Shown: positions 1 to 51,735 of the stretch, in pieces | Numbering within the stretch: the stretch's first letter is position 1 | Layout of the letters: each line of letters begins with the position of its first letter | From: a virus | Taxonomy: Duplodnaviria > Caudoviricetes | Length of the DNA stretch: 51,735 bases | Direction: 5' to 3' (one strand) | IMG/VR virus record: IMGVR_UViG_3300030329_001756 | Location: 1 to 51,735 of that record | The notes under the pieces: generated by a model | The model's input: the letters and a program-made list of their open reading frames with translations, nothing else | Databases searched by the model: none | Told to the model about the DNA's origin: nothing | Translations under genes and position numbers: made by a program

Positions 1-12
1 TATTCTTTAACT

Positions 13-189
13 TTATCTCCATATATCTGAAATTATTTCGTGTCCACACATTGAACAAAGATTGTTTTCTACATCTTCAAGAAAAAGAGTGTGATCACAA
101 TTAGTACACTGTCTAAATTTTCTATCTTCAAAGCCGTCGTCGTGTTCAGGATTAAGCCAAGACGGGTGTATGCTGTCGTTAACCGTCAT
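13..189 (-). CDS. small Zn-ribbon protein
   Basis: CTNC...CSMC motif pair; likely start is ATG 189 (MTVNDS), overlapping the upstream stop. Confidence 0.6.
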   Translation of the reverse strand: MTVNDSIHPSWLNPEHDDGFEDRKFRQCTNCDHTLFLEDVENNLCSMCGHEIISDIWR

Positions 190-316
190 TTGATGAATTA
201 AGGTCTTCTGATGATTTATTGCAGTTACAGGTTTCATTGGTACACATATACTTGCAAGTGCATCCTTTGCACTCTTCGCAGTGACAGTAAAGATTTTTAC
301 ACGCTTTAGATGCCAT
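179..316 (-). CDS. Cys-rich metallothionein-like peptide (45 aa; 58 aa if started at ATG 355)
   Basis: Hand translation MASKACKNLYCHCEECKGCTCKYMCTNETCNCNKSSEDLNSSNDG; fills the gap between neighbouring genes; below the ORF-track cutoff. Confidence 0.6.
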   Translation of the reverse strand: MASKACKNLYCHCEECKGCTCKYMCTNETCNCNKSSEDLNSSNDG

Positions 317-355
317 ACGTATAACTATTTCTAATAAACAATCTAGTTCTTTCAT

Positions 356-736
356 TCATATGTTTGGTCTTTGTAAAGCAATCACAAACCCAAATGGATT
401 GTTGTCGCTGAAGATGTAGTTGATTTGTAATATGAAAGTTTCTCTTTTTAAGTAATCTTTGTACGAAAGAAAAACCTTGTCAACTTGAAACTCTGTAGGA
501 CGCATAAAAGATACACACCTACCTTGTTGTAATAAAGCCTGTACAAAAGAAGAAGCATTTTCAAGGCTTATTGAGTCTTGTCTTGCTACTTCAAGAATAG
601 TTTCTTCACTTAAACACACAATGTTGGAGTGAATAATGTCGTCTTTCTTCCACGCTTTAGCGGAACTAGTAACACTGCTGAAAAACACAATAATACAAGA
701 AATAAATAAAAATAAAACTATTCTTGCTTTAAACAT
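356..736 (-). CDS. hypothetical exported protein
   Basis: N-terminal signal-peptide-like segment (MFKARIVLFLFISCIIVFFSSVTSSA). Confidence 0.65.
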   Translation of the reverse strand: MFKARIVLFLFISCIIVFFSSVTSSAKAWKKDDIIHSNIVCLSEETILEVARQDSISLENASSFVQALLQQGRCVSFMRPTEFQVDKVFLSYKDYLKRETFILQINYIFSDNNPFGFVIALQRPNI

Positions 737-741
737 GAGTT

Positions 742-785
<44 letters not shown>

Positions 786-904
786 CCGCTCTTTTAGCTT
801 TTTTTTCTTGGCTTAAAATAGTGTCGATCAATCCTTTCTCTCTTATTTGTGCTTTCATTTGAGGAGATATGATTCCAAGACTACTATTTTTACCTTAATT
901 ATAC

Positions 905-933
905 ATTATAACAACAATTTAGCACTTTGTCAA
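905..933 (-). promoter_or_regulatory. consensus sigma70 promoter, leftward
   Basis: TTGACA-17 nt-TATAAT on the minus strand. Confidence 0.85.
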
Positions 934-1141
934 GTAAAAAATGCACTAAAAAAGTACGATTTCAAGTAAGTCATTGATTATAAAAGAAAACAAAATTAAA
1001 AAAAAATAAAAAAATATGTTCTTCTAGTAGTGGAAAGTAGTGGGTTTTGGTGCTATTTAAAAAAATATGTCCCTAGTAATGGAAGGGGGTGGTATGGTGC
1101 TTTTAAAAAAAATAACATTACGTGCATTTTTTACTTGACAA
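927..1141. repeat. 20-bp perfect inverted repeat (927-946 / 1122-1141) enclosing two degenerate ~52-bp direct repeats
   Basis: ttgtcaagtaaaaaatgcac versus gtgcattttttacttgacaa; inner boxes aaaaatatgt..ctagta.tggaa.g..gtgg..tggtgct. Confidence 0.85.
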
Positions 1142-1163
1142 GATGCTATTTCAGGTGTATAAT
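1135..1163 (+). promoter_or_regulatory. consensus sigma70 promoter, rightward
   Basis: TTGACA-17 nt-TATAAT. Confidence 0.85.
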
Positions 1164-1614
1164 AGGAGGTACTCCTGCGCCGGGGTAGTATATACATATG
1201 ATAAGGGATACTAATTAGTACTGAGTAGAGGCTTAGTAGTAGTTTATAAGCATTTTTACATGTACCTTGTTTAAAAATATAAAAAAATTCTTGGCTTTGT
1301 ATATACTGGTATAGGGGAGGCCAGTGGCCCAATCCCGCCCCTGATTGTTATTTTATGTTAAAAATGACAGAAATTGACTATATCCTCGCCGAACCTATAG
1401 CTATATAGGGAAAACCCTTCGCATCTTTGCAGTACTTCTAGTCATTGCAATCTTCCGCGCCTTCCCGTGTGCTTTTTAGATCGTCCTAATGACAAAAGTT
1501 TTTAAGACTGTAGAGGGGGGGTGGGCGCACAAATCAGATACCCTCCGAATAATACTTTCCGCAACCAATCCAGCGCCTTGCAGATATATTCCTGTGCTTT
1601 GCAGAATTCAGCGC

Positions 1615-1647
1615 AAAAAAGAACCCGCCGAAAACGTTGGCGGGTTA
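1615..1647 (-). terminator. intrinsic terminator ending the early arm
   Basis: AACCCGCC-loop-GGCGGGTT followed by CTTTTTT on the minus strand. Confidence 0.75.
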
Positions 1648-1684
1648 AGTTTGGGAGGGAGAAGTTAAAGAGGCTTCATCGGCC

Positions 1685-1858
1685 TCAGATGTCGTGAACC
1701 GCGAAAGTTGGCTCGAAATAAACGTATTTCCTCCGCGTCACGCTGGACGGGCGAAAAGTCCGCACGGTGTCGTCGTCGGTACGTTCTTCCTCGATCATGT
1801 CGATTGTTACACGCTCGGCAGACTTGTGCTTCGGCTCGGGGATTTTGATCTCAGCCAT
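1685..1858 (-). CDS. early hypothetical protein (57 aa)
   Basis: Hand translation MAEIKIPEPKHKSAERVTID...; SD GAAGGGA; upstream TTGACA-16-TATCCT at about 1897-1924. Confidence 0.65.
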   Translation of the reverse strand: MAEIKIPEPKHKSAERVTIDMIEEERTDDDTVRTFRPSSVTRRKYVYFEPTFAVHDI

Positions 1859-2164
1859 GTTGTGTTCCCTTCAAAGCAAGGTTGCGAATGCGTAGTAGGA
1901 TAGCGCCGTTGCGGCGGTTGTCAAGCACGCATAGACGATAACGTCGATCAGCATCCGATAAAGCCCCAAAGCGTGACCAGCACGACAGCGCAGCACACAG
2001 CACCAAAAACCACGTCGTGGATTGTGTCTCGCGTCATCATAGCTACATCAACAGCCCGGACCAGATGAAGACCAGCATGTCGGCCAGCGCAATCCATATG
2101 ACCGCGTAAGCCAACAATGCCGCACCGAGTGTTATCTTTGCTATCATTTGTCTTCCCCTTTCTC

Positions 2165-2548
2165 TCAAAAGAATTTTGTGGCGCTGTAGTATTTAGCAGC
2201 GCGGTCGTTAAGCTCTTCCAAAAGCCGCTCTTTCGCAGCGCGCTCTTCCTTGCTCCGTTCCTCTTTTTCAAACGTGTAGAAAAGATGATCAAACGCGGTT
2301 ACCCGCACCAGCATATTCGCCAGCACGCGACCGGGAGATTGAATGCCGGCTGGGCTGCTTACTCGCTCGTTGTGAATCGCTTTAATGAGCGTATCCCAAG
2401 CATCGTCGGAAAGCTTCGGCTTGATTACCTCGTACAAAAAAGCGGCGACTAATTCTGTTTTGGTCTGAAAGTATCCGCGCTCATCGTCGGCGTCGATCTC
2501 TGGCGACCATCCCCATTTCCAGTTCGCGTTGTCGTTATCTTTGGTCAT
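2165..2548 (-). CDS. early hypothetical protein
   Basis: 127-aa ORF with SD AAGGA and an upstream TGTGTATAAT. Confidence 0.7.
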   Translation of the reverse strand: MTKDNDNANWKWGWSPEIDADDERGYFQTKTELVAAFLYEVIKPKLSDDAWDTLIKAIHNERVSSPAGIQSPGRVLANMLVRVTAFDHLFYTFEKEERSKEERAAKERLLEELNDRAAKYYSATKFF

Positions 2549-2581
2549 ATCTTTGGTATCCTTTCAATGTTGCGATGCCGG

Positions 2582-2630
2582 ATTATACACACAAAAAAGG
2601 AGGCCGCGCAAATGGTATGACGCGGCCCCC
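2582..2630 (-). terminator. stem-loop terminator overlapping a promoter
   Basis: GGCCGCG-loop-CGCGGCC plus T-run, then TGTGTATAAT. Confidence 0.6.
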
Positions 2631-2739
2631 CGATTTTTGCTTTCACTTTTCTTTTAGAATAGCTGCGCGATCAGCATCAAAACACCAAACACGACAATCA
2701 CAACGGCTATTCTATAAAGCACCAGAACTAACTCGACCA

Positions 2740-3885
2740 CTAAGCCGCTACCAATTCTCGCGCAGCATGGAGCGCGGCAGCCTTGTAATCACGTTGACCG
2801 GCGGGAGGACCGTAGAAAGCACGCTGAAGCTTGTGGTCGCTCGAACGATAACTCCGAGCAGGGTTGTGGTCTACGAAGTTCGTCACAGTCTGCAAAGCAC
2901 CCCAGACCGACAAGCGGCCATCGTCAGATCGCGCGCTGTCGAGATCGTGACCGGGGTTGATATTCGCCGACGTGACGGCGCTGGTCGTGTCGTTGTCGCC
3001 AGTGATAGCGGCAAGGTCGTCCGCAGTCATAAGCTTGCCGGTTTGCGCCGCTTCAGCCATCAAGCTTTCGATGGCTTCGAGCTTGGCTTTATTGCTTTTA
3101 CCCTTAGACTTGGTTTCGATATCTTTTCCGACCGAAATCGCGAGTGCTTTTTGTACGTTGCGACTTTCGATGACCTTGCCATCTTTTTCACGAACTTTCG
3201 CACCGAACACGCCACGGAAATAATCAAGCGTTTCTTCGCCGGTCAGATACCGCCGCGCCATCTTCTTCGCTTCCTCTTCGTATTCGTCGAACGCCGCGTT
3301 GAAGTAGTTAAGGGCTTCATCCATCATAGAGGGATCGAACACAACCTTGTGATTGTGGCGCACTTCGTCGGTTTGTTGTCTGATAGCCAACTGCATCGTG
3401 TTGTTACACACGACACGAACAGGAGACAGGATCATGCTGTTTGCTGCCAAACCAGTGTGGTCAAGCGTGAAGATAACGTTGTTTTTAACTTCGTCATTAC
3501 CGTCAAGCGTGAACCCTTTCATAGGCGACGCCATCACCCAAACCTTACGACCGTTGAACAGGCTTCCGGCAGTGTGAATATACAATCTGCCGTCTTCAAC
3601 ATAAGGCCGGAAGAAGTCAAATAGCTGGGAGTTCTGAACAGGCAGATATTTTTCAGTGACGCACTTCCCTAGAACTGCGCCATCGCTTTGCCGCTCAATA
3701 AAAAAGCTACCCTCGATTATGTCGCCGTTAGGCTTGCAGTTGCACTCTAAAAGTACATCCCAATCAAGCCCAGCAGCAACCTGAAAGCCGTGAAGATCGC
3801 CAGCGTCGGCCATGTCAATAGTCTGACCTAGCCCGTGCCACGGCGTCTCGCCGACAAATGCCATCGTTTCAATTTCGTGAGACAT
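2740..3885 (-). CDS. DUF932 family phage/plasmid protein
   Basis: MSHEIETMAFVGETPWHGLG, TAGSLFNGRKVW and SPVRVVCNNT motifs. Confidence 0.85.
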   Translation of the reverse strand: MSHEIETMAFVGETPWHGLGQTIDMADAGDLHGFQVAAGLDWDVLLECNCKPNGDIIEGSFFIERQSDGAVLGKCVTEKYLPVQNSQLFDFFRPYVEDGRLYIHTAGSLFNGRKVWVMASPMKGFTLDGNDEVKNNVIFTLDHTGLAANSMILSPVRVVCNNTMQLAIRQQTDEVRHNHKVVFDPSMMDEALNYFNAAFDEYEEEAKKMARRYLTGEETLDYFRGVFGAKVREKDGKVIESRNVQKALAISVGKDIETKSKGKSNKAKLEAIESLMAEAAQTGKLMTADDLAAITGDNDTTSAVTSANINPGHDLDSARSDDGRLSVWGALQTVTNFVDHNPARSYRSSDHKLQRAFYGPPAGQRDYKAAALHAARELVAA

Positions 3886-4151
3886 TCTTCGTTTCCTTCT
3901 CTTAAAAGTGAAAAATCGTCACGCCAATCGCGACAAGTAGGAGTATAAACCAAATCAAGACAAGGACAAGAAAAAAAAGGGACAAAACGCCGACCGCTGC
4001 GCTGGTGAAAAAACATTTAAACAACAAGAATAAAAAAGAACGTAAAACAAAAACACAAAACAAGAATCGACGGAAAAGGCGGCTCGGAGGCGGCTGGCGA
4101 GGCCGCCCCGAACCCGGCGTAGTGGTCGCGGTGTCTATTTCCATAATACAG

Positions 4152-4246
4152 TTATGGCTGACAAAATTATTGCTGACAAAATTATGGCTGACAAAATTAT
4201 TGCTGACAAAATTATGGCTGACAAAATTATTGCTGACAAAATTATG
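4152..4246. repeat. six tandem 15-bp repeats TTAT(G/T)GCTGACAAAA in strict alternation
   Basis: Directly visible. Confidence 0.95.
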
Positions 4247-4628
4247 TTAGTGGTTTTGTGTCTGCCAAAACAGGTATTTTACCAAACTGTCTTTTCAATA
4301 CAAAGTGTGTGCTGTATCTAAACACAACATGGTGACAAGATAGAGTGACAACACGATATATATTGACATTTCTATAACACTTGTTTTTCATATCAAAAAT
4401 ACACAGTGTTTCAGTATTTACCTTGTTTTGTGGTTTACCTTGTTTTGTGTATTTATGACAATTTAATCTCCCGTTTATAGTTCTCAAATCCCCGTTCTTT
4501 TTTATAAACTGGACCGTGAAAATATTGTTACCTAGTAAATCGATCCAATTTTGAATGTAATTATTAAAGTATCCTAGCTTGCTCAATTCATCATATCCTG
4601 TAAAAAACTCTGCGGATTTATTCAGCAT
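4242..4628 (-). CDS. SH3/Sm-like beta-barrel phage protein (WYL_2/DUF2693-like)
   Basis: IFTVQFIKKNGDLRTINGRL...IFDMKNKCYRNVN. Confidence 0.6.
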   Translation of the reverse strand: MLNKSAEFFTGYDELSKLGYFNNYIQNWIDLLGNNIFTVQFIKKNGDLRTINGRLNCHKYTKQGKPQNKVNTETLCIFDMKNKCYRNVNIYRVVTLSCHHVVFRYSTHFVLKRQFGKIPVLADTKPLT

Positions 4629-4633
4629 TTCAC

Positions 4634-5272
4634 TTACTTCCTTCTTTCTATGATTACGTTGGTATCGTTGATCTCATAACAAGCCAGACAATCCTTGCAC
4701 TTCTGACCAGTGCAGTTTTCACCATCGGTAGGATTATTGACATTGTTAAACACTTTGTCAAAGCCTTTTGGCGGCTTTCTCATAACCTTATCGATGACAG
4801 GGTTTGAGTATATCAAGATAAGATTATAGGGGCGTTCCTGTTTCTTGAATACTGCACGAACAATATTCTTGCGTTTCGTCCACAATGCAAAATTACAGTG
4901 ACTGTTATATTCTGCAATCAAGACAAGATTTCGCAAGTGTGTTTCGTTAATCAATTCGCCGTGTCCGTGAAAGCGGAATTGATTTTCCAAGATACAAGGT
5001 AATTGATATTCTTTCAATAAGCCTTTGCTTAGAATATCACTGTTTTGTTGCCACGAATCGACACAAGATTTACGGTATGTATTCAACATCCTGTGACTGT
5101 AGCAGAATGTACAAATAACATCTTTTTTTCCGCAATTGTACATTTCAACACAAAACTCATTTGAAAGCGTGTTTGTGTTTAACGCTTTGAACCCTTCGAG
5201 CTTGCCTGACATCTTAGATATTTTCAACGTGTCAGATAACGGCTTGATAACTTGCGGTATAGCACCCATCAA
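4634..5272 (-). CDS. Gp88-like Cys-rich protein (possible Fe-S binding)
   Basis: C..CTFCY, FRFHGHGE and FALWTKR motifs; C-terminal CxxxxCxxCxxC. Confidence 0.55.
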   Translation of the reverse strand: MMGAIPQVIKPLSDTLKISKMSGKLEGFKALNTNTLSNEFCVEMYNCGKKDVICTFCYSHRMLNTYRKSCVDSWQQNSDILSKGLLKEYQLPCILENQFRFHGHGELINETHLRNLVLIAEYNSHCNFALWTKRKNIVRAVFKKQERPYNLILIYSNPVIDKVMRKPPKGFDKVFNNVNNPTDGENCTGQKCKDCLACYEINDTNVIIERRK

Positions 5273-5676
5273 CTGTTTTCCTTGTTTCTATTGCTACGAT
5301 TATACACGTTGCAATACTCAGCATATTGCCTATCGCATTCTCTTTTACTATAAAACCATTTCGGAAGTATCGTGTAGCTACTTTCTACTTTTTTCTCCCA
5401 TAGATAACGTGAAAGCGGTTTATTGAAGTTATCTTTTTCTTCCTTTTCCAATATATAACGTTGGTAATCAAGCTTTTCCAATATATCACGTTGGTATTCA
5501 AGTTCACCGATTACGTCATCTATGAAGTCTAAATAGTAAAGGGAAATGGAAGTATAAACTTCCGATTCGTTTATGTCTTTACGCCATTGTAAAAACTTCT
5601 TCACTGTTTCCGTATCAGGTAACGCTTCGCCTGATACGTCATCATAAACAAACGTAATTTTGTCCAAATCACACAT
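5269..5676 (-). CDS. hypothetical protein
   Basis: 135-aa ORF coupled to both neighbours. Confidence 0.65.
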   Translation of the reverse strand: MCDLDKITFVYDDVSGEALPDTETVKKFLQWRKDINESEVYTSISLYYLDFIDDVIGELEYQRDILEKLDYQRYILEKEEKDNFNKPLSRYLWEKKVESSYTILPKWFYSKRECDRQYAEYCNVYNRSNRNKENS

Positions 5677-5876
5677 TATTTCGCCTCAATATCGCAAAGG
5701 CTAATATTCCAATCGAAAACGCCCGTCAAAATCCAAACTTTCTGAACATACGAATTGCTATTGCTGCAATCCTCAACGTGGCTATAATCCCCGAAAATAT
5801 CCGCACGATGAAGCTCCCATTTGTTCCATTTACCATCGGCGCGGCGCGTGTACTCAATTTTCGATGCAGTGTTCAT
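5676..5876 (-). CDS. hypothetical protein
   Basis: 66-aa ORF, stop overlaps the next start. Confidence 0.6.
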   Translation of the reverse strand: MNTASKIEYTRRADGKWNKWELHRADIFGDYSHVEDCSNSNSYVQKVWILTGVFDWNISLCDIEAK

Positions 5877-5914
5877 TTTACAAGCCTTTTCTATAGGTTA
5901 GAGCATTAACAGGC

Positions 5915-5970
5915 TATCTAATAAACGAAAGGCCCAGCGCAGTCAAGAGAAAATTGCGCCGAGCCTTCAT
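5915..5970 (-). terminator. stem-loop containing a -35 box (terminator/promoter overlap)
   Basis: GAAGGCTCGGCGCA...TGCGCTGGGCCTTTC with TTGACT in the loop and 3' arm. Confidence 0.55.
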
Positions 5971-5992
5971 TTATTTTATCTTAGATATAAGT

Positions 5993-6226
5993 TCAATCTG
6001 ATATAGATATTTTATCTAAACTATCAAGATAATCCTTAGTAACAGTTTGTAAGTCCATTACGTAGTTCTTTAATGGCACGATATAAGGATAGTCCGGCAT
6101 TTCTTCTTCAAATACTGATAACAAGGTTCCTATATCCGTCATTCTTTGTTTAACAACAATAGTACTATCTTGAGTCAATGTCACTGTAATCTGCGATAAC
6201 AATGCTTCTATGTTATCCGTTGACAT
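5993..6226 (-). CDS. hypothetical protein
   Basis: 77-aa ORF downstream of nrdJ. Confidence 0.55.
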   Translation of the reverse strand: MSTDNIEALLSQITVTLTQDSTIVVKQRMTDIGTLLSVFEEEMPDYPYIVPLKNYVMDLQTVTKDYLDSLDKISISD

Positions 6227-6317
6227 ACTATAAGGTTGACAAAAATACTATGGTTGACAAAATTATTGGTACTGACAAAAAACAAGCAGTAGTAATAAGT
6301 ATTGTTGAAATCATTTT

Positions 6318-8228
6318 CTACGCTCCTATGTCTACAATTTCACAAACTCCACCAGTACACGCCAACTCTTGTGTTCCTGTTGTAGTGTCGCCTTTTTCAT
6401 ATTGTTGTAATTCATTCCAATCAATTGACAAAGGCATTTTGGTTGACAAATCAATATACATATCTTTGTCAATATCTTGATATGGTGCTTGTTTGTATGT
6501 GTGTTCAGAGAATGGAAGAAAAGATATTCCTGACAACGCACCAAAATTATTCCAACACCAAGAACCAACTTCAAGCCATTCATGTTCCTTGACAGAAATA
6601 GTGACAGAAGGTTTGTGTTCACAATAGTTGTTTGCAATCTTCAACCACAATTCCAATTGTTCTAGTGCTGACATATCATTTCTACAAATTGCATTGTCTG
6701 GACTTTTCATAGGAAATGAAAATACTGTGACACTATCCGGTGACGTGAAGTCAGGTTCGTTTGGAATATTCATATCACGCATAAACTCAGTTAACGGGTC
6801 TTTGTTGTCTCCTCTTACAGTACGAATAAAGTAGTCGTTGTGTCTTGCGTGAATACCAGAAGCAGCATCAACCAACTGTGACACGGTTCCTGATGGTTTG
6901 ACACAAGTGACAGCAGTACTTTGATTAATACCTATTTCGGCTGACAAATTTTTATTGACAAAGACTGCTCTTTCTTTAAGCCATTGCAATTGTTCTTCTG
7001 ACGCATTGTAGACAGCAGGACAATCCATGATTCCTGTAAGTGACACACCAAGTAATCTTTCTTCTTCAGTAGTATCTTTCCAACGCTTGCGAAGATAATT
7101 GAAGTTAGTTAACGTAGCTTGAAATGTTCCTAAAATCGTAGCAATTCTAACTTTATCTAAAATTGTTTCTATCGTGTCGTTGTATCGACAAACAACTTCT
7201 GACAAGTTACAGAACTGATAAGGTCTAAGAATAATTTCACAACAAGGATTAGTTCCAAAATCTATTTCTCCGTTTCTTCTGTTATTAGAAGAAGCTTTTT
7301 CTTTTGCAGAAATCCTGTTGAAGATACCTCGTTCACCGCTTTTGCTTTCATACAGTGACAACCATTCTTTCATAAAGATACCGATATCAGGTTTCTCTGT
7401 GTAACAAACGGAGTTGTTAGCTAAAGCTCTTTGAGGATTATCTACCCACCATTCTCCACTCTTAGCCATACGCATTCGCTCGTCAGTAAGATTTGACAAA
7501 GATATAAGTGCAGACCTACGTACTCCACCTACAACAACAACCTGTCCAATCTTACACATGATATCGTGACATTCGATTGACGTTAACTTTCTACCTTTAG
7601 CTTTCTTAAATATGTTGATTGTAAAATCAAACAAGTCAATAAGAGGCTCAGGTCCAGAAGCTCGTCCACCAAAAGTTTTAAGTCTTGCACCAGCCGGTCT
7701 AATTTTTGACGTATCTATTTTAGGAATACGATTGGTGTACAAAAAAGAAATAAGATCACGTAACGCTCTTGCCCATCCTTCTTTAGAATCTGCAACAGAT
7801 ATAAGATCATCAGAACTTTCAAAATCAATATCAGGAATAGTAGGAAGTTTGTTGACATATTGTCGTTCAACTGAAAAACCTACGCCAGTTCCATTCATAA
7901 GAATATACAAACACTCATCAAAAGATCGTGGTGAATCAATAGGAAGATAAGAACAGTTATAACCAGCAATGTTCTCTCTTTTAAGAGCAGGACCGGCAGT
8001 CATCAATGCTCTCATTGACCCAAGAACTTCAAGTTTTAACATAGAAGTTTCTATCTCAGAATACATATCATCTGGAATAGTATAGTTGTAATTGTCTTTA
8101 AGGTGGTCTGACATAAATGACAGATACCTATCAATAGTTTCTTTCCAATTTTCTCTTCTTTCTTCTTTATCTATCCAACGTGAATACCTAGATAGGTGTA
8201 TAAAGTTTTGATAATCTGTTGGTAACAT
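6318..8228 (-). CDS. nrdJ: class II adenosylcobalamin-dependent ribonucleotide reductase (monomeric RTPR-type)
   Basis: GYNCS, GTNPCCEI, CNLSE and CVKPSGTVSQL motifs; C-terminal CTGGVC; no beta subunit seen. Confidence 0.9.
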   Translation of the reverse strand: MLPTDYQNFIHLSRYSRWIDKEERRENWKETIDRYLSFMSDHLKDNYNYTIPDDMYSEIETSMLKLEVLGSMRALMTAGPALKRENIAGYNCSYLPIDSPRSFDECLYILMNGTGVGFSVERQYVNKLPTIPDIDFESSDDLISVADSKEGWARALRDLISFLYTNRIPKIDTSKIRPAGARLKTFGGRASGPEPLIDLFDFTINIFKKAKGRKLTSIECHDIMCKIGQVVVVGGVRRSALISLSNLTDERMRMAKSGEWWVDNPQRALANNSVCYTEKPDIGIFMKEWLSLYESKSGERGIFNRISAKEKASSNNRRNGEIDFGTNPCCEIILRPYQFCNLSEVVCRYNDTIETILDKVRIATILGTFQATLTNFNYLRKRWKDTTEEERLLGVSLTGIMDCPAVYNASEEQLQWLKERAVFVNKNLSAEIGINQSTAVTCVKPSGTVSQLVDAASGIHARHNDYFIRTVRGDNKDPLTEFMRDMNIPNEPDFTSPDSVTVFSFPMKSPDNAICRNDMSALEQLELWLKIANNYCEHKPSVTISVKEHEWLEVGSWCWNNFGALSGISFLPFSEHTYKQAPYQDIDKDMYIDLSTKMPLSIDWNELQQYEKGDTTTGTQELACTGGVCEIVDIGA

Positions 8229-8230
8229 GT

Positions 8231-8449
8231 TTACTCTACTCCCTCTATAAGTTTGTTAAGATACCAAGAAGATTTTAACAAGTCTTCTTTTGGTTTTCCC
8301 TTATGTTTATATCTTATAAGATACTTCAAAATATTACCTTTTAGGTAACCTTTAAACTCTTCGTCAGTCATAGAAGCTTGAAGGATATCAATAGCTTCTA
8401 AACCTTGCATGTTGTAATGTTTAGGATGATTAATGATATCCGCTGCCAT
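8231..8449 (-). CDS. DUF3310 / T7 gp1.7-like nucleotide kinase
   Basis: INHPKHY...GNILKYLIRYKHKG..EDLLK..WYL. Confidence 0.85.
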   Translation of the reverse strand: MAADIINHPKHYNMQGLEAIDILQASMTDEEFKGYLKGNILKYLIRYKHKGKPKEDLLKSSWYLNKLIEGVE

Positions 8450-8822
8450 CGGGCGGTCCTTTCGCTTTATCTAACAAATTAGGTAGAAGGTCTACAACAT
8501 TATCGCCCATTTGATTAAGGATAGATTGCGAACCTTTCGTATAAACTTCCATCAAAGATTCTTGAAGTATGCAAAAGAGTCCTTGAGAAATTACAAAAGA
8601 CATAGATTCTCTTGGGTCAGAATTGTCAGTTGTGTCAACAACTTTTACACTGAAATAACCGTCATCATCATCGTCTTCTTCTTCTTCCATTTCTGTAAAA
8701 ACTCCGTTATCATTTAACGGATTTTTTTTATTATCTTCAAGAATAATGTATATCCTATTAGGTTTTAAATCTTTCTCCTCTTCTTCAATCATTTCTTTTA
8801 TTTCTTTTTCTTCTTTATCCAT
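8430..8822 (-). CDS. acidic hypothetical protein
   Basis: 130-aa ORF with an EEEEDDDDD tract. Confidence 0.65.
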   Translation of the reverse strand: MDKEEKEIKEMIEEEEKDLKPNRIYIILEDNKKNPLNDNGVFTEMEEEEDDDDDGYFSVKVVDTTDNSDPRESMSFVISQGLFCILQESLMEVYTKGSQSILNQMGDNVVDLLPNLLDKAKGPPDGSGYH

Positions 8823-9187
8823 TCTTTCGGTATCCTTTCTTTAGAAAATGTAAAACCATTCTTACTGCACCAATCACCATACGTTGTTTTAGATGATCTT
8901 GAAAGTCTGTTGAACGGAGTCATAAACACAAACCTAAGATCAATGTCTGGATGTTGGTTTGCTACACAAAGATGTTTTACTCTGTCAGAGGATGTGAATC
9001 TTCCTTTAGTTTCTATGTAGATATCATAATCTGGAAGATAGAAATCAGGAGTATAAACTCTAGGCTTTGGAATCCAAGATAGCTTTTTGGTTTCGTACTC
9101 ATAGTCTATGTTTCTTTCTTCAAGATCACGTGCAAAGTCTCTTTCAAACAAAGAACGAAACCTGTAATCTTTGTACTTCTTAACCAT
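8798..9187 (-). CDS. T7 gp3-like endonuclease I (Holliday junction resolvase)
   Basis: FRSLFE, YEYE, YTPDF and IETKGRF motifs; start moved to ATG 9187. Confidence 0.88.
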   Translation of the reverse strand: MVKKYKDYRFRSLFERDFARDLEERNIDYEYETKKLSWIPKPRVYTPDFYLPDYDIYIETKGRFTSSDRVKHLCVANQHPDIDLRFVFMTPFNRLSRSSKTTYGDWCSKNGFTFSKERIPKEWIKKKKK

Positions 9188-9188
9188 G

Positions 9189-9584
9189 TTACGGTCTGTA
9201 GATACGAAGAAGTTTGGTAATTCTGTTCTTAAAATACTTGTAAGAACGAGGTGATATTTCAAGAAACCTTTGTTCATTGTACGAATCAAAGTCTCCTTTT
9301 GCAAACACAACAGTTCTTTCGTTTTTTAACAACTCTTCCAAACTTCCTATATCTTCCTTCATCTTATCTGTGTTGTATCTGAACTCTTTGTCATCCCAAT
9401 AACAACCTATCTGATCACCATGAGACTTCTTTAATCTTATACCTATTCCTTGATCAGAGTCTCTAAGAAAAGTAGCTAAAGCGGTTCCTCCAGACTTTTT
9501 GTCGTTCTCTAGATACGCAAACATTACGTTGCTGTTATTGATGACATCTTCTGTAAGAACCTTTTGTTGAACATAAACTGGCAT
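9189..9584 (-). CDS. conserved phage protein, macro-domain-like
   Basis: Resembles the phage family with pattern YVFGDN..GxGGQA...N..GI.TK, but divergent. Confidence 0.45.
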   Translation of the reverse strand: MPVYVQQKVLTEDVINNSNVMFAYLENDKKSGGTALATFLRDSDQGIGIRLKKSHGDQIGCYWDDKEFRYNTDKMKEDIGSLEELLKNERTVVFAKGDFDSYNEQRFLEISPRSYKYFKNRITKLLRIYRP

Positions 9585-9585
9585 T

Positions 9586-11217
9586 CTACATTAACTCGTT
9601 ATCTTTAACATTGTTAACGTGGTTTGTAGCGATGTTTTCTGAAGAAACTTCATTCAATCTTCCTGTATTTGCGTCGTAGAACAAAGTACTACAAAGACCA
9701 GTTACTCCGCTAAACCTGTTTTTAATGATACGTACTTTTGTTGTGTTTCTTTCGACAGGACAATCAGCTTGACCGTTTCGTTCCAGACCTAATACGATAT
9801 CACTTAACTGACCAATACTGTGTGAGCCTCTAAGGTGGTTCAATGACAACTCTTTACCTTCTTCATGCGAACCATCTTGTGTTCTCCTCAGATGGCTTGC
9901 AATGATAAGACAAATATCAAGTTCTTGAACAAGAGTACGAAGCTTAGTCATACATTGATCTATGTTCTTTCTTTCATCCATTCCGAACTCTTGAGAACTT
10001 ACAAGAATAGAGATATGGTCAAGAATGATATACTTACATTTAAGTATCTTTACCATATACCTTATTCTGTTGATGATGTTGTCAATTGCGTTAGAACCGA
10101 AATGGTCAAAGAAAAACACTCGACCGCTTCCTACAGTGTTGTCGTAAGCGTCTTTGTATTCTTCCATTGTGTAATCTGCATCAGGAAGATGATAGTTCTT
10201 GTTTGAGTGAACTCCCATCAAAGCTTTAGCTGTAGTTCTGATAGGTTCTTCAAGGAACATAAGGCCAACATTGTTATCAGTATTAGAAATAATATGATAA
10301 CAAATTTCTCTCATAAAGCTGGACTTACCAATACCTGTTCCTGCACAGATGCAGACAAGTTCTCCGCTTCTTAAACCGTAAGTGGATTTGTTAATACCAT
10401 TGTAAGGATACTGAACAATAGCCTTCTCTGGTCCTTTTAACAACTCATCCCAAAGACTATCACCTGACACAATACCTTCCGGAGTGTATCTTTCAGCGTT
10501 CCACCAATCCTGTTTGAACTCAGCTACCTTACCTTTAAGCAGATATTCGTTAGGGTCTTTGTAGCGCATACGAACAACAGAAGCTTTAGGAGCAAGTAAC
10601 TCAGAAGCTACTTTCGATGCAATCTTTCCTGCATCGTCATTATCAAAACATATAATTATGTTCTCAAACTTGTTAAGAAAATCATAATTATCGTTGATAT
10701 CTTTTTCAATTGATCCTGCACCTGTTCTCACAGAAATAAACGGCCACTTGCTATCAAACATTTGATAAGCTGACAAAGCGTCTATCTCACCTTCACAAAT
10801 AGTAATATACTTTCCGCCATTCCCGAAAGCTTGTTGACCAAAGAACCCTGCTTTAGCAATGTGTCCTTCTATCAAGAAATGCTTAGGAACAAAACGTATC
10901 TTACTTGCAATGTGAAAACCACCAGAATCGTAATAAGGATAGATATGCACAGACTTTCCTTTGACAGTCTTTTGCATAACATTATACTTAACACAAGTTT
11001 CTTTGTGTATTCTTCTGGACTCTATTGCAGACACATCACCCAAAGTAAGGTTGTTGTTTTCTACAACTCTAATGTCAGAAGTGTCATTTTCAGGCAAACT
11101 AGCTTTCTTACAAGAAAAGCAATAAGTCCCACCATCCTTGTAGATTGTCAAGGCATCACTTGAGCCACAATCAGGACAAGGTTGGTGAGTCTTTTCGTAC
11201 TTACTTTCATAATTCAT
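9586..11217 (-). CDS. T7 gp4-like primase-helicase
   Basis: CPDC/CFSC Zn finger, TOPRIM EGEIDALS and FDND, Walker A AGTGIGKS, ILDH, LRGS, KNRFSG. Confidence 0.93.
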   Translation of the reverse strand: MNYESKYEKTHQPCPDCGSSDALTIYKDGGTYCFSCKKASLPENDTSDIRVVENNNLTLGDVSAIESRRIHKETCVKYNVMQKTVKGKSVHIYPYYDSGGFHIASKIRFVPKHFLIEGHIAKAGFFGQQAFGNGGKYITICEGEIDALSAYQMFDSKWPFISVRTGAGSIEKDINDNYDFLNKFENIIICFDNDDAGKIASKVASELLAPKASVVRMRYKDPNEYLLKGKVAEFKQDWWNAERYTPEGIVSGDSLWDELLKGPEKAIVQYPYNGINKSTYGLRSGELVCICAGTGIGKSSFMREICYHIISNTDNNVGLMFLEEPIRTTAKALMGVHSNKNYHLPDADYTMEEYKDAYDNTVGSGRVFFFDHFGSNAIDNIINRIRYMVKILKCKYIILDHISILVSSQEFGMDERKNIDQCMTKLRTLVQELDICLIIASHLRRTQDGSHEEGKELSLNHLRGSHSIGQLSDIVLGLERNGQADCPVERNTTKVRIIKNRFSGVTGLCSTLFYDANTGRLNEVSSENIATNHVNNVKDNELM

Positions 11218-12067
11218 CAGTAACTTCCTCTACTCTTGGTTCCACTTCAACGTGAGTAAAATACTTTAAACTGTTGGAGTACTGAAACACTCTAAGTCCA
11301 GAGCCTTTATTGGCACCCTTCCAACAAATGTTTTTATAATCACAATAGGCACAGGCTGTACTCAATACATAATTGCCCTGAACTCCGAGAGGTTCAGGTT
11401 CATAACACTTCTCAGGAGGATTGTCAAGCGAAATAATCTCCTTCAAGTGCTTTATTCTGTCAGTAGCGTTTATTTTCGTTAGCTCGTCCACCATCATAAA
11501 GGTAATGTCGCCAGTGCTTTTGTCAAACGCAAGGAAGCCGCCTTCAAGAACATTCTTTGCGTCCATGTAACCGCTTATCTGACCAATGTATCCAAAAGGA
11601 TCATTTCCTAAAAGTGTTCTTGTTTTAAATTTTCTAAAAGAGCGAGTAGAAGCAGATTTAACGTCAACAACAGCACCGTCTATCATAGCGTCAATGTGAC
11701 CTGTGATACCTTCTATCTTTACCTCTTCTTGTTGATTAGTTACTTTGTGTCCTGATTCAGCAGCAAGAAATAACATTAAAGCTTCTACTATATTGCCGTA
11801 AAAGAATTTTAACAGCAACTCTGGAGGATGCTTGACTTGATTCTTGTTGTGTACATCGTACCAAATCTTTCTGTCTTCTTTACCTATGCTAGACATACGA
11901 AGATAACCAGAACGAGACTTTTCTTTAGGATTAAGAAAATTCTTTAAATCACTAGTAATAGCTTTAAGAAATATGTCGATGTTATTTTCATCTATATCAA
12001 CTTTACCTTCAGATATAAGATTCTTTATATCAGGTATTAAAGTATGGATTGTTTTTTCAACTGTCAT
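11207..12067 (-). CDS. PD-(D/E)XK (Cas4-like) exonuclease
   Basis: GHIDA..VDVKS, GQISGY, C-terminal CAYC...C. Confidence 0.75.
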   Translation of the reverse strand: MTVEKTIHTLIPDIKNLISEGKVDIDENNIDIFLKAITSDLKNFLNPKEKSRSGYLRMSSIGKEDRKIWYDVHNKNQVKHPPELLLKFFYGNIVEALMLFLAAESGHKVTNQQEEVKIEGITGHIDAMIDGAVVDVKSASTRSFRKFKTRTLLGNDPFGYIGQISGYMDAKNVLEGGFLAFDKSTGDITFMMVDELTKINATDRIKHLKEIISLDNPPEKCYEPEPLGVQGNYVLSTACAYCDYKNICWKGANKGSGLRVFQYSNSLKYFTHVEVEPRVEEVTDEL

Positions 12068-12082
12068 TCTAAAGACCTTTCT

Positions 12083-12475
12083 TCAAGTAACTTTTTTGTA
12101 AAACTCTCCTACTTTTATTATTTCATCTGGCGTAGCACTTGATTTAATATTATTAACTTTATGAGAAACCCAAATTACATTTCCTATTTCATATCCTTTA
12201 TTGTTGTCTATTCTGTCTAAAGAAGGAGAACTACTAGACGCATGTTTATAACCAACTTCAAATTCAATTCCTAATACAGGACACTTTTTGTTTTTAGGAA
12301 AAATTTCAATTATATATTCTACAGTTATATTAAATAGTTTTTCTGGATGCCTCTTTTTATTCCTATTTTTTAACGCATTATATTTATGAGCAAAAAATTG
12401 TCTTTCAAAAGAATGTATTTGTTTTTTTCTTTTTTTACCATATTCTTTCCAATAATTTTTATCCTTGAAAGGCAC
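12083..12475 (-). CDS. HNH-type (homing-like) endonuclease
   Basis: CPVLG...SPSLDRIDNNKGYEIGNVIWVSHKVNNIK; very AT-rich. Confidence 0.8.
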   Translation of the reverse strand: MPFKDKNYWKEYGKKRKKQIHSFERQFFAHKYNALKNRNKKRHPEKLFNITVEYIIEIFPKNKKCPVLGIEFEVGYKHASSSSPSLDRIDNNKGYEIGNVIWVSHKVNNIKSSATPDEIIKVGEFYKKVT

Positions 12476-12500
12476 CTGTCTATTCCTTTTTTTCTCATTT

Positions 12501-12577
12501 TGGCGGTCCCGGTAGGACTCGAACCTACAACCTATAGATTAGAAGTCTATTGCTCTATCCTTTTGAGCTACGGAACC
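12501..12577 (-). tRNA. tRNA-Arg(TCT)
   Basis: Cloverleaf GGTTCCG...anticodon loop CTTCTAA...GGTTCGAGTCC...CGGGACC-G-CCA. Confidence 0.92.
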
Positions 12578-12584
12578 AGAAAAA

Positions 12585-12830
12585 TTTTGAGCAGTTTTAC
12601 ATCGTGCTCAGGATGTCTTCATCTTTAGTTCAAATAGAAGAGGAGATCATTCTTCTATCAAGTTGTATCCAGTTCCCGTTAAACCCTCACTATGGATACT
12701 GTAACTCACGGTTAGAGTTACCCCACTTAGACTTAACATTGAGGATAAGGTTCCGTAGTTCGATCATTCACCTTATAACATTTCTGATTCAAAACTATCT
12801 GTTCCGGCGTTATCTTTACCGGCCTCAAAC
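12585..12830 (-). ncRNA. putative multi-hairpin structured RNA ending in an H-type pseudoknot
   Basis: Consecutive inverted repeats in a non-coding gap (see findings). Confidence 0.5.
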
Positions 12831-12834
12831 TCTC

Positions 12835-13293
12835 TTACATCAATTCGCGTTCAAGATTATCGGAAGACTCAAGAACACCAGTATTGAAGTACTGTGGCTC
12901 TGGATCAAGAGACATACGGTTAGGAGTGTACTCTTGCAATTCAAGAACCATAACTGCGTTAACACCAATGCCAACGCCCTTCTTTCCTTTGTAGTTATAA
13001 TCATAAGTGTGAATGGAAACTTTAGCGTAAGTTCCATTTCCGATTCGTACATCAGGGTTCCACGGATTTCCTGCTGCATCTAAAACTTTGATAGGAAACT
13101 TGGAACGAGCAACAATGAAAGATTCAAAATCTTCCTTTTTGCCTTCTCCAATTCGTACATTAACACCAGCGTTTTCCAGTTCTTCAACTGTGTCACTGTG
13201 AAGATTACCAAGAGTAACCTCATATTTTTGTGACATTTCATTAACTTCGTACAAACTGGGATAGTACAGTGTTGCATACAAAACTTTGTCCAT
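12835..13293 (-). CDS. single-stranded DNA-binding protein (T7 gp2.5/DUF2815-like)
   Basis: KYEVTL, RIGNGTYAKV, YDYNYKGKKGVGIGVNAVMVLEL; acidic tail; lies next to polA. Confidence 0.8.
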   Translation of the reverse strand: MDKVLYATLYYPSLYEVNEMSQKYEVTLGNLHSDTVEELENAGVNVRIGEGKKEDFESFIVARSKFPIKVLDAAGNPWNPDVRIGNGTYAKVSIHTYDYNYKGKKGVGIGVNAVMVLELQEYTPNRMSLDPEPQYFNTGVLESSDNLERELM

Positions 13294-13327
13294 TGCTTTT
13301 TCTCCTTAAAGGGTAAAATGTTCTAAT

Positions 13328-13356
13328 ATTATACAGGCTGAAACAGGTCTTGTCAA
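13328..13356 (-). promoter_or_regulatory. consensus sigma70 promoter for ssb
   Basis: TTGACA-17 nt-TATAAT; spacer resembles that of the 1135 promoter. Confidence 0.85.
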
Positions 13357-13366
13357 GTCTTTTTTT

Positions 13367-15085
13367 TCAGTGCGTATCCGCCCAAGACATTCCAATCTTC
13401 GCTTCAGCGTCCATCGGAAGTCTCAGGTTCAGCATACGCCCTGCTTGTTTGATTGTCAAGCCTGAAAGTTCAACTAATCGCTTTGCGTCATCTGCGTGGC
13501 TTTCGTACTGCAACTCATCGTGGACCGTATTGACTAGGTTCGCCTTCAGCTTCTCAGAGCGTATGCTGCGATCCATATTGACTGACCACTGCTTACACAC
13601 AATACTCCCGCCGCCTTGTAGAAGGGTGTTAAGAGCCGCGTGAGCGTGCCTAACGTACAGCCTTCTGCCGTCGAGTCCGCGAATGTACCCTCGCGATGCT
13701 GCGTCCTCTACCTTGCTTAAAAGCGCCCCCAAACTCGGTACGTTTTTAAGAAACTGATCCTTGAGTATCTTTCCTTGCACTGGGCTAACACCTAAAATAC
13801 TTCCTAGTTTAGTAGGTGAAGCTCCATATATGAAAGCGTAAAAGAATGTTTTAGCTAACCTACGATCATCTATTCCTAATGCTTGCATTGTAACATTGTG
13901 AGGATCACCAGAAAGAACTTCTTTTGTGTAATCAGCATCATTCATGTAGTGGGCAAGCATCCTTAATTCTAAACCTTGAGCGTCCATACCTACAATACGA
14001 AAGCTATCATTAGGAGAAGACCAACAATCTCTTGATTCTTTACCGTAAGGTTTATCTACAGCTACTACATTCGCCATATTAGGGTCTTTGTGTGTCATAC
14101 GACCCGTAACTGCACCAAGAGTAAACACCTTGCCGTGTACTCTACCGTCATCCCCTAAAGCGTCTATCCACGACTCTGCTGTTTTCCACCTGTTAGTAAG
14201 CATTTTCCATTCAGAAAGTTTTCTTGCTGATTCTGGCGCTGTTTCTGGTAACGTAGCAAGATTAGTTTCATTTACTTTTGGTGAACCTTTTGGAGTTAAA
14301 TCAATAGGCTTCCAGCCAGACTCATTCATTCTTTCAACTATTTGCTTGTGCGAAGCAATGTTAAAAGGTTGAAATTCTATCTTCCAAAAGGGGCCAACTA
14401 CATCTTTGTAATCAAAACCATTTAAACCTACCTTAGAAATAGCACCTGTTTTAGTATATTTAGGTAAATCCTTACGCAATACTTTAACTTTAGGCGGAAA
14501 GTACTTAGTAATATTACACTCTATTTCATTAGCTTTACTTTGAGTTTTATTTATTAGTTCAAAAGTCTTTTGCTTATTCAAGTAAAAGCCATACTTAGAT
14601 TGCCTAGATATTATGTCGGCAATGTCATGTTCAAGGTCGATGCTTTGCTGGGAAAAGTCTTTACCTTCCTCAGTAAGAATAGAATATATTTTGTATGTTA
14701 TTTCAACATCACGTTTACAATATTCTATCATTTTTTCTGATAGTTTTTCAAAGTCTATAAACTTTAATTTACTTATACCAAGCTTACATCCCCAAGACTC
14801 AAGGCTGTGTCCCCCTTCTCTATCAGGTACAAACAACCTAGACATAATTAAAGTATCTTCAACTTTCTTTATGTTTACATTCCAAAGACGTTTAAGAACA
14901 GGAAAATCAAACTCTACGGCATTGTGTCCGATAAACACATCATTATCAAAATCAAAACCGTGAGAAAGAAACTCCTCTTTTGTTTTGTGTACGTGTACTT
15001 CGTTTTTACCTATTGTTTTGGAACACACAACCCATATTTTCTTGGCATTAAGATGGTCAGTCTCAATATCAATTACGTGTTTCAT
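13367..15085 (-). CDS. polA: family A DNA polymerase with 3'-5' exonuclease
   Basis: ExoI DIET, motif A DAQGLELR, motif B RLAKTFFYAFIYG (Tyr at the E. coli 762 position, as in T7), motif C VHDE; start moved to MKHVIDIET. Confidence 0.93.
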   Translation of the reverse strand: MKHVIDIETDHLNAKKIWVVCSKTIGKNEVHVHKTKEEFLSHGFDFDNDVFIGHNAVEFDFPVLKRLWNVNIKKVEDTLIMSRLFVPDREGGHSLESWGCKLGISKLKFIDFEKLSEKMIEYCKRDVEITYKIYSILTEEGKDFSQQSIDLEHDIADIISRQSKYGFYLNKQKTFELINKTQSKANEIECNITKYFPPKVKVLRKDLPKYTKTGAISKVGLNGFDYKDVVGPFWKIEFQPFNIASHKQIVERMNESGWKPIDLTPKGSPKVNETNLATLPETAPESARKLSEWKMLTNRWKTAESWIDALGDDGRVHGKVFTLGAVTGRMTHKDPNMANVVAVDKPYGKESRDCWSSPNDSFRIVGMDAQGLELRMLAHYMNDADYTKEVLSGDPHNVTMQALGIDDRRLAKTFFYAFIYGASPTKLGSILGVSPVQGKILKDQFLKNVPSLGALLSKVEDAASRGYIRGLDGRRLYVRHAHAALNTLLQGGGSIVCKQWSVNMDRSIRSEKLKANLVNTVHDELQYESHADDAKRLVELSGLTIKQAGRMLNLRLPMDAEAKIGMSWADTH

Positions 15086-15611
15086 CAGGTAACCCCAATC
15101 CATGATAAGAAGGTTTATCATTAGATTTTTCTATTTTAAACCACTCAGGCTTGTTGCGTTTTTTCCAAGTTGCGAAATCACTTTTTTCAACAACGTAATA
15201 GGTACGATACGCTTCAACAGTGTCAGAGCCTTTGCAGTAGTCAGGCATACACTGCGGCGGCGGCGTAAAATCGTCATGCTCTATGTACACTGGAAAATGC
15301 CACAAATGATGAAGCAACCTACCGGAAGCGTGGTTTTTATCGTAACGATAAGTGTATTCTTTAAGAAGCTGGTCGTAAAGATTCCACAACCACTCATAAT
15401 TCTCAGAAGATTTACGAACCCAAATAGAAGAAGGATGGTTCTTGTGAGTAGCTTTGTACAGACCTCGTTCATCAGCAAGCTTGTCACCGTCAAGTAAACG
15501 ATGCGCTGTTGAAAGAAGCTGTGCAGACTCAAGGATCATTTTAACTACGTGTTTGTCGCAGTGCATCTGCGCTGCAAGTATAGGGTCTTTGTCAAGATAG
15601 AAGATGTTCAT
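15069..15611 (-). CDS. pyrimidine-dimer DNA glycosylase-like protein
   Basis: MNIFYLD...HCDKHVVKMILESAQLLSTAH, THKNHP and AYRTYY. Confidence 0.8.
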   Translation of the reverse strand: MNIFYLDKDPILAAQMHCDKHVVKMILESAQLLSTAHRLLDGDKLADERGLYKATHKNHPSSIWVRKSSENYEWLWNLYDQLLKEYTYRYDKNHASGRLLHHLWHFPVYIEHDDFTPPPQCMPDYCKGSDTVEAYRTYYVVEKSDFATWKKRNKPEWFKIEKSNDKPSYHGLGLPDETRN

Positions 15612-16254
15612 CTAGTGCCTTCCACGATACAGGATAAAGGTTGCTACATTCTATTCTAATACTGTTTGCTATGTATCTAGTTTCTTTTTGTGCGTCATCC
15701 TTTGTTCTTAGAGAACACACTCTAGCAAAAGCAGCTAAACTACCACTCCAGTACCATTCTGTGTACATGTTTTGTGGTAAAATCATTCTTGCCATTTCCG
15801 GAGCAATTCCTGAATTAATCATATTAGAATAACATTCGGTAACAAATTTCATTAAAGGCGCTGTATTGTAGCGAATAACACCGTCGTTTGACGATCCTTG
15901 TTTTTTGTCATCGGCTCGTTTTCTCCAAACGTCAGGGATAAAAAACTCTGGTTCGTCATCAACATATCTCCTTGATACTTCGTTCCACACCAACCCTACT
16001 TGATGTTTGACCAACTGTCTAGCCACAAATACGGGCGCTTTGATGCGAAACTGAAGAAAGCAATGCCCGAATGGCGTCCAGTGATTGTGCTTGGCAAGGT
16101 AGTTTATAAGCCGTTCGTCCTTCTCTGTCAAGACGTTTTCTACAGGACCGGCAGGCAGTATCGTTTCCCAATCTGATTCTTTGTTAAAGGAAACTCTTGC
16201 AGCGTTAACCACTGTAAGATCAGACCCCATTGAATCAATTAACTCAACTTGCAT
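15592..16254 (-). CDS. thyX: flavin-dependent thymidylate synthase
   Basis: VNAARVS, HWTPF, ARQLVKHQ...NEVSRRY and EMARMILP. Confidence 0.92.
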   Translation of the reverse strand: MQVELIDSMGSDLTVVNAARVSFNKESDWETILPAGPVENVLTEKDERLINYLAKHNHWTPFGHCFLQFRIKAPVFVARQLVKHQVGLVWNEVSRRYVDDEPEFFIPDVWRKRADDKKQGSSNDGVIRYNTAPLMKFVTECYSNMINSGIAPEMARMILPQNMYTEWYWSGSLAAFARVCSLRTKDDAQKETRYIANSIRIECSNLYPVSWKALDEHLLS

Positions 16255-16495
16255 AGTACTTCACCAAACCATTAAAAAGTAAAGCTGAAGAAACAGAATT
16301 AATAACAATTAAAGCTCTGTCGTTCCAAAGTATACCTACAGTTAGCCAACCAAGCAATCCTATTGTATGTACAAATAGATTAAAAGGATACACGTTGTTA
16401 CTTGTCAACATCATTCCGAAGATAAGTATAAATGTAGCAATCCATTTAATATACCAATCTATAGTGTGAGTAGGCGTAGCCTTTTTAATACTCAT
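16244..16495 (-). CDS. small membrane protein (DUF6552-like)
   Basis: DWYIKWIAT...WNDRALIVIN; three hydrophobic segments. Confidence 0.7.
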   Translation of the reverse strand: MSIKKATPTHTIDWYIKWIATFILIFGMMLTSNNVYPFNLFVHTIGLLGWLTVGILWNDRALIVINSVSSALLFNGLVKYYAS

Positions 16496-17001
16496 AAATT
16501 CTCCATCAAGTTAAGTTCATCAATTTTAAGATTGTAACAAGAAGCTTTTACTGTATAACCATTATCTTCGTCTACAGTTCCTTTCTTTAAGAATGTTGAT
16601 TTATTAAAATATTCTTGTTTAGGCAACCAACCTAATAACCAAATCTTTTTTAAGCTGTAAAGTATTCTAGTGAACACATAAACATCACATTTCTGTTTAG
16701 TGTTGTATTCTGCTATTGAGCAATCGTAGTAGCTTAAAGGTTTTACTCCTGTTGTTTTTGTTTTAACATCAATCTTTAATTTATCATTGTTTTTTATGTT
16801 AAGGTAAAAATCATAATCATAAGTGTTGTCTTCAACAACATCATGTTTATTGTTTAGAAGATAATCCATAACACAATACTCACCTACATAACCAGCCTTA
16901 TTACCTCTTCCTTGAGATATAGAGTTTGTAAGTACTCCTAGTTTATCTGATGCTTTTTGAGCTTTGTCAAGCATATTTTGAGATACGTTCATTTCTATCA
17001 T
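16492..17001 (-). CDS. conserved phage protein, PD-(D/E)XK-like
   Basis: GYVGE...YDYD...IDVKTK. Confidence 0.55.
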   Translation of the reverse strand: MIEMNVSQNMLDKAQKASDKLGVLTNSISQGRGNKAGYVGEYCVMDYLLNNKHDVVEDNTYDYDFYLNIKNNDKLKIDVKTKTTGVKPLSYYDCSIAEYNTKQKCDVYVFTRILYSLKKIWLLGWLPKQEYFNKSTFLKKGTVDEDNGYTVKASCYNLKIDELNLMENL

Positions 17002-17003
17002 AA

Positions 17004-17038
17004 TTAAAAATATGTCCTAGTAATGGAAGGAGGTGGTT
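17004..17038. repeat. third copy of the box at 1057-1093
   Basis: ttaaaaatatgtcctagtaatggaaggaggtggt versus ttaaaaaaatatgtccctagtaatggaagggggtggt. Confidence 0.8.
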
Positions 17039-17147
17039 AAGTACACAAAAATCATTAAAATGCCTACTAAACATACTAAAAGTTCCGTTTTTGACATGTT
17101 TTTACACCTTATTTCACTTTTAATACTCATAAGAATAAAATCTTTTC

Positions 17148-17339
17148 TTAATCGTATAAATTGTCATCGTCTTCGTCTACCATTTTAAGCAGTTTTGAAT
17201 TAGAGTATCTTTTTTTTACTGATTTTTTGCGCTTAGATTCTACAACACGCTTCCTGTACAAAGGGTCTTCAAGGTTGTGCGCCATGACGCTTCTGCGTGA
17301 CCCTCTTTTCCGGTCGTTTTGTTTCCGCTGGTACGACAT
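17148..17339 (-). CDS. basic hypothetical protein
   Basis: 63-aa Lys/Arg-rich ORF, first gene of the replication arm. Confidence 0.55.
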   Translation of the reverse strand: MSYQRKQNDRKRGSRRSVMAHNLEDPLYRKRVVESKRKKSVKKRYSNSKLLKMVDEDDDNLYD

Positions 17340-17355
17340 TTTTTCATTTTTCCTC

Positions 17356-17407
17356 TTGACACGGGTTTCGATAGGGTGTATTTAAACGATTATTATGCCC
17401 CTGTCAA
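17356..17407. promoter_or_regulatory. overlapping bidirectional promoter
   Basis: TTGACA on both strands (17356+, 17407-), each 17 nt from the same hexamer 17379-17384; at the strand switch. Confidence 0.6.
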
Positions 17408-17428
17408 GGCCAAAAAGGAGAAAAAAAA

Positions 17429-17620
17429 ATGAGTAAAATGAGCGATTTACACATAGACTATTCAGAACACATAAGATTATGTTCAAAAAATAATATTGAA
17501 AAAGAAGAAGCATGGGTACTATTAGACACAAATATAAAGAATGTTGTATATAAAGAAGATTTTCTAAAAGATTATTCTGAAGTTAAAGGTGAAAATAAAA
17601 TGATTAAAGAAGCTGAATAG
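17429..17620 (+). CDS. hypothetical protein
   Basis: SD AGGAG; 63 aa. Confidence 0.65.
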   Translation: MSKMSDLHIDYSEHIRLCSKNNIEKEEAWVLLDTNIKNVVYKEDFLKDYSEVKGENKMIKEAE

Positions 17621-17625
17621 TACAA

Positions 17626-17847
17626 ATGACTGATAAACGTGAACCTTATTGGAATTACATGGGAAGAAGGTTACGTGAAGTACGTGATAATACTTTCCTC
17701 ACAAGAGAGGATTTGTGTAAAAAGGAAATAGCAGAGATGCAAAAACAAGTACACATATTGCAATTAAGAGTTAAAGAGTTAAAAGAGATTGTTGATAGGC
17801 AAAGTAAAACCATTAAATCATTGTTACCTTCAATTAGTCAGGATTAG
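17626..17847 (+). CDS. coiled-coil hypothetical protein
   Basis: 73 aa with heptad pattern. Confidence 0.65.
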   Translation: MTDKREPYWNYMGRRLREVRDNTFLTREDLCKKEIAEMQKQVHILQLRVKELKEIVDRQSKTIKSLLPSISQD

Positions 17848-17886
17848 TAACTTGTGGAAAGAAAATGTTGAATTGCAATGTGGTCT

Positions 17887-18014
17887 GATGCTCTCCCTTT
17901 TATGGAAGGTTTGGATAGCGAATGCCCTGACCCTCTGACTAAACGGGCAACGGAATGTCAGAGTACCGTAGCGAGAGGTTCGATTCCTCTCCCTTCCATA
18001 AAAGAGAGAGCATC
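17887..18014 (+). ncRNA. tRNA-like RNA with internal pseudoknot
   Basis: 22/23-bp closing stem, T-arm GAGAGG-TTCGATT-CCTCTC, pseudoknot in place of the anticodon arm. Confidence 0.65.
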
Positions 18015-18017
18015 CGA

Positions 18018-18197
18018 ATGGATTTTTGTAAAATGTTGGAGTTTATAAAAGTTGTTTCCTGTTGTTGTGTTTTACTTTTTTCTTTAAATGGATGTATTCA
18101 TTTGATAGTCTTTAAATCAATGTTAGACATTGTAGGAATACACAAACTTAATGAACTAGAAAAAGAAGTAGACAAGCTTAAAGGAAAAGAAGAATGA
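18018..18197 (+). CDS. putative small lipoprotein
   Basis: Hydrophobic segment with lipobox-like LNGC; start moved downstream of the RNA element. Confidence 0.5.
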   Translation: MDFCKMLEFIKVVSCCCVLLFSLNGCIHLIVFKSMLDIVGIHKLNELEKEVDKLKGKEE

Positions 18198-18400
18198 TAG
18201 TAACACGTAAGTTAGAATCGTTGTACGGGTGTCATACTTGTAAATCTAAAGCAGACGTAATAGATGATCATGTTTACTGGTGTTCGACATGCTGGCTAAA
18301 AAAGGAAAAGAAGAAAGATAGTCTTAGCCGTATCTCTGATTACGAAAGAGAATCAAACGTAGATTGTGATGAAGGTGGTCAATTTGGTATGGGAGCTTGA
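18194..18400 (+). CDS. small Zn-binding protein
   Basis: CHTC...CSTC. Confidence 0.6.
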   Translation: MIVTRKLESLYGCHTCKSKADVIDDHVYWCSTCWLKKEKKKDSLSRISDYERESNVDCDEGGQFGMGA

Positions 18401-18401
18401 T

Positions 18402-18478
18402 GGACCCGTAGTTCAGTTGGTTAGAACGAACCGCTCATAACGGTTATGTCGTAGGTTCAAGTCCTACCGGGTCCACCA
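18402..18478 (+). tRNA. tRNA with CAT anticodon (Ile2-like or elongator Met)
   Basis: Cloverleaf, loop CTCATAA, encoded CCA; paired 1:72 so not initiator. Confidence 0.9.
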
Positions 18479-18480
18479 AA

Positions 18481-18567
18481 GCGGGCGTGGCGGAATTGGT
18501 AGACGCGGCAGACTTAAAATCTGTTTTCCGTTAGGAAGTGTGGGTTCAAGTCCCGCCGCCCGCACCA
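18481..18567 (+). tRNA. tRNA-Leu(TAA)
   Basis: Cloverleaf with long variable arm, loop CTTAAAA, encoded CCA. Confidence 0.92.
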
Positions 18568-18584
18568 AAAAAAGGAGCTAAACG

Positions 18585-19262
18585 ATGCAGATACAACATA
18601 AAGTTACTGATGATGTGCTTTTTGAGGGGGACTACCTTTCGGTTATGGCTGCGGCAGAAGCCGCTGTCAGAGAGGACGTATCCCTCAAAAACGCTGATCT
18701 CAGGGAGGCTGACCTCGAAGGCGCGAATCTTAGAAGTGCTAACCTCGAAGGCGCGAACCTCAGAGGCGCACGCCTCATCGACGCTGACCTTGAAGACGCA
18801 TATCTCGCAGAAGTTGATCTCAGAGGCGCATACCTCGAAGGCGCGAACCTCAGAGGCGCATACCTCATCAACACTGACCTTGAAGGCGCGTATCTCAAAG
18901 GCGCGAACCTCAGAGGCGCATATCTCAGAGGCGCGTGCTTCGGGGGCACCCACCTCGAAGGCTCTAACCTCGAAGGCGCGCGGCTCAAGGGTGATGACCT
19001 CATCGACGCTGGTCAAGACCGGCGCGGGTTTCAGTTCATCGGCTGCCGCTTCGCCAATGGGGTATGGGTGGTGGTTGGGTGCCGCTGGTTCTCCTTATCC
19101 GACGCCAGAGCGCATTGGGGTGAGGGCTATCCCGGCGACGCGGCGAGCAAGGCGTGGGCGTACACTGACACTGGCGACAGGGTTGAGATCAACGCCAAGT
19201 TGGACCTGATCGAGGCGACCGCGCAGTCGCGGGGGTGGAAACAGCCTGAAAAGGAGAAGTGA
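18585..19262 (+). CDS. pentapeptide repeat protein
   Basis: Tandem A(N/D/Y)LxG repeats; SD AGGAG; GC-rich. Confidence 0.9.
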   Translation: MQIQHKVTDDVLFEGDYLSVMAAAEAAVREDVSLKNADLREADLEGANLRSANLEGANLRGARLIDADLEDAYLAEVDLRGAYLEGANLRGAYLINTDLEGAYLKGANLRGAYLRGACFGGTHLEGSNLEGARLKGDDLIDAGQDRRGFQFIGCRFANGVWVVVGCRWFSLSDARAHWGEGYPGDAASKAWAYTDTGDRVEINAKLDLIEATAQSRGWKQPEKEK

Positions 19263-19558
19263 AAATGGATAAAGATTATGTTGTTGTAACTTGTGTCTCA
19301 TCTTTCCGTGTGCGTTATGTCTTACACAAAGATGATTTGCAAAAGTTAAATCCAGATAAATCGTGTAATCCTATTGAATGGGCAAAAGATACTGTTACTT
19401 GTGAAGAGTGCGATGAGTTTTCTACAGAATATATAGGAGAACACATATATGACGCTGACCTTATTACAGAAGAACAAATGATAAACTTATTTGACCGAGA
19501 CAACTCGCATATTAAAAAATGGTCACGGGAACAAAAGATTAATTGGGTCAGAAAGTAA
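19259..19558 (+). CDS. hypothetical protein
   Basis: 99-aa coupled ORF. Confidence 0.65.
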   Translation: MKMDKDYVVVTCVSSFRVRYVLHKDDLQKLNPDKSCNPIEWAKDTVTCEECDEFSTEYIGEHIYDADLITEEQMINLFDRDNSHIKKWSREQKINWVRK

Positions 19559-19572
19559 GAAGGACAGTAAGA

Positions 19573-20250
19573 ATGAAGACCAACCGTAGTATGCCTTCAG
19601 TAAACAAAATAAAAGAATACTGGGCTTGTAGGTTATCAAATAATGTTTGGCGCAAGGCAGATAATCCATACGAAGTTTTAACAAAAGATTTTTGTTGGGC
19701 ATGTGGTGCGGTTGGATTTCCTTTACAAAGAGCGCATATATTATCTAGAGCAGGACATCCTGATCCAAAGTCTACTGATAAAGTAGAAAATTTACATATG
19801 CTTTGTAGTGTTTGTCATACTGACAGTGAGGAAATAGATGGTCTAAAATATTTTCGCTGGTTTAGAAAACGTAAGTTTGGTGCAGGACCAGACAAGTTTG
19901 TTAAAGGTGTTTTAAATATATTACAACAAAAACATAACCTTAACAAACTTGACGAATTAATACGGCTATTCGGTACGATATCCGAGTTTGAGAAAGCGCA
20001 GAACTTATCAAAGATGAGGGCAGCGAGAAATCGTAAACGGAAAAAGGTAGGGAAATGTGAAGGTCGAAAAGGTTACCACGAAACGAATCCTACGTTGGTG
20101 TGTGAGGCGAAACGGCTACGCAGAAAATCACCTAAGACAGGGAAACGAAGATCGCTCAACAGCGTTTCCCAAGAACTGTTCGCTCTAGGCTTCAAGACAA
20201 GCAAGGGCAACGCTTTCAGTGCATCGCAAGTGCAGAGGTTGATTGAGTAA
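19573..20250 (+). CDS. HNH domain fused to a serine-recombinase-like C-terminal region
   Basis: CWACG..RAHI..NLHMLCSVCH, then ISEFEK..MRAARNRK..GRKGY..RSLNSVSQEL..G..FSASQVQRL. Confidence 0.65.
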   Translation: MKTNRSMPSVNKIKEYWACRLSNNVWRKADNPYEVLTKDFCWACGAVGFPLQRAHILSRAGHPDPKSTDKVENLHMLCSVCHTDSEEIDGLKYFRWFRKRKFGAGPDKFVKGVLNILQQKHNLNKLDELIRLFGTISEFEKAQNLSKMRAARNRKRKKVGKCEGRKGYHETNPTLVCEAKRLRRKSPKTGKRRSLNSVSQELFALGFKTSKGNAFSASQVQRLIE

Positions 20251-20260
20251 GGATGCAAAA

Positions 20261-20395
20261 ATGAGTTTAGATTGGCAAGTACAAAACTACCTTGAAACTT
20301 TAGTAGAACAGTTCATGGAAGAAGGATTGTCTGAAAAAGAAGCTGAAGAAAAAGCTATGGAACGATTGGATCAGTCTCAATATGATTACAAATAA
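20261..20395 (+). CDS. small acidic hypothetical protein (44 aa)
   Basis: Hand translation MSLDWQVQNYLETLVEQFMEEGLSEKEAEEKA...; SD AAGGA. Confidence 0.55.
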   Translation: MSLDWQVQNYLETLVEQFMEEGLSEKEAEEKAMERLDQSQYDYK

Positions 20396-20432
20396 AAAAA
20401 GCTGCACAAAGAAAAACAAAGTGCAGCTTTAA
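20396..20432. terminator. bidirectional terminator at the convergence point
   Basis: AAAGCTGCAC...GTGCAGCTTT between convergent genes. Confidence 0.7.
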
Positions 20433-20454
20433 AGTAATGTTAGGTTCGTATTTC

Positions 20455-20928
20455 TTATTCTTTAGAGGCGATGTATTTCCTTGCTTTAGACATGGCTCTG
20501 TTACCAAACCAAAAAGCTATAATAGCAGAAAATATAGCTTGCGTTTCAGAATCCCAAGCTGTCTCTATCGCTACTGTCCAATCAACATTTTGATTAGAGA
20601 TTAAAGCGTACATGAGTACACCTTTAACACAAATAAACATCATGAAGAAAAGATAAGTAATGACAGGGCGCACAGAACCCCTGAGAGAGTTGATAAAAGC
20701 TCCAGAGTCGATAGTTCTATCATGTTCGTATATACTCTTTGTTTCTTGAATGTCTGCTTCAGCGTCAAGTTCTTTAAGCTTTAGTTCTGATAGTTGTGAA
20801 GCATACTTAGCTTTAGCTTCAAGCATGTTGAGTTCTTGTTCGTTGGCTTGCTTTTGTTTGAAGTAGCCTAATACTTCAGGTACAATGGACGTACCAAAGC
20901 CTAGAAGAGTGCCTAGAAGACTGATCAC
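20455..20928 (-). CDS. holin of 3TMs (GTA holin-like)
   Basis: GSVRPVITY and IIAFWFGNR motifs; TM segments. Confidence 0.7.
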   Translation of the reverse strand: MISLLGTLLGFGTSIVPEVLGYFKQKQANEQELNMLEAKAKYASQLSELKLKELDAEADIQETKSIYEHDRTIDSGAFINSLRGSVRPVITYLFFMMFICVKGVLMYALISNQNVDWTVAIETAWDSETQAIFSAIIAFWFGNRAMSKARKYIASKE

Positions 20929-21212
20929 TTCTTCTTACTCATCATAACAGATGCCCCCATATAAGCTCCTACAACGCCCGCCATACCTATGTAGAACAAG
21001 GAGAACAGGTCTGCTAAAGCTTTGATTCTTGAGTCAGGAAATACAGGTAAAAATACCAACGCTGTAAACACCAGCATAGAGATCAAGGCTATCCACGCCA
21101 TAGATTTCTGTGCGTCCATCTTTTCAGCGTCAGATGCTGCACGTAGTTCTTCCTCTGTTATTACGCCGTCGTTGTTAAGATCGACATTGTATGTATCTTT
21201 AGGTGGATTCAT
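20925..21212 (-). CDS. membrane protein with an EF-hand-like loop
   Basis: DLNNDGVITEEE plus two TM helices. Confidence 0.65.
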   Translation of the reverse strand: MNPPKDTYNVDLNNDGVITEEELRAASDAEKMDAQKSMAWIALISMLVFTALVFLPVFPDSRIKALADLFSLFYIGMAGVVGAYMGASVMMSKKK

Positions 21213-21214
21213 AA

Positions 21215-21472
21215 TTAACCTACCTTATCTTTTATTTTGTTCACAAACTCCCACAGTGCAGTTATTTGTCTGTTTGTAACGTCTTGTTCAGCACGTAACT
21301 GCACTAGTGTTTGTTGTTGTGTATTGTTTTGAGTTGATATGCTTTTTACGTTGTTTTGCAGTATCTCTGTGTCTTTTAAAAGACCAGATACTTGTTCTCT
21401 TGAGCGAGTAGCCCAAACGATCAACAGTCCTATGAATATAAGTTGATCCCAATGCTCTGTTATAAAATTCAT
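21215..21472 (-). CDS. TM plus coiled-coil protein
   Basis: N-terminal hydrophobic helix followed by heptads. Confidence 0.6.
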   Translation of the reverse strand: MNFITEHWDQLIFIGLLIVWATRSREQVSGLLKDTEILQNNVKSISTQNNTQQQTLVQLRAEQDVTNRQITALWEFVNKIKDKVG

Positions 21473-21475
21473 TTT

Positions 21476-24400
21476 TTAAATTTTTATATCTAATAATCCG
21501 GGTATTTTATTTTGATTTTGTTTAGAAAAACTTTTACCGTATTCTTGTTCTAAAATTTTTCTTCTACTGAAAATATTTTCTATATCAGGACTAATGTTTA
21601 GTTCACTTTCAGAACCAAATTGCTGACCATATTGTTGTAAATTTTTAAGCATTTCTTCACTATCTTTTAAAGCTTTTTCATTTTGTAATTTTGTAAATGG
21701 AAGCCATTGATTCATAAAATCTATTACATCTCTATTAGTATTTAAAGGAGGAGCGCCATACACTTCTTGTTTTTTATATTCTTCTATAGCACTAAAAGGC
21801 CAAATAACATCGTCAAAATTTTCTATTAATCTAGGCACAGTATACGTTGTAATTTTTTCGTAAAGAGCAGAACGAGGTATACCGTTTTCTTCAGCGTGAT
21901 TTTCTAATCTTGCTTGTACTGAAGATTGAATAGCTATCATTTTAGCAGACCAGTACGCTAAAGAATCTTGAGGTACTCCAGTTCCTTTATTACCAGCTTC
22001 AAAGATATCTTTAAAAGTTTCAGCAAAAATTTTGTCATTAAATAATTCTCTCATAATTTGAAATTGACTTTGCCTAAAGTGCATTATACCAAATTCAGTT
22101 ATAGCATATCTAGGAGATAAAAATCCTCTAACTATGCTATTTGCTTTACCTAAAGCTTGAGGAACTGTCCATTCACTTTGAATAGAACTCATGGCTAGTT
22201 TACCTGATTCTTGCAAGTTTTTTATCATAGCCATTGGTGCTATTAAAGCATCTAAAGTTTCTAAATGTTCTTCGTCAAAAATTTCTTTTAATACTGGCCT
22301 TTTTTCTTTAAGAAATCTACTCATAGATGCGGGGTCTACTGTTCTATCAAAATTAACTGTAGATTTAAATAAATCTTCGTTAGAATATTTAAGTTCTTTT
22401 AATTGATCCATAACTTCAGAGTTGTTATTTTCAACTCCTTCAAGAACTTCATTTATTCTGTATTTAGGAATATTTCCGCGTTTCAAAAACATCCTTCGTA
22501 ATTCTTCTCTAGTTTTAGGATAAAAAGAAAGTTCACCTACGTTTACTTCAGGAAACCCTATTTTTAAGATTTCATCGGTTGTTAAAACTTTTAAACTTTC
22601 TATGAAATCATTATATGCTCTAGTAGGTAAAGTTTCTTTTAAATGATTCTTCATAAAAAGTATTGGATTAAATCTTTCAATACCATCATCAGTTAACTTA
22701 AAAGCGTCTATAATATTTTGTTCAATTGCTCTAAGACGAGGTGTTTCATTTATAAACCTATCTATGTCAGGATCATTATATCCGTAGTTTTTCCTTATAT
22801 TTGATCTAAACTTATCTAAAAATTCTTCTTTAGTTACAGGAGAAAGGGGTAACGTAGTTGATCTATCGCCTAATCCTAACATTGTTTGTGTAAAAGTAGT
22901 AGGGTCTATATCAGTTTTTGTTCCTTGTTTACCGGTTCCAAGCATTTCATTAATTAATCTAGTAGGAACACTTAAATCTCTATCCGTTTTAAGTTCATCA
23001 ATAGCTTGTCGTATAGCTGATGAAGCTTTTATTACAGCTTGTTCATTTTCTTTGTTTGCAACTAAACTTGATTTTCCTTTTGATTTTAAAGCATTTGCAT
23101 ATTCTTCTACATCAGTACCTTTAAATATAGAGAATCCTGATTCATTAGTATTATGAAACGAAGACATAAAATTATTTATTTGTCTATCGTTTAAAAGTTT
23201 TTTATTAATTGCATTACCCATGCTGTACACAAATAATCTTGCTAAATCTTGTTTTTCGTCATCAGACATATCTTTAGTCATTTGATTATAAGCTCTTTGA
23301 GTAGCTTCTTGATTAGGATGTTTTATTATTTCTAAAAGAAGATTTTCTGAAGAAATTCTACCTTTATCAGGATTTCTATTTATAAAAATTTTATAAAACG
23401 GAGAATCATTATCTCTAAAAGGAAGTATTGTTTTCATCCAATTTTCATTAGCTTCTTTAAAACTTGAAGATAATTCAGGATATTCTTCTAAACTATCACT
23501 TAAAGATTTAATAACTGGACTTAAATTATAGTAATCTTGATTAGATGTTTTTCCAGATTCTAAATCTTTTCTAGAAATTTCCGATAACTTTCTTTTAAGT
23601 TCTACAAAATCTGGCATTGAAACAGAAAAAGGCGCTGCATTTTTTTCTTGTATTTTTTCAATTAATTCATTTTTAATTGATTGTAATTGTTTATTTGTTG
23701 AACCTACTTCTAATTTAGCAGCTATTTTTATAGCTTCTTCATTATCAACAGACCTAAGTAAATGGTCATTTAACCATCGTATCTGTTCTTTTAAATCATC
23801 TCCTACTACATCAGTAATTTCTTCTATAGTATTTAAACTTGTAGTTTGTTTAAGTTTTTTAAGAACTGTTAAGCTTACAGGAGTTTTACCTAATATACTT
23901 GCAAATGCTTGGGATACACCACTAGGTAATTTAGGATCAGATAGAATATCTATAGCTTCACTTATATCTATATTTAAGTCTAATTTGTTAGCTTCAGTTT
24001 TAACTTTAGTGTATGCTTCATTAGAACTTGTCACAAGTTTTGGATATAAACCATCTTCACCAAAAAATGAATTTCTGATATTTTCTCTTAAATCTGTAAC
24101 ACTAACTCTATCTGAAGATGTAGTTGGTTCATGCACAACTACTCGTAAAAGTTTGTCTATTATTTTACGTTCTTCAGGAGTAACTGTAAGTATGTCAGTT
24201 TGATTTAATCCTTCTCTTTGTATTATTTGTTCAATCTGTCTATTTGTTTCTATTGATTTTTTATTAGCAGCTTTTGTTATGTTTTTTAAAGAATCATAGA
24301 ATTGTCTGTCTACTTCATCTACAGATTTACCGTGTGTTAAAGCTATTTCAGATAAACCTTTAATTAAATCAGCTTCTTGACGCGCGTATTTTTGAATATC

Positions 24401-26863
24401 AGGTATTAAAGCAAAATTACTTATCATTTTACCTGACATAGCACTAGCATTTATTTTTTCAGTTAAAACGCTTTTTAAACTTTGAATAACATTTAGTTGT
24501 AGCATGTGACCTAACAAGAAATCTACATTACCTAATTTAGATGGGACTCTTTCTGCAAGATCATCAAGTGCTTTAAATGAAGTTTTAATAGAGTTGTACA
24601 TTCGTTGTCTAGGACTTGCTTTTCCATCAACAGATTCGTCAGATAATTCGTCTATGTATTTAAGAAGATTTCTAAGATAATCTACATGTGCTGCTTTAAC
24701 ATTTTTATTAGCGTATTCTTCAGCATATCTCCATTTATTTACACTTCCATCTTTATTTAAAATGTTGTCGTTTTTTAACTGATCAGTAATAGCACCTCTT
24801 TCAGCGTTACTTTTAACATATCCTCCTGTTTCAGCTAACTCATCTCTTATTCTTAAAGCTTTTGCTGCATCACTAATTGCTCTTTGTTGCATTTGTTGTA
24901 AATCTACTTTTGTAAAGCCTTTACTGTATAACAATGCTGCTCTAGTTGAATTTTTTATAGCGTCTGAAGGAGATATTCCTTTTTCTTTTAATATTGTTAT
25001 CATTTCTTTAACAGGAGTTACATGAGCAACGAAATTTCCAACAGCACTTAATGTTTTACTGCTACCTAATTTTGCAGATAAACTTGCAAGATTTTTCCCT
25101 ATAAATTTTTGACCTATAGTAGGATACGCAAAAGCACCAGCCATACCAAATATTTCCGGCCAAAAGTTTTGAGATTCTTTAAATTGCTTTCTTTCTTTTT
25201 GTGTTATAGTACCATCTCTATTTATATCCATAATAGGTGTGAATAAATCCGAGATTGGTTCTCTTCCCCCTTGACCCCAATTTTCTATCATCATTGCAGT
25301 GTTTGCTGATGCCATTGCTGCAATACCCATATGGTAATCCTGCATTATAGATTTAGTAAATTTAGCTGCTTTTTTAGGATCGCCATGTAAAGCAAGCATC
25401 TCTCTATATTTTTGATGTATTAAATTGTCTGACATCATACTCATTTTTACATTTTCACTTTTAAATTCTTGCATTTTAAATACACGATTCCAGTAAGCTT
25501 CCTCTTCAGGAAGTTCTTGTTTGTACAATCTTGTATCAGTATAAATTCTAACAGAAGGATATTTTTGTCCTGTACCTTTAACTACGTCTTTTATAATGTT
25601 TGCTTTTTTAACATTTCGCATAAAGCTATTGGCGAGAGTTTGAGCAGACTTTGCTCCTCCAAATGAGGCAAACATTCCAGCAACATAAAGACCTCTATAA
25701 AAGTCAGTCATTTCTTCTTCAGGAACAGTTACAGCATCTTTTACAAACTTCCACATATCAGAAGCATATTTACGTTCTTTTTCTGTCATTCCATATCTAG
25801 CCATACCAAATACTTGCGCTATAAAATTATCAGGAAGCATAGCTCTGGACATTAAATTTATTTTGTCATTTCTTTCTACAAATCTATCCCATCCTCCAAA
25901 TCTTTTATCATCATAATACGCCAAATCTTTGATATCAGACCAAAGACTTATACCGTATCTTTTTTCATCTTCACTTATAGGAGGAGCCATTTTTATACTA
26001 AAATCTGAAGGATCAATTGCAAAAGTATAACCTAAAGCTACTGGTGCCCATTTATGAGAAAAATCTAATATATCGAAAGCAAGTTCACCTAATTCAACTA
26101 GAGGAGTACCTAATGATTTTGCACTGTTAAGTATAACTTTAGAAGTTTCAGGAACGGCGTTTTCTATAAAAATAGCAGTTTTACTTGCGGCGCTGCCGGG
26201 ATGTTTCTCGGCTTTTTCAACAGCTTTATCTACAGCTATTGCAAACGGATTAAGCTGTCCTCTACTGGGAGATATGAAATGGCTGGGTAAACCTTTTTCT
26301 GGAAACACTTCTGGATAAAGATGTCCTAAACCAACTTCTTTTAACGTAGTTTCTATAGTAGGTTTTTCATCTGAAGGTCTAACAAAAGGAAGGTAAGGAA
26401 ATTCTTCAAGTTTTTGAAGTTTTCTTTGTTCTTCTTCACGTATTAATTGTTCAGTTTTTCTTCTTTCTAATGGTGATGCAGAAAAAAGATTTTCCATCTG
26501 TACTGCAATAATATTTTCACCTCTTTCTGGCGGTTCATCTGTTCCAGTGATATAGTGTCCTGAAAATTCTTCACCTACTCTAGGTTCTATTGTTAAATCT
26601 GATATTAATTGTTCTCCTTCTTCTATTTGTTTAAAAGCAGGAGCTAAATACTTTTCTGATTTAGATTCAGGAGTAGATTTATCTAAATAAGATTCAAGAC
26701 TTTTACGGTTAACGTATATTTCGGAGATATCGTTATCCATTTTTCTCTTTGCCCTCTCAATTTGAGCTTGCAAAGAATTATAATTGTCTGTCTCAAAATA
26801 AGCATAATCTAAATCATTTTGATTATTTTCTTTATTGCCTATTTCTTGTTCAAAATCCACCAT
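21476..26863 (-). CDS. very large putative internal virion (ejection) protein
   Basis: 1795 aa, helical, located after the tail genes. Confidence 0.6.
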   Translation of the reverse strand: MVDFEQEIGNKENNQNDLDYAYFETDNYNSLQAQIERAKRKMDNDISEIYVNRKSLESYLDKSTPESKSEKYLAPAFKQIEEGEQLISDLTIEPRVGEEFSGHYITGTDEPPERGENIIAVQMENLFSASPLERRKTEQLIREEEQRKLQKLEEFPYLPFVRPSDEKPTIETTLKEVGLGHLYPEVFPEKGLPSHFISPSRGQLNPFAIAVDKAVEKAEKHPGSAASKTAIFIENAVPETSKVILNSAKSLGTPLVELGELAFDILDFSHKWAPVALGYTFAIDPSDFSIKMAPPISEDEKRYGISLWSDIKDLAYYDDKRFGGWDRFVERNDKINLMSRAMLPDNFIAQVFGMARYGMTEKERKYASDMWKFVKDAVTVPEEEMTDFYRGLYVAGMFASFGGAKSAQTLANSFMRNVKKANIIKDVVKGTGQKYPSVRIYTDTRLYKQELPEEEAYWNRVFKMQEFKSENVKMSMMSDNLIHQKYREMLALHGDPKKAAKFTKSIMQDYHMGIAAMASANTAMMIENWGQGGREPISDLFTPIMDINRDGTITQKERKQFKESQNFWPEIFGMAGAFAYPTIGQKFIGKNLASLSAKLGSSKTLSAVGNFVAHVTPVKEMITILKEKGISPSDAIKNSTRAALLYSKGFTKVDLQQMQQRAISDAAKALRIRDELAETGGYVKSNAERGAITDQLKNDNILNKDGSVNKWRYAEEYANKNVKAAHVDYLRNLLKYIDELSDESVDGKASPRQRMYNSIKTSFKALDDLAERVPSKLGNVDFLLGHMLQLNVIQSLKSVLTEKINASAMSGKMISNFALIPDIQKYARQEADLIKGLSEIALTHGKSVDEVDRQFYDSLKNITKAANKKSIETNRQIEQIIQREGLNQTDILTVTPEERKIIDKLLRVVVHEPTTSSDRVSVTDLRENIRNSFFGEDGLYPKLVTSSNEAYTKVKTEANKLDLNIDISEAIDILSDPKLPSGVSQAFASILGKTPVSLTVLKKLKQTTSLNTIEEITDVVGDDLKEQIRWLNDHLLRSVDNEEAIKIAAKLEVGSTNKQLQSIKNELIEKIQEKNAAPFSVSMPDFVELKRKLSEISRKDLESGKTSNQDYYNLSPVIKSLSDSLEEYPELSSSFKEANENWMKTILPFRDNDSPFYKIFINRNPDKGRISSENLLLEIIKHPNQEATQRAYNQMTKDMSDDEKQDLARLFVYSMGNAINKKLLNDRQINNFMSSFHNTNESGFSIFKGTDVEEYANALKSKGKSSLVANKENEQAVIKASSAIRQAIDELKTDRDLSVPTRLINEMLGTGKQGTKTDIDPTTFTQTMLGLGDRSTTLPLSPVTKEEFLDKFRSNIRKNYGYNDPDIDRFINETPRLRAIEQNIIDAFKLTDDGIERFNPILFMKNHLKETLPTRAYNDFIESLKVLTTDEILKIGFPEVNVGELSFYPKTREELRRMFLKRGNIPKYRINEVLEGVENNNSEVMDQLKELKYSNEDLFKSTVNFDRTVDPASMSRFLKEKRPVLKEIFDEEHLETLDALIAPMAMIKNLQESGKLAMSSIQSEWTVPQALGKANSIVRGFLSPRYAITEFGIMHFRQSQFQIMRELFNDKIFAETFKDIFEAGNKGTGVPQDSLAYWSAKMIAIQSSVQARLENHAEENGIPRSALYEKITTYTVPRLIENFDDVIWPFSAIEEYKKQEVYGAPPLNTNRDVIDFMNQWLPFTKLQNEKALKDSEEMLKNLQQYGQQFGSESELNISPDIENIFSRRKILEQEYGKSFSKQNQNKIPGLLDIKI

Positions 26864-26868
26864 TATAT

Positions 26869-29800
26869 TTAATTCCTTTGTCCTGCTTTAAAATTTAAAA
26901 TTTGCTGCATATTACTTTTATACAATTTGTTTTGAAATTCATTAAAATAATCTGTAAAAAATTCCCTATCCTCTTGATCAGCTATTCTACCTATTTTTTT
27001 ATTTAGTTTAGAATCTATATCGTTAAAATCTTCCCAATTAACTGAGAAAATTTTATTTTTATCTAAAGAATATTGTTGAAAGAGGCTGCGAGGAAGACCT
27101 CTTATAAGATTATTTATACTTTTATCGGTTTTATTACGATAAACACCATTGAAAAGTTTTACTAAACGCTCATATTTTTCAGGAGTATACCCGTCTGTAC
27201 CGAATAACTCATTTTCTCTGTAAGCTATATTTTTTGTTGCATAATTTATAGCGTGCATAGCTTTCAATACAGTTCCAGATAAACTATATTTATATAACAT
27301 ATACTCTTTAATTTGTTGTTCCGTTAAAGGCTTTTCGTCTGAACTTACTAAACTATTAAAATCTTGAGTATTAAAAGTTATGTTTTGATCTGGGTCTAAC
27401 GGGCTTTGAAAACTTACTATTTTAGCTGTACTATCAAAGTTTGCTTTTGTAGGAATTTGAAGATTTAGATTTTGGTTTTCTATTTCTTCACGCAAAGTCT
27501 TTCCAAAACTATACATAGCATCTCTAACATTAACGTGTAATCCTGTTACTGGACTTAAAGTTTGTGCAGCTATTGATTCACTTTTTGCAAAATGAAGAGA
27601 ATGATACAGTTCTCTTAAATTAGCTCTTACAACACGTTCATTTGGCGACCATAAAGCTCTCATAATAATCTTAAAATCTTGGTCAGAAATTGTTCTACTT
27701 CCTGAACTTCCTCCTTGAAACACACCAGCTAACGTATATGCTAATTTTACTTTTTGAAGCTGTATTTGTGAGTATATTTCTAATTGCCTATCATTCATTA
27801 AATCCTTGTTTGTTTCTTTTTCTATATTATCTTTAGCAGCTTTCATATATGTTTGTAAATATCCTTCCATGTTATCTCTATTTTCTTTAGTAAATTCTAT
27901 ACCTCCAGTATTAAGTATTTTAGATGTTGCTTTATCATCGTCAAGAAAACGAAGTATTTCTTTTGCTTCACCAAAAGCAACATTAAGAGTATTTGCAAAA
28001 CCAGATGTTAATGAAGTCATAGATTTAAAGGTTTGACCTCCTTCTATATAATCTTCATTATACATTACATTATCCATTAATTTATCATTAGACATAAAAA
28101 GAAATATTAAATCTTGTACATTTTTAATACCCTTATCGGCATTTTGTACTGCGGATTGAATGTCTTTATAAGCTTTGCTTTTTACATCAAGAGCATTATA
28201 TCCTTGACGTATTTTACCGGCAACACCATCTTTTTCAGAATGATGATAAACAAAATTACCGGTAACTAAACCTACCGCAAGTTGATTTAATTGTTCTTCA
28301 TTTAATTTATGTTTCTTAGCGTATTTAATTAAATACCTTGCAATATTTTTTTGATCATCTTTTGTAGATCGTATTTCTTCCTGTCCTTCGTAATTATTTG
28401 GGTCTATATTTGATCCCCAATCTTGCATACGCATACGTGTTATAGCGTCTCTTACTTCTTTCGGACTATTCATGCTAAGGTGTCTAACTAAATTTCTTTG
28501 ATTTTTAACACCAAAACGAATAGCCCATTCAGTAGGCCCTACTTGAGGATTAAATACAGGATTATCTTTTCCTTCCTGATCAAAATTAGTAGGAGGAGTG
28601 TTTTTTGCTATTTCTGCTTCTACTTCTGGTTGACTAACTCCTGATTCTAAAGACCCTGAATTATTGGCTATCTTCAAATTTTCTACTTTTTCAGAACCAT
28701 CAGGAAAATCTTTACTTAAATCTACTTTTCCATCTTGTAATAAAGGAGTAACTATGTTTTTTAAATTTTGAAATTGATTAAGAATACGGCGACCATCCAA
28801 AGTATAGCCGTCACTCATTCCTCCAGCAAGTTCAATTTGTTTTTCATTAAAGTGCATATAAGTTTTAACTATATCATTTTTTAAACGAGGGCTTGAATTA
28901 AATGTTTTAATTAATCTTTGATAACTATCTTCTGAAATTCTTTTAGAATCTCCTAATGATCCATCTAACATAGTCATAAATTTAACCATTAACTCTTCGT
29001 CATTTTTTGTAATTTGTGATGAATGTTTACTAAATATAGACCTATCAAAAAATTGTTGAACTTTACCGTCTTTCATTATAGGTAAAACGAAAAGAGACGA
29101 TAAAAGTTCATTATCGGTATTTACAGCGTGCTGACGAAATGCAGGATAAACAGCAGTAAGAGGAATTGTTTTACCTTCGTTTAGAGCTTTTTGATCTCTT
29201 TCAGCTATCTTTTGTTTTCTACGTAAATTATTTACCTTTCTTATATTTGAAAAAGTAAATTGTTTACTTACTTTTCCTGCTCTTAACCAAAAAGGATCAT
29301 TCTCAGGAATCATAGCTATCTTACCAGTTGACATGTTTTCTATAGCATCTTTTACATCAGGATGTCTTAGGTTTGAAGTTTTATATTCACTTTCAATACG
29401 TTTATGTTGTGCTTCTGCTTCTCTAGCACCAACAAGTTTTTTTATTCTTTCGTAATCATAACCTAAGTTATCAAGTGCATCTTGAAATTTTTTATTTTCA
29501 AAATAAGGTGTATCTCCCGGTCTGTAATTAGTTTCATAAAGAGCTTCAGGACCAACTTCTTGATCGTCTAATTCTCCAGTAACTTGAGATTCTTTTTCTC
29601 TAATAGTGTAGGAAGGTTCAGGTAATGAAGTTCGACCTGCTACTACATCGTCAATGTAATCACGATGAGCTTGTCTTTGTTCTTTTCTTTTTTGAATACT
29701 TTTTTCTAAAAAATATTTTTTTCGTGCAAATTCTGTTTGTTTTTTATTTTCTTCATATTGAAGTTTAAAACGCCGTTCCGCTGAAGCAGCTTGAGCTTTT

Positions 29801-29895
29801 TTAAAAGCTAACTCTTGCTCTCTAGCCTCTTGTCTTTCAAGTCTATCTAAACCTTGCTTAACACCTTCAGCAAGTCCTGCCATAAATCCAGCCAT
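26869..29895 (-). CDS. putative internal virion protein
   Basis: 1008 aa; MAGFMAGLAEG start followed by coiled coil. Confidence 0.6.
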   Translation of the reverse strand: MAGFMAGLAEGVKQGLDRLERQEAREQELAFKKAQAASAERRFKLQYEENKKQTEFARKKYFLEKSIQKRKEQRQAHRDYIDDVVAGRTSLPEPSYTIREKESQVTGELDDQEVGPEALYETNYRPGDTPYFENKKFQDALDNLGYDYERIKKLVGAREAEAQHKRIESEYKTSNLRHPDVKDAIENMSTGKIAMIPENDPFWLRAGKVSKQFTFSNIRKVNNLRRKQKIAERDQKALNEGKTIPLTAVYPAFRQHAVNTDNELLSSLFVLPIMKDGKVQQFFDRSIFSKHSSQITKNDEELMVKFMTMLDGSLGDSKRISEDSYQRLIKTFNSSPRLKNDIVKTYMHFNEKQIELAGGMSDGYTLDGRRILNQFQNLKNIVTPLLQDGKVDLSKDFPDGSEKVENLKIANNSGSLESGVSQPEVEAEIAKNTPPTNFDQEGKDNPVFNPQVGPTEWAIRFGVKNQRNLVRHLSMNSPKEVRDAITRMRMQDWGSNIDPNNYEGQEEIRSTKDDQKNIARYLIKYAKKHKLNEEQLNQLAVGLVTGNFVYHHSEKDGVAGKIRQGYNALDVKSKAYKDIQSAVQNADKGIKNVQDLIFLFMSNDKLMDNVMYNEDYIEGGQTFKSMTSLTSGFANTLNVAFGEAKEILRFLDDDKATSKILNTGGIEFTKENRDNMEGYLQTYMKAAKDNIEKETNKDLMNDRQLEIYSQIQLQKVKLAYTLAGVFQGGSSGSRTISDQDFKIIMRALWSPNERVVRANLRELYHSLHFAKSESIAAQTLSPVTGLHVNVRDAMYSFGKTLREEIENQNLNLQIPTKANFDSTAKIVSFQSPLDPDQNITFNTQDFNSLVSSDEKPLTEQQIKEYMLYKYSLSGTVLKAMHAINYATKNIAYRENELFGTDGYTPEKYERLVKLFNGVYRNKTDKSINNLIRGLPRSLFQQYSLDKNKIFSVNWEDFNDIDSKLNKKIGRIADQEDREFFTDYFNEFQNKLYKSNMQQILNFKAGQRN

Positions 29896-30432
29896 TTATA
29901 TTACTCCTTTTTCGGGTAAAGGCATAAAACCTTCAACTGCGTCTTCTTCTTTTATGTTTTTTAAAGAATCTTGTATTTTTCTATCTATTGCATCTGTCTC
30001 AGGATCAGTATACATATTTTTAGGTGCTAGTTTTTCTTGAATAGAAATCATTTCTTCATCATCAGGTTCTTCAAGTTCTAACATTTCATTAAAGATTTTA
30101 ATATTAGATACTTTAGGACTGACTATTTCAAATATTTTTAAAGCTACAGGAACATCTAACAGCATAGCTAAATCAGGATTAAAAGCTCCTTCATTAACTC
30201 CTTGTTTTGTTAAAATTTGAGCAATAGATTGTATAGAAACTCCAGAACTAACTGCTTTAACAAGATTTCTTTTTACTCTTTTTTTGTTTAAACCTTCAGC
30301 TATAGTATTAAACGCTTCTTTTAAATCTACAGTAGCTGGAGGTTTATCCATTGGTAATGAACCCGGTTCAAGCGCCCAACTTGATCCCGGTATAGATTCT
30401 GTCAGTAAATCAGTATCAAATTTTTCAATCAT
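29896..30432 (-). CDS. conserved virion-module protein
   Basis: IPGSSWALEPG..P.DKPP and FNPDLAMLL, typical of marine podoviruses. Confidence 0.6.
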   Translation of the reverse strand: MIEKFDTDLLTESIPGSSWALEPGSLPMDKPPATVDLKEAFNTIAEGLNKKRVKRNLVKAVSSGVSIQSIAQILTKQGVNEGAFNPDLAMLLDVPVALKIFEIVSPKVSNIKIFNEMLELEEPDDEEMISIQEKLAPKNMYTDPETDAIDRKIQDSLKNIKEEDAVEGFMPLPEKGVI

Positions 30433-30449
30433 ATCGCCACTTTCCTTTT

Positions 30450-30938
30450 TTATGTATATTCACTTAAAGCTTGAAAGAATTTTAAAGGGTCTTCTTGTTC
30501 TTTTTTAAATCTATCTTCAAAATAACGATGATCAAAATTTTCATAATCTTCAGCAGCTAAGTCACCAGAACCTTCATCAATGGTTTCGTTAAATTCTTTA
30601 AAGCTTTCTATATAATCATCTTGAATAGCCTGCATAACTGCTGGACTTACTTGACCTTTAATACTTTTAGCAACTTGACTCCAATTAGTTTCTCCTAAAA
30701 TATCTTGAAGCTCTTCGTACACATCACCTTCAGCATCAACTTCTTCTGCTAAAGTTTCTTGCGGTCTTTCAATAAAAGGTGTTCCTGCTTCTTCTGTGAG
30801 AGCATCGCGCCGTCGTCCTGATCTATCTATAGCACGATCAATAGCGGTAAATTCTCTTCCTTGACCGGATTCTTGACCTTTTTTGTTCATAGAACTCATA
30901 ATCGCGCTTGCTGCAATAGTCGCTATGGTTGCCCACAT
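30450..30938 (-). CDS. putative small ejection/pilot protein
   Basis: MWATIATIAASAIMSS hydrophobic N-terminus. Confidence 0.55.
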   Translation of the reverse strand: MWATIATIAASAIMSSMNKKGQESGQGREFTAIDRAIDRSGRRRDALTEEAGTPFIERPQETLAEEVDAEGDVYEELQDILGETNWSQVAKSIKGQVSPAVMQAIQDDYIESFKEFNETIDEGSGDLAAEDYENFDHRYFEDRFKKEQEDPLKFFQALSEYT

Positions 30939-30976
30939 AATGTATTCCTTCTATTAGTTAAGTTAATTAACATTAC

Positions 30977-33313
30977 CTAATCCTTACCTAGATTTTTCAA
31001 CACACTACCTAAAACTGTAGTAGCAATGCTTCCTAATAATGATCCTGTAGCTCTCTTATCAGCAGCACTTAATTGAATGTCTACCAATTCTTTTTCAAAC
31101 TGTTGATTAAGAACAGTTAAAGCTGTTTGTTGCGCTCTAGCTTTTGCATTCTCTGTAGCTGTAAAAGCTTGTGCAGCATCATCTCTAAATTTTTGCCACA
31201 TTTCTTCTTGAGCCTTAACAGTTATGCCTAATAAGGTAGCTGCATTTTGTTGATTAGCTTTATTTTTCTCTGCTGTATTAGCAGTATTAATAGTTCTTCT
31301 CCACGTAGCATTAGACTGCTCAATTTGTAAAGCTAAATTAGCGTTAAATTTTTCTCTTGAATCTCTCATTTTAGAGTTATATTGAGCTACAGCTAAATCT
31401 TGATTTGAATTAAACTGTTGATTAGCAGTATCTCTAGCTTTATTTTCTAAGTCTACTGAAGTAGATAGTTGATCATAAAATTGATTCACTTGATTTTCAG
31501 AAGTAGCGTTAAATTGCTTTCTAGCGTTTTCAGCAGCTTGATCAGTGAATAAAGATTGCACTTGACTTTGATGATTTAATGTGTTCATAGCCTGTTCGTT
31601 TTCAACATTTGTTAGATTCATCTGTAAAAACGATTGAGCATTTTGTTGTGCAGCTTTCATTCTGTTGTCAAGATTTTGACGATCCATAGCAGCGATAGTA
31701 GCAGCGTTAGCTAAAGCAGTTTGTTGTTCGTTGTTAAGATTTTGAATTTGAAGCGTTGCAGCTTTTTGAGCAACATCAGCAGCAATAGGTATAGCTGATT
31801 CCATAAGACCTTGTGCTACTGCCGCAGCAGCCATACTGGAAGCACCTAAACCTCTTTGGTTCATAAGTTCGTTTACTTTACGAACTGTAGGTGACGCCCA
31901 CGGTGGGAATTTGCCTGTTTCAATACCTTCAGTTAACTTTTCAATCTGATAAGCTGTAGAAGCTTCTTGAGCTAGTTCTTGTGTTTTAGCTTCAGCAAGA
32001 CTGCCTCTTTCAAACATTTCTGTTCTTGTACGTTCGTCTACGACCTGATTAGGATCAATGACATCCTTAGAAGTAATATTTCCTTGTACAGCTTCAGCAG
32101 TAGGAAGGCTTGAATACGTTCTTTCTATATTATCAACAACAGAAGCCTCAGACGTATCAGCTACAGCATCAGTATACGTAGTGGCAGTAGGATCACCAAT
32201 ATCTACTGTTGATGGTTTTCTTGATCCGTCATTAGGATCAACTGGTTTTCGCGTCAAAAGTCCTTTATTACCGACATCAACATCAGGATAAACTGGTGGG
32301 TACTTAATCGGTTGAAATCTCTTACCTGTTGATAGTGCGCCGGGACCCCTTAAAAGTTCATTAGTTTGAACTTTTTGATCTTCAGGCGTATACAGCATCT
32401 CAATACCGCTGGTATCAATTCCTGTAACATTGCCATCTTCATCTACAATAGGTTTACCAGCTTTACCTGTTTGTGTAATAATATTAGGAATACCAACAGC
32501 TTGAGTACCCTTAATATCAATAATTGGTTTATTAATTACATTAGGGTCATTAGTTTTTGGCTGAATAACTCTAGGGTCTTTTGGTTCAGTATCTACTTCA
32601 TTTATATTAGATGTGTCTGACACGTTTTGATTCCCTGTATTAGTTGGTGGTTTATATTTTGTAACAGATTCTTTTGGTCCTGAAATACCTTTATAGGCAG
32701 GATTTTTTACTTGTCGTGTTTTTTTGACGGTAGTATGTTTACGCCCTTCTTTTTTACCGTGTCTTTGATAATGCAGATGAGGACGTGATCCAAAGTACCA
32801 ATCATTAGCTATGTCTGGATTTTGTCTAAGGTACTCAGCCGCATCAAATTCTCCGGTATCGTATTCTTCTTCAATAAACTCTGGTTCAGACGGTTCTACT
32901 GGCTTTTGAGGTTCAGGTTGCGGTTCAGGTTCAGTAGGATATTCGTATTGACCTGAGTACACTTGAGATACAGAACTTTTAGGATCAATAAGAGTGGGTT
33001 GAGTTTTAGATTCAGAAGGTTTACCGTCTTGACTTGAATTTAAGTTATACTGCTCAATTTGTGAAACTAAATCAGTGTTAATTTTTCCTGATCCTTGTTC
33101 CATTTGTTTTGTTAGATTAGCATTAAAATCTGATCTACGTTTATCCCAAGACTGCCAAGCAGGATTAGATACTTGTTCTGTTCTTTGTTTAGTGACCATT
33201 TCTTGATCACCGCCCGCCGTTTGTTCCTGTTCTTGATATGAAACTTGCTTATTAATAGTTTTAGGAGGTTCTGGCTCCGTAAACATAGTAGTTCCAAAAA
33301 GAGGTGTACTCAT
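30977..33313 (-). CDS. putative internal virion protein
   Basis: PPWAS..RGLGASSMAAAA..MESAIPIA; Asn/Gln/Ala-rich helical C-half. Confidence 0.65.
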   Translation of the reverse strand: MSTPLFGTTMFTEPEPPKTINKQVSYQEQEQTAGGDQEMVTKQRTEQVSNPAWQSWDKRRSDFNANLTKQMEQGSGKINTDLVSQIEQYNLNSSQDGKPSESKTQPTLIDPKSSVSQVYSGQYEYPTEPEPQPEPQKPVEPSEPEFIEEEYDTGEFDAAEYLRQNPDIANDWYFGSRPHLHYQRHGKKEGRKHTTVKKTRQVKNPAYKGISGPKESVTKYKPPTNTGNQNVSDTSNINEVDTEPKDPRVIQPKTNDPNVINKPIIDIKGTQAVGIPNIITQTGKAGKPIVDEDGNVTGIDTSGIEMLYTPEDQKVQTNELLRGPGALSTGKRFQPIKYPPVYPDVDVGNKGLLTRKPVDPNDGSRKPSTVDIGDPTATTYTDAVADTSEASVVDNIERTYSSLPTAEAVQGNITSKDVIDPNQVVDERTRTEMFERGSLAEAKTQELAQEASTAYQIEKLTEGIETGKFPPWASPTVRKVNELMNQRGLGASSMAAAAVAQGLMESAIPIAADVAQKAATLQIQNLNNEQQTALANAATIAAMDRQNLDNRMKAAQQNAQSFLQMNLTNVENEQAMNTLNHQSQVQSLFTDQAAENARKQFNATSENQVNQFYDQLSTSVDLENKARDTANQQFNSNQDLAVAQYNSKMRDSREKFNANLALQIEQSNATWRRTINTANTAEKNKANQQNAATLLGITVKAQEEMWQKFRDDAAQAFTATENAKARAQQTALTVLNQQFEKELVDIQLSAADKRATGSLLGSIATTVLGSVLKNLGKD

Positions 33314-33316
33314 AAT

Positions 33317-33481
33317 TTATCTCTTATTTAAAAGCTTCTGAACAGTATCTGTTTCGTATATTCTAATTCCAAACCAAATTAGAGTAATCACAGAAACTAA
33401 AGGAGGAAGCCAACCAGCTAAAAGAGCAACCGTCGATCCAACCCCTACAACGTCACCAACAGTCTTTACTTCTTCTAACAT
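33317..33481 (-). CDS. small holin-like membrane protein (54 aa)
   Basis: Hand translation ...ALLAGWLPPLVSVITLIWFGIRIYETDTVQ; SD GAGG. Confidence 0.65.
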   Translation of the reverse strand: MLEEVKTVGDVVGVGSTVALLAGWLPPLVSVITLIWFGIRIYETDTVQKLLNKR

Positions 33482-33501
33482 ACTTCCTCTTTTTTTTTAT
33501 T

Positions 33502-33747
33502 TTACGATGCTAACTTTTCAGACACAATCTCTTCTTCATTATTCTCTTCCAAACTTTTAAGAAGAGCAGAAGTGAAAGATTGTAAAGCAACTTGAGTTTG
33601 ATCAAGCTTAAATTTTTCAATTTCAAATCTAGCTTGCAAATCTCTGATCTGAGCAATTACATATTTCTGTTCGTTATTAAACGAATCAGTGTCGTACTGA
33701 GTACCGTTAATATTAATGATGTTATCTTTGTTTACGTCTTTAACCAT
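33502..33747 (-). CDS. tail-associated small coiled-coil protein
   Basis: ININGTQY..FNNEQKYVIAQIRDLQ. Confidence 0.6.
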   Translation of the reverse strand: MVKDVNKDNIININGTQYDTDSFNNEQKYVIAQIRDLQARFEIEKFKLDQTQVALQSFTSALLKSLEENNEEEIVSEKLAS

Positions 33748-33771
33748 CGTATGTTTCTCCTTTTAATTTTA

Positions 33772-34101
33772 TTAAGACCACGGTAGGTTAGGCTGAATTA
33801 TAGGAGGATTAATTTGATTGTCAATATCTTTTTGGATGTTAACTTCAGTTTCATCCTTATCTACCTCTTGCCAGACCCAACCAAGAACTTGATCTTTAGT
33901 TAAATCTGTAAAGGGTATGAAAGGGTCGCCCTCTTCATATGTTACACCAACCGCACCATACTGAGTTGAGAAATAAGTTTTACTATCATTCTCTTCAGAC
34001 CCATTACAGCGCCAATGTACCGTCATAACAACATCAGTCTTACTATCTTTTGTAGGGTAACAATCTAATGCTTCTACTAGCCATTTAATTGTAGCAGCCA
34101 T
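33772..34101 (-). CDS. tail-fiber-associated protein
   Basis: DVVMTVHWRC..FIPFTDLTKDQVLGWV..LPW. Confidence 0.65.
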   Translation of the reverse strand: MAATIKWLVEALDCYPTKDSKTDVVMTVHWRCNGSEENDSKTYFSTQYGAVGVTYEEGDPFIPFTDLTKDQVLGWVWQEVDKDETEVNIQKDIDNQINPPIIQPNLPWS

Positions 34102-34137
34102 AATTTAATTCCTTTTCATTAGTATGTCGTTATTTAA

Positions 34138-34365
34138 CTATATCCGTTGCGCGGCAGCAGCGGCATCGCGCTGCGCTCTATTTAAATAATCGCTACTGTC
34201 TTTAGCCTCGTCGTAGGCAGCCGCCCAGCGAGATACTTTCGCTTCAAGCCGCGCTGCCGCCTCAATTTCGGTCGCGCATGAGGCGAGATTATGCACGCAC
34301 CATGCGTCAGGATCGACCACTATATGCTCTAGAACATCACGTTGTCTTTGTGTCAAGTTTATCAT
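34138..34365 (-). CDS. hypothetical protein (tail-tip chaperone candidate)
   Basis: GC-rich; ATG (MINLTQ) overlaps the fiber stop codon. Confidence 0.55.
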   Translation of the reverse strand: MINLTQRQRDVLEHIVVDPDAWCVHNLASCATEIEAAARLEAKVSRWAAAYDEAKDSSDYLNRAQRDAAAAAQRI

Positions 34366-36962
34366 GCTACTAGCTCCCCGCTGAACCAACTCACCAATCC
34401 GCCAACACCGTAAACACCCTCATCATCGCTGGCGCTTCCCGTCGCCTCAACTTCGATGTAGGCTGTGTCCGAAGCATCCATATCGCACAACACGCTGTTT
34501 CCAGCGGTCATTCCGGCAGCACCGCCAGCCCCGGTGCCCAATACGGAGAGATCGAAGGTTCGGTTCGATGTGACCAAAAATACGTTGAATCGGGTCGCGC
34601 CGCCATCATTAGCCCATCGAACTGAGGCAGAAAAACGATACCGGCCTGTTACCGGCGCGGTGAATATGCCACTGCTGTTATTGTAATCTGCGTTCTGATC
34701 GAAAATTTCCGAATTAAATACAATGGTTACGTTTGTACCGTTGCCTGTGATGCTAAGTTGGTTTGTGGTCAGTTCAGCCAAAAATGCGGGCTGGCTGGGC
34801 ATTGTAATCTCGCCAGCGGAACTGATCGACATGCGCTCTGCCGCAGCAACACCGGCACCACTGTTGGTGTAAAACCTGAGTTTAGTGCTGCCACCGCCGC
34901 TGTACGACATCAAATTGACGTTACCACCGCTATCTGGCTGGATATAAAATCCGTATTGACCGCCGGGAGTCGTATCCACACCAGCACCAGTGCTTCGCAC
35001 AAGAACTTGACCGTTAACGTCAAATTTTGCGTCAGAGTCTGGCGAACTGGTGCCAATCCCAACATTGCCCGACGAATCTATGCGGAGTCTTTCAGAGGCA
35101 TTAGTAACAAATCGCATAGAGTTGCCGCCGTGATCGTAATTGATTCCGGCTACATCGTTATCATCAGGATCACCAAAAACGATGCTTGCCAGTTGATCAT
35201 TCGGAGTTAGAATAGAAAGACCGGCAAATCCACTATTTTCGATAATTAATTCATCTGCGTTTGCATTGGCCGTGACAGACCCAGCAGATGCGTTGTGAAT
35301 ATGTACTTTGCCGTCTGGGGCTGTTGTGCCAACCCCTAACGTAGCCGCTCCACCTAAGATTAAATCATCCGTCGAGGCATCCCAGAGCATGTATGCACTA
35401 GCCGTATCTCCAAAGAATTTAACGTCGTAGCCAGTATCATCTACACCAACAGTAACTGTATTATCGATTTGAACAGCACCATCTATATCAACGGCATCTA
35501 GATTAGTTGTGCCATCAATATCTGCATTACCTGATATATCTAGTGTTGTAGCATCTAATTCACCAGCTACAGTTAGAACACCGCTTGTAAGAGTTAGAAG
35601 ATCAGTATCAGAAGTATGACCTATAGTTGTTCCATTAATGATAACATTATCAACCGTAAGAGTTGTGAGTGTTCCAAGAGAAGTAACATTGCCTTGAGCC
35701 GCTGTAGCAAGTGTACCAGCAATTGTACCGCCTGAAACATTGATACCAGCACTAAATACTGGTATCTGATTCATTGTCACAACACCGCCACTAGAGATAG
35801 CTATTGCATCTGTGTCAGAAGCAGAACCAATATTACCAGCATCAGGAATAACAATGTTACCGCCAGTAGTCATCAAACCACCACCAGTGTAAGTTCCGCT
35901 TACATCTAGGTTGGCATTAACATCTACCAAAGTTGCGTTCAGTTCGATTTCATCTGTAGCATTAATGTCTAAAATAGTTGCGGAAGGAGCATTAATATAT
36001 TGAGAAGCGTCATTAAACTGAAGTGCCATTGTACTATTTAGAAGTAACCCAGTATCAGCAACGTGAGTTAAGGTAACATCACCATCGTCACCAAAATGAA
36101 TTACTGCTGCATCACTATCAAGATATAAATCATCTCCAAGTGTTAAATCTGAACTGAATACTGGCGTTTGACTAAAAGTAACAACACCACCAGATGAGAT
36201 GGCTATGGCATCCGTATCAGAAGCAGAACCAATATTACCACCATCAGGAATAACAATGTTACCTCCAGTAGTCATCAAACCACCGCCAGTATAGGTGCCA
36301 CTTACATCAAGGTTAGCGTTTACATCCATTAAAGTAGCATTTACTTCAACTTCATCTGTAGCGTTTATATCCAGAACAGTAGCAGAAGGAGCGTTGATAT
36401 ATTGAGAAGCATCGTTAAACTGAATAGCCATTGTGCTGTTTAACAGTAATCCAGTATCAGCAACGTGGGTTAGTGTTACATCATTATCTGCACCAAATCC
36501 TAATACAGCGGCATCGCTGTTAAGTTTTAAATCATTACTTACAAGAACTGCTGTAGATGCGTTAAGATCAATAGTAGCTTCACCATCGATAGTAAGAACA
36601 CCATCTGAACTTTGATGAATAAACGAAGCAGTATCTCCAAACATAATCTTTTCTGTAGAATTAATAAGAATATCGTCGGAGAATTTAAAATAGTCTTCAT
36701 CTTCCATCCAGTAAAGAACACCATCGTTTGATTCGCCATCAAACGTAATGGTAATATCTGTTCCAGAAGTACCAGCACCAAACGTAAGAGTATTACTTAA
36801 AAGTTTAGCAATTGCTCCACCTTCACCGGCAGTACCATCATGTGAGTGTCCACTTGTTCCAAACGCTGCTAAAATAGCATCAAATTCATCATTTGAATCA
36901 TCAGCATTAATAGTATCGCCTTGTGTGTAACTACTTTGTCTAGCTGAATAAGCTGTACCCAT
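34362..36962 (-). CDS. tail fiber with internal duplication and C-terminal C1q-like domain
   Basis: N-terminal EFDAI..AF..GHSHDG, GNVGIGT repeats, PAF...FTAPVTGRYRF...WFSGEL. Confidence 0.85.
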   Translation of the reverse strand: MGTAYSARQSSYTQGDTINADDSNDEFDAILAAFGTSGHSHDGTAGEGGAIAKLLSNTLTFGAGTSGTDITITFDGESNDGVLYWMEDEDYFKFSDDILINSTEKIMFGDTASFIHQSSDGVLTIDGEATIDLNASTAVLVSNDLKLNSDAAVLGFGADNDVTLTHVADTGLLLNSTMAIQFNDASQYINAPSATVLDINATDEVEVNATLMDVNANLDVSGTYTGGGLMTTGGNIVIPDGGNIGSASDTDAIAISSGGVVTFSQTPVFSSDLTLGDDLYLDSDAAVIHFGDDGDVTLTHVADTGLLLNSTMALQFNDASQYINAPSATILDINATDEIELNATLVDVNANLDVSGTYTGGGLMTTGGNIVIPDAGNIGSASDTDAIAISSGGVVTMNQIPVFSAGINVSGGTIAGTLATAAQGNVTSLGTLTTLTVDNVIINGTTIGHTSDTDLLTLTSGVLTVAGELDATTLDISGNADIDGTTNLDAVDIDGAVQIDNTVTVGVDDTGYDVKFFGDTASAYMLWDASTDDLILGGAATLGVGTTAPDGKVHIHNASAGSVTANANADELIIENSGFAGLSILTPNDQLASIVFGDPDDNDVAGINYDHGGNSMRFVTNASERLRIDSSGNVGIGTSSPDSDAKFDVNGQVLVRSTGAGVDTTPGGQYGFYIQPDSGGNVNLMSYSGGGSTKLRFYTNSGAGVAAAERMSISSAGEITMPSQPAFLAELTTNQLSITGNGTNVTIVFNSEIFDQNADYNNSSGIFTAPVTGRYRFSASVRWANDGGATRFNVFLVTSNRTFDLSVLGTGAGGAAGMTAGNSVLCDMDASDTAYIEVEATGSASDDEGVYGVGGLVSWFSGELVA

Positions 36963-36966
36963 TTTT

Positions 36967-38463
36967 CTACATCCTTGTTCCCGGTGTAAATTCTAATTGA
37001 AAACCTTTTAATGTAATAGGTGGATTGCTTGATGTATCATCAATTTTAACAACTGCTGTAAATCCACTTCCTTCTATAGGTTGTCTAACGATTGGGAAAC
37101 CTTCTGATCCATAAACTCCTGAACCATACGTTGTTCCTCCATACAAAGCGTGTGAAACCTGAGTAGTAAGATTGTAATTTGCTGGTTGCGGAATATCAGC
37201 ATTCTCAAAATCAAATTTAACACCTAACATAAGGTCTACTTCACCCTCTGAATCATAATTAACATTTATTCTTTGCATATTTTTACGAATACCAGCATCA
37301 CCTAATGTAAGATCAGGAGAACGATAAGATGCTCGTATATTAGTTCCTGCAAAAGTGTTACCGCTTTCTTGTTGATATACATAGCCATCATATCCGCCAT
37401 GCACAACTACTTCATCATTACTTATATAATAAGAATCACAACAAGAAGGTTTAATTCCTTTTAAATCTGCCCATTCCCAGCCTATACCACCTTGAGGAGT
37501 TGCTTTAATAACACCTATAATACCTTTTGCTGCTTTTTCAATGCCGTTTGTTGAAGGAGTAAATAAACGATATTGGCTTTTTTCTCTTATAACAACAGAA
37601 CTAATTCTGTCTAATATAACATCTTCAAATCTTCTTTGAATAGGTTTAGAAATAGAACCTAATTCAATATCGCCAATCCTAGCAGTACCTTGCACTGTGC
37701 GAATACCATCAGGACCGAGAAACGCTAGATCACCTCCTATCTCCTGTATGCTAAATCCATCTAAGCAGCCAATATGTCTAGAAATATTTTCGATAGCAAA
37801 AGAAGCTAATCCGCTTCCTGTAAGCTTAAATATTCTATCTTGGCAAAAGATGAAAAGGTTATCACGAAAAACTTTTAATCCTGTTACATTATCATCAACT
37901 TTAATAGAACCAGCACCATTCGATGCTTGAAAATCATCTTCATTAAACGGTGCAGAAAAAACTATTTCTTGCGGATTTGAAGACATTCCTGCATAAAACA
38001 TATGGCTTCTAAACGAAGCTACGTGTTGAGCATCTGTAGGAACACCACTTGCAGTGATTGTAGCAACAGTATTTCCAGTAAGAACGCGAGGATTATCTGC
38101 TCCATTTACAAGAATAAGTTTTTCCGTATTTTCGTAATTGAATCTTTCTCCCATGTACCTTCCGCTTGCATTAAGACCTGTTTCAAGATTTGTCCAAGAA
38201 CTTCCTGCGCTACGAGCTAATGTACCGTTTGAGATAGCAAATACTTGATCATTATAAACAAACACACCTTGAACAGTGTTGCTACCGTTTACTTGAGAAG
38301 AAGAATATTTTGAAGTTCCTTCAAGTCTTCTATACCCACCAAGAATTGACGGTTCAAAATTATTTAAAATTGAAGCCGCTCCCGGCGGCATTGAGTAAAC
38401 GTCTTGATCAAGAATAAGTCCACCACTGACTGTAACAATACTGGAAGTAATTTGTTGTGTCAT
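36967..38463 (-). CDS. tail tubular protein B / nozzle
   Basis: NFEPSILGGYRR; beta-propeller-like; gene position. Confidence 0.75.
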   Translation of the reverse strand: MTQQITSSIVTVSGGLILDQDVYSMPPGAASILNNFEPSILGGYRRLEGTSKYSSSQVNGSNTVQGVFVYNDQVFAISNGTLARSAGSSWTNLETGLNASGRYMGERFNYENTEKLILVNGADNPRVLTGNTVATITASGVPTDAQHVASFRSHMFYAGMSSNPQEIVFSAPFNEDDFQASNGAGSIKVDDNVTGLKVFRDNLFIFCQDRIFKLTGSGLASFAIENISRHIGCLDGFSIQEIGGDLAFLGPDGIRTVQGTARIGDIELGSISKPIQRRFEDVILDRISSVVIREKSQYRLFTPSTNGIEKAAKGIIGVIKATPQGGIGWEWADLKGIKPSCCDSYYISNDEVVVHGGYDGYVYQQESGNTFAGTNIRASYRSPDLTLGDAGIRKNMQRINVNYDSEGEVDLMLGVKFDFENADIPQPANYNLTTQVSHALYGGTTYGSGVYGSEGFPIVRQPIEGSGFTAVVKIDDTSSNPPITLKGFQLEFTPGTRM

Positions 38464-39506
38464 TAGATATGTAATCCTGACGCAAATATATAATTTCTTT
38501 TATTAATAAGTTCAACCCTCATTCTAGATAAACCTTCTTTATAATCTTTTTCAGATAATTGGGCTGCGGGCATATTAGCTCTTACAATGTGAAGATAGTA
38601 CTTTCCTCTGTTTACAATTACATCGTCATATCGTGAAGGAAGATCAGGAGTATCGTCGTGTGCATCCAAATCAGTGTGAGTTTTGTAGTACTCGTATCTT
38701 ACGCTTAAAGTGCTTCTGTCTGGAACAGGACTAAGACCGTACTTATCGTCAAATGTTTCGTACACATACTCAGGAGTACCAAATTGTTCTTTTTGAGTAG
38801 GGTCTAAATCTCTAGCTGAAAACTTATCGTACCACTCTTCATACGACAGAAATTTTAATTGTCTTGGCGGCGTATCTTCAGATACTTCAACATTGTCTAC
38901 ATCGTAGTTAGCAGATGCAGAGTTAACAAAACCTACATATGTTGTAGTTGTTGTAGCAGCAAACTTAATAGCATGATACTGCCCATCACCTAAATCATCA
39001 ACACTTAATGTTTGTGTGTCTATTTGAGTTCCTCCAGAACCTGTTCCTATGTTCAAAGTAATATCGCCTCCAAATGTACGACATCTTAAAACATATTGTT
39101 TGTTTACTACAGTGCTGAATGACTGTTCTGCACCAGCGGAGTTAAGTCTCATAACACCGGATGAATGAGCAGGAGTGCCAGATGTTGTAGACCAAGAATT
39201 AATGTTAGAGTCAAACGTGCCGTTTGTAATAAGATTAGTTGGAATAAGAATAAACGTACCCATCTTAACTTTTCTAGCATCAGAAGGAAAGCTATATTCT
39301 TGTGTTCCAGCAGTAAGAGAATCAGTCTTATCGCTATGTATAAAAGGCCACTCTACTTCAGAATTGTAGATATCGTGAACACTTTTATTAACCATGTTCT
39401 TTGCGATAGTCTGAATACCTCTAGAACTCGTAAAATTACCTGATGTAAGTTCAGGTTCGTTTAGCTCGTTAAGTATTCTATTCGTTAGTGATAGAAATGT
39501 AGCCAT
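38463..39506 (-). CDS. tail tubular protein A / adaptor with inserted CBM-like domain
   Basis: TFLSLTNRILNELNE..EWPF..GTQEY; insert NLITNGTFDS...VDNVEV. Confidence 0.75.
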   Translation of the reverse strand: MATFLSLTNRILNELNEPELTSGNFTSSRGIQTIAKNMVNKSVHDIYNSEVEWPFIHSDKTDSLTAGTQEYSFPSDARKVKMGTFILIPTNLITNGTFDSNINSWSTTSGTPAHSSGVMRLNSAGAEQSFSTVVNKQYVLRCRTFGGDITLNIGTGSGGTQIDTQTLSVDDLGDGQYHAIKFAATTTTTYVGFVNSASANYDVDNVEVSEDTPPRQLKFLSYEEWYDKFSARDLDPTQKEQFGTPEYVYETFDDKYGLSPVPDRSTLSVRYEYYKTHTDLDAHDDTPDLPSRYDDVIVNRGKYYLHIVRANMPAAQLSEKDYKEGLSRMRVELINKRNYIFASGLHI

Positions 39507-39547
39507 TTTTTATCCATGCTGTTTTAAAAAAATAAAAAGGAATGAAG

Positions 39548-39576
39548 TGTGAGGGAGAAATTAATCTCCCCCACAA
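39548..39576 (-). terminator. stem-loop after the capsid genes
   Basis: GGGAGA-loop-TCTCCC with flanking GTG/CAC. Confidence 0.55.
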
Positions 39577-39587
39577 CAACATGTAAC

Positions 39588-40061
39588 TTAGGCGAACGTA
39601 ACCTTCTGAGATTCGTTATCACCTAAACCGTCATAGTCGGCAACGATAGCCCAAACACGCACAACCGCGTTAATGGCTCCCGTAGCAACAACAACGTCAA
39701 TAGTGTCGGCAGAGGTATAGTTACCGTAACCGATAGAAGTAGTGCCTTGCGACCCTGCACCAGCTTGGGCGCGAATAGGAACAAGGTTGGTGTTAGCGAT
39801 AGTCTGAGCGGTAACGTAACGATCCACATCATCGCCATCTCCAAGCGAAACCGTGCCACTGTTGCCAGCGGAATCAGCGGTCATAACTTCAAGACCAGCA
39901 GTAACAACGTAGGTGTTAGCGGGAAGTTCGATGCACTCAAACACATCGTTTGCAGCGTTAGTCGTAGAGCTAAAATCTACGACCACGCTAAGTAGTTTGA
40001 CATCAACGGCATTTGAGGTAATACCAGTGCTGCCACCACCTGTAATAGTATAAGTAGCCAT
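39588..40061 (-). CDS. capsid-associated (decoration/minor capsid) protein
   Basis: Follows the major capsid gene; beta-rich; strong SD. Confidence 0.6.
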   Translation of the reverse strand: MATYTITGGGSTGITSNAVDVKLLSVVVDFSSTTNAANDVFECIELPANTYVVTAGLEVMTADSAGNSGTVSLGDGDDVDRYVTAQTIANTNLVPIRAQAGAGSQGTTSIGYGNYTSADTIDVVVATGAINAVVRVWAIVADYDGLGDNESQKVTFA

Positions 40062-40078
40062 TTTCTAGTACTCCTCTC

Positions 40079-41029
40079 TTAACTGTCTAAGTCCATCAAA
40101 CCCTTGAACGCACCCTTGAAGCCCGTGCCACTGCCCTTGAGAACCTTACGTCCGAAAACGTGAAGACCTCTAACAATGTCAGCAAAGCTGTCAGGGTCAC
40201 GAATCACTTCTGTCTTGGCAATGTGAGAAGCCGTAACAACAGCACTCTTATGCCCGTACAGAATAAGCGTCTGACCGGAAGTTGAAGACGAACCAAACGT
40301 GTGCGTAGCCGCAGAACCCGTAGAACCAACTGCAATAGCGTTGGACTGATACAGGTCGAAACCATGCAACTGTTGGGCAGTTACCTTGCCGTTCAAGAGA
40401 GGCGAGGAACCGCCACCCGTGACCGACATGTCCATAACCTTAGACGAAGCGCCTCTAAGAACTTCGTAGAACTGCGGCGGTGCCACAAGCCAACGATTTT
40501 CTTCAGGAACGTCGTTTTCGTCAAGATTACGAGCAGCCTGTGCAACAAGATTAGCAACTTCATCACCAGTGTTGGCGGAAGTGCCTTGCGTTGCAAGAGT
40601 ACCACTGGAAGCAGCGGCATTGTCGTAAATGTTCTTGAGAACATTATAGTCGAACGCTTTCTTCAGCGAGTAAGCACCCGATGAAGTGGAAAGCGATTCA
40701 AAGTTAAGATGACTGTGACGCTCTTCAATGTCATCGACCTTAAAGGCAAAGTAGTTGCCCTGATCGACAACCAGTTGAATCTGGTCATCAGACAAGTCTT
40801 CCGTATTTACCGTCGAACCTCTAGCATAAGAACGGACCGTGATGGACGGTTCTTTGATGATGTTCACGGTATCGCCAAAATTCTCAATTTCACCAGCATA
40901 GTCGGTATTGGTGATTGCTTCAGCTACCGATGCGCGTCGGAAAAACTTGAGAACTTTTTGGCTGTAAATTGTAGGTACAAAATTACCAGACGGTAAATTC
41001 TGATACCCACCAGCGCGAGTAAAAGCCAT
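40079..41029 (-). CDS. major capsid protein (HMO-2011/P22-coat-like)
   Basis: NLPSGNFVPTIYS, ITNTDYAGEI..GDTVNIIKEP, FADIVRGLHVFGRKVL. Confidence 0.9.
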   Translation of the reverse strand: MAFTRAGGYQNLPSGNFVPTIYSQKVLKFFRRASVAEAITNTDYAGEIENFGDTVNIIKEPSITVRSYARGSTVNTEDLSDDQIQLVVDQGNYFAFKVDDIEERHSHLNFESLSTSSGAYSLKKAFDYNVLKNIYDNAAASSGTLATQGTSANTGDEVANLVAQAARNLDENDVPEENRWLVAPPQFYEVLRGASSKVMDMSVTGGGSSPLLNGKVTAQQLHGFDLYQSNAIAVGSTGSAATHTFGSSSTSGQTLILYGHKSAVVTASHIAKTEVIRDPDSFADIVRGLHVFGRKVLKGSGTGFKGAFKGLMDLDS

Positions 41030-41059
41030 TTTGCTTCTCCTTTGATTTTTGGTTAAATG

Positions 41060-41905
41060 TTAAATTGAGTCAACGATACGCCCGTCACGGGCAGCAGCGT
41101 CAATCTCTTTCTCTAGTTTTTCATATTCCCACGGTTTGAGGCGGGAGATTTCTTCAATAGTCCAAACTTTCTTATCAGAACCTAAAGGCTCTAAACCTTT
41201 ACTGGTTCTTGTAACAGCTTGTGCAGCTTGTGCATTAGACTGTCTAGAATTAGAACGAGTAGACTTTGATTGACCGATATCAGCTTTATAAAGATCAATT
41301 ACTCTAGCGGCCCATTTTACATCTGAACTGTTGTGGTACACACCATCAGATATACTTTCAGGTTGTTCTTCAAGCCAGTTGATAAAGTTTTCGTCAGTTT
41401 TAAGTTCGTTGAAATCTGGATGAAGTGCAAGAAGTTGTTTTTCTGAAGTAATTCTTTCAGCTTCTACTTCTTTTTCTTTTAGATATTCAAGTTGATCTTC
41501 AACTTCCTTTACTTTATCTTGTGCTTTAAGAGTAGAGATAGTTTCAACTACATCGTAGACATCAGGATATTGATCTCTAAAAGTATCTAATTCTTCCCGT
41601 GTCTTTGGAAGCTCTTGAGCAACATTAACAGGTTGTTCAGCCATTTTAAGCTTTGCTTCCATAATCTCTCGATTTTGACGCCATTCGTTAAGTTTGGAAT
41701 CGTAGTGTTTCTTGAGATCGTCGTAACGCTTTTTGTAGTCGTGTTCCTCTTTTTGAATTACACCATCAGACTTTCTAGGAGTAGCCGCTTGTTCAACAGC
41801 GGGGTCCAGTTCGTCTTCATCTGGTTCGCTCAATGTTCGCCTGTACTCATTTTCATATGGGGTAGGCTCTAGTAATTCTTCTTCTTGTGTAGTATCATCG
41901 GTCAT
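41060..41905 (-). CDS. capsid scaffolding protein
   Basis: YKKRYDDLK, HPDF..F..W, C-terminal EIDAAARDGRI; start ATG 41905 with SD AGGAG. Confidence 0.8.
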   Translation of the reverse strand: MTDDTTQEEELLEPTPYENEYRRTLSEPDEDELDPAVEQAATPRKSDGVIQKEEHDYKKRYDDLKKHYDSKLNEWRQNREIMEAKLKMAEQPVNVAQELPKTREELDTFRDQYPDVYDVVETISTLKAQDKVKEVEDQLEYLKEKEVEAERITSEKQLLALHPDFNELKTDENFINWLEEQPESISDGVYHNSSDVKWAARVIDLYKADIGQSKSTRSNSRQSNAQAAQAVTRTSKGLEPLGSDKKVWTIEEISRLKPWEYEKLEKEIDAAARDGRIVDSI

Positions 41906-41924
41906 TTTTATTATCTCCTTTTTC

Positions 41925-42006
41925 TCTGGGGCCGACACGTAGCCGGGTAGCCGTTCAGAGGAGTAGTGTTAATTAGCGGGGCCAATATTGTATCGGGTAG
42001 CCGCTC
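41925..42006 (-). promoter_or_regulatory. twin hairpins in the scaffold leader
   Basis: Two copies of CGGCTACCCG-(stem-loop)-GGCCCC. Confidence 0.6.
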
Positions 42007-42055
42007 CGTTTAAAGACTTTCTTCAGTCTTATCTATGTTATGTGTCGGTTGTGCG

Positions 42056-43429
42056 CTATTTATTTTTTCTTGCAGCAGCCCAACGCATAGTGTTTATCTT
42101 TTTTAGTCCGTTATCAGTAAATCCTATATCAACATGTATTCCAGTACCATGTTCAAAGTCTTTAGTGATTAAGTAATCTTTGTTTTCTTCAAGACCGTAA
42201 TTATTTTTAAGTTTTTTTATTAGGTCTTTCGTATATTTTTTATAATCTTTTACTTTGTTTGTTTTATATGTAAAATCAAGTTTAGTTCCTCTTAGATGTC
42301 TACTGGGTGGTTTCCCTGCTTTTTTTCGATCATCATAATAAGAACCATGATGAAATTTATCATTTTGTGCAGTAACTCTACCAAATTTATTAGGTAAACT
42401 TTTTTGAATTTCACCAGCCATCCAAGTAACATCAGGATCGTTATATCTTCCCAGATCAATAGAATCTGTACCTAAATAATCTTTATCCCACTTTTTTTGT
42501 CCACCTTTAAATGCTTGACCACCTAACCGAGATAATTCAGAATAGTATTTTACGCCTAAATCTCTTAGAGTTTTATCTCCAAATTTTTCTGTTTTAACTC
42601 TTAAATCTAAAACTGATTCTGGAAGTATGTCCATAATATCAACATTAAGTTCTTTCTCTTCAAATTCACCTGTTTTCCAAGAACCCGGATTGTGTTCAAC
42701 AGAGACTAACTGTTTTTCTATGTCAGTAGGTAGTTCCACAAATCCTCCTTCATCAAATTTTAACTTCAACCTTGCATAACCTTCTTTATTTCCTCCAGAA
42801 GTAGAAGCTCCTATAGATGCTTCTCCGCGATTATTAAGAAATTTACGTTTTAATTCAGCACGATACGTATTTTTAGGTTTTCCGTGTGGTGGCATTACTT
42901 TTTCAGCACCTACGCTACCAAAATAATCTCCAAAATTTTTACCAACATTAAAATCATACTTTTTTTGACCTGATGGATTTTCTTTTTCAAAACCTAAATC
43001 TAAAGTACCGTCTTCTAAAAATTTTAAACCTAATCTGCCTTTTAAAGAACTTCCCTCTCTTTTAGATTTAAACCAAGCATTAGTAAAATTTTCATTTCCT
43101 TTAACATATTCTATTAACAATTTTTCAACATCATTTTCACGATCAGAAGGTACATTATATTCTGCCATTAAACTATTTACAGCACGTTTTACAGTTTCTT
43201 CATAATCATTAACTTTAAATGTTTCTTTTCCAGACGATCTTCCTGCTTGTCCTTGAATACTTCCTTTTCCTACAGGAATTTTAATTCCTACACTAACATC
43301 ATATTTATTTTTCTTTGTACTAAAAGGTCTAGATTCAGATGGTGCTTTATGTTTTGATCCGTATCTATAATTAAATCTTGGAATAAAAAGAGGTTTATCT
43401 TGAGCTACTAAATCACCATCTTTATAGGC
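42056..43429 (-). CDS. -1 frame extension: beta-barrel-like region plus peptidase M15-like domain
   Basis: Frame is open for 87 codons upstream of ATG 43168 with no start codon; SRHLRGTKLD...IHVD Zn motif. Confidence 0.7.
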   Translation of the reverse strand, partial: AYKDGDLVAQDKPLFIPRFNYRYGSKHKAPSESRPFSTKKNKYDVSVGIKIPVGKGSIQGQAGRSSGKETFKVNDYEETVKRAVNSLMAEYNVPSDRENDVEKLLIEYVKGNENFTNAWFKSKREGSSLKGRLGLKFLEDGTLDLGFEKENPSGQKKYDFNVGKNFGDYFGSVGAEKVMPPHGKPKNTYRAELKRKFLNNRGEASIGASTSGGNKEGYARLKLKFDEGGFVELPTDIEKQLVSVEHNPGSWKTGEFEEKELNVDIMDILPESVLDLRVKTEKFGDKTLRDLGVKYYSELSRLGGQAFKGGQKKWDKDYLGTDSIDLGRYNDPDVTWMAGEIQKSLPNKFGRVTAQNDKFHHGSYYDDRKKAGKPPSRHLRGTKLDFTYKTNKVKDYKKYTKDLIKKLKNNYGLEENKDYLITKDFEHGTGIHVDIGFTDNGLKKINTMRWAAARKNK

Positions 43430-44121
43430 TTTTTTTTTACAAGACCTCCACCTCTCATATCCAAAGTCTGTTTTTCCATAGTCTTTGTAGGAGGTTGTAA
43501 AGGATTGTTAAAACCGGGATTGTCCACATTACCAACACCTTGCATTGGAACGTATCCACCGCCTTTCATCATAGGCATAGCTGGTGCTTGTTGAGGCATA
43601 GCTAGTGCTTCTTCAGGCAATTCTTCTTGCGGAGGAATTTCAGGCATTGCAGCACCTAAACCTTCAACATCCTCGCTTGGTCTTTCCATGAACCCGTCAT
43701 TTCTTCCTGCTTCAAGTTGCGCTCTAAATTCTAATCCTTTTTCACGTAAAGCATTCAAAACGTCCATTCCTATGTACGGAATCAGTTCTTGAGGAACACG
43801 ATATTCATAATTAGAGATTTGAATAGGAACTTCATCTTGTGGATCAATTTCTTCTACTTGTATATCATCCTGTTCAGCAGCAGAAGCAGCTTCAAGAATC
43901 ATATTGTTTATTTCTTCAAATCCTACAAACAGAATAGTCTCGTAAGGAAGGATAAAATCACCTTCTTTAGCAGTAGCAGAAACATCGTCTTCCATAGATG
44001 CTACACCCTCATCAGGTAAAGCACCTTCAGCTTCATTCACCATTCCCGGTTCTAAAGCATCCCCTTCTAATAAGGGCGCTGGCGGTGCATTCATCATTTC
44101 TGGTCTGTCCATTAGTGCCAT
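43408..44121 (-). CDS. acidic head-module protein ending at a slippery site
   Basis: Repeated DDVSATAKEGDFILP / DEVPIQISNYEYRVP units; GTA AAA AAA AAG near the end. Confidence 0.75.
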   Translation of the reverse strand: MALMDRPEMMNAPPAPLLEGDALEPGMVNEAEGALPDEGVASMEDDVSATAKEGDFILPYETILFVGFEEINNMILEAASAAEQDDIQVEEIDPQDEVPIQISNYEYRVPQELIPYIGMDVLNALREKGLEFRAQLEAGRNDGFMERPSEDVEGLGAAMPEIPPQEELPEEALAMPQQAPAMPMMKGGGYVPMQGVGNVDNPGFNNPLQPPTKTMEKQTLDMRGGGLVKKKPIKMVI

Positions 44122-44169
44122 TTTATTTCTTCCTTTTTGGTTAGTATAAATTTTATATGTATATAGATA

Positions 44170-45651
44170 TTATGCTCCAACATCTTCACCCGCTGGATCA
44201 TCCGCTTCGTCCCCGCCGCCGCCGCCGCCGGGGCCTCCGCTGTCTTCGTCGTCTGCTCCTACGTCTTCTGCTGTTCCAGCCGAGCCAACATCAGGACCAG
44301 TGTCTTCTTCGCTTGGTTCATCTTGATCAGGATCACCATCGTCGGTTGTAGAGGTATCTTCTTCCTGTTGTTGTACAACTTGTACTATTTGAGGAAGAAC
44401 AGGTTCTTCAGGATCAATAGTGCCAGCCCAAACATCTCCATACGGATTAGCTAAAGTTTTTAAATCATAATAATAACTTGCGCCACCAGTAAACAAATTC
44501 ATTCTATAAAATGATGCTGGGTCCATTCCTACTGGTACATCAAAAGTTCCTGATCCTGTCTGACCTACAAGCTTTCTATGTTCGTTTCTTAAATCTTGAA
44601 TACTGTTAATCATTCTGTTATTGATAACAAGCTTACCACTAATAGGATCAATTCTCATAGGAACATCGAAATGTTGAAAAAGACGTACAGCTTGATCCAT
44701 CAAATTACCGGGATCAATAGCTGAACTAGGGTCGTATTGTAAGCCAAACTCAGGTGTAAAATCTTCAAATTCGTCAATTTGAGCTTGTCTTTCTTCGTAT
44801 ATTCTCATAGCTTCTTCAAATTCAGCTAACTCTTGTTCATATCCCTCTCTAATTGAATCAGGCGTTTGTGACCACGTTGTCCACGCTGGATTATCATAAT
44901 TTATGTCTTGATATCCAATCTTCTCGACCATTCCCCAATCGCCCTCACCATATTCTTCATAGTCTTCATAGGTATAAGGTTCTCTTTTTGTAATGTATCT
45001 AGCAGGCTCTGGACCTCTAGCAAAATCTTCAGGAACATCAGGAGCAATTGGTTTAATATTCTTTAAAGAAACCCAACCTTCAGGAGCAATGAATCCTTCG
45101 TGAGGCGCTCTTACTACTTGCCTAGTAGTAGGATTAAAATAAATTTCTTCTTGTTCTCCTACCGTAACGCCTTGATCAGGAGCAGTAAACCCAGCGTCAT
45201 CCCACGTAACAGTTCTATAGTTAGCTCCTTGTTCTGGAGTTTTTAATGAAAATCCTGTTCCTCCTTTTTCAGTTCCAAGAAACTCTTGACCAAGCAAATC
45301 AAGAGATTTTTGCCAATCTAGTTTTTCATAGTCAAAATAAGGGTTAATACCGGAAACAGACGGTAAAGTTGGAAAAAGTGAATCAGTATACTTTTCCTTT
45401 CGTGGTTCTGAATAAGGTTTGTACATTGCATCTTTTTGTTCTTGAGTAGGTGCAGTAACAAACGATTTTTGTTTTAACGGTCCAGTAACATATTTTTTAG
45501 TAAGAGGAAGACTAGGATCAACGTAGCCGGGTGTAGCAGACATATCAGGAGCGACGTTCATAACATCACCCTTTTTCCTTTTCATAAAAGGTCTATTTTT
45601 TACTTTACTGTATGTATCAAAATACGAAGGATATATGTTAGGGTCTGCCAT
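44170..45651 (-). CDS. hypothetical virion-module protein
   Basis: 493 aa; acidic Gly-rich tail. Confidence 0.6.
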   Translation of the reverse strand: MADPNIYPSYFDTYSKVKNRPFMKRKKGDVMNVAPDMSATPGYVDPSLPLTKKYVTGPLKQKSFVTAPTQEQKDAMYKPYSEPRKEKYTDSLFPTLPSVSGINPYFDYEKLDWQKSLDLLGQEFLGTEKGGTGFSLKTPEQGANYRTVTWDDAGFTAPDQGVTVGEQEEIYFNPTTRQVVRAPHEGFIAPEGWVSLKNIKPIAPDVPEDFARGPEPARYITKREPYTYEDYEEYGEGDWGMVEKIGYQDINYDNPAWTTWSQTPDSIREGYEQELAEFEEAMRIYEERQAQIDEFEDFTPEFGLQYDPSSAIDPGNLMDQAVRLFQHFDVPMRIDPISGKLVINNRMINSIQDLRNEHRKLVGQTGSGTFDVPVGMDPASFYRMNLFTGGASYYYDLKTLANPYGDVWAGTIDPEEPVLPQIVQVVQQQEEDTSTTDDGDPDQDEPSEEDTGPDVGSAGTAEDVGADDEDSGGPGGGGGGDEADDPAGEDVGA

Positions 45652-45653
45652 AG

Positions 45654-45884
45654 TTACTTATCACCTTTCCATTTAGAATCTGCTTCAACCGACACCTTGA
45701 GGCTGATCAGTGTTTCCAGCAAAGCCAGCTTCCCCTGCAATCGGCGCATCTCCAATTCCGATTCCGCCACCACCAGTTGCCGCTGCATCATTTGGGCCAA
45801 CTGTTTGAGGTACTCCTCCAGCGGCTCCCATAGCTGGGGGTTGCTGACCAGCGGGAGAAGGTTCTTGGCCTGTTGGTTGTGCAT
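45654..45884 (-). CDS. small conserved protein downstream of portal
   Basis: W..LEEYL...EMRRLQGK..LLETL. Confidence 0.65.
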   Translation of the reverse strand: MHNQQAKNLLPLVSNPQLWEPLEEYLKQLAQMMQRQLVVAESELEMRRLQGKLALLETLISLKVSVEADSKWKGDK

Positions 45885-47751
45885 TTATACCTCTCAAAAT
45901 ATCTGCGAAAATAGCTGCGTCATTTACGTCGTTAACAAGCAAATCAGGATCAATATCTTGACTGATAGCAAGTTCTTTTATAAGGTTTGGAATCTTGATG
46001 AACGGAGCAAGCATTGGGTTTGAAATAGTCTGAAGAAGCGTAGTAAGACGCTGACTACGTACTTCCTTTTGAACTACTGCGCTTGTTCCTCTTGGTTTAA
46101 TTTCAAGGTCACCGTGTATTTCAGGCATGTAAGTATTGAACTGCATGTTCCATTGAAAGTACGATTCTCCAAGAGGCTTGAGAAGAAAATCATCAATGTT
46201 CTTGATAACAGTCTTGATGCTTAATCCTGCGCTGGACATAAGCATACTTAAACCAGCAGCAGTTCTTCCTGTTCCTGTAACACCTGTCTGCCCGTGCATG
46301 ATACTTGGAATACCAGTTTGTTCGTCAGCAAGTTGCCTTGCCTTGTCGTACATCTGAATATTTTCTCCAGCAGTATTAGGAAACTTGATGCCGTTAATAG
46401 CTGTTCCTGTTACACCAGATTGCCTTCTAAAAACTTTACCGGGAAACACATCATAAGATTGTCCCGGTACAAGTTGAGCTTCGTCAATGTCAAAAACAAG
46501 ATTACCAGCTAAAGCAAGATTGTCAATAGCCATTCTTACGTGACCGTTCATCAACAGTTGACTATCTTCCATGTTTTCCGCAACACCTACACCAAAAATT
46601 TGATAAGGATTAAGTTCAAACGGAAACGAGTAGTACGGAAGCCTAGTAGGAAGAAATGGATTAGAAACTATTCTAAGAATTTCTTCACCACAAACCCAAA
46701 CATTTACCTGAACAGATCGTCCCGAATCCTCCGATACTTCGAGGCCAGCTTCTCGTGCAAGTGCCGTATCCATAATACCCCAGTATTCCAATACCTCATA
46801 ACGGTTTTTCTCATTAGTAGTATCCTTTTCATTATTGTACAAAGTACTTTCAAAATAGCGTTCTTGATAGTTTGGACCTTCCTCAAGAACTCGCTTAATA
46901 GCATCTTCATCGAATAAAGGACGGTTAAGAAGATCACGTAATTGCTCCCTGTTAAATCTGTGTCTTTCGATAACATATTCACAATCATTGATAGAGGTAG
47001 CAGAAGGATCAGGATAAAAATCCCAACAGCTAACGGAGCTTAAACGAGGAACAGTCTTTTCGTAAGGCTGGTATTGTTTCTCGTCTTCAGGACTACCTTC
47101 TTCTGGAATTGCCCAGTTGTGTACTGTCTTGCTATAGTTAAACGGTCCTTTTACAACACCAGTACCTAATAAGGAACACTCAAACAACGAGTGCCTCATA
47201 ATAGTTACTGCGTTAGTGTCTAAAAGTTGATCTTGAATGCACTTCTCCATATAACGTGCGGATTCTCTTGATGGAGATATTTGAGGTTGATTAGGAACTT
47301 TAGCTACACCCTCTTCTAAATTAGCTCCTTCGTACTTTTCACTTAAACCACCAAGCGGAGTAGCTTGTGTAGCACCCGGCAAAAGCTCTCTGCCGTCACC
47401 GGGAAAACCGTAAGGGTCTTCAGTTTCAGGTTGTTGAGGTTGTTGTGAAAGATGAGCAAACTCAGCAATACCTTCAGGAACAGGTGTAGATTCCACAGAG
47501 ATAGGAAATTTGTTCTGTGAAAATAAAATATCTACAATCTGTCCGTAAGCAGCAAGTACTTTTGTCTTTGTAATCTTGATAAAGACTTTACTACGCTCGT
47601 TATCACGGTATTGTGTTGTAGAGTCGTAGATACCACGATAGTTTTTATAGGCTTTAAGCCAGCGTTCTTCATCAGGTCTACGCCCTGTCTCAGCGTCCAT
47701 AAACCTTGATTTTACTAAGCCTACCAGCCTATATTCTTCGTATTCATCCAT
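45685..47751 (-). CDS. portal protein
   Basis: EERWLKAYKNYRG, FIKITKTKVLAAY, WDFYPDP, GVGVAENMED, RTAAGLSMLM. Confidence 0.88.
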   Translation of the reverse strand: MDEYEEYRLVGLVKSRFMDAETGRRPDEERWLKAYKNYRGIYDSTTQYRDNERSKVFIKITKTKVLAAYGQIVDILFSQNKFPISVESTPVPEGIAEFAHLSQQPQQPETEDPYGFPGDGRELLPGATQATPLGGLSEKYEGANLEEGVAKVPNQPQISPSRESARYMEKCIQDQLLDTNAVTIMRHSLFECSLLGTGVVKGPFNYSKTVHNWAIPEEGSPEDEKQYQPYEKTVPRLSSVSCWDFYPDPSATSINDCEYVIERHRFNREQLRDLLNRPLFDEDAIKRVLEEGPNYQERYFESTLYNNEKDTTNEKNRYEVLEYWGIMDTALAREAGLEVSEDSGRSVQVNVWVCGEEILRIVSNPFLPTRLPYYSFPFELNPYQIFGVGVAENMEDSQLLMNGHVRMAIDNLALAGNLVFDIDEAQLVPGQSYDVFPGKVFRRQSGVTGTAINGIKFPNTAGENIQMYDKARQLADEQTGIPSIMHGQTGVTGTGRTAAGLSMLMSSAGLSIKTVIKNIDDFLLKPLGESYFQWNMQFNTYMPEIHGDLEIKPRGTSAVVQKEVRSQRLTTLLQTISNPMLAPFIKIPNLIKELAISQDIDPDLLVNDVNDAAIFADILRGINAQPTGQEPSPAGQQPPAMGAAGGVPQTVGPNDAAATGGGGIGIGDAPIAGEAGFAGNTDQPQGVG

Positions 47752-47831
47752 ATTAAGATTACTTTCGTACTATTTTTCTATACATATGTTGTTGAACGGC
47801 GACAAGTACAAAATGTCACCAAGCGACGACA

Positions 47832-48062
47832 TTAGCTATGAGGAGATTTGTCGGCAAGACTGCCAAGAACTTTGGAGTCTACGTGCTTTCCACCGTTCTT
47901 TTTACCAAAATCCTCAATAAGAACACCGTGCTTGATCTTCATATCAAACTCAGCCTTTTCACGGTAAAGCGCACTTTCATTTGCATCACTAACTTCGCCC
48001 TGTTTGGACATCTGCTTCATGATGTAGTCCTTACCGTACATCTGTTTGTTTCCGTATGGCAT
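47832..48062 (-). CDS. hypothetical protein
   Basis: 76 aa; SD AAGGA; codon usage like the capsid gene. Confidence 0.65.
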   Translation of the reverse strand: MPYGNKQMYGKDYIMKQMSKQGEVSDANESALYREKAEFDMKIKHGVLIEDFGKKNGGKHVDSKVLGSLADKSPHS

Positions 48063-48095
48063 AATGTTATTCCTTTTTTCTGTGTAAAGTTAAAT

Positions 48096-50639
48096 TTACT
48101 CGCCCATAAGAGCGGACATTTGATCTTGATAATTTTTAGCTTGACGTTCTAAATCAGCATTCTCAATATCTTTAATACTTCTTATTCGTTCATCTTCTAA
48201 AGAAGAATAATCTTCTTCAGTGTATCTGTGTTCACCTTCTTGATATGTTGGCTCAGTTTCAGCTATATTTCTCCATTGACTTACGGCACCTGTAGAAATA
48301 CGTGCTGGATCAGGTTTTATGTACTTGTCTCGTAATCCTTCAAACAAACTTCTTTCATCTACATCCGTTTCACGTTCTGATAAAGGTCTTTGAGAAATTA
48401 TGTCTTGTAATTCTGCTAAGTATCCTTCTTCATCTCTAGGTGGAAGGTCTGCAATCTCTTGTTGAAAAAGGTTTCTGTCAATACTTTGATCAACAAATTG
48501 ACCAACAGTAGGACGTTCTGGTAAAGGCATATTTGCTTTTGCTACAGGCGTTGCTGAAGTTAACATTTCAAGTGCTACATCAGCACCTAAAACAGCAGGA
48601 CCAGCAATTGCACTTTTAGGTATTTTACCAAGTAATTTATAAATTTGTTTTAATTTATCTCTTCTAGAAAAATCGACTCTGCCTTTATGAACGCCTTCCT
48701 TTATTCTTTTAGAAGCTAAATCTGCTTTTGATCTAGCTTCTTCTAACATTGAAGACATATCAGGATACCTTAAACTAGGTTCCATAAGACCTTTTTCATT
48801 TAAAAATCCGTTGGTATCAAGCCAAGCTGATAATCCTTTGCTATCTTTAATATTATGATCTGGGCCTGTTAAAATAGTTGTTAAAAGTTGAGCCTGTTCT
48901 CTATCATCTAAATTATTTTCTAAATCAAGTTCTGGAGCTATCTTTTTTAAAGCTTCAAAAACTTTATCTGTTTTATTTAATTCGGTTGCAACTTTTATTT
49001 TATCGTTAGATGTAGCTCCTTCACCACTACCTAAATCAAAATCAGATTCGGCTTCTCGTAATGGTACAGGAAATTCATCAGCATCAGATATAGCTTGTCT
49101 GTCAACATTATCTATAAGAGGAGTAGGAGATTTTACTGGTTCTGATGGCGCATCATCAGGAGGTTTAAATTTTATGTTTAATTTTTCAGCTATCTGACCT
49201 TTATTATTTACTCCTAAATGAACTCCTAGATTATTTTCAAATTGTTTTGTAATTTCAAAAGGCGTTACTCTGGAGAAACTTCTTATATAGCTTTTAGTTG
49301 TTACGTTACTGCCTTGACTGTCAGCATGTTCTAAAAGCATATCTGCTACTATTTTTTTATCAATTTTAGAACCATTTTGATCTTCAATATCAGTATTGTA
49401 TGCAATAACAGAAGCACCTATTTTTCTTAAAACTGAATGATCATCTGCTTTTCTTCCTAAAATTCGATTATACTCACTTCCAACGTCTGTTAACGGACCA
49501 GCTACTTTCTTCATTACTTTAGTAACATCTTGTGTTGTTAAATTTCCAAATACTTTACCTTTTCTTCGTTTTCCTTGATGAAAAGCTAAATCTTTAAACA
49601 TATTTTGCTGAGAAGTAGTTAATCGTATAGTTCCTTGTTGTTTCTTACCTTGTGAACCGGGAAATACAATTTGTGTAAAATCATCATTTAAATAAGGAGC
49701 GATACTTACTCCTTCAGGTTTACTGCTAAGAATATTTAATAAGTGTGTTGCTCGTATGGGCAGTTGACTGTTAATATAAATAGCAGATTTAACTTGTTTT
49801 TTAGTTCCATTTATCTTTAAACCACCCTTTTTAAAATTAGCGTTATCTACTCCCTCCATAATGTTGCTCATAAGAGTAGAATATTCGTCTAAAGTTAAAG
49901 GATAATGGATTGCTTTTCTACTTTGCCCTCTTGCTTGATCAGACAATCCTCTAGTAATCCAATGAAATAAAGTCTTTTGTTTTTTTCCTGCTGATTCTCT
50001 AAGACCTATTTCCATAGAGTTCCAGTAAGTTTTAAAATTTTGAGCCTTTTTACCTTCTCCTAAAAGCGGTATAGGGTCTTCTTCATCTATTGCCATATCT
50101 TGAAGACCAAGAAAAGTATTTAAGTCAAGTTTTTCTTGAAAACCATCTCCTTTTAAAACATTGTCTAATTCCTGTCGTTCTAAAACTTGACTTGTAAAAG
50201 ATTTGAAATTGTTTAATATTGTTTCAGGAGTAGGACTAAATCCTGATGCTTTATCTCCTGTAATATTAATTGGTTTAGAAACCAATTTAAAATGATCTCT
50301 GATTAATTCATATTCTTTGACGTAATCACTTCCTTCTTTTACACCCTCTTTAACAAAATCATTATGATATTCTGGATTACCTATTGTTATACCTCTTTTT
50401 ATTAAAGAAAGTATAGAAGCTTCTCTTAAAGTAATCTGGTCAGGAGTTCTAAGTGCTTTATCTAACAAATTTTTCTTTACTGTATCATTAAATTCACTTT
50501 CTCCTAAATTATCAAGATAAGGATCAATAATAAGTGTTTTTAATTCTTTTAATTGTTTGCCAAAACTATCAGTATCTAACAACGAAACACCACCACCAGA
50601 TGCGTATCCTTTAACTTGTTTTTCTACGAAACCTACCAT
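48096..50639 (-). CDS. large protein with a central tyrosine-recombinase-like domain
   Basis: LPIRATHLL, HSVLRKIGAS, MLLEHAD and TTKSY in canonical order; likely start MVGFVEKQ. Confidence 0.6.
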   Translation of the reverse strand: MVGFVEKQVKGYASGGGVSLLDTDSFGKQLKELKTLIIDPYLDNLGESEFNDTVKKNLLDKALRTPDQITLREASILSLIKRGITIGNPEYHNDFVKEGVKEGSDYVKEYELIRDHFKLVSKPINITGDKASGFSPTPETILNNFKSFTSQVLERQELDNVLKGDGFQEKLDLNTFLGLQDMAIDEEDPIPLLGEGKKAQNFKTYWNSMEIGLRESAGKKQKTLFHWITRGLSDQARGQSRKAIHYPLTLDEYSTLMSNIMEGVDNANFKKGGLKINGTKKQVKSAIYINSQLPIRATHLLNILSSKPEGVSIAPYLNDDFTQIVFPGSQGKKQQGTIRLTTSQQNMFKDLAFHQGKRRKGKVFGNLTTQDVTKVMKKVAGPLTDVGSEYNRILGRKADDHSVLRKIGASVIAYNTDIEDQNGSKIDKKIVADMLLEHADSQGSNVTTKSYIRSFSRVTPFEITKQFENNLGVHLGVNNKGQIAEKLNIKFKPPDDAPSEPVKSPTPLIDNVDRQAISDADEFPVPLREAESDFDLGSGEGATSNDKIKVATELNKTDKVFEALKKIAPELDLENNLDDREQAQLLTTILTGPDHNIKDSKGLSAWLDTNGFLNEKGLMEPSLRYPDMSSMLEEARSKADLASKRIKEGVHKGRVDFSRRDKLKQIYKLLGKIPKSAIAGPAVLGADVALEMLTSATPVAKANMPLPERPTVGQFVDQSIDRNLFQQEIADLPPRDEEGYLAELQDIISQRPLSERETDVDERSLFEGLRDKYIKPDPARISTGAVSQWRNIAETEPTYQEGEHRYTEEDYSSLEDERIRSIKDIENADLERQAKNYQDQMSALMGE

Positions 50640-50641
50640 AA

Positions 50642-50863
50642 TCAGCAATCAAACTTCTTATACAGTACTTCCATTCTTGCAGCATCCAGTTCAGCACTAG
50701 GAACAGCAGAATCAGTTTTCTTTTTTGTGTAATTGGTATCGTTATACGGATAAGGTCTTTCTTCACCCGTATCGTAAGGATTGAAGTTAAAGTTGTTCAA
50801 GCTTGTACCAAAAGAATGAATCATAAAAGGAATGTGGTGCGTAGTAGTTTTTTTCTTAGCCAT
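50642..50863 (-). CDS. hypothetical protein
   Basis: 73-aa coupled ORF. Confidence 0.6.
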   Translation of the reverse strand: MAKKKTTTHHIPFMIHSFGTSLNNFNFNPYDTGEERPYPYNDTNYTKKKTDSAVPSAELDAARMEVLYKKFDC

Positions 50864-50865
50864 AT

Positions 50866-51735
50866 TTAATATCCAAACACTTCGTTAGAGGGTTCAAATG
50901 ACTGTTGTTGTTTAATAGAATTGAACATAGAACTGGTTACATGGCCGGTCTGGCGCGTCATGCACATGTATCGTAGGGCGTCATACGCATGATCCTCTGC
51001 TTTAGTGTCTACGTCCTCTGAATTAGTTCGAGACAAAGGCAGAGTAGGAAGAGTACGTATAAGGTTTGTACAAGTGCTAAAGATACGCAAACCGTGTCCA
51101 CCTTTAGAGCTTAGTGGCTTGTCTTCATCAAGTCTTCTGTGAAGTTCGATTTTCCCGGCCATGCGATTTCTGTCCGCTGGTATAAATCTAGCACCATTAC
51201 GGATCATTGTTTCAGCTATACTTGGTCCTGTGCCGTGCTTTGACCAACAAGACCCGTCAAGAACATTTTGCGTCATAGGAGGATCATCATGCTCTAAAGC
51301 AAGAATAAGACTTGCTAGGCTTTCTCCTGTATGTCCTTTTTCGTACAATTCTCTATATACCCAGATTGTTCCGTCCCAATCTACCGCGCCCCATAAGACA
51401 CAACTAGGGCTACTGTAGCCGTAATCCATTGCTCGTATACGGGGCCAGCTAAAGGGAACTTCAAATGGTTCAACAACATGTACTGATCTATCGAACTCAT
51501 AAAATGCTGCCCCTTCTGCAACATCCCAATCTCCTTCAAGTAACCTACGTCTTTCAACTTCAGGAAGACTGAGAAGCATTGATTCATATTCACCTGACTC
51601 CGATAGATAAGGATTATCTGTTAGTCTTGCAGGAATAAACTTTCTTTGAAACAAGGGTTGTTGTGTTTTTGGATTTGTTAAAGTTCTTCCTGTTTCTGGA
51701 TCAACTGCCCAAAACGGTGTATTTGGCGGTACAGG
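50866..51735 (-). CDS. terL: terminase large subunit (C-terminal part; runs off the window)
   Basis: Frame open to the window end; FIPARLTDNPYL, LLEGDWD, MDYGY, EDHAYDALRY. Confidence 0.92.
   Translation of the reverse strand, partial: PVPPNTPFWAVDPETGRTLTNPKTQQPLFQRKFIPARLTDNPYLSESGEYESMLLSLPEVERRRLLEGDWDVAEGAAFYEFDRSVHVVEPFEVPFSWPRIRAMDYGYSSPSCVLWGAVDWDGTIWVYRELYEKGHTGESLASLILALEHDDPPMTQNVLDGSCWSKHGTGPSIAETMIRNGARFIPADRNRMAGKIELHRRLDEDKPLSSKGGHGLRIFSTCTNLIRTLPTLPLSRTNSEDVDTKAEDHAYDALRYMCMTRQTGHVTSSMFNSIKQQQSFEPSNEVFGY

Follow-up and report, generated by a model that had tools for sequence, protein, structure and literature searches.

A nine-A run where a small phage gene meets a start-less, exchangeable reading frame points to a recoded gene in marine podophages

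Results

Anatomy of the junction

The window, which is the whole 51,735-nt stretch of viral DNA (Duplodnaviria; Caudoviricetes) that we analysed, carries on its minus strand a 237-aa ORF, here called the N-module, that overlaps a long frame lacking a start codon of its own near the junction (Table 1). By direct reading, the 3' end of the 237-aa ORF is GGT GGA GGT CTT GTA AAA AAA AAG CCT in the 0 frame, which continues after the A-run as CCT ATA AAG ATG GTG ATT TAG, so that its stop lies six codons on. The run of nine A's (A9) contains the 0-frame heptamers A_AAA_AAA and A_AAA_AAG, the latter at 43435..43429. From GCC at 43429 the -1 frame is open for 457 codons to TAG at 42058..42056 (483 codons from stop to stop, 42056..43507), and it has no ATG, GTG or TTG until the ATG at 43168, the 88th codon past the run. 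The initial annotation had described the same end of the 237-aa ORF with its nearby stop, the -1 frame with 87 codons free of ATG, GTG and TTG leading into a 370-aa ORF at 43168, the TAA that closes this frame upstream and the GGAGG ahead of the heptamer, and all of these features were found in the sequence. Its further claim, that the two frames form one gene with a start-less extension, is likewise supported by the sequence; the predicted products are a 237-aa protein (25.9 kDa, pI 4.06) and a protein of 231 + 457 = 688 aa.

Table 1. Features of the junction and its surroundings in window coordinates.
Feature	Position	Strand	Remarks
Conserved intergenic block	41969..42033	-	Short hairpin AAGACTGAAGAAAGTCTT, then GGAGCGGCTACCCGAT...GGCCCCGCTAATTA
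C-terminal LAS/M15-like domain and TAG stop	42056..42757	-	NDxxH, SxHxxGxKxD and HGTGxHxD conserved
Middle part of extension (NENFTNAW...GKNFGD...RLKLKF)	42758..43168	-	No family match
Start-less first 87 codons of extension	43169..43429	-	Zero ATG/GTG/TTG
237-aa 0-frame ORF (N-module)	43408..44121	-	Stop TAG at 43410..43408
Slippery A9 run	43430..43438	-	T9 at 43430 on the + strand
GGAGG, Shine-Dalgarno-like	43445..43449	-	9 nt before A_AAA_AAG; 6 nt before A9
TAA closing the -1 frame upstream	43508..43510	-	26 codons before GCC at 43429
493-aa ORF	44170..45651		Between portal gene and 237-aa ORF
Portal gene	45685..47751		493-aa ORF lies between it and the 237-aa ORF

If the two frames were instead separate genes, a 370-aa protein would start at ATG 43168 and the 87 open codons upstream would be untranslated leftovers. 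In public gene calls the payload (the product of the extension) of every relative does begin at an internal ATG (370, 325, 307, 312 and 649 aa in the database entries seen), and dN/dS (NG86) does not fall below 1 in the 87 codons, at 2.8 against relative L033 (5 synonymous and 46 non-synonymous changes) and 2.6 against L030 (1 and 10), compared with 0.84 in the middle domain and 0.23-0.43 in the N-module. Purifying selection on this stretch was not found by NG86, and we therefore argue for coding from the open frame rather than from the substitution pattern. The frame stays open in the diverged relatives L030 and L033, and the 87 codons are stop-free in the window, where the other two frames across them hold 6 and 18 stops. 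The neighboring genes have AAGGAG-type sites, whereas the 20 nt upstream of ATG 43168 (AACGTGCTGTAAATAGTTTA) contain nothing that resembles a Shine-Dalgarno sequence. In every payload type the open frame reaches the A-run exactly, with the first start codon at codon 15 (L029), 39 (L001), 88 (window) or 90 (L033), and relatives with ten A's read straight through. Searches between the two frames gave no promoter excess (9 sites vs 7.9 expected) and no terminator. We consider an arrangement of two separate genes very unlikely.

An A/T run of nine or more is not by itself rare in this genome (37.4% GC), which has four, compared with 5.8 expected under a first-order Markov model. Tracts of A9 or T9 also occur outside genes, at 998, 17421 and 33490. 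What exceeds chance is that this run is placed exactly at the join of two long frames and is kept in relatives.

The nine-A run is conserved together with the extension

To compare the junction among relatives, 16 'GGGFIP' loci (L007 and others) were excluded from all tallies, having been rejected as relatives because they encode a different protein in another phage type and have only the DMRGGG motif in common. The run was uninterrupted in 15 of 15 contigs with a start-less extension. As read from contigs, which hide minority tract lengths, it was A9 in 12 of these (the window, L003, L029, L030, L033, L001, L043, L044, L045, L050, L053 and L056) and A10, which puts the extension in frame, in the other three (L002, L048 and L049). 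None of the 13 relatives without an extension (L004, L005, L035, L031, L046, L047, L059, L051, L052, L054, L055, L057 and L058) had A9 or longer; their longest run was A8 (L054), and that of L057 and L058 was interrupted (AAG AAA AAG). Run and extension co-occur, then, and loss of the slip site or of the open frame from homologues, which the initial annotation had held would count against recoding, was seen in no extension-bearing contig. An in-frame A_AAA_AAG is present in the extension-less L005 and L035 (CAA AAA AAG), and the heptamer alone is therefore not diagnostic. The N-modules of the two clades of relatives share only 44-47% identity, and within clade 1 dS is already 0.2-0.8, yet the lysine codons remain AAA AAA AA-.

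The proteins deposited for this family agree with the contigs. A census of proteins from ENA, JGI, Logan and Tara sources, confined to the matches listed, gave 53 clusters when grouped at 90% identity; of these, 32 had out-of-frame tails of the A9 type and three were in-frame fusions. Five tails read VKKKPIKMVI and five VKKNPIKMV[MI], each followed by the stop, which is the 0-frame reading of the first codons of the extension. A further tail, VKKK[NS] and stop, ended 22 clusters and went with A9 in 6/6 loci whose DNA was seen. The in-frame fusions encoded by A10 contigs are 341, 559 and 783 aa long and indicate that joining the N-module to a payload yields meaningful proteins.

Since both lengths occur in nature (12 A9 and three A10 contigs), the run could be a switch at the level of DNA, in which A9 would yield the short protein only (off), A10 the fusion only (on), and replication slippage would pass from one to the other. 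L001 and L002, which are 99.7% identical over 5.5 kb, differ at the run (A9 vs A10), and their other three indels are all intergenic, with no other coding homopolymer indel; phase variation of this kind could therefore explain part of the pattern. Silent payloads, however, would decay, and open frames of 102-668 codons stand behind A9 in 12 contigs that cover at least six payload types. The ratio of 32:3 among the clusters listed also speaks against a switch, as does the window's own payload type, for which there was no in-frame cluster among the matches listed ('near' 51, 'longer' 2). Because some polymerase slippage is to be expected on A9 in any case, we see phase variation as a companion to recoding more than an alternative, and as the whole explanation it appears improbable.

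A9 is the prevailing state of the DNA

Homopolymers are error-prone and three related contigs have A10, so we considered whether A9 might be an under-call of a true A10 tract within one continuous 688-codon ORF. Contigs from runs X1 (word depth 139) and X2 (109) do not differ from the window and may be its source. X3, an independent seawater run from 2023, yielded a 1010-nt contig that spans 43042..44030 at 2% divergence and has A9; it differs from the window by 19 substitutions and one 21-nt insertion at 43583, with zero indels at the run. A9 thus occurs in contigs from three runs, of which one is clearly independent (word depths 24-139), as well as in 12 contigs from different projects, and it is implied by 32/53 of the clusters listed; the absence of other coding homopolymer indels between L001 and L002 also argues against miscalling. 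A9 is the prevailing DNA state and not an assembly slip, and the continuous A10 ORF, which the initial annotation had named as the finding that would overturn its reading, was not borne out by the contigs. We regard this artefact as the least probable of the explanations considered here. In the RNA run X19, contigs lay on either side of the junction and none crossed 43259..43774.

Tract length, more than heptamer context, is the conserved feature

The shift could arise on the ribosome or at transcription. Purely ribosomal -1 frameshifting would resemble that of dnaX, with tandem Lys tRNAs slipping on A_AAA_AAG, GGAGG pairing with 16S rRNA and transcripts copying A9 faithfully. The window and 7/7 clade-1 contigs have the in-frame A_AAA_AAG and a GGAGG at 9 nt, the 0 frame stops 1-7 codons past the site in all A9 loci, and in E. 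coli no heptamer is more prone to shifting than A_AAA_AAG (PMC5009743). However, GGAGG occurs in only 1/8 extension-bearing contigs of clade 2 (missing from 7/8). In clade 1 it encodes a conserved Gly-Gly-Gly and it is present in extension-less relatives too, and it does not appear to belong to what is conserved in the signal. After the run comes a G in 12 contigs and a C in three (L033, L001 and L002), whose heptamers are A_AAA_AAC or A_AAA_AAA, both much less shifty in E. coli (PMC5009743). Folding of the 40, 60 and 90 nt downstream at six loci gave minimum free energies no lower than expected from shuffled sequence (z from +1.13 to -1.65; 100 dinucleotide shuffles each). Moreover, a heptamer of six or seven A's would be enough for ribosomes, yet nine are retained every time. 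The initial annotation's description of the signal as 'dnaX-type' is not supported in that form, given the rarity of GGAGG in clade 2, the varying last base and the lack of 3' structure beyond shuffles, and we think it unlikely that the ribosome alone accounts for the shift.

Transcriptional slippage had been named initially as a further possibility, and the nine-A homopolymer, as the conserved feature, points that way. The run is an uninterrupted coding-region homopolymer of the kind expected of slippage sites (about nine or more A or T). Runs of nine A or T cause bacterial RNA polymerase to slip, and Thermus dnaX and Shigella spa13 make two products through such slippage, according to PMC5009743. 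Because the nine-A run is conserved while GGAGG and the last heptamer base vary and no 3' hairpin was found, we favor RNA polymerase slippage, with somewhat better than even confidence, as the main route, to which ribosomal -1 shifting may contribute. A search of the phage record for the single-subunit RNA polymerase family PF00940 gave no match, and control genomes were equally silent.

Diverse payloads occupy one slot

At least seven payload types without evident mutual similarity stand behind one family of N-modules. Pairwise BLASTP of two payload pairs found no significant similarity; kinship between the L001 and L043 payloads was rejected in this way, and a proposed likeness of the window's middle domain to a 168-aa clade-2 payload was dropped (E 0.07 over 15 residues). 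Payload GC lies 8-12 points below that of the N-module in 8/8 loci, and the flank after the payload is identical in kind across all clade-1 loci; on these two grounds we consider the payload a cassette. The conserved intergenic block, which follows GTA at a distance of 15 nt in extension-less and 317-2034 nt in extension-bearing relatives, marks the right-hand edge of this variable slot.

Weak matches suggest that some payloads may be peptidoglycan-cutting, with LAS-like, lysozyme-like and SLT-like types (Pfam Phage_lysozyme, E 0.032, for L033/P0004; SLT, E 0.096, for P0003). Clade 2 has a Peptidase_M15_3 match (E 4.5e-24) in a separate gene that comes after the payload. The payloads of L001, L043, L053, L048, P0086 and P0087 matched nothing in Pfam or PHROGs, and that of L044 gave only a sub-threshold OMP_b-brl match (E 0.0012).

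The window's own extension shares its middle part with relatives that have other catalytic tails, and its C-terminal domain is found elsewhere inside far larger proteins (848-3895 aa). The zinc-ligand motif of LAS/M15 enzymes is H-x(3-6)-D plus a later His. The C-terminal domain carries a putative motif of this type, since in an alignment of 16 sequences SxHxxGxKxD (H154 and D161) and HGTGxH (H208) are either invariant or conserved to at least 90%. Its structural model (pLDDT 80.4, pTM 0.78) was compared in a wide VIA-align search, in which LAS proteins made up ten of the top 13 rows, all with Z below 8: hedgehog N-domains (5.4, 5.3 and 5.2), VldE (5.4), Ply500 (5.0), the RB49 peptidase (4.8), LysB4 (4.5), a DD-peptidase (4.4), VanX (4.4) and the T5 peptidase (4.3). 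Foldseek returned zero matches for this domain at E≤0.001, neither the 234-aa C-terminal part (E≤1) nor the whole extension (E≤0.01) matched a Pfam family, and the extension had no PHROG and no PDB sequence match. An Atlas feature search gave Peptidase_M15_2/3 as a lead only (score 0.84). Together the motif and the fold comparison hint that the payload ends in a LAS/M15-like zinc peptidase domain, which might cut the host wall at infection.

The N-module and its genomic place

The N-module is acidic, with a Pro/Met/Gln-rich segment at residues 147-237 that ends in GGGLVKKK. Its predicted fold is a small tandem repeat of strand plus helices (residues 56-84 and 106-141), with low-confidence, probably disordered flanks (1-47 and 147-237), and so modeled it looks like an anchor, the small folded repeat, on a long flexible tether. 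Given the low confidence of the model (pLDDT 57.6) and the weak best matches (VIA Z 3.5; BFVD E 0.012, to an unnamed protein), we assign it no fold. Searches of Pfam, PHROGs, PDB sequences (with an N-module profile) and folds gave zero matches, and the Atlas returned unnamed viral clusters only, apart from a chance-level crAss cargo row at 0.80. The 493-aa neighbor likewise had no Pfam or PHROGs match. It is the position of its gene, between the portal and scaffold genes, that leads us to infer a capsid location for the N-module.

HTVC033P gp75/gp76 and HMO-2011 ORF49 were rejected as full homologues; in ORF49 only a motif of 33-39 residues matches the N-module, in two places (E 6e-5 and 6e-4, from a single comparison). 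Neither the 237-aa protein nor the extension had a tblastn match at E≤1e-3 in 50,697 GenBank phage records, and we therefore conclude that no cultured relative among them carries the module. In IMG/VR, the 20 pattern matches to the extension included no relative.

Discussion

The reading that we consider likely is that the 237-aa gene and the 457-codon frame together form a single recoded gene in an uncultured HMO-2011-type marine podophage, which would present exchangeable payloads behind an anchor and tether. The majority of transcripts and ribosomes would yield the 237-aa protein, and a minority, shifted by -1, the 688-aa fusion, whether through RNA polymerase adding one A on A9, a ribosomal slip on A_AAA_AAG, or both. 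The slot behind the A-run would accept AT-richer payload cassettes. That both products are made, and in what ratio, we infer from the arrangement of the frames and the run.

A bolder extension of this reading, which we put forward tentatively and hold to be possible rather than probable, is that abundant marine podophages have a general cargo dock on which the A9/A10 tract acts as a dial with two levels. Cassettes between the A-run and the intergenic block would encode cargo delivered with the DNA by way of the capsid N-module; polymerase slippage would set the minority share in each burst, and replication slippage between A9 and A10 would flip the majority form in a lineage. Populations might in this way hedge the number of particles with wall-cutting or other host-directed cargo. 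If true, polymorphic-toxin systems would have a counterpart in lytic phages, one that is coupled to recoding.

Phages of the HMO-2011 type rank with the most abundant ones in the sea, and hardly any of their structural genes is annotated. In the literature searched, we found no report of such recoding in these phages. If the reading of one recoded gene is right, standard gene calling mis-annotates the locus everywhere, given that the entries seen start the payload at an internal ATG, and overlooks a family of fusion proteins. The locus would show the exchange of cargo modules at a fixed slot in phages, and wall-degrading domains of three kinds may work during entry and not at lysis. For research on recoding it offers comparative evidence that tract length, rather than a heptamer with stimulators, could be the selected feature, and a natural series for a homopolymer-set ratio: the same anchor and the same run with seven or more payloads, and nearly identical strains that differ in having the A9 or the A10 allele.

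A conserved N-terminal domain from the head module, encoded close to the portal gene and joined to highly variable C-terminal domains, is reminiscent of MuF toxins (SPP1 gp7 and Mu gpF); SPP1 gp7 binds the portal and occurs at 1-2 copies per capsid (PMC5576092). Neither the 237-aa nor the 493-aa protein matched a Pfam family at E≤0.01, including the MuF domain (PF04233 or PF06152). The MuF gene lies directly downstream of the portal gene, whereas here the 493-aa ORF intervenes, and MuF fusions are in frame, whereas the join in the window needs a -1 shift. MuF toxins belong to temperate phages; the payloads seen here are putative wall hydrolases or of no recognized kind rather than known toxins, and the window's phage showed no sign of being temperate in the regions examined.

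Podophages can also carry wall-degrading activity in the virion, an example being the virion-associated transglycosylase domain of T7 gp16. As in such hydrolases (the subject of the review PMC5380687), the wall-degrading domain here would be joined to a protein that is structural or ejected, and would not be a holin-dependent endolysin. It differs in that its virion location is a prediction from gene position, the catalytic domain is swapped between relatives, and in clade 2 a separate gene encodes such a domain.

With respect to mechanism, the locus resembles Thermus thermophilus dnaX and Shigella spa13, spa33 and mxiA in having an uninterrupted coding run of nine A's with stops close by in the unshifted frame; in spa13, a minority of transcripts gives rise to a C-terminal extension (PMC5009743). 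Unlike those sites, it lies in the head-gene region of a lytic marine phage and is conserved in two clades ahead of exchangeable payloads, and its slippage is a prediction from sequence. In Thermus dnaX, moreover, the long form is the in-frame one, unlike at the phage A9 locus. E. coli dnaX has the same 0-frame heptamer, A_AAA_AAG, and the window's Shine-Dalgarno-like GGAGG 9 nt upstream adds to the likeness, but the phage locus has no 3' hairpin, a Shine-Dalgarno element not conserved in clade 2 and a varying Z base. The E. coli dnaX shift shortens the product, whereas the phage shift would lengthen it three-fold.

Virion proteins extended by frameshifting in a minority of copies include T7/T3 10A/10B and those of Lactobacillus A2, Listeria A118/A500/PSA and lambda G/GT (PMC5009743). 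As in these cases, a structural-module protein would have a minority long form that shares the N-terminus of the short form. In those examples the extended proteins are major capsid, tail or chaperone proteins, the extensions are mostly Ig-like or fixed, and the heptamers have 3' stimulators; the phage A9 locus instead has a non-capsid protein, polymorphic and apparently in part enzymatic payloads, and a homopolymer.

The junction and its genomic setting

The window, a complete IMG/VR virus record (51,735 bp, estimated 97% complete as a genome, 37.4% GC), is by sequence assigned to an uncultured HMO-2011-type marine podophage, because its portal shares 57% identity with the Pelagibacter phage HTVC033P portal and 49% with the portal of Puniceispirillum phage HMO-2011. 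The initial annotation had described a 237-aa head-module ORF, whose product we call the N-module, that meets an otherwise start-less -1 frame (the extension, or payload) at a run of nine A's, and direct reading of the sequence confirmed this description exactly. The 0-frame stop lies six codons past the run. Upstream, a TAA closes the -1 frame 26 codons short of the run, and downstream that frame stays open for 457 codons, with the earliest possible start at codon 88 and no ribosome-binding site found before that codon. The start-less stretch has a dN/dS above 1, from small counts. The predicted products are 237 aa and, after the shift, 688 aa (231 + 457).

Features of the head region on the phage record
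Feature	Position	Strand	Basis or note
Portal	47751..45685	-	Pfam SU10_portal, E 2.6e-30
493-aa ORF	between portal and 237-aa ORF	-	
237-aa ORF (N-module)	44121..43408	-	
GGAGG	43449..43445	-	sequence reading
A9 run	43438..43430	-	sequence reading
-1 frame (extension)	after 237-aa ORF, ends 42056	-	
Conserved intergenic block	41969..42033	-	5' of scaffold-like gene
Scaffold-like ORF	after extension	-	phrog_13678, E 4.4e-59
Major capsid protein	after scaffold-like ORF	-	phrog_267, E 1.3e-58

Runs of at least nine A/T are not unusual as such in this genome. Three further A9/T9 runs lie at 33490..33498 (-), 998..1006 (+) and 17421..17429 (+), the first being intergenic and immediately 5' of the AGAGGAAG ribosome-binding site and an ATG. 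The listed start of the scaffold-like ORF is a GTG at 41938, and an ATG at ~41905 behind AAAAAGGAGATAATAAAA is the likelier one (41905..41938, -). Elsewhere, three very long ORFs at 21476..33313 (-), of 1795, 1008 and 778 aa, had no PHROG match at E<=1e-5, and a 498-aa ORF (36967..38463) has a full-length match (E 5.2e-78) to phrog_5107, whose label is amidase (lysis). The three tRNA genes are Arg-TCT, Met-CAT and Leu-TAA (12501..12577, 18402..18567); none is tRNA-Lys. In the related locus L005 (2136-3974, +), the counterpart of the 493-aa ORF has 612 codons, and its C-terminal part starts ...GGGPCWVAGTQILMKDGSCKNIENLKIGD, which we take to resemble the start of a Hint/intein-type domain; variable C-terminal modules may thus be a feature of the gene beside the N-module as well.

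The A run is kept wherever the extension is present

We checked the run in assembled contigs. Contigs from sequencing runs X1 and X2, possibly the source of the window, are identical to it (word depths 139 and 109). A 1010-nt contig from X3, a 2023 seawater run of a separate study, spans the site; it differs from the window by 19 substitutions and by a 21-nt insertion away from the run, and the run itself is without indel.

N-module relatives were then gathered blind to downstream sequence, by protein search, a DNA pattern that stopped short of the run, and profile search. Counting once any contig recorded under two names, this gave 15 contigs with an extension (-1 or in frame) and 13 without. 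The proposed slip site and open frame are kept in the relatives: the run is unbroken in every one of the 15 extension-bearing contigs, with nine A's in 12 (the window, L003, L029, L030, L033, L001, L043, L044, L045, L050, L053, L056) and ten in three, where the fusion is in frame (L002, 341 aa; L048/L049, 559 aa). Nine A's occur in 0 of the 13 extension-less contigs. Among these, L054 has A8 (3501-4256, +), spelled GTA AAA AAA AGA AAA GGA TAA; L005 (4703-4726, +) and L035 have A7, read CAA AAA AAG with A_AAA_AAG in frame; and L057/L058 write the same lysines AAG AAA AAG. The remnants in L005, L035 and L054 may have been left behind when a payload was lost, or may be sites from which one could be gained. 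The relatives form two clades, with the window in clade 1; N-module identity between them is only 44-47%, synonymous divergence within clade 1 is 0.2-0.8, and by this comparison a homopolymer without selection would not survive such divergence.

A protein census gave 53 clusters at 90% identity. Ten end ...VKK[KN]PIKMV[IM], the peptide that the opening codons of the window-type extension encode in the 0 frame; 22 end VKKK[NS], a tail that accompanied A9 in 6/6 loci with DNA examined; and three read in frame as fusions of 334, 560 and 783 aa. The other short tails, in 18 clusters, were left unclassed in this protein-only census, and some of them (QKKR, ARKK, TRKK, KKKNN and others) also occur on extension-less loci. 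That the nine A's are a miscall of a longer tract is very unlikely, given the X3 contig, the relatives' DNA and the census.

Proposed slippage at nine A's

Good support for recoding at the conserved nine-A tract comes from these sequence comparisons. The initial annotation had proposed a dnaX-type -1 signal, whose heptamer and GGAGG are indeed present in the window, but the 3' hairpin is absent, with none of six loci showing a downstream structure better than shuffled sequence, and GGAGG occurs in only 1/8 clade-2 contigs. In clade 1 it is found in 7/7 contigs and encodes an invariant Gly-Gly-Gly common also to extension-less relatives. A dnaX-type mechanism in particular is therefore not specifically supported. 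Immediately 3' of the run, 12 contigs have G and 3 have C; the invariant element at the junction is GTA AAA AAA AA. One paper (PMC5009743) describes slippage of bacterial RNA polymerase at nine-A length, two products from such tracts in Thermus dnaX and Shigella spa13, and, for E. coli ribosomes, A_AAA_AAG as the most shift-prone heptamer, far above A_AAA_AAC or A_AAA_AAA. Because the nine A's are invariant, whereas GGAGG and the 3' base vary and 3' structure is absent, we favour RNA-polymerase slippage with a ribosomal contribution as the route to the fusion; either event would yield the identical 688-aa protein. A search of the phage record for a single-subunit RNA polymerase gave no match, and the control was equally silent.

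L001 (A9) and L002 (A10) are 99.7% identical, with three other indels, all intergenic, and this near-identity shows that tract length varies at the DNA level too. Such a change, acting as a phase switch, may thus be one component alongside polymerase slippage. With A10, the majority product would be the fusion, and slippage would supply the short form.

A slot for diverse payloads

In clade 1 the edges of the slot are fixed, the A run on the left and the conserved intergenic block on the right; the distance from GTA to the block is 15 nt without payload and 317, 1199, 1409 or 2034 nt with one. The block contains a short hairpin AAGACTGAAGAAAGTCTT, then GGAGCGGCTACCCGAT...GGCCCCGCTAATTA, and a promoter-like TTTAAA-16-TACAAT (42014..41987). 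It is near-identical in 10/10 clade-1 loci checked, and the same pattern was not found in the 8 clade-2 loci checked. Payload GC is 8-12 points under that of the N-module in 8/8 loci, and there are at least seven payload types with no evident similarity among them.

Payload types by locus
Loci	Payload length
Window, L030, L033	
L003, L029	668 aa
L001, L002	102 aa
L043	121 aa
L044, L045, L056	168 aa
L050, L053	187 aa
L048, L049	about 330 aa
Related protein P0086 (783 aa in all)	

The N-module and the payload of the window

The N-module had no match in family or fold libraries. Its predicted model is confident for residues 50-145 only, two copies of a strand-helix-helix unit, each with one motif (DDVxAxxxEGDFILPYE and DEVPIQISNYEYRVP); the rest, including a 90-residue Pro/Met/Gln-rich stretch ending GGGLVKKK, was modelled without confidence. 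At its N-terminus, HMO-2011 ORF49, encoded at the equivalent position, has a match to the unit motif. From the model we infer an anchor plus tether. The existence of extension-less relatives shows that the N-module functions without a payload.

Another marine podophage type encodes a 435-aa protein (L007, 4261-5568, -, and 15 similar loci) that ends ...DMRGGGFIPIGKKERADDVPARLSKNEFVMTADAVRAAGGG and has the DMRGGG and DDVPAxLSxxEFV motifs common to the N-module and ORF49; its motif region matches the tape-measure family phrog_5448 (E 2.5e-6). What look like module borders repeatedly carry a short motif, [DEKRS]-G-G-[FLYE]-[VI] (window 43408..44121 and 42056..43429, -; L029; L060-L070). Its forms are KGGGYVP, RGGGLVKKK and DEGGFVELP for the window, DDGGEV for L029, and EKGGFV, SGGFV and DEGGFV for longer in-frame relatives, and it might act as a hinge or processing site.

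The end domain of the window payload is conserved within other proteins that are far larger (31 matches, in proteins of 78 to 3895 aa, one of them with a Phage_base_V spike domain), and its SxHxxGxKxD and HGTGxH motifs are invariant. In a structure search with its model (pLDDT 80.4), LAS-fold proteins came first, all at Z 5.4 or below: hedgehog N-domain, VldE, Ply500, the RB49 and T5 L-Ala-D-Glu peptidases, VanX and DD-peptidase. Relatives sharing the middle part have the end domain replaced by a weak lysozyme-like (E 0.032) or SLT-like (E 0.096) tail. In the window's clade a LAS-like domain lies within the payload; in clade 2, Peptidase_M15_3 (E 4.5e-24) is encoded by a separate 128-aa gene that follows the payload, has an ATG of its own overlapping the stop codon before it (TAATG; e.g. 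L053:2139-2525, +), and lies between N-module/payload and scaffold gene (L051, L052, L043, L044, L045, L053, L056). Wall cutting is thus the best-supported function of the window payload, with moderate support from the LAS-like model, the lysozyme- and SLT-like tails and the clade-2 gene.

Comparison with known systems

In the literature searched we found no published report of A9 recoding in HMO-2011-type phages, and the function of the locus we infer in part. By mechanism, its nearest counterparts are sites in Thermus dnaX and the Shigella spa genes where slippage occurs on A9. The 3' hairpin, one defining feature of the dnaX-type ribosomal signal, is lacking at the phage junction. Virion long forms made by frameshift in other phages (T7/T3 10B, A2, A118, PSA, lambda GT) are alike in outcome. 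MuF polymorphic toxins, described in PMC5576092 as a head-module N-domain near the portal gene with variable C-termini, are alike in logic, although the MuF domain was not found in the N-module protein.

What the first reader, a model, noticed from the sequence alone, without database searches (positions are those of the whole stretch)
42056..43400. Frameshift payload resembles an outer-membrane beta-barrel followed by a peptidoglycan peptidase
Seen: a series of alternating amphipathic strands (PRFNYRYG, KYDVSVGIKIP, GSIQGQAG, SLKGRLGLKF, TLDLGFEKE, KYDFNVGKNF, TYRAELKRKF, EASIGAS) ends in GYARLKLKF. That resembles the C-terminal-Phe beta-signal of OMPs and directly precedes the shared DEGGFV motif. 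A domain with SRHLRGTKLD...GIHVD follows, matching the peptidase M15/LAS Zn ligands H-x6-D...H. There is no signal peptide. Inference: a virion-delivered module that perforates the outer membrane and cuts peptidoglycan during entry, possibly released by cleavage at the GG motif. No standalone endolysin was recognised in the window.
Basis: inference. Interest (0 to 1): 0.72.

Follow-up and report, generated by a model that had tools for sequence, protein, structure and literature searches.

The report
Frameshift-attached cell-wall peptidase in marine phage
A marine phage seems to hang a zinc-type cell-wall-cutting enzyme onto one of its head proteins by a programmed slip of the reading frame, probably to open the host wall at infection, while the idea that the piece in front of the enzyme is an outer-membrane barrel remains unproven.

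Summary
The window is a 97%-complete HMO-2011-type marine podophage. The C-terminal 196 residues (42059-42646) fold confidently (pLDDT 84.6). Their only consistent structural neighbours are LAS/M15 zinc peptidases: LysECD7 Z 6.9, ChiX 6.3, Hedgehog about 5.8. H404, D411 and H458 are invariant in 26 of 26 aligned relatives. No Pfam, PHROG or PDB sequence model detects the domain, so it is a new LAS-like family. Relatives carry a lytic transglycosylase or a lysozyme-like domain at the same position. The domain also occurs inside 690-3900-aa phage or secretion-system proteins beside other wall hydrolases. The gene joins the upstream 237-aa head-module gene through an A9 run containing A_AAA_AAG. 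An 87-codon start-less open stretch, an A10 in-frame variant and two natural in-frame fusions support the join. The beta-barrel claim is untested: the model has pLDDT 40 and OMP-like hints are sub-threshold. Cleavage at the GG motif is also untested. Verdict: virion-delivered wall peptidase, a new variant of a known kind.

The parts
43408..44121 (-). 237-aa acidic, Pro/Gln-rich head-module protein (zero frame). It would form the N-terminal 231 residues of the fusion. It carries two GGG[YL]V motifs.
   Evidence: ORF. It lies between the portal (45685-47751) and the scaffold and capsid genes. Homologues occupy the same position in 6 viral contigs. omega is 0.31 against L004. Pfam and PHROGs give no hit.
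43429..43438 (-). A9 run followed by G. It holds the slippery heptamers A_AAA_AAA and A_AAA_AAG (43429-43435) in the zero frame, and is the site of a -1 ribosomal slip or of RNA-polymerase slippage.
   Evidence: Sequence. A9 is kept in the window, L003, L004, L006 and L009; L007 has A10 and an in-frame fusion. The run is absent or broken in the payload-less L005 and L008. A DNA contig from another study (X4) crosses it without an indel. No stimulatory RNA fold lies downstream (z +0.56).
43169..43429 (-). 87-codon start-less open stretch in the -1 frame (AYKDGD...AVNSL), read only in the fusion.
   Evidence: There is no ATG/GTG/TTG before 43168. Shuffles stay open in 3 of 20000. L004 has a colinear stretch with 54 of 87 residues identical and an in-frame 6-nt indel. 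omega there is 2.9, so purifying selection is not shown. ATG 43168 has no SD-like motif, although many other genes have one.
42758..43168 (-). Module of about 137 residues: three predicted helices followed by about seven amphipathic beta strands, ending ...GYARLKLKF.
   Evidence: Shared at 69-71% identity with P0003, P0004 and P0005, which carry other catalytic domains. The AF2 model has pLDDT 40.3, so only the secondary-structure pattern is usable. omega is 0.83 against L004.
42737..42757 (-). Junction motif FDEGGFV at the border between the beta module and the enzyme.
   Evidence: F-[DQ]-x-G-G is present at the same border in P0003, P0004, P0005, P0006 and P0036, and at the N-terminus of HMO-2011 gp49. 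The motif class occurs 4 times in 39 window proteins against 0.12 expected; 0 of 2000 shuffles reach 4.
42059..42646 (-). LAS-like (Hedgehog/DD-peptidase fold) putative zinc peptidoglycan peptidase domain. Candidate ligands are H404 (42296-42298), D411 (42275-42277) and H458 (42134-42136). The stop codon is at 42056-42058.
   Evidence: AF2 gives pLDDT 84.6, above 90 over most of the domain. The representative search found 31 hits, 29 of them through this domain.

Best explanation
The stretch encodes the C-terminal extension of a head-module protein of an HMO-2011-type marine podophage. Most ribosomes finish the 237-aa protein. A minority shift to the -1 frame at the A9 run (A_AAA_AAG), or read an mRNA that gained one A by polymerase slippage. 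They then make a 688-aa fusion: the 237-aa N-part, an 87-residue linker, a helix-plus-beta module, the FDEGGFV junction, and a LAS-type zinc peptidase. The N-part is inferred to carry a few copies of the fusion into the procapsid. At infection the fusion would leave the head with the other internal proteins, and the peptidase would cut peptide stems or cross-links of the host peptidoglycan locally, letting the short tail's channel cross the wall.

Shown: the frame architecture, its recurrence in relatives, the fold and the invariant H/D/H, and exchange of the catalytic domain for glycosidase-type wall hydrolases. Inferred: the frameshift product itself, packaging, ejection, enzyme activity and bond specificity. 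The role of the beta module is open.
For: (1) Fold. The model has pLDDT 84.6. In the search of 48161 chains the top 11 rows are all LAS enzymes or Hedgehog: ShhN Z 5.8, VldE 5.6, 1lbu 5.1, LysB4 5.0, Ply500 4.8, VanX 4.7, T5 peptidase 4.4. In the second look at Foldseek's list the top 39 rows are all LAS: LysECD7 Z 6.9 with 113 of 125 residues aligned, ChiX Z 6.3. BFVD neighbours are named Peptidase or M15A.

(2) Motif. S-x-H-x-x-G-x-K-x-D followed by H-x-D; H149, D156 and H203 (domain numbering) are invariant in 26 of 26 sequences.

(3) Domain swapping. P0003 and P0005 have the same N-module plus a lytic transglycosylase (PDB 9udh, E 7e-7). P0004/L004 have the same N-module plus a T4-lysozyme-like domain, though weakly (Pfam E 0.032, PDB E 0.25).

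(4) Company. 22 of 29 family members are 690-3900 aa long. 9 of 26 scanned carry another wall-hydrolase domain (GH19, VgrG3_C, Phage_lysozyme2, CHAP, SLT_4), 7 of them above Pfam's cut-off. One has a tape-measure domain and one a spike OB domain.

(5) Fusion. The open start-less frame is far beyond chance. ATG 43168 lacks an SD-like motif. A9 is present in 5 payload loci, and L007 has A10 with the payload in frame. P0036 and P0037 are single ORFs whose first ~230 residues are 47% and 44% identical to the 237-aa protein and run straight on through KKK-ELNEGG into a payload.

(6) Position between the portal and the scaffold/capsid genes.
Against: No sequence model recognises the domain. Pfam finds 0 families at E <= 1, PHROGs 0, and PDB phmmer or profile searches find nothing relevant.

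Z scores are below 8, the range the tool itself calls 'middling', and Foldseek's best E-value is 0.1. The usual catalytic acid three residues before the last His (D/E-x-x-H) and the H-x-H motif are absent; H-x-D stands there instead.

The slip-to-ATG stretch shows omega 2.9 against L004, which is not purifying selection. No stimulatory RNA structure follows the slip site.

In L009 the -1 frame stops after 12 codons, and the transglycosylase has its own SD and ATG. In L003 the payload has its own ATG 21 nt after the stop. So payloads in this slot can be stand-alone genes.

There are no virion proteomics, and the 237-aa protein itself has no known family. The contigs from RNA libraries do not cross the A-run and may be DNA carry-over.
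Confidence: 0.6

Rival explanations
1. It is the phage's endolysin. A 370-aa protein is started at ATG 43168 and acts from within at the end of infection. The N-module serves as a wall-binding or membrane-active part, and the frame link to the upstream gene is incidental.
For: No other Pfam lysis enzyme was found in 40 window proteins or in the whole record. HMO-2011 has a separate lysozyme, gp56, which has no counterpart here. The nearest solved folds, LysECD7, T5, RB49, LysB4 and Ply500, are endolysins. In L009 the transglycosylase in this slot is a stand-alone gene with a strong SD. Gene callers start P0002, P0003 and P0004 at this Met.
Against: The gene sits inside the head-morphogenesis block. 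87 start-less open codons precede the ATG, and they are colinear in L004. The ATG has no SD-like motif. Natural in-frame fusions to the 237-aa protein exist. Most of the domain family sits in giant virion or secretion-system proteins, not in small endolysins. PHROGs label the 498-aa tail protein 'amidase', so the argument from absence is not airtight.
Confidence: 0.15
2. The beta-rich part is a true outer-membrane beta-barrel that is delivered from the virion, set free by cleavage at F|DEGG so that Phe becomes C-terminal, and perforates the outer membrane while the peptidase cuts the wall.
For: About seven to nine amphipathic strands are predicted. A terminal strand with alternating hydrophobics ends in Phe directly before [DQ]xGG in the window, P0003, P0004, P0005, P0006 and P0036. 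The nearest named language-model clusters are Porin_4, OMP_b-brl, IAT_beta and BCSC_C (also Attacin and Gloverin), at scores 0.78-0.84. The longer beta region of L003 gives Usher at E 0.0068, below the cut-off.
Against: The model has pLDDT 40.3, so no barrel can be claimed. It predicts three helices and an odd count of meander strands. Alternating polar and non-polar strands are equally typical of soluble sheets, and the polar faces here are very rich in Lys, Arg and Glu. No OMP family reaches threshold. The atlas scores lie in the range that a third of shuffled proteins reach. No protease is identified in the window, and there is no signal peptide. P0037 and L009 do without the module.
Confidence: 0.1
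3. The LAS-like domain is not a hydrolase. It could be a binding module, as Hedgehog's N-domain is used, or an effector with another target. Alternatively the gene is a decaying remnant that is not expressed.
For: The best Z scores include Hedgehog signalling domains. The canonical catalytic acid or His next to the third ligand is missing. omega is near or above 1 in the N-terminal parts.
Against: H, D, H, R122, N127 and D128 are invariant or nearly so across 26 sequences at 29-47% identity. The domain is exchanged for bona fide wall hydrolases. The reading frame is intact over 483 codons. Near-identical sequence is held in runs of 12 studies, and RNA-library contigs cover the payload.
Confidence: 0.07

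Closest known systems
Phage L-alanoyl-D-glutamate peptidases and relatives of MEROPS M15 / the LAS group (LysECD7 8q2g, T5 endolysin 8p3a, RB49 23ri, ChiX 5opz, Ply500 2vo9, LysB4 6akv, VanX/VanY/LdcB, Streptomyces DD-peptidase 1lbu)
   Same: Same core fold by structure search: Z 4.0-6.9, with 100-121 residues aligned. The order and spacing of the candidate zinc ligands match, H-x6-D then a C-terminal His, inside an S-x-H-x-x-G-x-x-x-D signature. That this signature is typical of VanY/M15 is recalled, not tested.
   Different: No HMM or profile match to any M15 Pfam family or PDB sequence. There is a conserved extra N-terminal part of about 70 residues with GGQAFxGG and R-x-TAQND-x-x-H motifs. 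H-x-D replaces D/E-x-x-H or H-x-H. The domain is embedded in virion proteins, not in small endolysins.
Ejection or internal virion proteins of short-tailed phages that carry a wall hydrolase (SU10 gp20; T7 gp16, recalled)
   Same: A wall-degrading enzyme stored in the head of a podovirus and released with the genome. The SU10 paper states that gp20-24 leave the head and that gp20 has transglycosylase activity (PMC9509320, passages read). This phage has an SU10-type portal and adaptor.
   Different: The enzyme is a peptidase, not a transglycosylase. The gene lies between the portal and the scaffold gene, not after the tail genes. It would be made as a frameshift extension of another protein. 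Virion presence is not shown here.
Programmed -1 frameshift extensions of phage structural proteins (tail chaperone G/GT, T7 capsid 10A/10B; recalled) and transcriptional slippage at A9/T9 runs (recalled)
   Same: An X_XXY_YYZ heptamer in the zero frame, an overlapping -1 ORF without its own start, and a long and a short product sharing an N-terminus.
   Different: The extension is an exchangeable enzyme cassette. No downstream stimulatory structure was found. An A9 run makes polymerase slippage an equal candidate. The product has not been observed.
Head-internal proteins with variable C-terminal cargo (MuF-domain polymorphic toxins, SPP1 gp7; recalled, not tested)
   Same: A gene next to the portal gene, and a conserved N-part with a C-terminal domain that differs between relatives. 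The payloads seen here are a peptidase, a transglycosylase, a lysozyme-like domain, an HExxH domain and a 100-aa domain.
   Different: No MuF/Phage_Mu_F match. Here the cargo is attached by a frame shift, and the payloads seen are wall hydrolases rather than toxins.
Small outer-membrane beta-barrels (OmpA/OmpX-type, usher, porins)
   Same: Runs of ~10-residue strands with alternating hydrophobic residues and a last strand ending in Phe. Weak look-alike scores.
   Different: No signal peptide, the Phe is internal, no family reaches threshold, no confident barrel model, and three helices lie within the module.

Membership tests
LAS / Peptidase M15 zinc peptidases | His-x(3-6)-Asp plus a downstream His as the zinc triad | tested here: met
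   H404-x6-D411 and H458 are invariant in 26 of 26 aligned sequences. The domain-only alignment of 29 segments shows the same.
LAS / Peptidase M15 zinc peptidases | Hedgehog/DD-peptidase fold | tested here: met
   The model has pLDDT 84.6. The top 11 rows among 48161 chains and the top 39 rows among 1000 are all LAS members, with Z up to 6.9. Z is moderate and Foldseek's best E-value is 0.1.
LAS / Peptidase M15 zinc peptidases | Match to a curated family model (Pfam Peptidase_M15, M15_2, M15_3, M15_4/VanY) | tested here: not met
   0 Pfam families at E <= 1 for the 483-aa translation. None appeared for P0006 or P0007 at E <= 1, nor for the 26 relatives scanned at E <= 0.001. Profile searches against PDB found nothing relevant.
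LAS / Peptidase M15 zinc peptidases | The three ligands converge on one site in 3D, and a catalytic acid or His lies beside the third ligand | not testable with these tools
   Model coordinates are not exposed. In sequence, H149 lies in a short helix, D156 in the next strand and H203 at the start of a strand. That this matches LAS topology is recalled. The usual D/E-x-x-H or H-x-H is replaced by H-x-D.
LAS / Peptidase M15 zinc peptidases | Zinc-dependent cleavage of a peptidoglycan peptide bond | not testable with these tools
   Needs a zymogram or muropeptide analysis.
Outer-membrane beta-barrel proteins | Closed barrel with an even number (8 or more) of membrane-spanning strands | tested here: inconclusive
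   The AF2 model of residues 27-290 has pLDDT 40.3. It shows strands at 18-22 and 43-53, seven strands in 129-225, and three helices at 76-125.
Outer-membrane beta-barrel proteins | Match to an OMP family model | tested here: not met
   None for the window protein. L003's longer region gives Usher at E 0.0068, 15.7 bits against a cut-off of 27.1. Atlas look-alikes score 0.78-0.84 only.
Outer-membrane beta-barrel proteins | N-terminal signal peptide and a C-terminal beta-signal ending in Phe | tested here: not met
   Neither the fusion nor the 370-aa form has a hydrophobic N-terminus. The conserved Phe is internal, followed by DEGGFV and 226 more residues; it would be terminal only after an unproven cleavage.
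Programmed -1 ribosomal frameshift / transcriptional slippage cassette | Slippery site in the zero frame, and a -1 ORF that overlaps it and has no start of its own | tested here: met
   GTA AAA AAA AAG. There are 113 codons without ATG/GTG/TTG, and open-frame statistics are.
Programmed -1 ribosomal frameshift / transcriptional slippage cassette | Conservation of the site and frame relation in relatives | tested here: met
   A9 with the payload in the -1 frame in the window, L003, L004 and L006. L007 has A10 and is in frame. P0036 and P0037 are in-frame fusions. Exceptions: in L009 the -1 frame is closed after 12 codons, and L003 has its own ATG. The loci are related, so they are not independent.
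Programmed -1 ribosomal frameshift / transcriptional slippage cassette | Downstream stimulatory RNA structure | tested here: not met
   The window's 80 nt downstream fold with z +0.56. L004 gives -1.94 and L006 -1.97, with no shared fold.
Programmed -1 ribosomal frameshift / transcriptional slippage cassette | Detection of the trans-frame product or of A10 transcripts | not testable with these tools
   The runs are held as contigs only, and no RNA-library contig crosses 43430-43438.

The most novel reading that the evidence does not exclude
The helix-plus-beta module is an OMP-like protein that the phage injects unfolded into the periplasm, the state in which the host's own barrel proteins reach the assembly machinery. 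Cleavage at the conserved F|[DQ]xGG junction would expose a C-terminal Phe beta-signal. The module would then be inserted into the host outer membrane, spontaneously or by the host's BAM machinery, and form or anchor the conduit, while the freed LAS peptidase opens the wall. The recurrent hydrophobic-x-[EG]-G-G-hydrophobic motif would be the processing or docking signal of a family of exchangeable head cargo.
Probability: 0.08. Interest if true: 0.85.

Novelty: new variant of a known kind. Interest (0 to 1): 0.6.

Why it matters
[quoted passage not shown] How they cross the envelope is not described in the papers consulted here.

This locus suggests a compact arrangement. One head gene has a slippery A-run, and behind it lies a slot where wall-cutting enzymes of different chemistry are swapped between close relatives: a LAS peptidase, a lytic transglycosylase, a lysozyme-like domain and an HExxH domain. 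That would give a dosed, virion-borne lysin without a separate packaging signal, and a visible arms-race hot spot (omega about 1 or higher).

It also defines a LAS-like peptidase family that curated libraries miss and that recurs in giant virion and secretion-system proteins. Such a family is useful for annotation and as a source of lysins active on Gram-negative walls.

Tried and rejected
Sequence-based naming failed. Pfam (E <= 1), PHROGs (E <= 0.01) and PDB phmmer gave nothing for the target. tblastn against 50,697 phage records gave no match. Profiles of A1 and A4 against PDB gave only irrelevant rows or none.

Foldseek against PDB gave no match at E <= 0.001, although its weak top rows were LAS enzymes.

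The N-part model was too poor (pLDDT 40.3) to send to a fold search, so none was run.

The protein atlas gave only viral 'hypothetical' clusters at 0.90 and weak named look-alikes.

dN/dS did not support coding constraint in the slip-to-ATG stretch (omega 2.9). I kept the coding reading on the open-frame statistics and the colinear L004 and P0036 sequences. BLASTP of P0036 against P0001 is not significant (E 0.16).

No conserved RNA stimulator was found.

A scan of viral contigs with the N-module alignment found nothing, and the metagenome scan found one locus.

tblastn of the 237-, 493- and 850-aa proteins against the HTVC033P and HMO-2011 loci gave no hit at 1e-3. Homology of these head-module proteins to HMO-2011 gp49 or HTVC033P gp75/76 is therefore only positional.

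The GG-type motif is not a feature of the C-domain family at large; only Gly-rich chance hits appear in the giant proteins.

Laid contigs could not show slippage, because no RNA-library contig crosses the A-run. The parts without cover say nothing.

The search of earlier findings returned nothing.

Literature: three full-text searches and term look-ups in two papers on HMO-2011-type phages found no mention of a frameshift, peptidase, endolysin or lysozyme in this gene block. Supplements were not opened, and the original HMO-2011 paper was not read.

Full report
CONTEXT

The window is the whole of a linear virus record of 51,735 bases, estimated 97% complete. Its portal (45685-47751, minus strand) matches Pfam SU10_portal at 2.6e-30 and is 56.8% identical to the portal of Pelagibacter phage HTVC033P. 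Further matches are HMO-2011-type phages of SAR11, SAR116 and Roseobacter hosts (38 records).

Nearly all genes are on the minus strand. Read along that strand, the order is:
- large terminase (cut at the window end),
- an 850-aa unknown ORF,
- portal,
- a 493-aa unknown ORF,
- a 237-aa unknown ORF,
- the target,
- scaffold-position protein (phrog_13678),
- major capsid protein (phrog_267, 1.3e-58),
- adaptor (SU10_adaptor), then tail genes and several very large proteins.

In HTVC033P and HMO-2011 the block between portal and scaffold holds only hypothetical proteins and no counterpart of the target.

THE OBSERVATION

The first possible start in that frame is the ATG at 43168, which gives a 370-aa ORF. 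The strings PRFNYRYG, KYDVSVGIKIP and GSIQGQAG lie upstream of it, in 113 codons that contain no ATG, GTG or TTG.

This frame is -1 relative to the 237-aa ORF (43408-44121). The two overlap at GTA AAA AAA AAG (A-run 43430-43438), which holds the heptamers A_AAA_AAA and A_AAA_AAG in the zero frame.

The open stretch is not chance. In the two off-frames of 21 genes of this phage, stops occur at 0.10 per codon and none of 2300 off-frame segments reaches 113 codons (the maximum is 111). Only 3 of 20000 shuffles of the 261-nt slip-to-ATG stretch stay open.

THE C-TERMINAL DOMAIN

Sequence libraries are silent on this domain:
- Pfam gives 0 families at E <= 1.
- PHROGs gives 0.
- PDB sequences give nothing relevant.
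- 50,697 phage records give no tblastn match.

An exhaustive HMMER search of 1.84 billion cluster representatives found 31 proteins at E <= 0.001. Of these, 29 match through residues ~288-475 of the translation and 2 match through the N-module. Of the 29, 22 are 690-3895 aa long.

I scanned 26 of the 31 with Pfam, leaving out P0004, P0005 and P0007 (scanned), the 92%-identical fragment P0008 and the 78-aa P0026. The results:
- 11 have a Pfam family at E <= 0.001.
- 9 carry another wall-hydrolase domain: Glyco_hydro_19, T6SS VgrG3-like_C (two proteins), Phage_lysozyme2 (four proteins, one also with CHAP), and SLT_4 (two proteins). Seven are above the curated cut-off; the two SLT_4 matches are below it.
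- One carries a tape-measure domain (PhageMin_Tail).
- One carries a spike OB domain (Phage_base_V).

The domain therefore keeps the company expected of a wall-cutting module carried on injected proteins.

A 26-sequence alignment (A1) shows these invariant columns: F78, G80, G81, N101, N127, D128, H149, G152, D156, H203 and G212. R122, H131, K154 and D205 are nearly invariant. Numbering is by domain; add 255 for the 483-residue translation. The motifs read GGQAFxGG, R-x-TAQND-x-x-H, S-x-H-x-x-G-x-K-x-D-F-T and HGTG-x-H-x-D.

AlphaFold2 on this alignment gave mean pLDDT 84.6 and pTM 0.79, with most of residues 33-228 above 90. Fold searches gave:
- Foldseek against PDB: nothing at E <= 0.001, but the weak top rows are LdcB/VanY, Sonic hedgehog, the RB49 peptidase and VanXYc.
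- Independent search of 48,161 representative chains: only LAS members in ranks 1-11. These are ShhN (Z 5.8, rmsd 3.2, 104 aligned), VldE C-domain 5.6, Hedgehog 5.2, Streptomyces Zn DD-peptidase 5.1, LysB4 5.0, Ply500 4.8, VanX 4.7, RB49 4.7, DacB 4.6 and T5 peptidase 4.4.
- Second look at Foldseek's best 1000 chains: LysECD7 endolysin first (Z 6.9, 113 of its 125 residues aligned), then ChiX (Z 6.3). All 39 top rows are LAS members.
- Viral predicted structures: one uncharacterised protein at E 3.4e-4, followed by entries named Peptidase or Peptidase M15A.

The Z scores are moderate, and the tool warns that values under 8 can be a common arrangement.
- One fold family fills the top of three independent lists.
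- A large part of the small target enzymes is covered.
- The invariant His, Asp and His sit at the places expected for the triad: helix, next strand, start of a late strand. That this is the LAS layout is recalled.

What I could not do is measure the site geometry, because coordinates are not exposed. The domain also departs from known M15 enzymes. It has no HMM match, it has a conserved extra part of about 70 residues in front, and H-x-D stands where D/E-x-x-H or H-x-H usually stands. It is best called a new LAS-like family. The bond it cuts cannot be told. The nearest solved enzymes, described as L-Ala-D-Glu peptidases in their PDB titles, are only a lead.

DOMAIN SWAPPING

The word-indexed search returned five relatives besides the protein itself.
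- P0003 and P0005 share the N-module (69-71% identity) up to F-D-E-G-G-F-V. They then continue into a lytic transglycosylase: P0005 against PDB 9udh gives E 7.2e-7; Pfam SLT is only at E 0.1.
- P0004 shares the N-module and continues into a domain with weak T4-lysozyme likeness (Pfam Phage_lysozyme E 0.032; T4 lysozyme E 0.25).
- P0006 and P0007 share the LAS-like domain behind other N-parts.

Three chemistries of wall hydrolase behind the same junction argue that the C-domain's job is to cut peptidoglycan.

THE LINK TO THE UPSTREAM GENE

Seven related loci were compared. The slot between the 237-aa gene and the scaffold gene is variable.

| Locus | A-run | What follows |
|---|---|---|
| Window | A9 | linker, N-module, LAS domain, in the -1 frame |
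| L004 | A9 | linker, N-module, lysozyme-like domain, in the -1 frame. No start before the same Met. Linker colinear with the window's: 54 of 87 residues identical and an in-frame 6-nt indel |
| L003 | A9 | -1 frame open, but the 654-aa payload (long beta-rich region plus LAS domain) has its own ATG 21 nt after the stop |
| L006 | A9 | a payload of about 100 aa in the -1 frame, beginning KKK-LNEGGIL |
| L007 | A10 | a near-twin of L006, with the same payload in frame as one 357-codon ORF |
| L009 | A9 | the -1 frame stops after 12 codons; a stand-alone transglycosylase follows with GGAGGTGG and its own ATG |
| L005, L008, HTVC033P | none, or a broken A7 | no payload |

A search for longer relatives of the 237-aa protein found P0036 (783 aa) and P0037 (560 aa). 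Both are single ORFs whose first ~230 residues are 47% and 44% identical to it. They run straight through ...GGLVKKK-ELNEGG... into a payload with an HEARH (HExxH) motif. P0036 has a beta-rich insert ending GFRSRFQDGG and P0037 lacks it.

Other points in favour of the link:
- The ATG at 43168 has no SD-like motif, while many genes of this phage show AAGGA or GGAG 6-12 nt upstream.
- An independent DNA contig from another study crosses the A-run without an indel. One contig of another run lacks one letter there.

Taken together, the fusion of the payload to the 237-aa protein is the designed product in this lineage. The A9 run is the device that makes it from two frames.

Points against or still open:
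- omega for the linker is 2.9 against L004. For comparison the N-module gives 0.83, the 237-aa gene 0.31 and the scaffold gene 0.13. Selection on the linker is therefore not purifying.
- No stimulatory RNA fold follows the site. That fits polymerase slippage on A9 as well as unaided ribosomal slippage.
- L003 and L009 show that payloads in this slot can also be free-standing genes.
- The loci are relatives, not independent trials.

THE BETA-RICH MODULE

With only six sequences, AlphaFold2 gave pLDDT 40.3. The secondary-structure pattern is two strands in the linker, three helices (residues 76-125 of the model) and seven meander strands (129-225). That model is too poor for a fold search or for judging closure.

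The remaining evidence is weak:
- Language-model look-alikes are viral 'hypothetical' clusters at 0.90.
- The nearest named clusters are Attacin_C, Gloverin, Porin_4 and IAT_beta for the window, and Porin_4, OMP_b-brl, DUF3769 and BCSC_C for P0006. They score 0.78-0.84, a range that shuffled proteins often reach.
- L003's longer beta region gives Usher at E 0.0068, below the cut-off.
- The last strand ends in Phe directly before [DQ]-x-G-G in all six versions seen.

The barrel idea is therefore neither shown nor excluded. An amphipathic sheet packed on the three helices explains the pattern equally well. P0037 and L009 show the module is dispensable for carrying an enzyme.

THE GG MOTIF

The pattern [DEKRS][GE]GG[FYLVI][VS] occurs four times in the window, all in unknown head-block proteins:
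- MMKGGGYV and DMRGGGLV in the 237-aa protein,
- YASGGGVS at the N-terminus of the 850-aa ORF,
- FDEGGFV in the target.

Shuffling 39 window proteins gives a mean of 0.12, and 0 of 2000 shuffles reach four. The motif was defined after seeing it. HMO-2011 gp49 begins ...ELFDEGGLLQEGG, and L006, L007, P0036 and P0037 have KKK-(E)LNEGG at the junction. The motif is not a feature of the giant proteins that carry the LAS-like domain. It marks module borders. Whether it is a cleavage site, a docking peptide or a recombination joint is unknown, and no protease was recognised in the window.

LYSIS GENES

No Pfam lysis-enzyme family was found in 40 window proteins, and PF00959 has no match in the record. 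PHROGs names the 498-aa tail-block protein 'amidase' (phrog_5107). That label traces to an unverified annotation of HMO-2011 gp44.

The endolysin reading of the target therefore stays alive, at about 0.15. The head-block position, the start-less linker and the in-frame fusions weigh against it.

EXPRESSION AND OCCURRENCE

Near-identical sequence is held by runs of 12 studies of marine metagenomes. Two RNA-library runs have contigs over 42750-43258 and 42515-43232, which reach 90 and 64 nt upstream of ATG 43168. These may be DNA carry-over, and none crosses the A-run. One DNA contig joins 42034 to 43429, skipping the whole payload exactly from the A-run. Its shorter side is only 24 letters, so it is a hint at a co-occurring payload-less form and no more.

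COMPARISON AND VERDICT

The arrangement works like the wall hydrolases that podoviruses store in the head. SU10 gp20 is the documented case (PMC9509320, passages read); T7 gp16 is recalled. The way it is made resembles the frameshift extensions of phage structural proteins (G/GT and 10A/10B, recalled). It differs in enzyme class, gene position, the exchangeable-cassette layout and the slip-dependent attachment.

It is not a member of any curated M15 family by sequence, but it meets the fold and ligand-pattern criteria of the LAS group. I rate it a new variant of a known kind, with interest 0.6.

My confidence in the main reading, a frameshift-attached and probably virion-delivered LAS-type wall peptidase, is 0.6. 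The boldest reading left open is an injected OMP-like module released at F|DEGG; I put it at about 0.08.

Three literature searches and look-ups in two group papers found no description of this arrangement. Supplements and the original HMO-2011 paper were not read.

Noticed in passing
window 48096-50648 (-): An 850-aa ORF (TTG start as listed) lies between the terminase and the portal and has no Pfam or PHROG hit. Its N-terminus carries the same GG-type motif (GYASGGGVSLL). HTVC033P has only four small ORFs at this place. It may be another head cargo protein.
   Followed up: partly
L006:4708-4716 vs L007:3044-3053: Two near-identical viral contigs differ by one A in the run (A9 vs A10). As a result, the ~100-aa payload is in the -1 frame in one and fused in frame in the other.
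   Followed up: partly
P0036, P0037 (proteins): Natural in-frame fusions of a 237-aa-protein homologue to a domain with an HEARH (HExxH) motif. P0036 has a beta-rich insert bounded by NEGG and QDGG motifs and P0037 lacks it. Pfam finds no family.
   Followed up: partly
window 42034/43429 joint, run X5: One DNA contig skips 1394 bases, exactly from the A-run to just past the payload's stop. This suggests a co-occurring payload-less form. Only 24 letters lie on the shorter side.
   Followed up: no
window 43583 (-), and L003:415-560: The Pro/Gln-rich AMPQQxP repeat region of the 237-aa protein varies in copy number. Run X4 has a 21-nt insertion, and L003 has extra repeats.
   Followed up: no
window 43169-43429 and 42758-43168: Pairwise omega against L004 is 2.9 for the linker and 0.83 for the N-module, compared with 0.13 for the scaffold gene. 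This could be diversifying selection or relaxed constraint in the payload.
   Followed up: partly
window 18402-20250 (+): A plus-strand island in an otherwise minus-strand genome. It holds tRNA-Met, tRNA-Leu(TAA), a pentapeptide-repeat protein (Pfam 6.3e-40) and an ORF with a weak HNH hit. Local GC is 0.44. A third tRNA, Arg(TCT), lies at 12501-12577 (-).
   Followed up: no
window 34362-36962 (-): The 866-aa tail-fibre-position protein ends in a C1q domain (Pfam 3.1e-09).
   Followed up: no
window 21476-33313 (-): Three very large proteins (1795, 1008 and 778 aa) follow the tail genes and have no family above threshold. By position they may be the classical internal or ejection proteins. No wall-hydrolase domain was detected in them.
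   Followed up: no
window 2001-4000: GC rises to 0.505, against about 0.35 elsewhere, over a DUF932 protein (2740-3885, Pfam 2.5e-34).
   Followed up: no

What the first reader, a model, noticed from the sequence alone, without database searches (positions are those of the whole stretch)
48096..50639. 850-aa protein with a tyrosine-recombinase-like core between terminase and portal
Seen in about 49950-49280: LPIRATHLL (cf. GxRxxE), a Lys in GSQGKK, DHSVLRKIGAS (cf. HxLR, His displaced by one residue), MLLEHAD (cf. LGH) and VTTKSY (cf. TTxxY), in canonical order. Long unrelated N- and C-terminal extensions flank it. The phage otherwise looks lytic: no repressor, excisionase or att site was recognised. 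The N-terminus carries the same GG motif as neighbouring head-module proteins. Inference: a late-expressed and possibly packaged recombinase, resolvase or TopoIB-like enzyme that acts on genome ends (circularisation on entry or concatemer resolution) and is not an integrase.
Basis: inference. Interest (0 to 1): 0.75.

Follow-up and report, generated by a model that had tools for sequence, protein, structure and literature searches.

The report
Hidden hypervariable recombinase beside phage portal
The large gene between the terminase and portal genes of this marine phage encodes a very divergent tyrosine recombinase with a long extra tail, and fast-evolving versions of it sit in the same place in most related uncultured phages, a group so far regarded as purely lytic.

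Summary
Alone it matches nothing in Pfam, PHROGs, NCBIfam or PDB, and two AlphaFold models were too poor to use. Synteny settled it. Of 57 related IMG/VR loci that show both the terL end and the portal start, 53 carry a homologous large ORF in this slot. In the 73-protein alignment (mean column identity 11%) the only near-invariant positions are R296, K333, F364, R405 and Y451. H438 is H or R. 24 of 73 members hit PF00589. The family profile hits solved integrases and Xer recombinases (best E 9e-12). hhalign against a PF00589-type domain alignment gives 98.5% probability. So the core is an Int/Xer-type tyrosine recombinase, not TopoIB-like. New points: only the first ~695 codons are replaced between near-identical flanks; there is a 200-584 aa extension after the catalytic Tyr; and a short C-terminal motif recurs in unrelated proteins occupying the same slot. 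Function is inferred: a late-made recombinase docked to the head or packaging machinery (about 0.45), against an ordinary integrase (about 0.3). No att site, prophage copy or cultured carrier was found.

The parts
48096..50639 (-). Whole gene (847 codons from the ATG at 50639, plus stop): tyrosine recombinase with long N- and C-terminal regions
   Evidence: relatives start at the same MVGF... (P0003, P0009)
49260..49901 (-). Catalytic domain, aa 247-460, homologous to the PF00589 (Int/Xer) catalytic domain
   Evidence: hhalign colinear alignment to template columns 1-171 of 172. Family-level 98.5% probability, E 1.9e-15. PDB profile hits.
49752..49754 (-). R296, Arg I (G/P-x-R, cf. TGxR)
   Evidence: R in 70 of 73, 3 gaps; >=90% in A4; aligned to Arg I of XerD
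49641..49643 (-). K333, hairpin Lys
   Evidence: K in 70 of 73, R in 1, 2 gaps; >=90% in A4. In the five-sequence alignment it lands 3 columns from XerD K172.
49425..49427 (-). R405, Arg II (xxLR; His II replaced by S402)
   Evidence: R in 71 of 73, 2 gaps; VLRK aligned to VLRH of XerD
49326..49328 (-). H438, His III (LLEH, cf. LGH)
   Evidence: H in 41, R in 30, 2 gaps; aligned to the LGH His
49287..49289 (-). Y451, predicted nucleophile
   Evidence: Y in 66, F in 5, 2 gaps. Y in all 72 rows that cover the column in A4.
48553..50636 (-). Variable cassette (about codons 1-695): no nucleotide similarity to locus L005, although the flanks are 76-90% identical
   Evidence: blastn. Contig breaks at 50641-50670 in two runs, and one contig joining 48626 to 50636.
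48099..49259 (-). C-terminal extension after the catalytic domain (aa 461-847)
   Evidence: All family members have 200-584 aa after the Tyr; no family match
48540..48620 (-). Gly/Ala-rich segment (aa 674-700, IPKSAIAGPAVLGADVALE...)
   Evidence: Similar G/A-rich stretch at the aligned place in most of the 73. It is the top but non-significant hhalign match between tail profiles (E 0.074).
48099..48131 (-). Extreme C-terminal motif YQDQMSALMGE
   Evidence: [DEQ][DEQ]QM[STNQ].L in the last 25 aa of 19 of 76 slot proteins, against 0 of 1817 internal windows. The non-recombinase slot proteins L054 and L062 match it; L079 carries a close variant (KDQMNKL).
50645..50863 (-). 73-aa ORF between terL and the recombinase gene; its stop lies 3 nt before the recombinase ATG
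   Evidence: a 75-aa counterpart in L005; no Pfam match
47835..48062 (-). 76-aa ORF between the recombinase gene and portal, part of the conserved flank
   Evidence: A 68-97 aa ORF is listed next to the portal in 74 of the 75 loci with room upstream. No Pfam match.
50866..51735 (-). terL, C-terminal part (cut by the record end): upstream flank
   Evidence: PHROG terminase large subunit families
45685..47751 (-). Portal gene: downstream flank
   Evidence: PF23899 and PHROG portal families; 57% identical to the Pelagibacter phage HTVC033P portal

Best explanation
SHOWN: the gene encodes a catalytically intact-looking Int/Xer-type tyrosine recombinase (R296, K333, R405, H438, Y451; His II missing). 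It belongs to a large syntenic family that fills the terL-portal slot in an uncultured clade of HMO-2011-type marine podophages. The family evolves far faster than its neighbours. The first ~695 codons are exchanged as a cassette whose upstream edge is the start codon. Every member has a 200-584 aa extension after the catalytic Tyr. INFERRED: the enzyme is made late, co-translated with terminase and portal. Its C-terminal extension, which ends in a short conserved motif also found on unrelated proteins in the same slot, docks it to a conserved part of the head or packaging machinery. The recombinase would therefore act on phage DNA at packaging, or travel in the capsid and act on the incoming genome (cyclisation or integration) before any phage gene is expressed. 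Cleavage would go through a 3'-phosphotyrosyl link at Y451, as in all tyrosine recombinases (established knowledge of the family).
For: Homology. The alignment of 73 slot proteins has mean column identity 11%, and its only >=90% conserved positions are R296, K333, F364, R405 and Y451. The pentad is RKRHY in 41 and RKRRY in 24. PF00589 is hit by 24 of 73 members at E<=0.01; the L038 ORF scores 38.3 bits against a cut-off of 27.1. The family profile hits 3nkh integrase (9.3e-12), 4a8e XerC-like (4.8e-11), Tn1549 Int (5.7e-9), XerA, XerD and XerH. hhalign of the family core against a 15-sequence PF00589-type domain alignment gives 98.5%, E 1.9e-15, score 101.7. Forty column shuffles gave mean 7.2 and max 11.7. 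The window's five-member subfamily against the other 65 gives 99.1%, E 8.8e-19; the other 65 against the domain alignment give 98.5%. ESM Atlas on two members only 22% identical returns tyrosine-recombinase/ResT clusters at 0.94-0.95.
Synteny. Of 57 loci showing both the terL end and the portal start, 53 have a family ORF, 3 have another large ORF and 1 has none.
Cassette. L005 is 90% identical in terL up to 50636, has no nucleotide similarity over 50636-48553, then 76% and 90%. The portal alignment has mean column identity 74%.
Late operon. Same strand, 3-nt spacing, no promoter excess (13 found against 12.1 +/- 3.8 expected).
Docking hint. A terminal motif occurs in 54 of 76 slot proteins, including two of the three non-recombinase ones, and is rare internally (0 and 12 of 1817 windows).
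No other integrase in the window or in 5 near-complete relatives' records: the only PF00589 hits lie inside this ORF.
Against: The window's protein alone gives no Pfam, PHROG, NCBIfam or PDB hit. With only its five-member subfamily, hhalign is weak (score 18.1, E 0.069; 1 of 200 shuffles reaches it). Both AlphaFold2 models are poor (pLDDT 37.7 and 45.5). Structure searches returned nothing usable (best Foldseek E 0.56; best VIA Z 6.7, on a helical stretch only). His II is absent (S402). Nothing shows the protein is in virions. The terminal motifs were defined after looking at the tails. Homology of the extension across the family is not significant (E 0.074). No recombination site was found: inverted repeats inside the ORF are not conserved in L004. 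A cassette swap without a linked site is awkward for a sequence-specific enzyme. No cultured phage carries the gene.
Confidence: 0.45

Rival explanations
1. It is simply the phage's integrase for lysogeny, in an unusual place and not associated with the virion. The clade would be temperate. The allele diversity would reflect switching of integration sites among host strains, as integrase modules do in other temperate phages.
For: The closest solved relatives are integrases and Xer recombinases, and PF00589 is hit by 24 of 73 members. It is the only PF00589-like gene in the window and in 5 near-complete relatives' records. Cassette-like replacement resembles integrase-module exchange (recalled general knowledge). 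In other HMO-2011-type subgroups a canonical int exists and one isolate integrates (PMC9038755, passages read).
Against: The gene is embedded in the terL-portal operon with 3-nt spacing, and no excisionase or repressor was seen. There is almost no non-coding DNA for an attP beside it, and the swapped cassette contains only coding sequence. No relative was found in 185,579 species genomes, either by the portal route (7 loci, none with the gene) or by the protein's own patterns; that search is of limited sensitivity. No tRNA gene lies near it. The 200-584 aa extension after the Tyr is not a feature of ordinary integrases. Canonical int genes of this phage group sit upstream of the replication module (HMO-2011 int found at 5698-6201 of its record).
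Confidence: 0.3
2. It is a packaging-coupled resolvase. The C-terminal extension would tether the recombinase to terminase or portal so that multimers or junctions are resolved as DNA is translocated, loosely analogous to FtsK-activated XerCD at dif. It would not be carried in the virion.
For: Position between terL and portal, and conserved synteny. Xer-type relatives, including a XerD-FtsK fusion structure, appear among the PDB hits. There is a terminal motif that could bind a conserved partner.
Against: The phage already has a T7-type endonuclease I (PF05367, E 8.8e-35). A housekeeping resolvase acting on a fixed phage site would not be expected to be the most variable gene of the region. 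No site was found.
Confidence: 0.12
3. It is an arms-race effector or selfish cassette. Either a recombinase-derived nicking or cutting enzyme aimed at host DNA or host defences, or a gene that spreads by itself, with hypervariability driven by conflict rather than by site specificity.
For: Only the catalytic residues are conserved. GC3 of the variable part is 0.128, like the 1795-aa and 1008-aa proteins (0.137, 0.14) and unlike terL and portal (0.30, 0.29). Unrelated proteins can occupy the slot. In three marine metagenomes of three studies the summed contig depth over the variable part is lower than over the flanks (about 10-18 against 104-640 in X3). The tool warns that contig depth is a poor measure.
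Against: The cassette edges are the start codon and a point inside the ORF, not element ends with their own sites. No terminal repeats flank it. Nothing ties it to a defence or counter-defence family; the PADLOC library was not searched.
Confidence: 0.1

Closest known systems
Xer-type and Tn916/Tn1549-type tyrosine recombinases (XerA, XerC, XerD, XerH; Tn1549 Int; integrase 3nkh)
   Same: Catalytic-domain homology. Family profile E 9e-12 to 2e-5 against these solved chains. PF00589 hits in 24 of 73 members. Arg I, Lys, Arg II, His III and Tyr are in order with similar spacing.
   Different: Two to three times longer. A 200-584 aa extension follows the Tyr. His II is absent, and His III is Arg in about a third. 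Encoded inside a phage packaging/head operon. Extreme divergence, with mean column identity 11%.
Canonical integrase of HMO-2011-type phages (e.g. HMO-2011 int, 302-aa frame)
   Same: Same phage group and same superfamily (PF00589 E 1.2e-21 in HMO-2011).
   Different: That int lies upstream of the replication module and is confined to subgroups I-III (PMC9038755, passages read). It is of normal length. The four cultured isolates examined (HTVC033P, HMO-2011, HTVC115P, CRP-207) have nothing but 0-4 small ORFs between terL and portal.
P1 Cre-loxP (recalled, not tested here)
   Same: A phage tyrosine recombinase whose site lies near the packaging start and which can cyclise incoming terminally redundant DNA. 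This is a functional analogy for 'recombinase next to terminase'.
   Different: Cre is 343 aa, is not known to be packaged, and has a defined 34-bp site. No comparable site was found here.
Phage N4 virion RNA polymerase, and poxvirus TopoIB in virions (recalled, not tested here)
   Same: Precedents for a nucleic-acid enzyme carried in the particle. For N4, a three-part protein whose C-terminal part is needed for encapsidation.
   Different: No sequence relation. Packaging of the present protein is not shown. TopoIB did not appear among PDB profile hits.
Protelomerases (TelN, TelK, ResT; PF16684)
   Same: ESM Atlas feature search puts ResT/TelK clusters among the nearest (0.94 at rank 4; 0.95 at rank 1). 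His II is also replaced in some of them (recalled).
   Different: No profile similarity to a TelN-family alignment (E 0.53), though that test has little power, because TelN against the PF00589-type alignment also fails. No long palindrome like telRL is in the window; the longest adjacent-arm repeats are 17-21 nt at 74-83%.

Membership tests
Tyrosine recombinase superfamily (PF00589 Phage_integrase type catalytic domain) | Significant sequence or profile similarity to the catalytic domain | tested here: met
   Not by the single protein (no Pfam hit at E<=1) but through its family. The five-member subfamily against 65 syntenic homologues gives 99.1%, E 8.8e-19. Those 65 against the PF00589-type alignment give 98.5%, E 1.5e-15. 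24 of 73 members hit PF00589. PDB integrase/Xer hits go down to 9.3e-12.
Tyrosine recombinase superfamily | Catalytic Arg I, Lys, Arg II, His/Trp III and Tyr nucleophile, in order and conserved | tested here: met
   R296, K333, R405 and Y451 are >=90% conserved in 73 sequences. H438 is H in 41 and R in 30. They align to the XerD catalytic residues, with the Lys within 3 columns.
Tyrosine recombinase superfamily | His II of the HxxR box | tested here: not met
   Position R-3 is S402 (S 26, Y 10, A 9, Q 6, K 6 of 73). The neighbouring H401 is H in only 7 of 73. This residue is known to vary in some subfamilies (recalled).
Tyrosine recombinase superfamily | Catalytic-domain fold | tested here: inconclusive
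   AF2 pLDDT 37.7 (whole protein) and 45.5 (core) from 5-sequence alignments. Foldseek best E 0.56. VIA best Z 6.7 on residues 1-105 of the core model only. In the ESM Atlas's own low-confidence model, all 10 listed structural neighbours are recombinase or TopoI clusters, TM 0.40-0.50 by query.
Tyrosine recombinase superfamily | Covalent 3'-phosphotyrosine intermediate and strand exchange at a defined site | not testable with these tools
   Needs biochemistry. No candidate site was found.
Type IB topoisomerase | Similarity to the TopoIB catalytic domain (the RKRHY pentad alone is shared with recombinases) | tested here: inconclusive
   No TopoIB chain among PDB profile hits at E<=1. One ESM structural neighbour (rank 10, TM 0.43) is a eukaryotic Topo I cluster. 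No TopoIB alignment was available for a profile comparison.
Protelomerase / telomere resolvase (PF16684) | Profile similarity, and a long palindromic target near the gene | tested here: inconclusive
   hhalign against the TelN family gives E 0.53, but the test lacks power (PF00589 also misses TelN in N15). No long palindrome in the window; the record is about 97% complete.
Temperate-phage integrase (functional class) | attP next to the gene, excisionase or repressor, integrated copies in host genomes | tested here: not met
   No non-coding room or tRNA-like site beside it. No such genes in the ORFs scanned. No copies in species-representative genomes. These are absences from limited searches, so the function is not excluded.
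Encapsidated or ejected phage enzymes with a targeting signal | A conserved targeting peptide or domain, and presence in virions | tested here: inconclusive
   A terminal motif is enriched in slot proteins (54 of 76, against 0 and 12 of 1817 internal windows). It was defined post hoc. Virion presence is not testable here.

The most novel reading that the evidence does not exclude
The terL-portal slot is a cargo slot. A short C-terminal peptide would load whatever enzyme is encoded there into the capsid. In most of this abundant marine clade the cargo is a ready-made integrase that is injected with the genome, as in retroviruses. That would give phages classed as obligately lytic a hidden, expression-independent route to integration or cyclisation, with alleles matched to host strains.
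Probability: 0.15. Interest if true: 0.9.

Novelty: new variant of a known kind. Interest (0 to 1): 0.66.

Why it matters
HMO-2011-type phages are among the most abundant marine viral groups. Their subgroups without a recognisable int are taken to be obligately lytic (PMC9038755, passages read; its supplementary tables could not be seen and might list this gene). Here, 53 of 57 informative loci of one uncultured clade carry an intact-looking tyrosine recombinase that standard annotation misses, inside the packaging/head operon. Either these phages can recombine site-specifically with something (host chromosome, own ends, multimers), or a recombinase has been recruited to the virion or packaging machinery. 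Either result changes how the group's life cycle is read. The locus is also a hypervariable island in a DNA enzyme, whereas such islands in phage genomes are usually in host-recognition genes (recalled). The shared terminal motif, if it is a loading signal, would be a handle for putting proteins into podophage capsids. The same sequence is near-identical in marine metagenomes of 13 studies dated 2014-2025, so material to test this exists in nature, though no host-phage pair is in culture.

Tried and rejected
1. Single-protein searches gave nothing: Pfam, PHROGs, NCBIfam, PDB by sequence and by 5-sequence profile, and GenBank phages by tblastn.
2. Direct homologue searches gave only 3 full-length relatives and a few fragments: 3 hits among the 8000 candidates scored in a 5.8-billion-protein collection, and 6 hits among 1.84 billion representatives. 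They also gave 3 IMG/VR contigs and the same 2 metagenome contigs.
3. AlphaFold2 on the whole protein and on residues 190-500, with 5-row alignments, gave pLDDT 37.7 and 45.5. Foldseek on PDB and VIA-wide on the core model gave no usable match.
4. hhalign of the five-sequence core against XerD-only and TelN-only alignments gave nothing; template diversity was too low.
5. Complex prediction of the portal (42-row alignment) with residues 690-847 returned 'no answer', score 0.00. This is no evidence either way.
6. Search for a tel-like palindrome or a core-type site: only short, imperfect inverted repeats. The five inside the ORF are not preferentially conserved in L004.
7. Prophage search in species-representative genomes by portal and by the protein's own patterns found no carrier. 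The 73-row alignment was too divergent to make search patterns.
8. Homology of the C-terminal extension between the window's subfamily and the rest was not significant (E 0.074).
9. Selfish-element reading: no flanking repeats, and the cassette edges lie at or inside the ORF.
10. Reading the N-terminal GG motif as a family feature: rejected, 0 of 57.
11. RNA evidence. One metatranscriptome library holds >=99% identical contigs over 46017-49165 (in pieces), 50047-50249 and terL. DNA carry-over cannot be excluded, so expression is not shown. Parts without RNA contig cover say nothing.
12. Earlier-findings look-ups returned nothing.
13. Literature searches for a packaged phage tyrosine recombinase or an encapsidated phage TopoIB found no such report. 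The first search returned 25 papers with all five terms; I read the 15 listed titles and abstract openings, and none concerned this. The second search returned 0 papers.
Full report
THE OBJECT. The window is a 51.7-kb IMG/VR virus record, estimated 97% complete. Its portal is 57% identical to that of Pelagibacter phage HTVC033P and 49% to that of Puniceispirillum phage HMO-2011, so it is an HMO-2011-type marine podophage. The ORF runs 48096..50648 on the minus strand (850 aa from TTG). Relatives begin at the ATG at 50639, giving 847 aa. Upstream lies the C-terminal part of terL, cut by the record end. Downstream lies the portal. A 73-aa ORF starts at the terL stop and ends 3 nt before the recombinase ATG. 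A 76-aa ORF lies between the gene and the portal. Promoter-like sites are not enriched: 13 found against 12.1 +/- 3.8 expected. The gene therefore sits inside the packaging/head operon. Late expression is an inference from this layout.

THE OBSERVATION. Among the only close relatives found (3 full-length proteins, fragments and 3 viral contigs), R296, K333, R405, H438 and Y451 are invariant, although only 41 of 311 core positions are. H401, the 'displaced' His, is not conserved.

FIRST ATTEMPTS AT THE FOLD QUESTION. The protein alone matches nothing in Pfam, PHROGs, NCBIfam, PDB or 50,697 GenBank phage records. AlphaFold2 with 5-row alignments gave pLDDT 37.7 (whole protein) and 45.5 (residues 190-500). 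Foldseek and VIA searches on the core model gave nothing usable. The ESM Atlas gave leads. For residues 190-530 the nearest feature clusters are archaeal integrase, ResT/TelK and PF00589 clusters (0.94), and all 10 listed structural neighbours of its own low-confidence model are recombinase or Topo I clusters. The core of P0004, only 22% identical, again returned ResT/TelK and PF00589 clusters at 0.95. I built a 15-sequence alignment of PF00589 domains from E. coli K-12 (13), lambda and HMO-2011. hhalign of the five-sequence core against it gave a colinear alignment. It puts R296 on Arg I, R405 on Arg II, H438 on the LGH His and Y451 on the Tyr, with K333 three columns from the Lys. The score is weak: 18.1, E 0.069, reached by 1 of 200 column shuffles. 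As a control for power, the bona fide relative TelN fails the same test, and PF00589 does not find TelN in phage N15.

WHAT SETTLED IT: SYNTENY. A search of IMG/VR with the window's portal gave at least 597 relatives, of which the best 80 loci were kept (portal 64-83% identical). Of the 57 loci that show both the terL end and the portal start, 53 carry one large ORF of this family in the slot, 3 carry another large ORF and 1 carries none. Fifteen more loci hold a copy cut by the contig end. BLASTP single linkage joins 68 of these ORFs with the five close relatives into one component. The links to the window's subfamily are P0003-L028 (1e-8), P0003-L029 (6e-8) and P0004-L029 (2e-4). The tool's alignment of the 73 has mean column identity 11%, and its only positions conserved at >=90% are R296, K333, F364, R405 and Y451. 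H438 is H in 41 and R in 30. Position 294 is G in 48 and P in 14, as in the TGxR box. The pentad reads RKRHY in 41 and RKRRY in 24; the rest are truncated or locally gapped.

With this depth the homology is clear. PF00589 is hit by 24 of 73 members at E<=0.01, the best at 38.3 bits against a cut-off of 27.1. The family profile hits solved integrases and Xer recombinases: 3nkh (9.3e-12), 4a8e (4.8e-11), Tn1549 Int (5.7e-9), and XerA, XerD and XerH (5e-6 to 2e-5). No TopoIB or protelomerase appears at E<=1. hhalign of the family core against the PF00589-type alignment gives 98.5%, E 1.9e-15, score 101.7. Forty column shuffles gave mean 7.2 and max 11.7, and the reversed alignment gave 9.4. Transitivity holds: the window's five against the other 65 give 99.1%, E 8.8e-19, and the other 65 alone against the domain alignment give 98.5%. 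The core is therefore an Int/Xer-type tyrosine recombinase domain (about aa 247-460) that lacks His II.

WHAT IS UNUSUAL.
(a) Place. The four cultured HMO-2011-type phages examined have only 0-4 small ORFs between terL and portal. No GenBank phage matches three diverse family members. The published survey of the group places int, where present, upstream of the replication module and calls subgroups IV-X probably lytic (PMC9038755, passages read; supplements not seen). In the window and in 5 near-complete relatives' records, the only PF00589 signal is this ORF.
(b) Rate and mode of change. Portals of 42 loci have mean column identity 74%, against 11% for the recombinases. Against L005, nucleotide identity is 90% in terL up to 50636, three bases from the ATG. 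It is undetectable over 50636-48553 (codons 1-695), then 76% through the C-terminal 150 codons and the 76-aa ORF, and 90% in the portal. In contigs of public marine metagenomes, two runs from different studies break at 50641-50670, and one contig joins 48626 to 50636 with other sequence between. Summed contig depth is lower over the variable part than over the flanks in three runs, but the tool warns that this measure is poor. GC3 of the variable part is 0.128. That resembles the 1795-aa and 1008-aa proteins (0.137, 0.14) and differs from terL and portal (0.30, 0.29).
(c) Architecture. Every member has 200-584 aa after the catalytic Tyr. This extension differs between sublineages: BLAST components of 55, 7, 5, 5 and 1. 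Profile similarity between the window's type and the rest is not significant (E 0.074). Most members share a Gly/Ala-rich stretch at the aligned place and a short motif at the very end. [DEQ][DEQ]QM[STNQ].L is in the last 25 residues of 19 of 76 slot proteins and in 0 of 1817 internal windows. [GSN]F[LIVM][STN] is in 35 of 76 against 12 of 1817. Either motif is in 54 of 76, or 44 of 66 distinct tails. I defined these motifs after seeing the tails, so the contrast is inflated.
(d) The three slot proteins that are not recombinases (no similarity to the family or to PF00589) end in ...DQMTKLTG or ...DQMNKLTG. The window's protein ends in ...DQMSALMGE.

MECHANISM. Shown: homology, conserved catalytic residues, synteny, cassette replacement, the extension and the terminal motif. 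From established knowledge of the family, Y451 would attack the DNA backbone to form a 3'-phosphotyrosyl intermediate, with R296, R405, K333 and H438 around the scissile phosphate. Inferred: the constant C-terminal part and its terminal motif serve a partner that is conserved across the clade. The neighbours (portal, terminase, capsid) are the obvious candidates. The enzyme would then be brought to the DNA at packaging or loaded into the particle. N4 virion RNA polymerase and poxvirus TopoIB are recalled precedents for enzymes carried in particles, and P1 Cre for a recombinase that cyclises incoming DNA. I put this at about 0.45. The main rival is an ordinary, unpackaged integrase (about 0.3). 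It is favoured by the Int/Xer kinship and by allele swapping. It is disfavoured by the operon position, the lack of room for an attP, the absence of other lysogeny genes, no integrated copies found in species-representative genomes and the long extension. A packaging-coupled resolvase (about 0.12) and a conflict-driven effector or selfish cassette (about 0.1) remain possible. A puzzle for all site-specific readings is that the swapped cassette carries no non-coding DNA. A cognate site would have to lie inside the ORF or be unlinked, and the inverted repeats inside the ORF are not conserved in L004.

COMPARISON AND NOVELTY. It is a member of the tyrosine recombinase superfamily. Profile similarity and five catalytic positions are met; His II is not met; the fold is untested in effect. 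It is not shown to be a TopoIB or a protelomerase. I know of no description of a recombinase family in this position or with this architecture. Two literature searches and the main text of the group's survey paper show none, but supplements were closed. I rate it a new variant of a known kind.

VERDICT. The TopoIB idea is not supported. Packaging and the biological role remain open.

Noticed in passing
L054:1333-2943, L062:4319-5692, L079:2134-4317: In three related loci the terL-portal slot holds a large ORF (458-728 aa) unrelated to the recombinase family and with no Pfam match. It ends in a DQM[TN]KLTG motif like the window protein's DQMSALMGE.
   Followed up: partly
L046 (terL end 4425, portal start 4714): The one informative related locus with no large ORF between terL and portal (289-bp gap, only a 79-aa ORF). 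It is a natural 'empty slot' comparator.
   Followed up: no
protein P0007 (164 aa, metagenome fragment): Residues 66-163 are 94% identical to residues 24-120 of the window protein. The first ~65 residues are different, and from memory they resemble the N-terminus of PD-(D/E)XK/Cas4-like nucleases; this was not tested. It suggests further N-terminal shuffling.
   Followed up: no
window 1010-1093 and 17007-17037; 920-946/1122-1148: A ~32-nt element (...ATATGTCC(C)TAGTAATGGAAGG(A/G)GGTGGT) occurs in two intergenic regions 16 kb apart, with a degenerate third copy at 1010-1044. A 27-nt inverted repeat (93%) flanks the first set. Probably regulatory or origin sequences; they could also be looked at as recombinase sites.
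   Followed up: no
window 745-782: A (CT)n run of about 19 units directly downstream of the start of the ORF at 356-736.
   Followed up: no
window 4137-4256 and 6236-6279, 6425-6450: Tandem 15-nt repeats (TTATGGCTGACAAAA-like, about 7 units) and dispersed TTGACAAA-containing copies. They look like iterons or operator arrays.
   Followed up: no
window 12501-12577 (-), 18402-18478 (+), 18481-18567 (+): Three tRNA genes (Arg-tct, Met-cat, Leu-taa). The long 'inverted repeat' 12499-12578 / 18401-18480 is tRNA-to-tRNA similarity.
   Followed up: partly
window 18585-19262 (+): A pentapeptide-repeat protein (PF00805, E 6e-40) on the opposite strand, in a G+C-richer patch. It accounts for the 15-nt periodic repeat family at 18683-18997.
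   Followed up: partly
window 34362-36962 (-): An 866-aa protein with a C-terminal C1q domain (PF00386, E 3e-9) and an internal 300-nt direct repeat (35751-36050 / 36153-36452, 81%). Likely a tail fibre.
   Followed up: no
window 2000-4000: A G+C-rich patch (0.505 against 0.374 for the window) holding a DUF932 protein (2740-3885, E 2.5e-34).
   Followed up: no
window-wide: Two codon-composition classes of genes. GC3 is about 0.13-0.18 in the recombinase and the 1795-, 1008- and 778-aa proteins. It is 0.29-0.46 in terL, portal, DNA polymerase and major capsid protein.
   Followed up: partly
L005:644-1501 and 1411-2256: terL of this close relative reads in two overlapping frames (285 aa and 281 aa). 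This could be a frameshift, a sequencing error or a split gene.
   Followed up: no
window 43408-44121 (-) and 50570-50600: A short [KR/S]-GGG-[YLV]-V motif occurs twice in the 237-aa head-module protein and once at the N-terminus of the recombinase. Similar Y-x-GGG-K-V strings occur in a 130-aa ORF of L005. Its meaning is unknown.
   Followed up: partly
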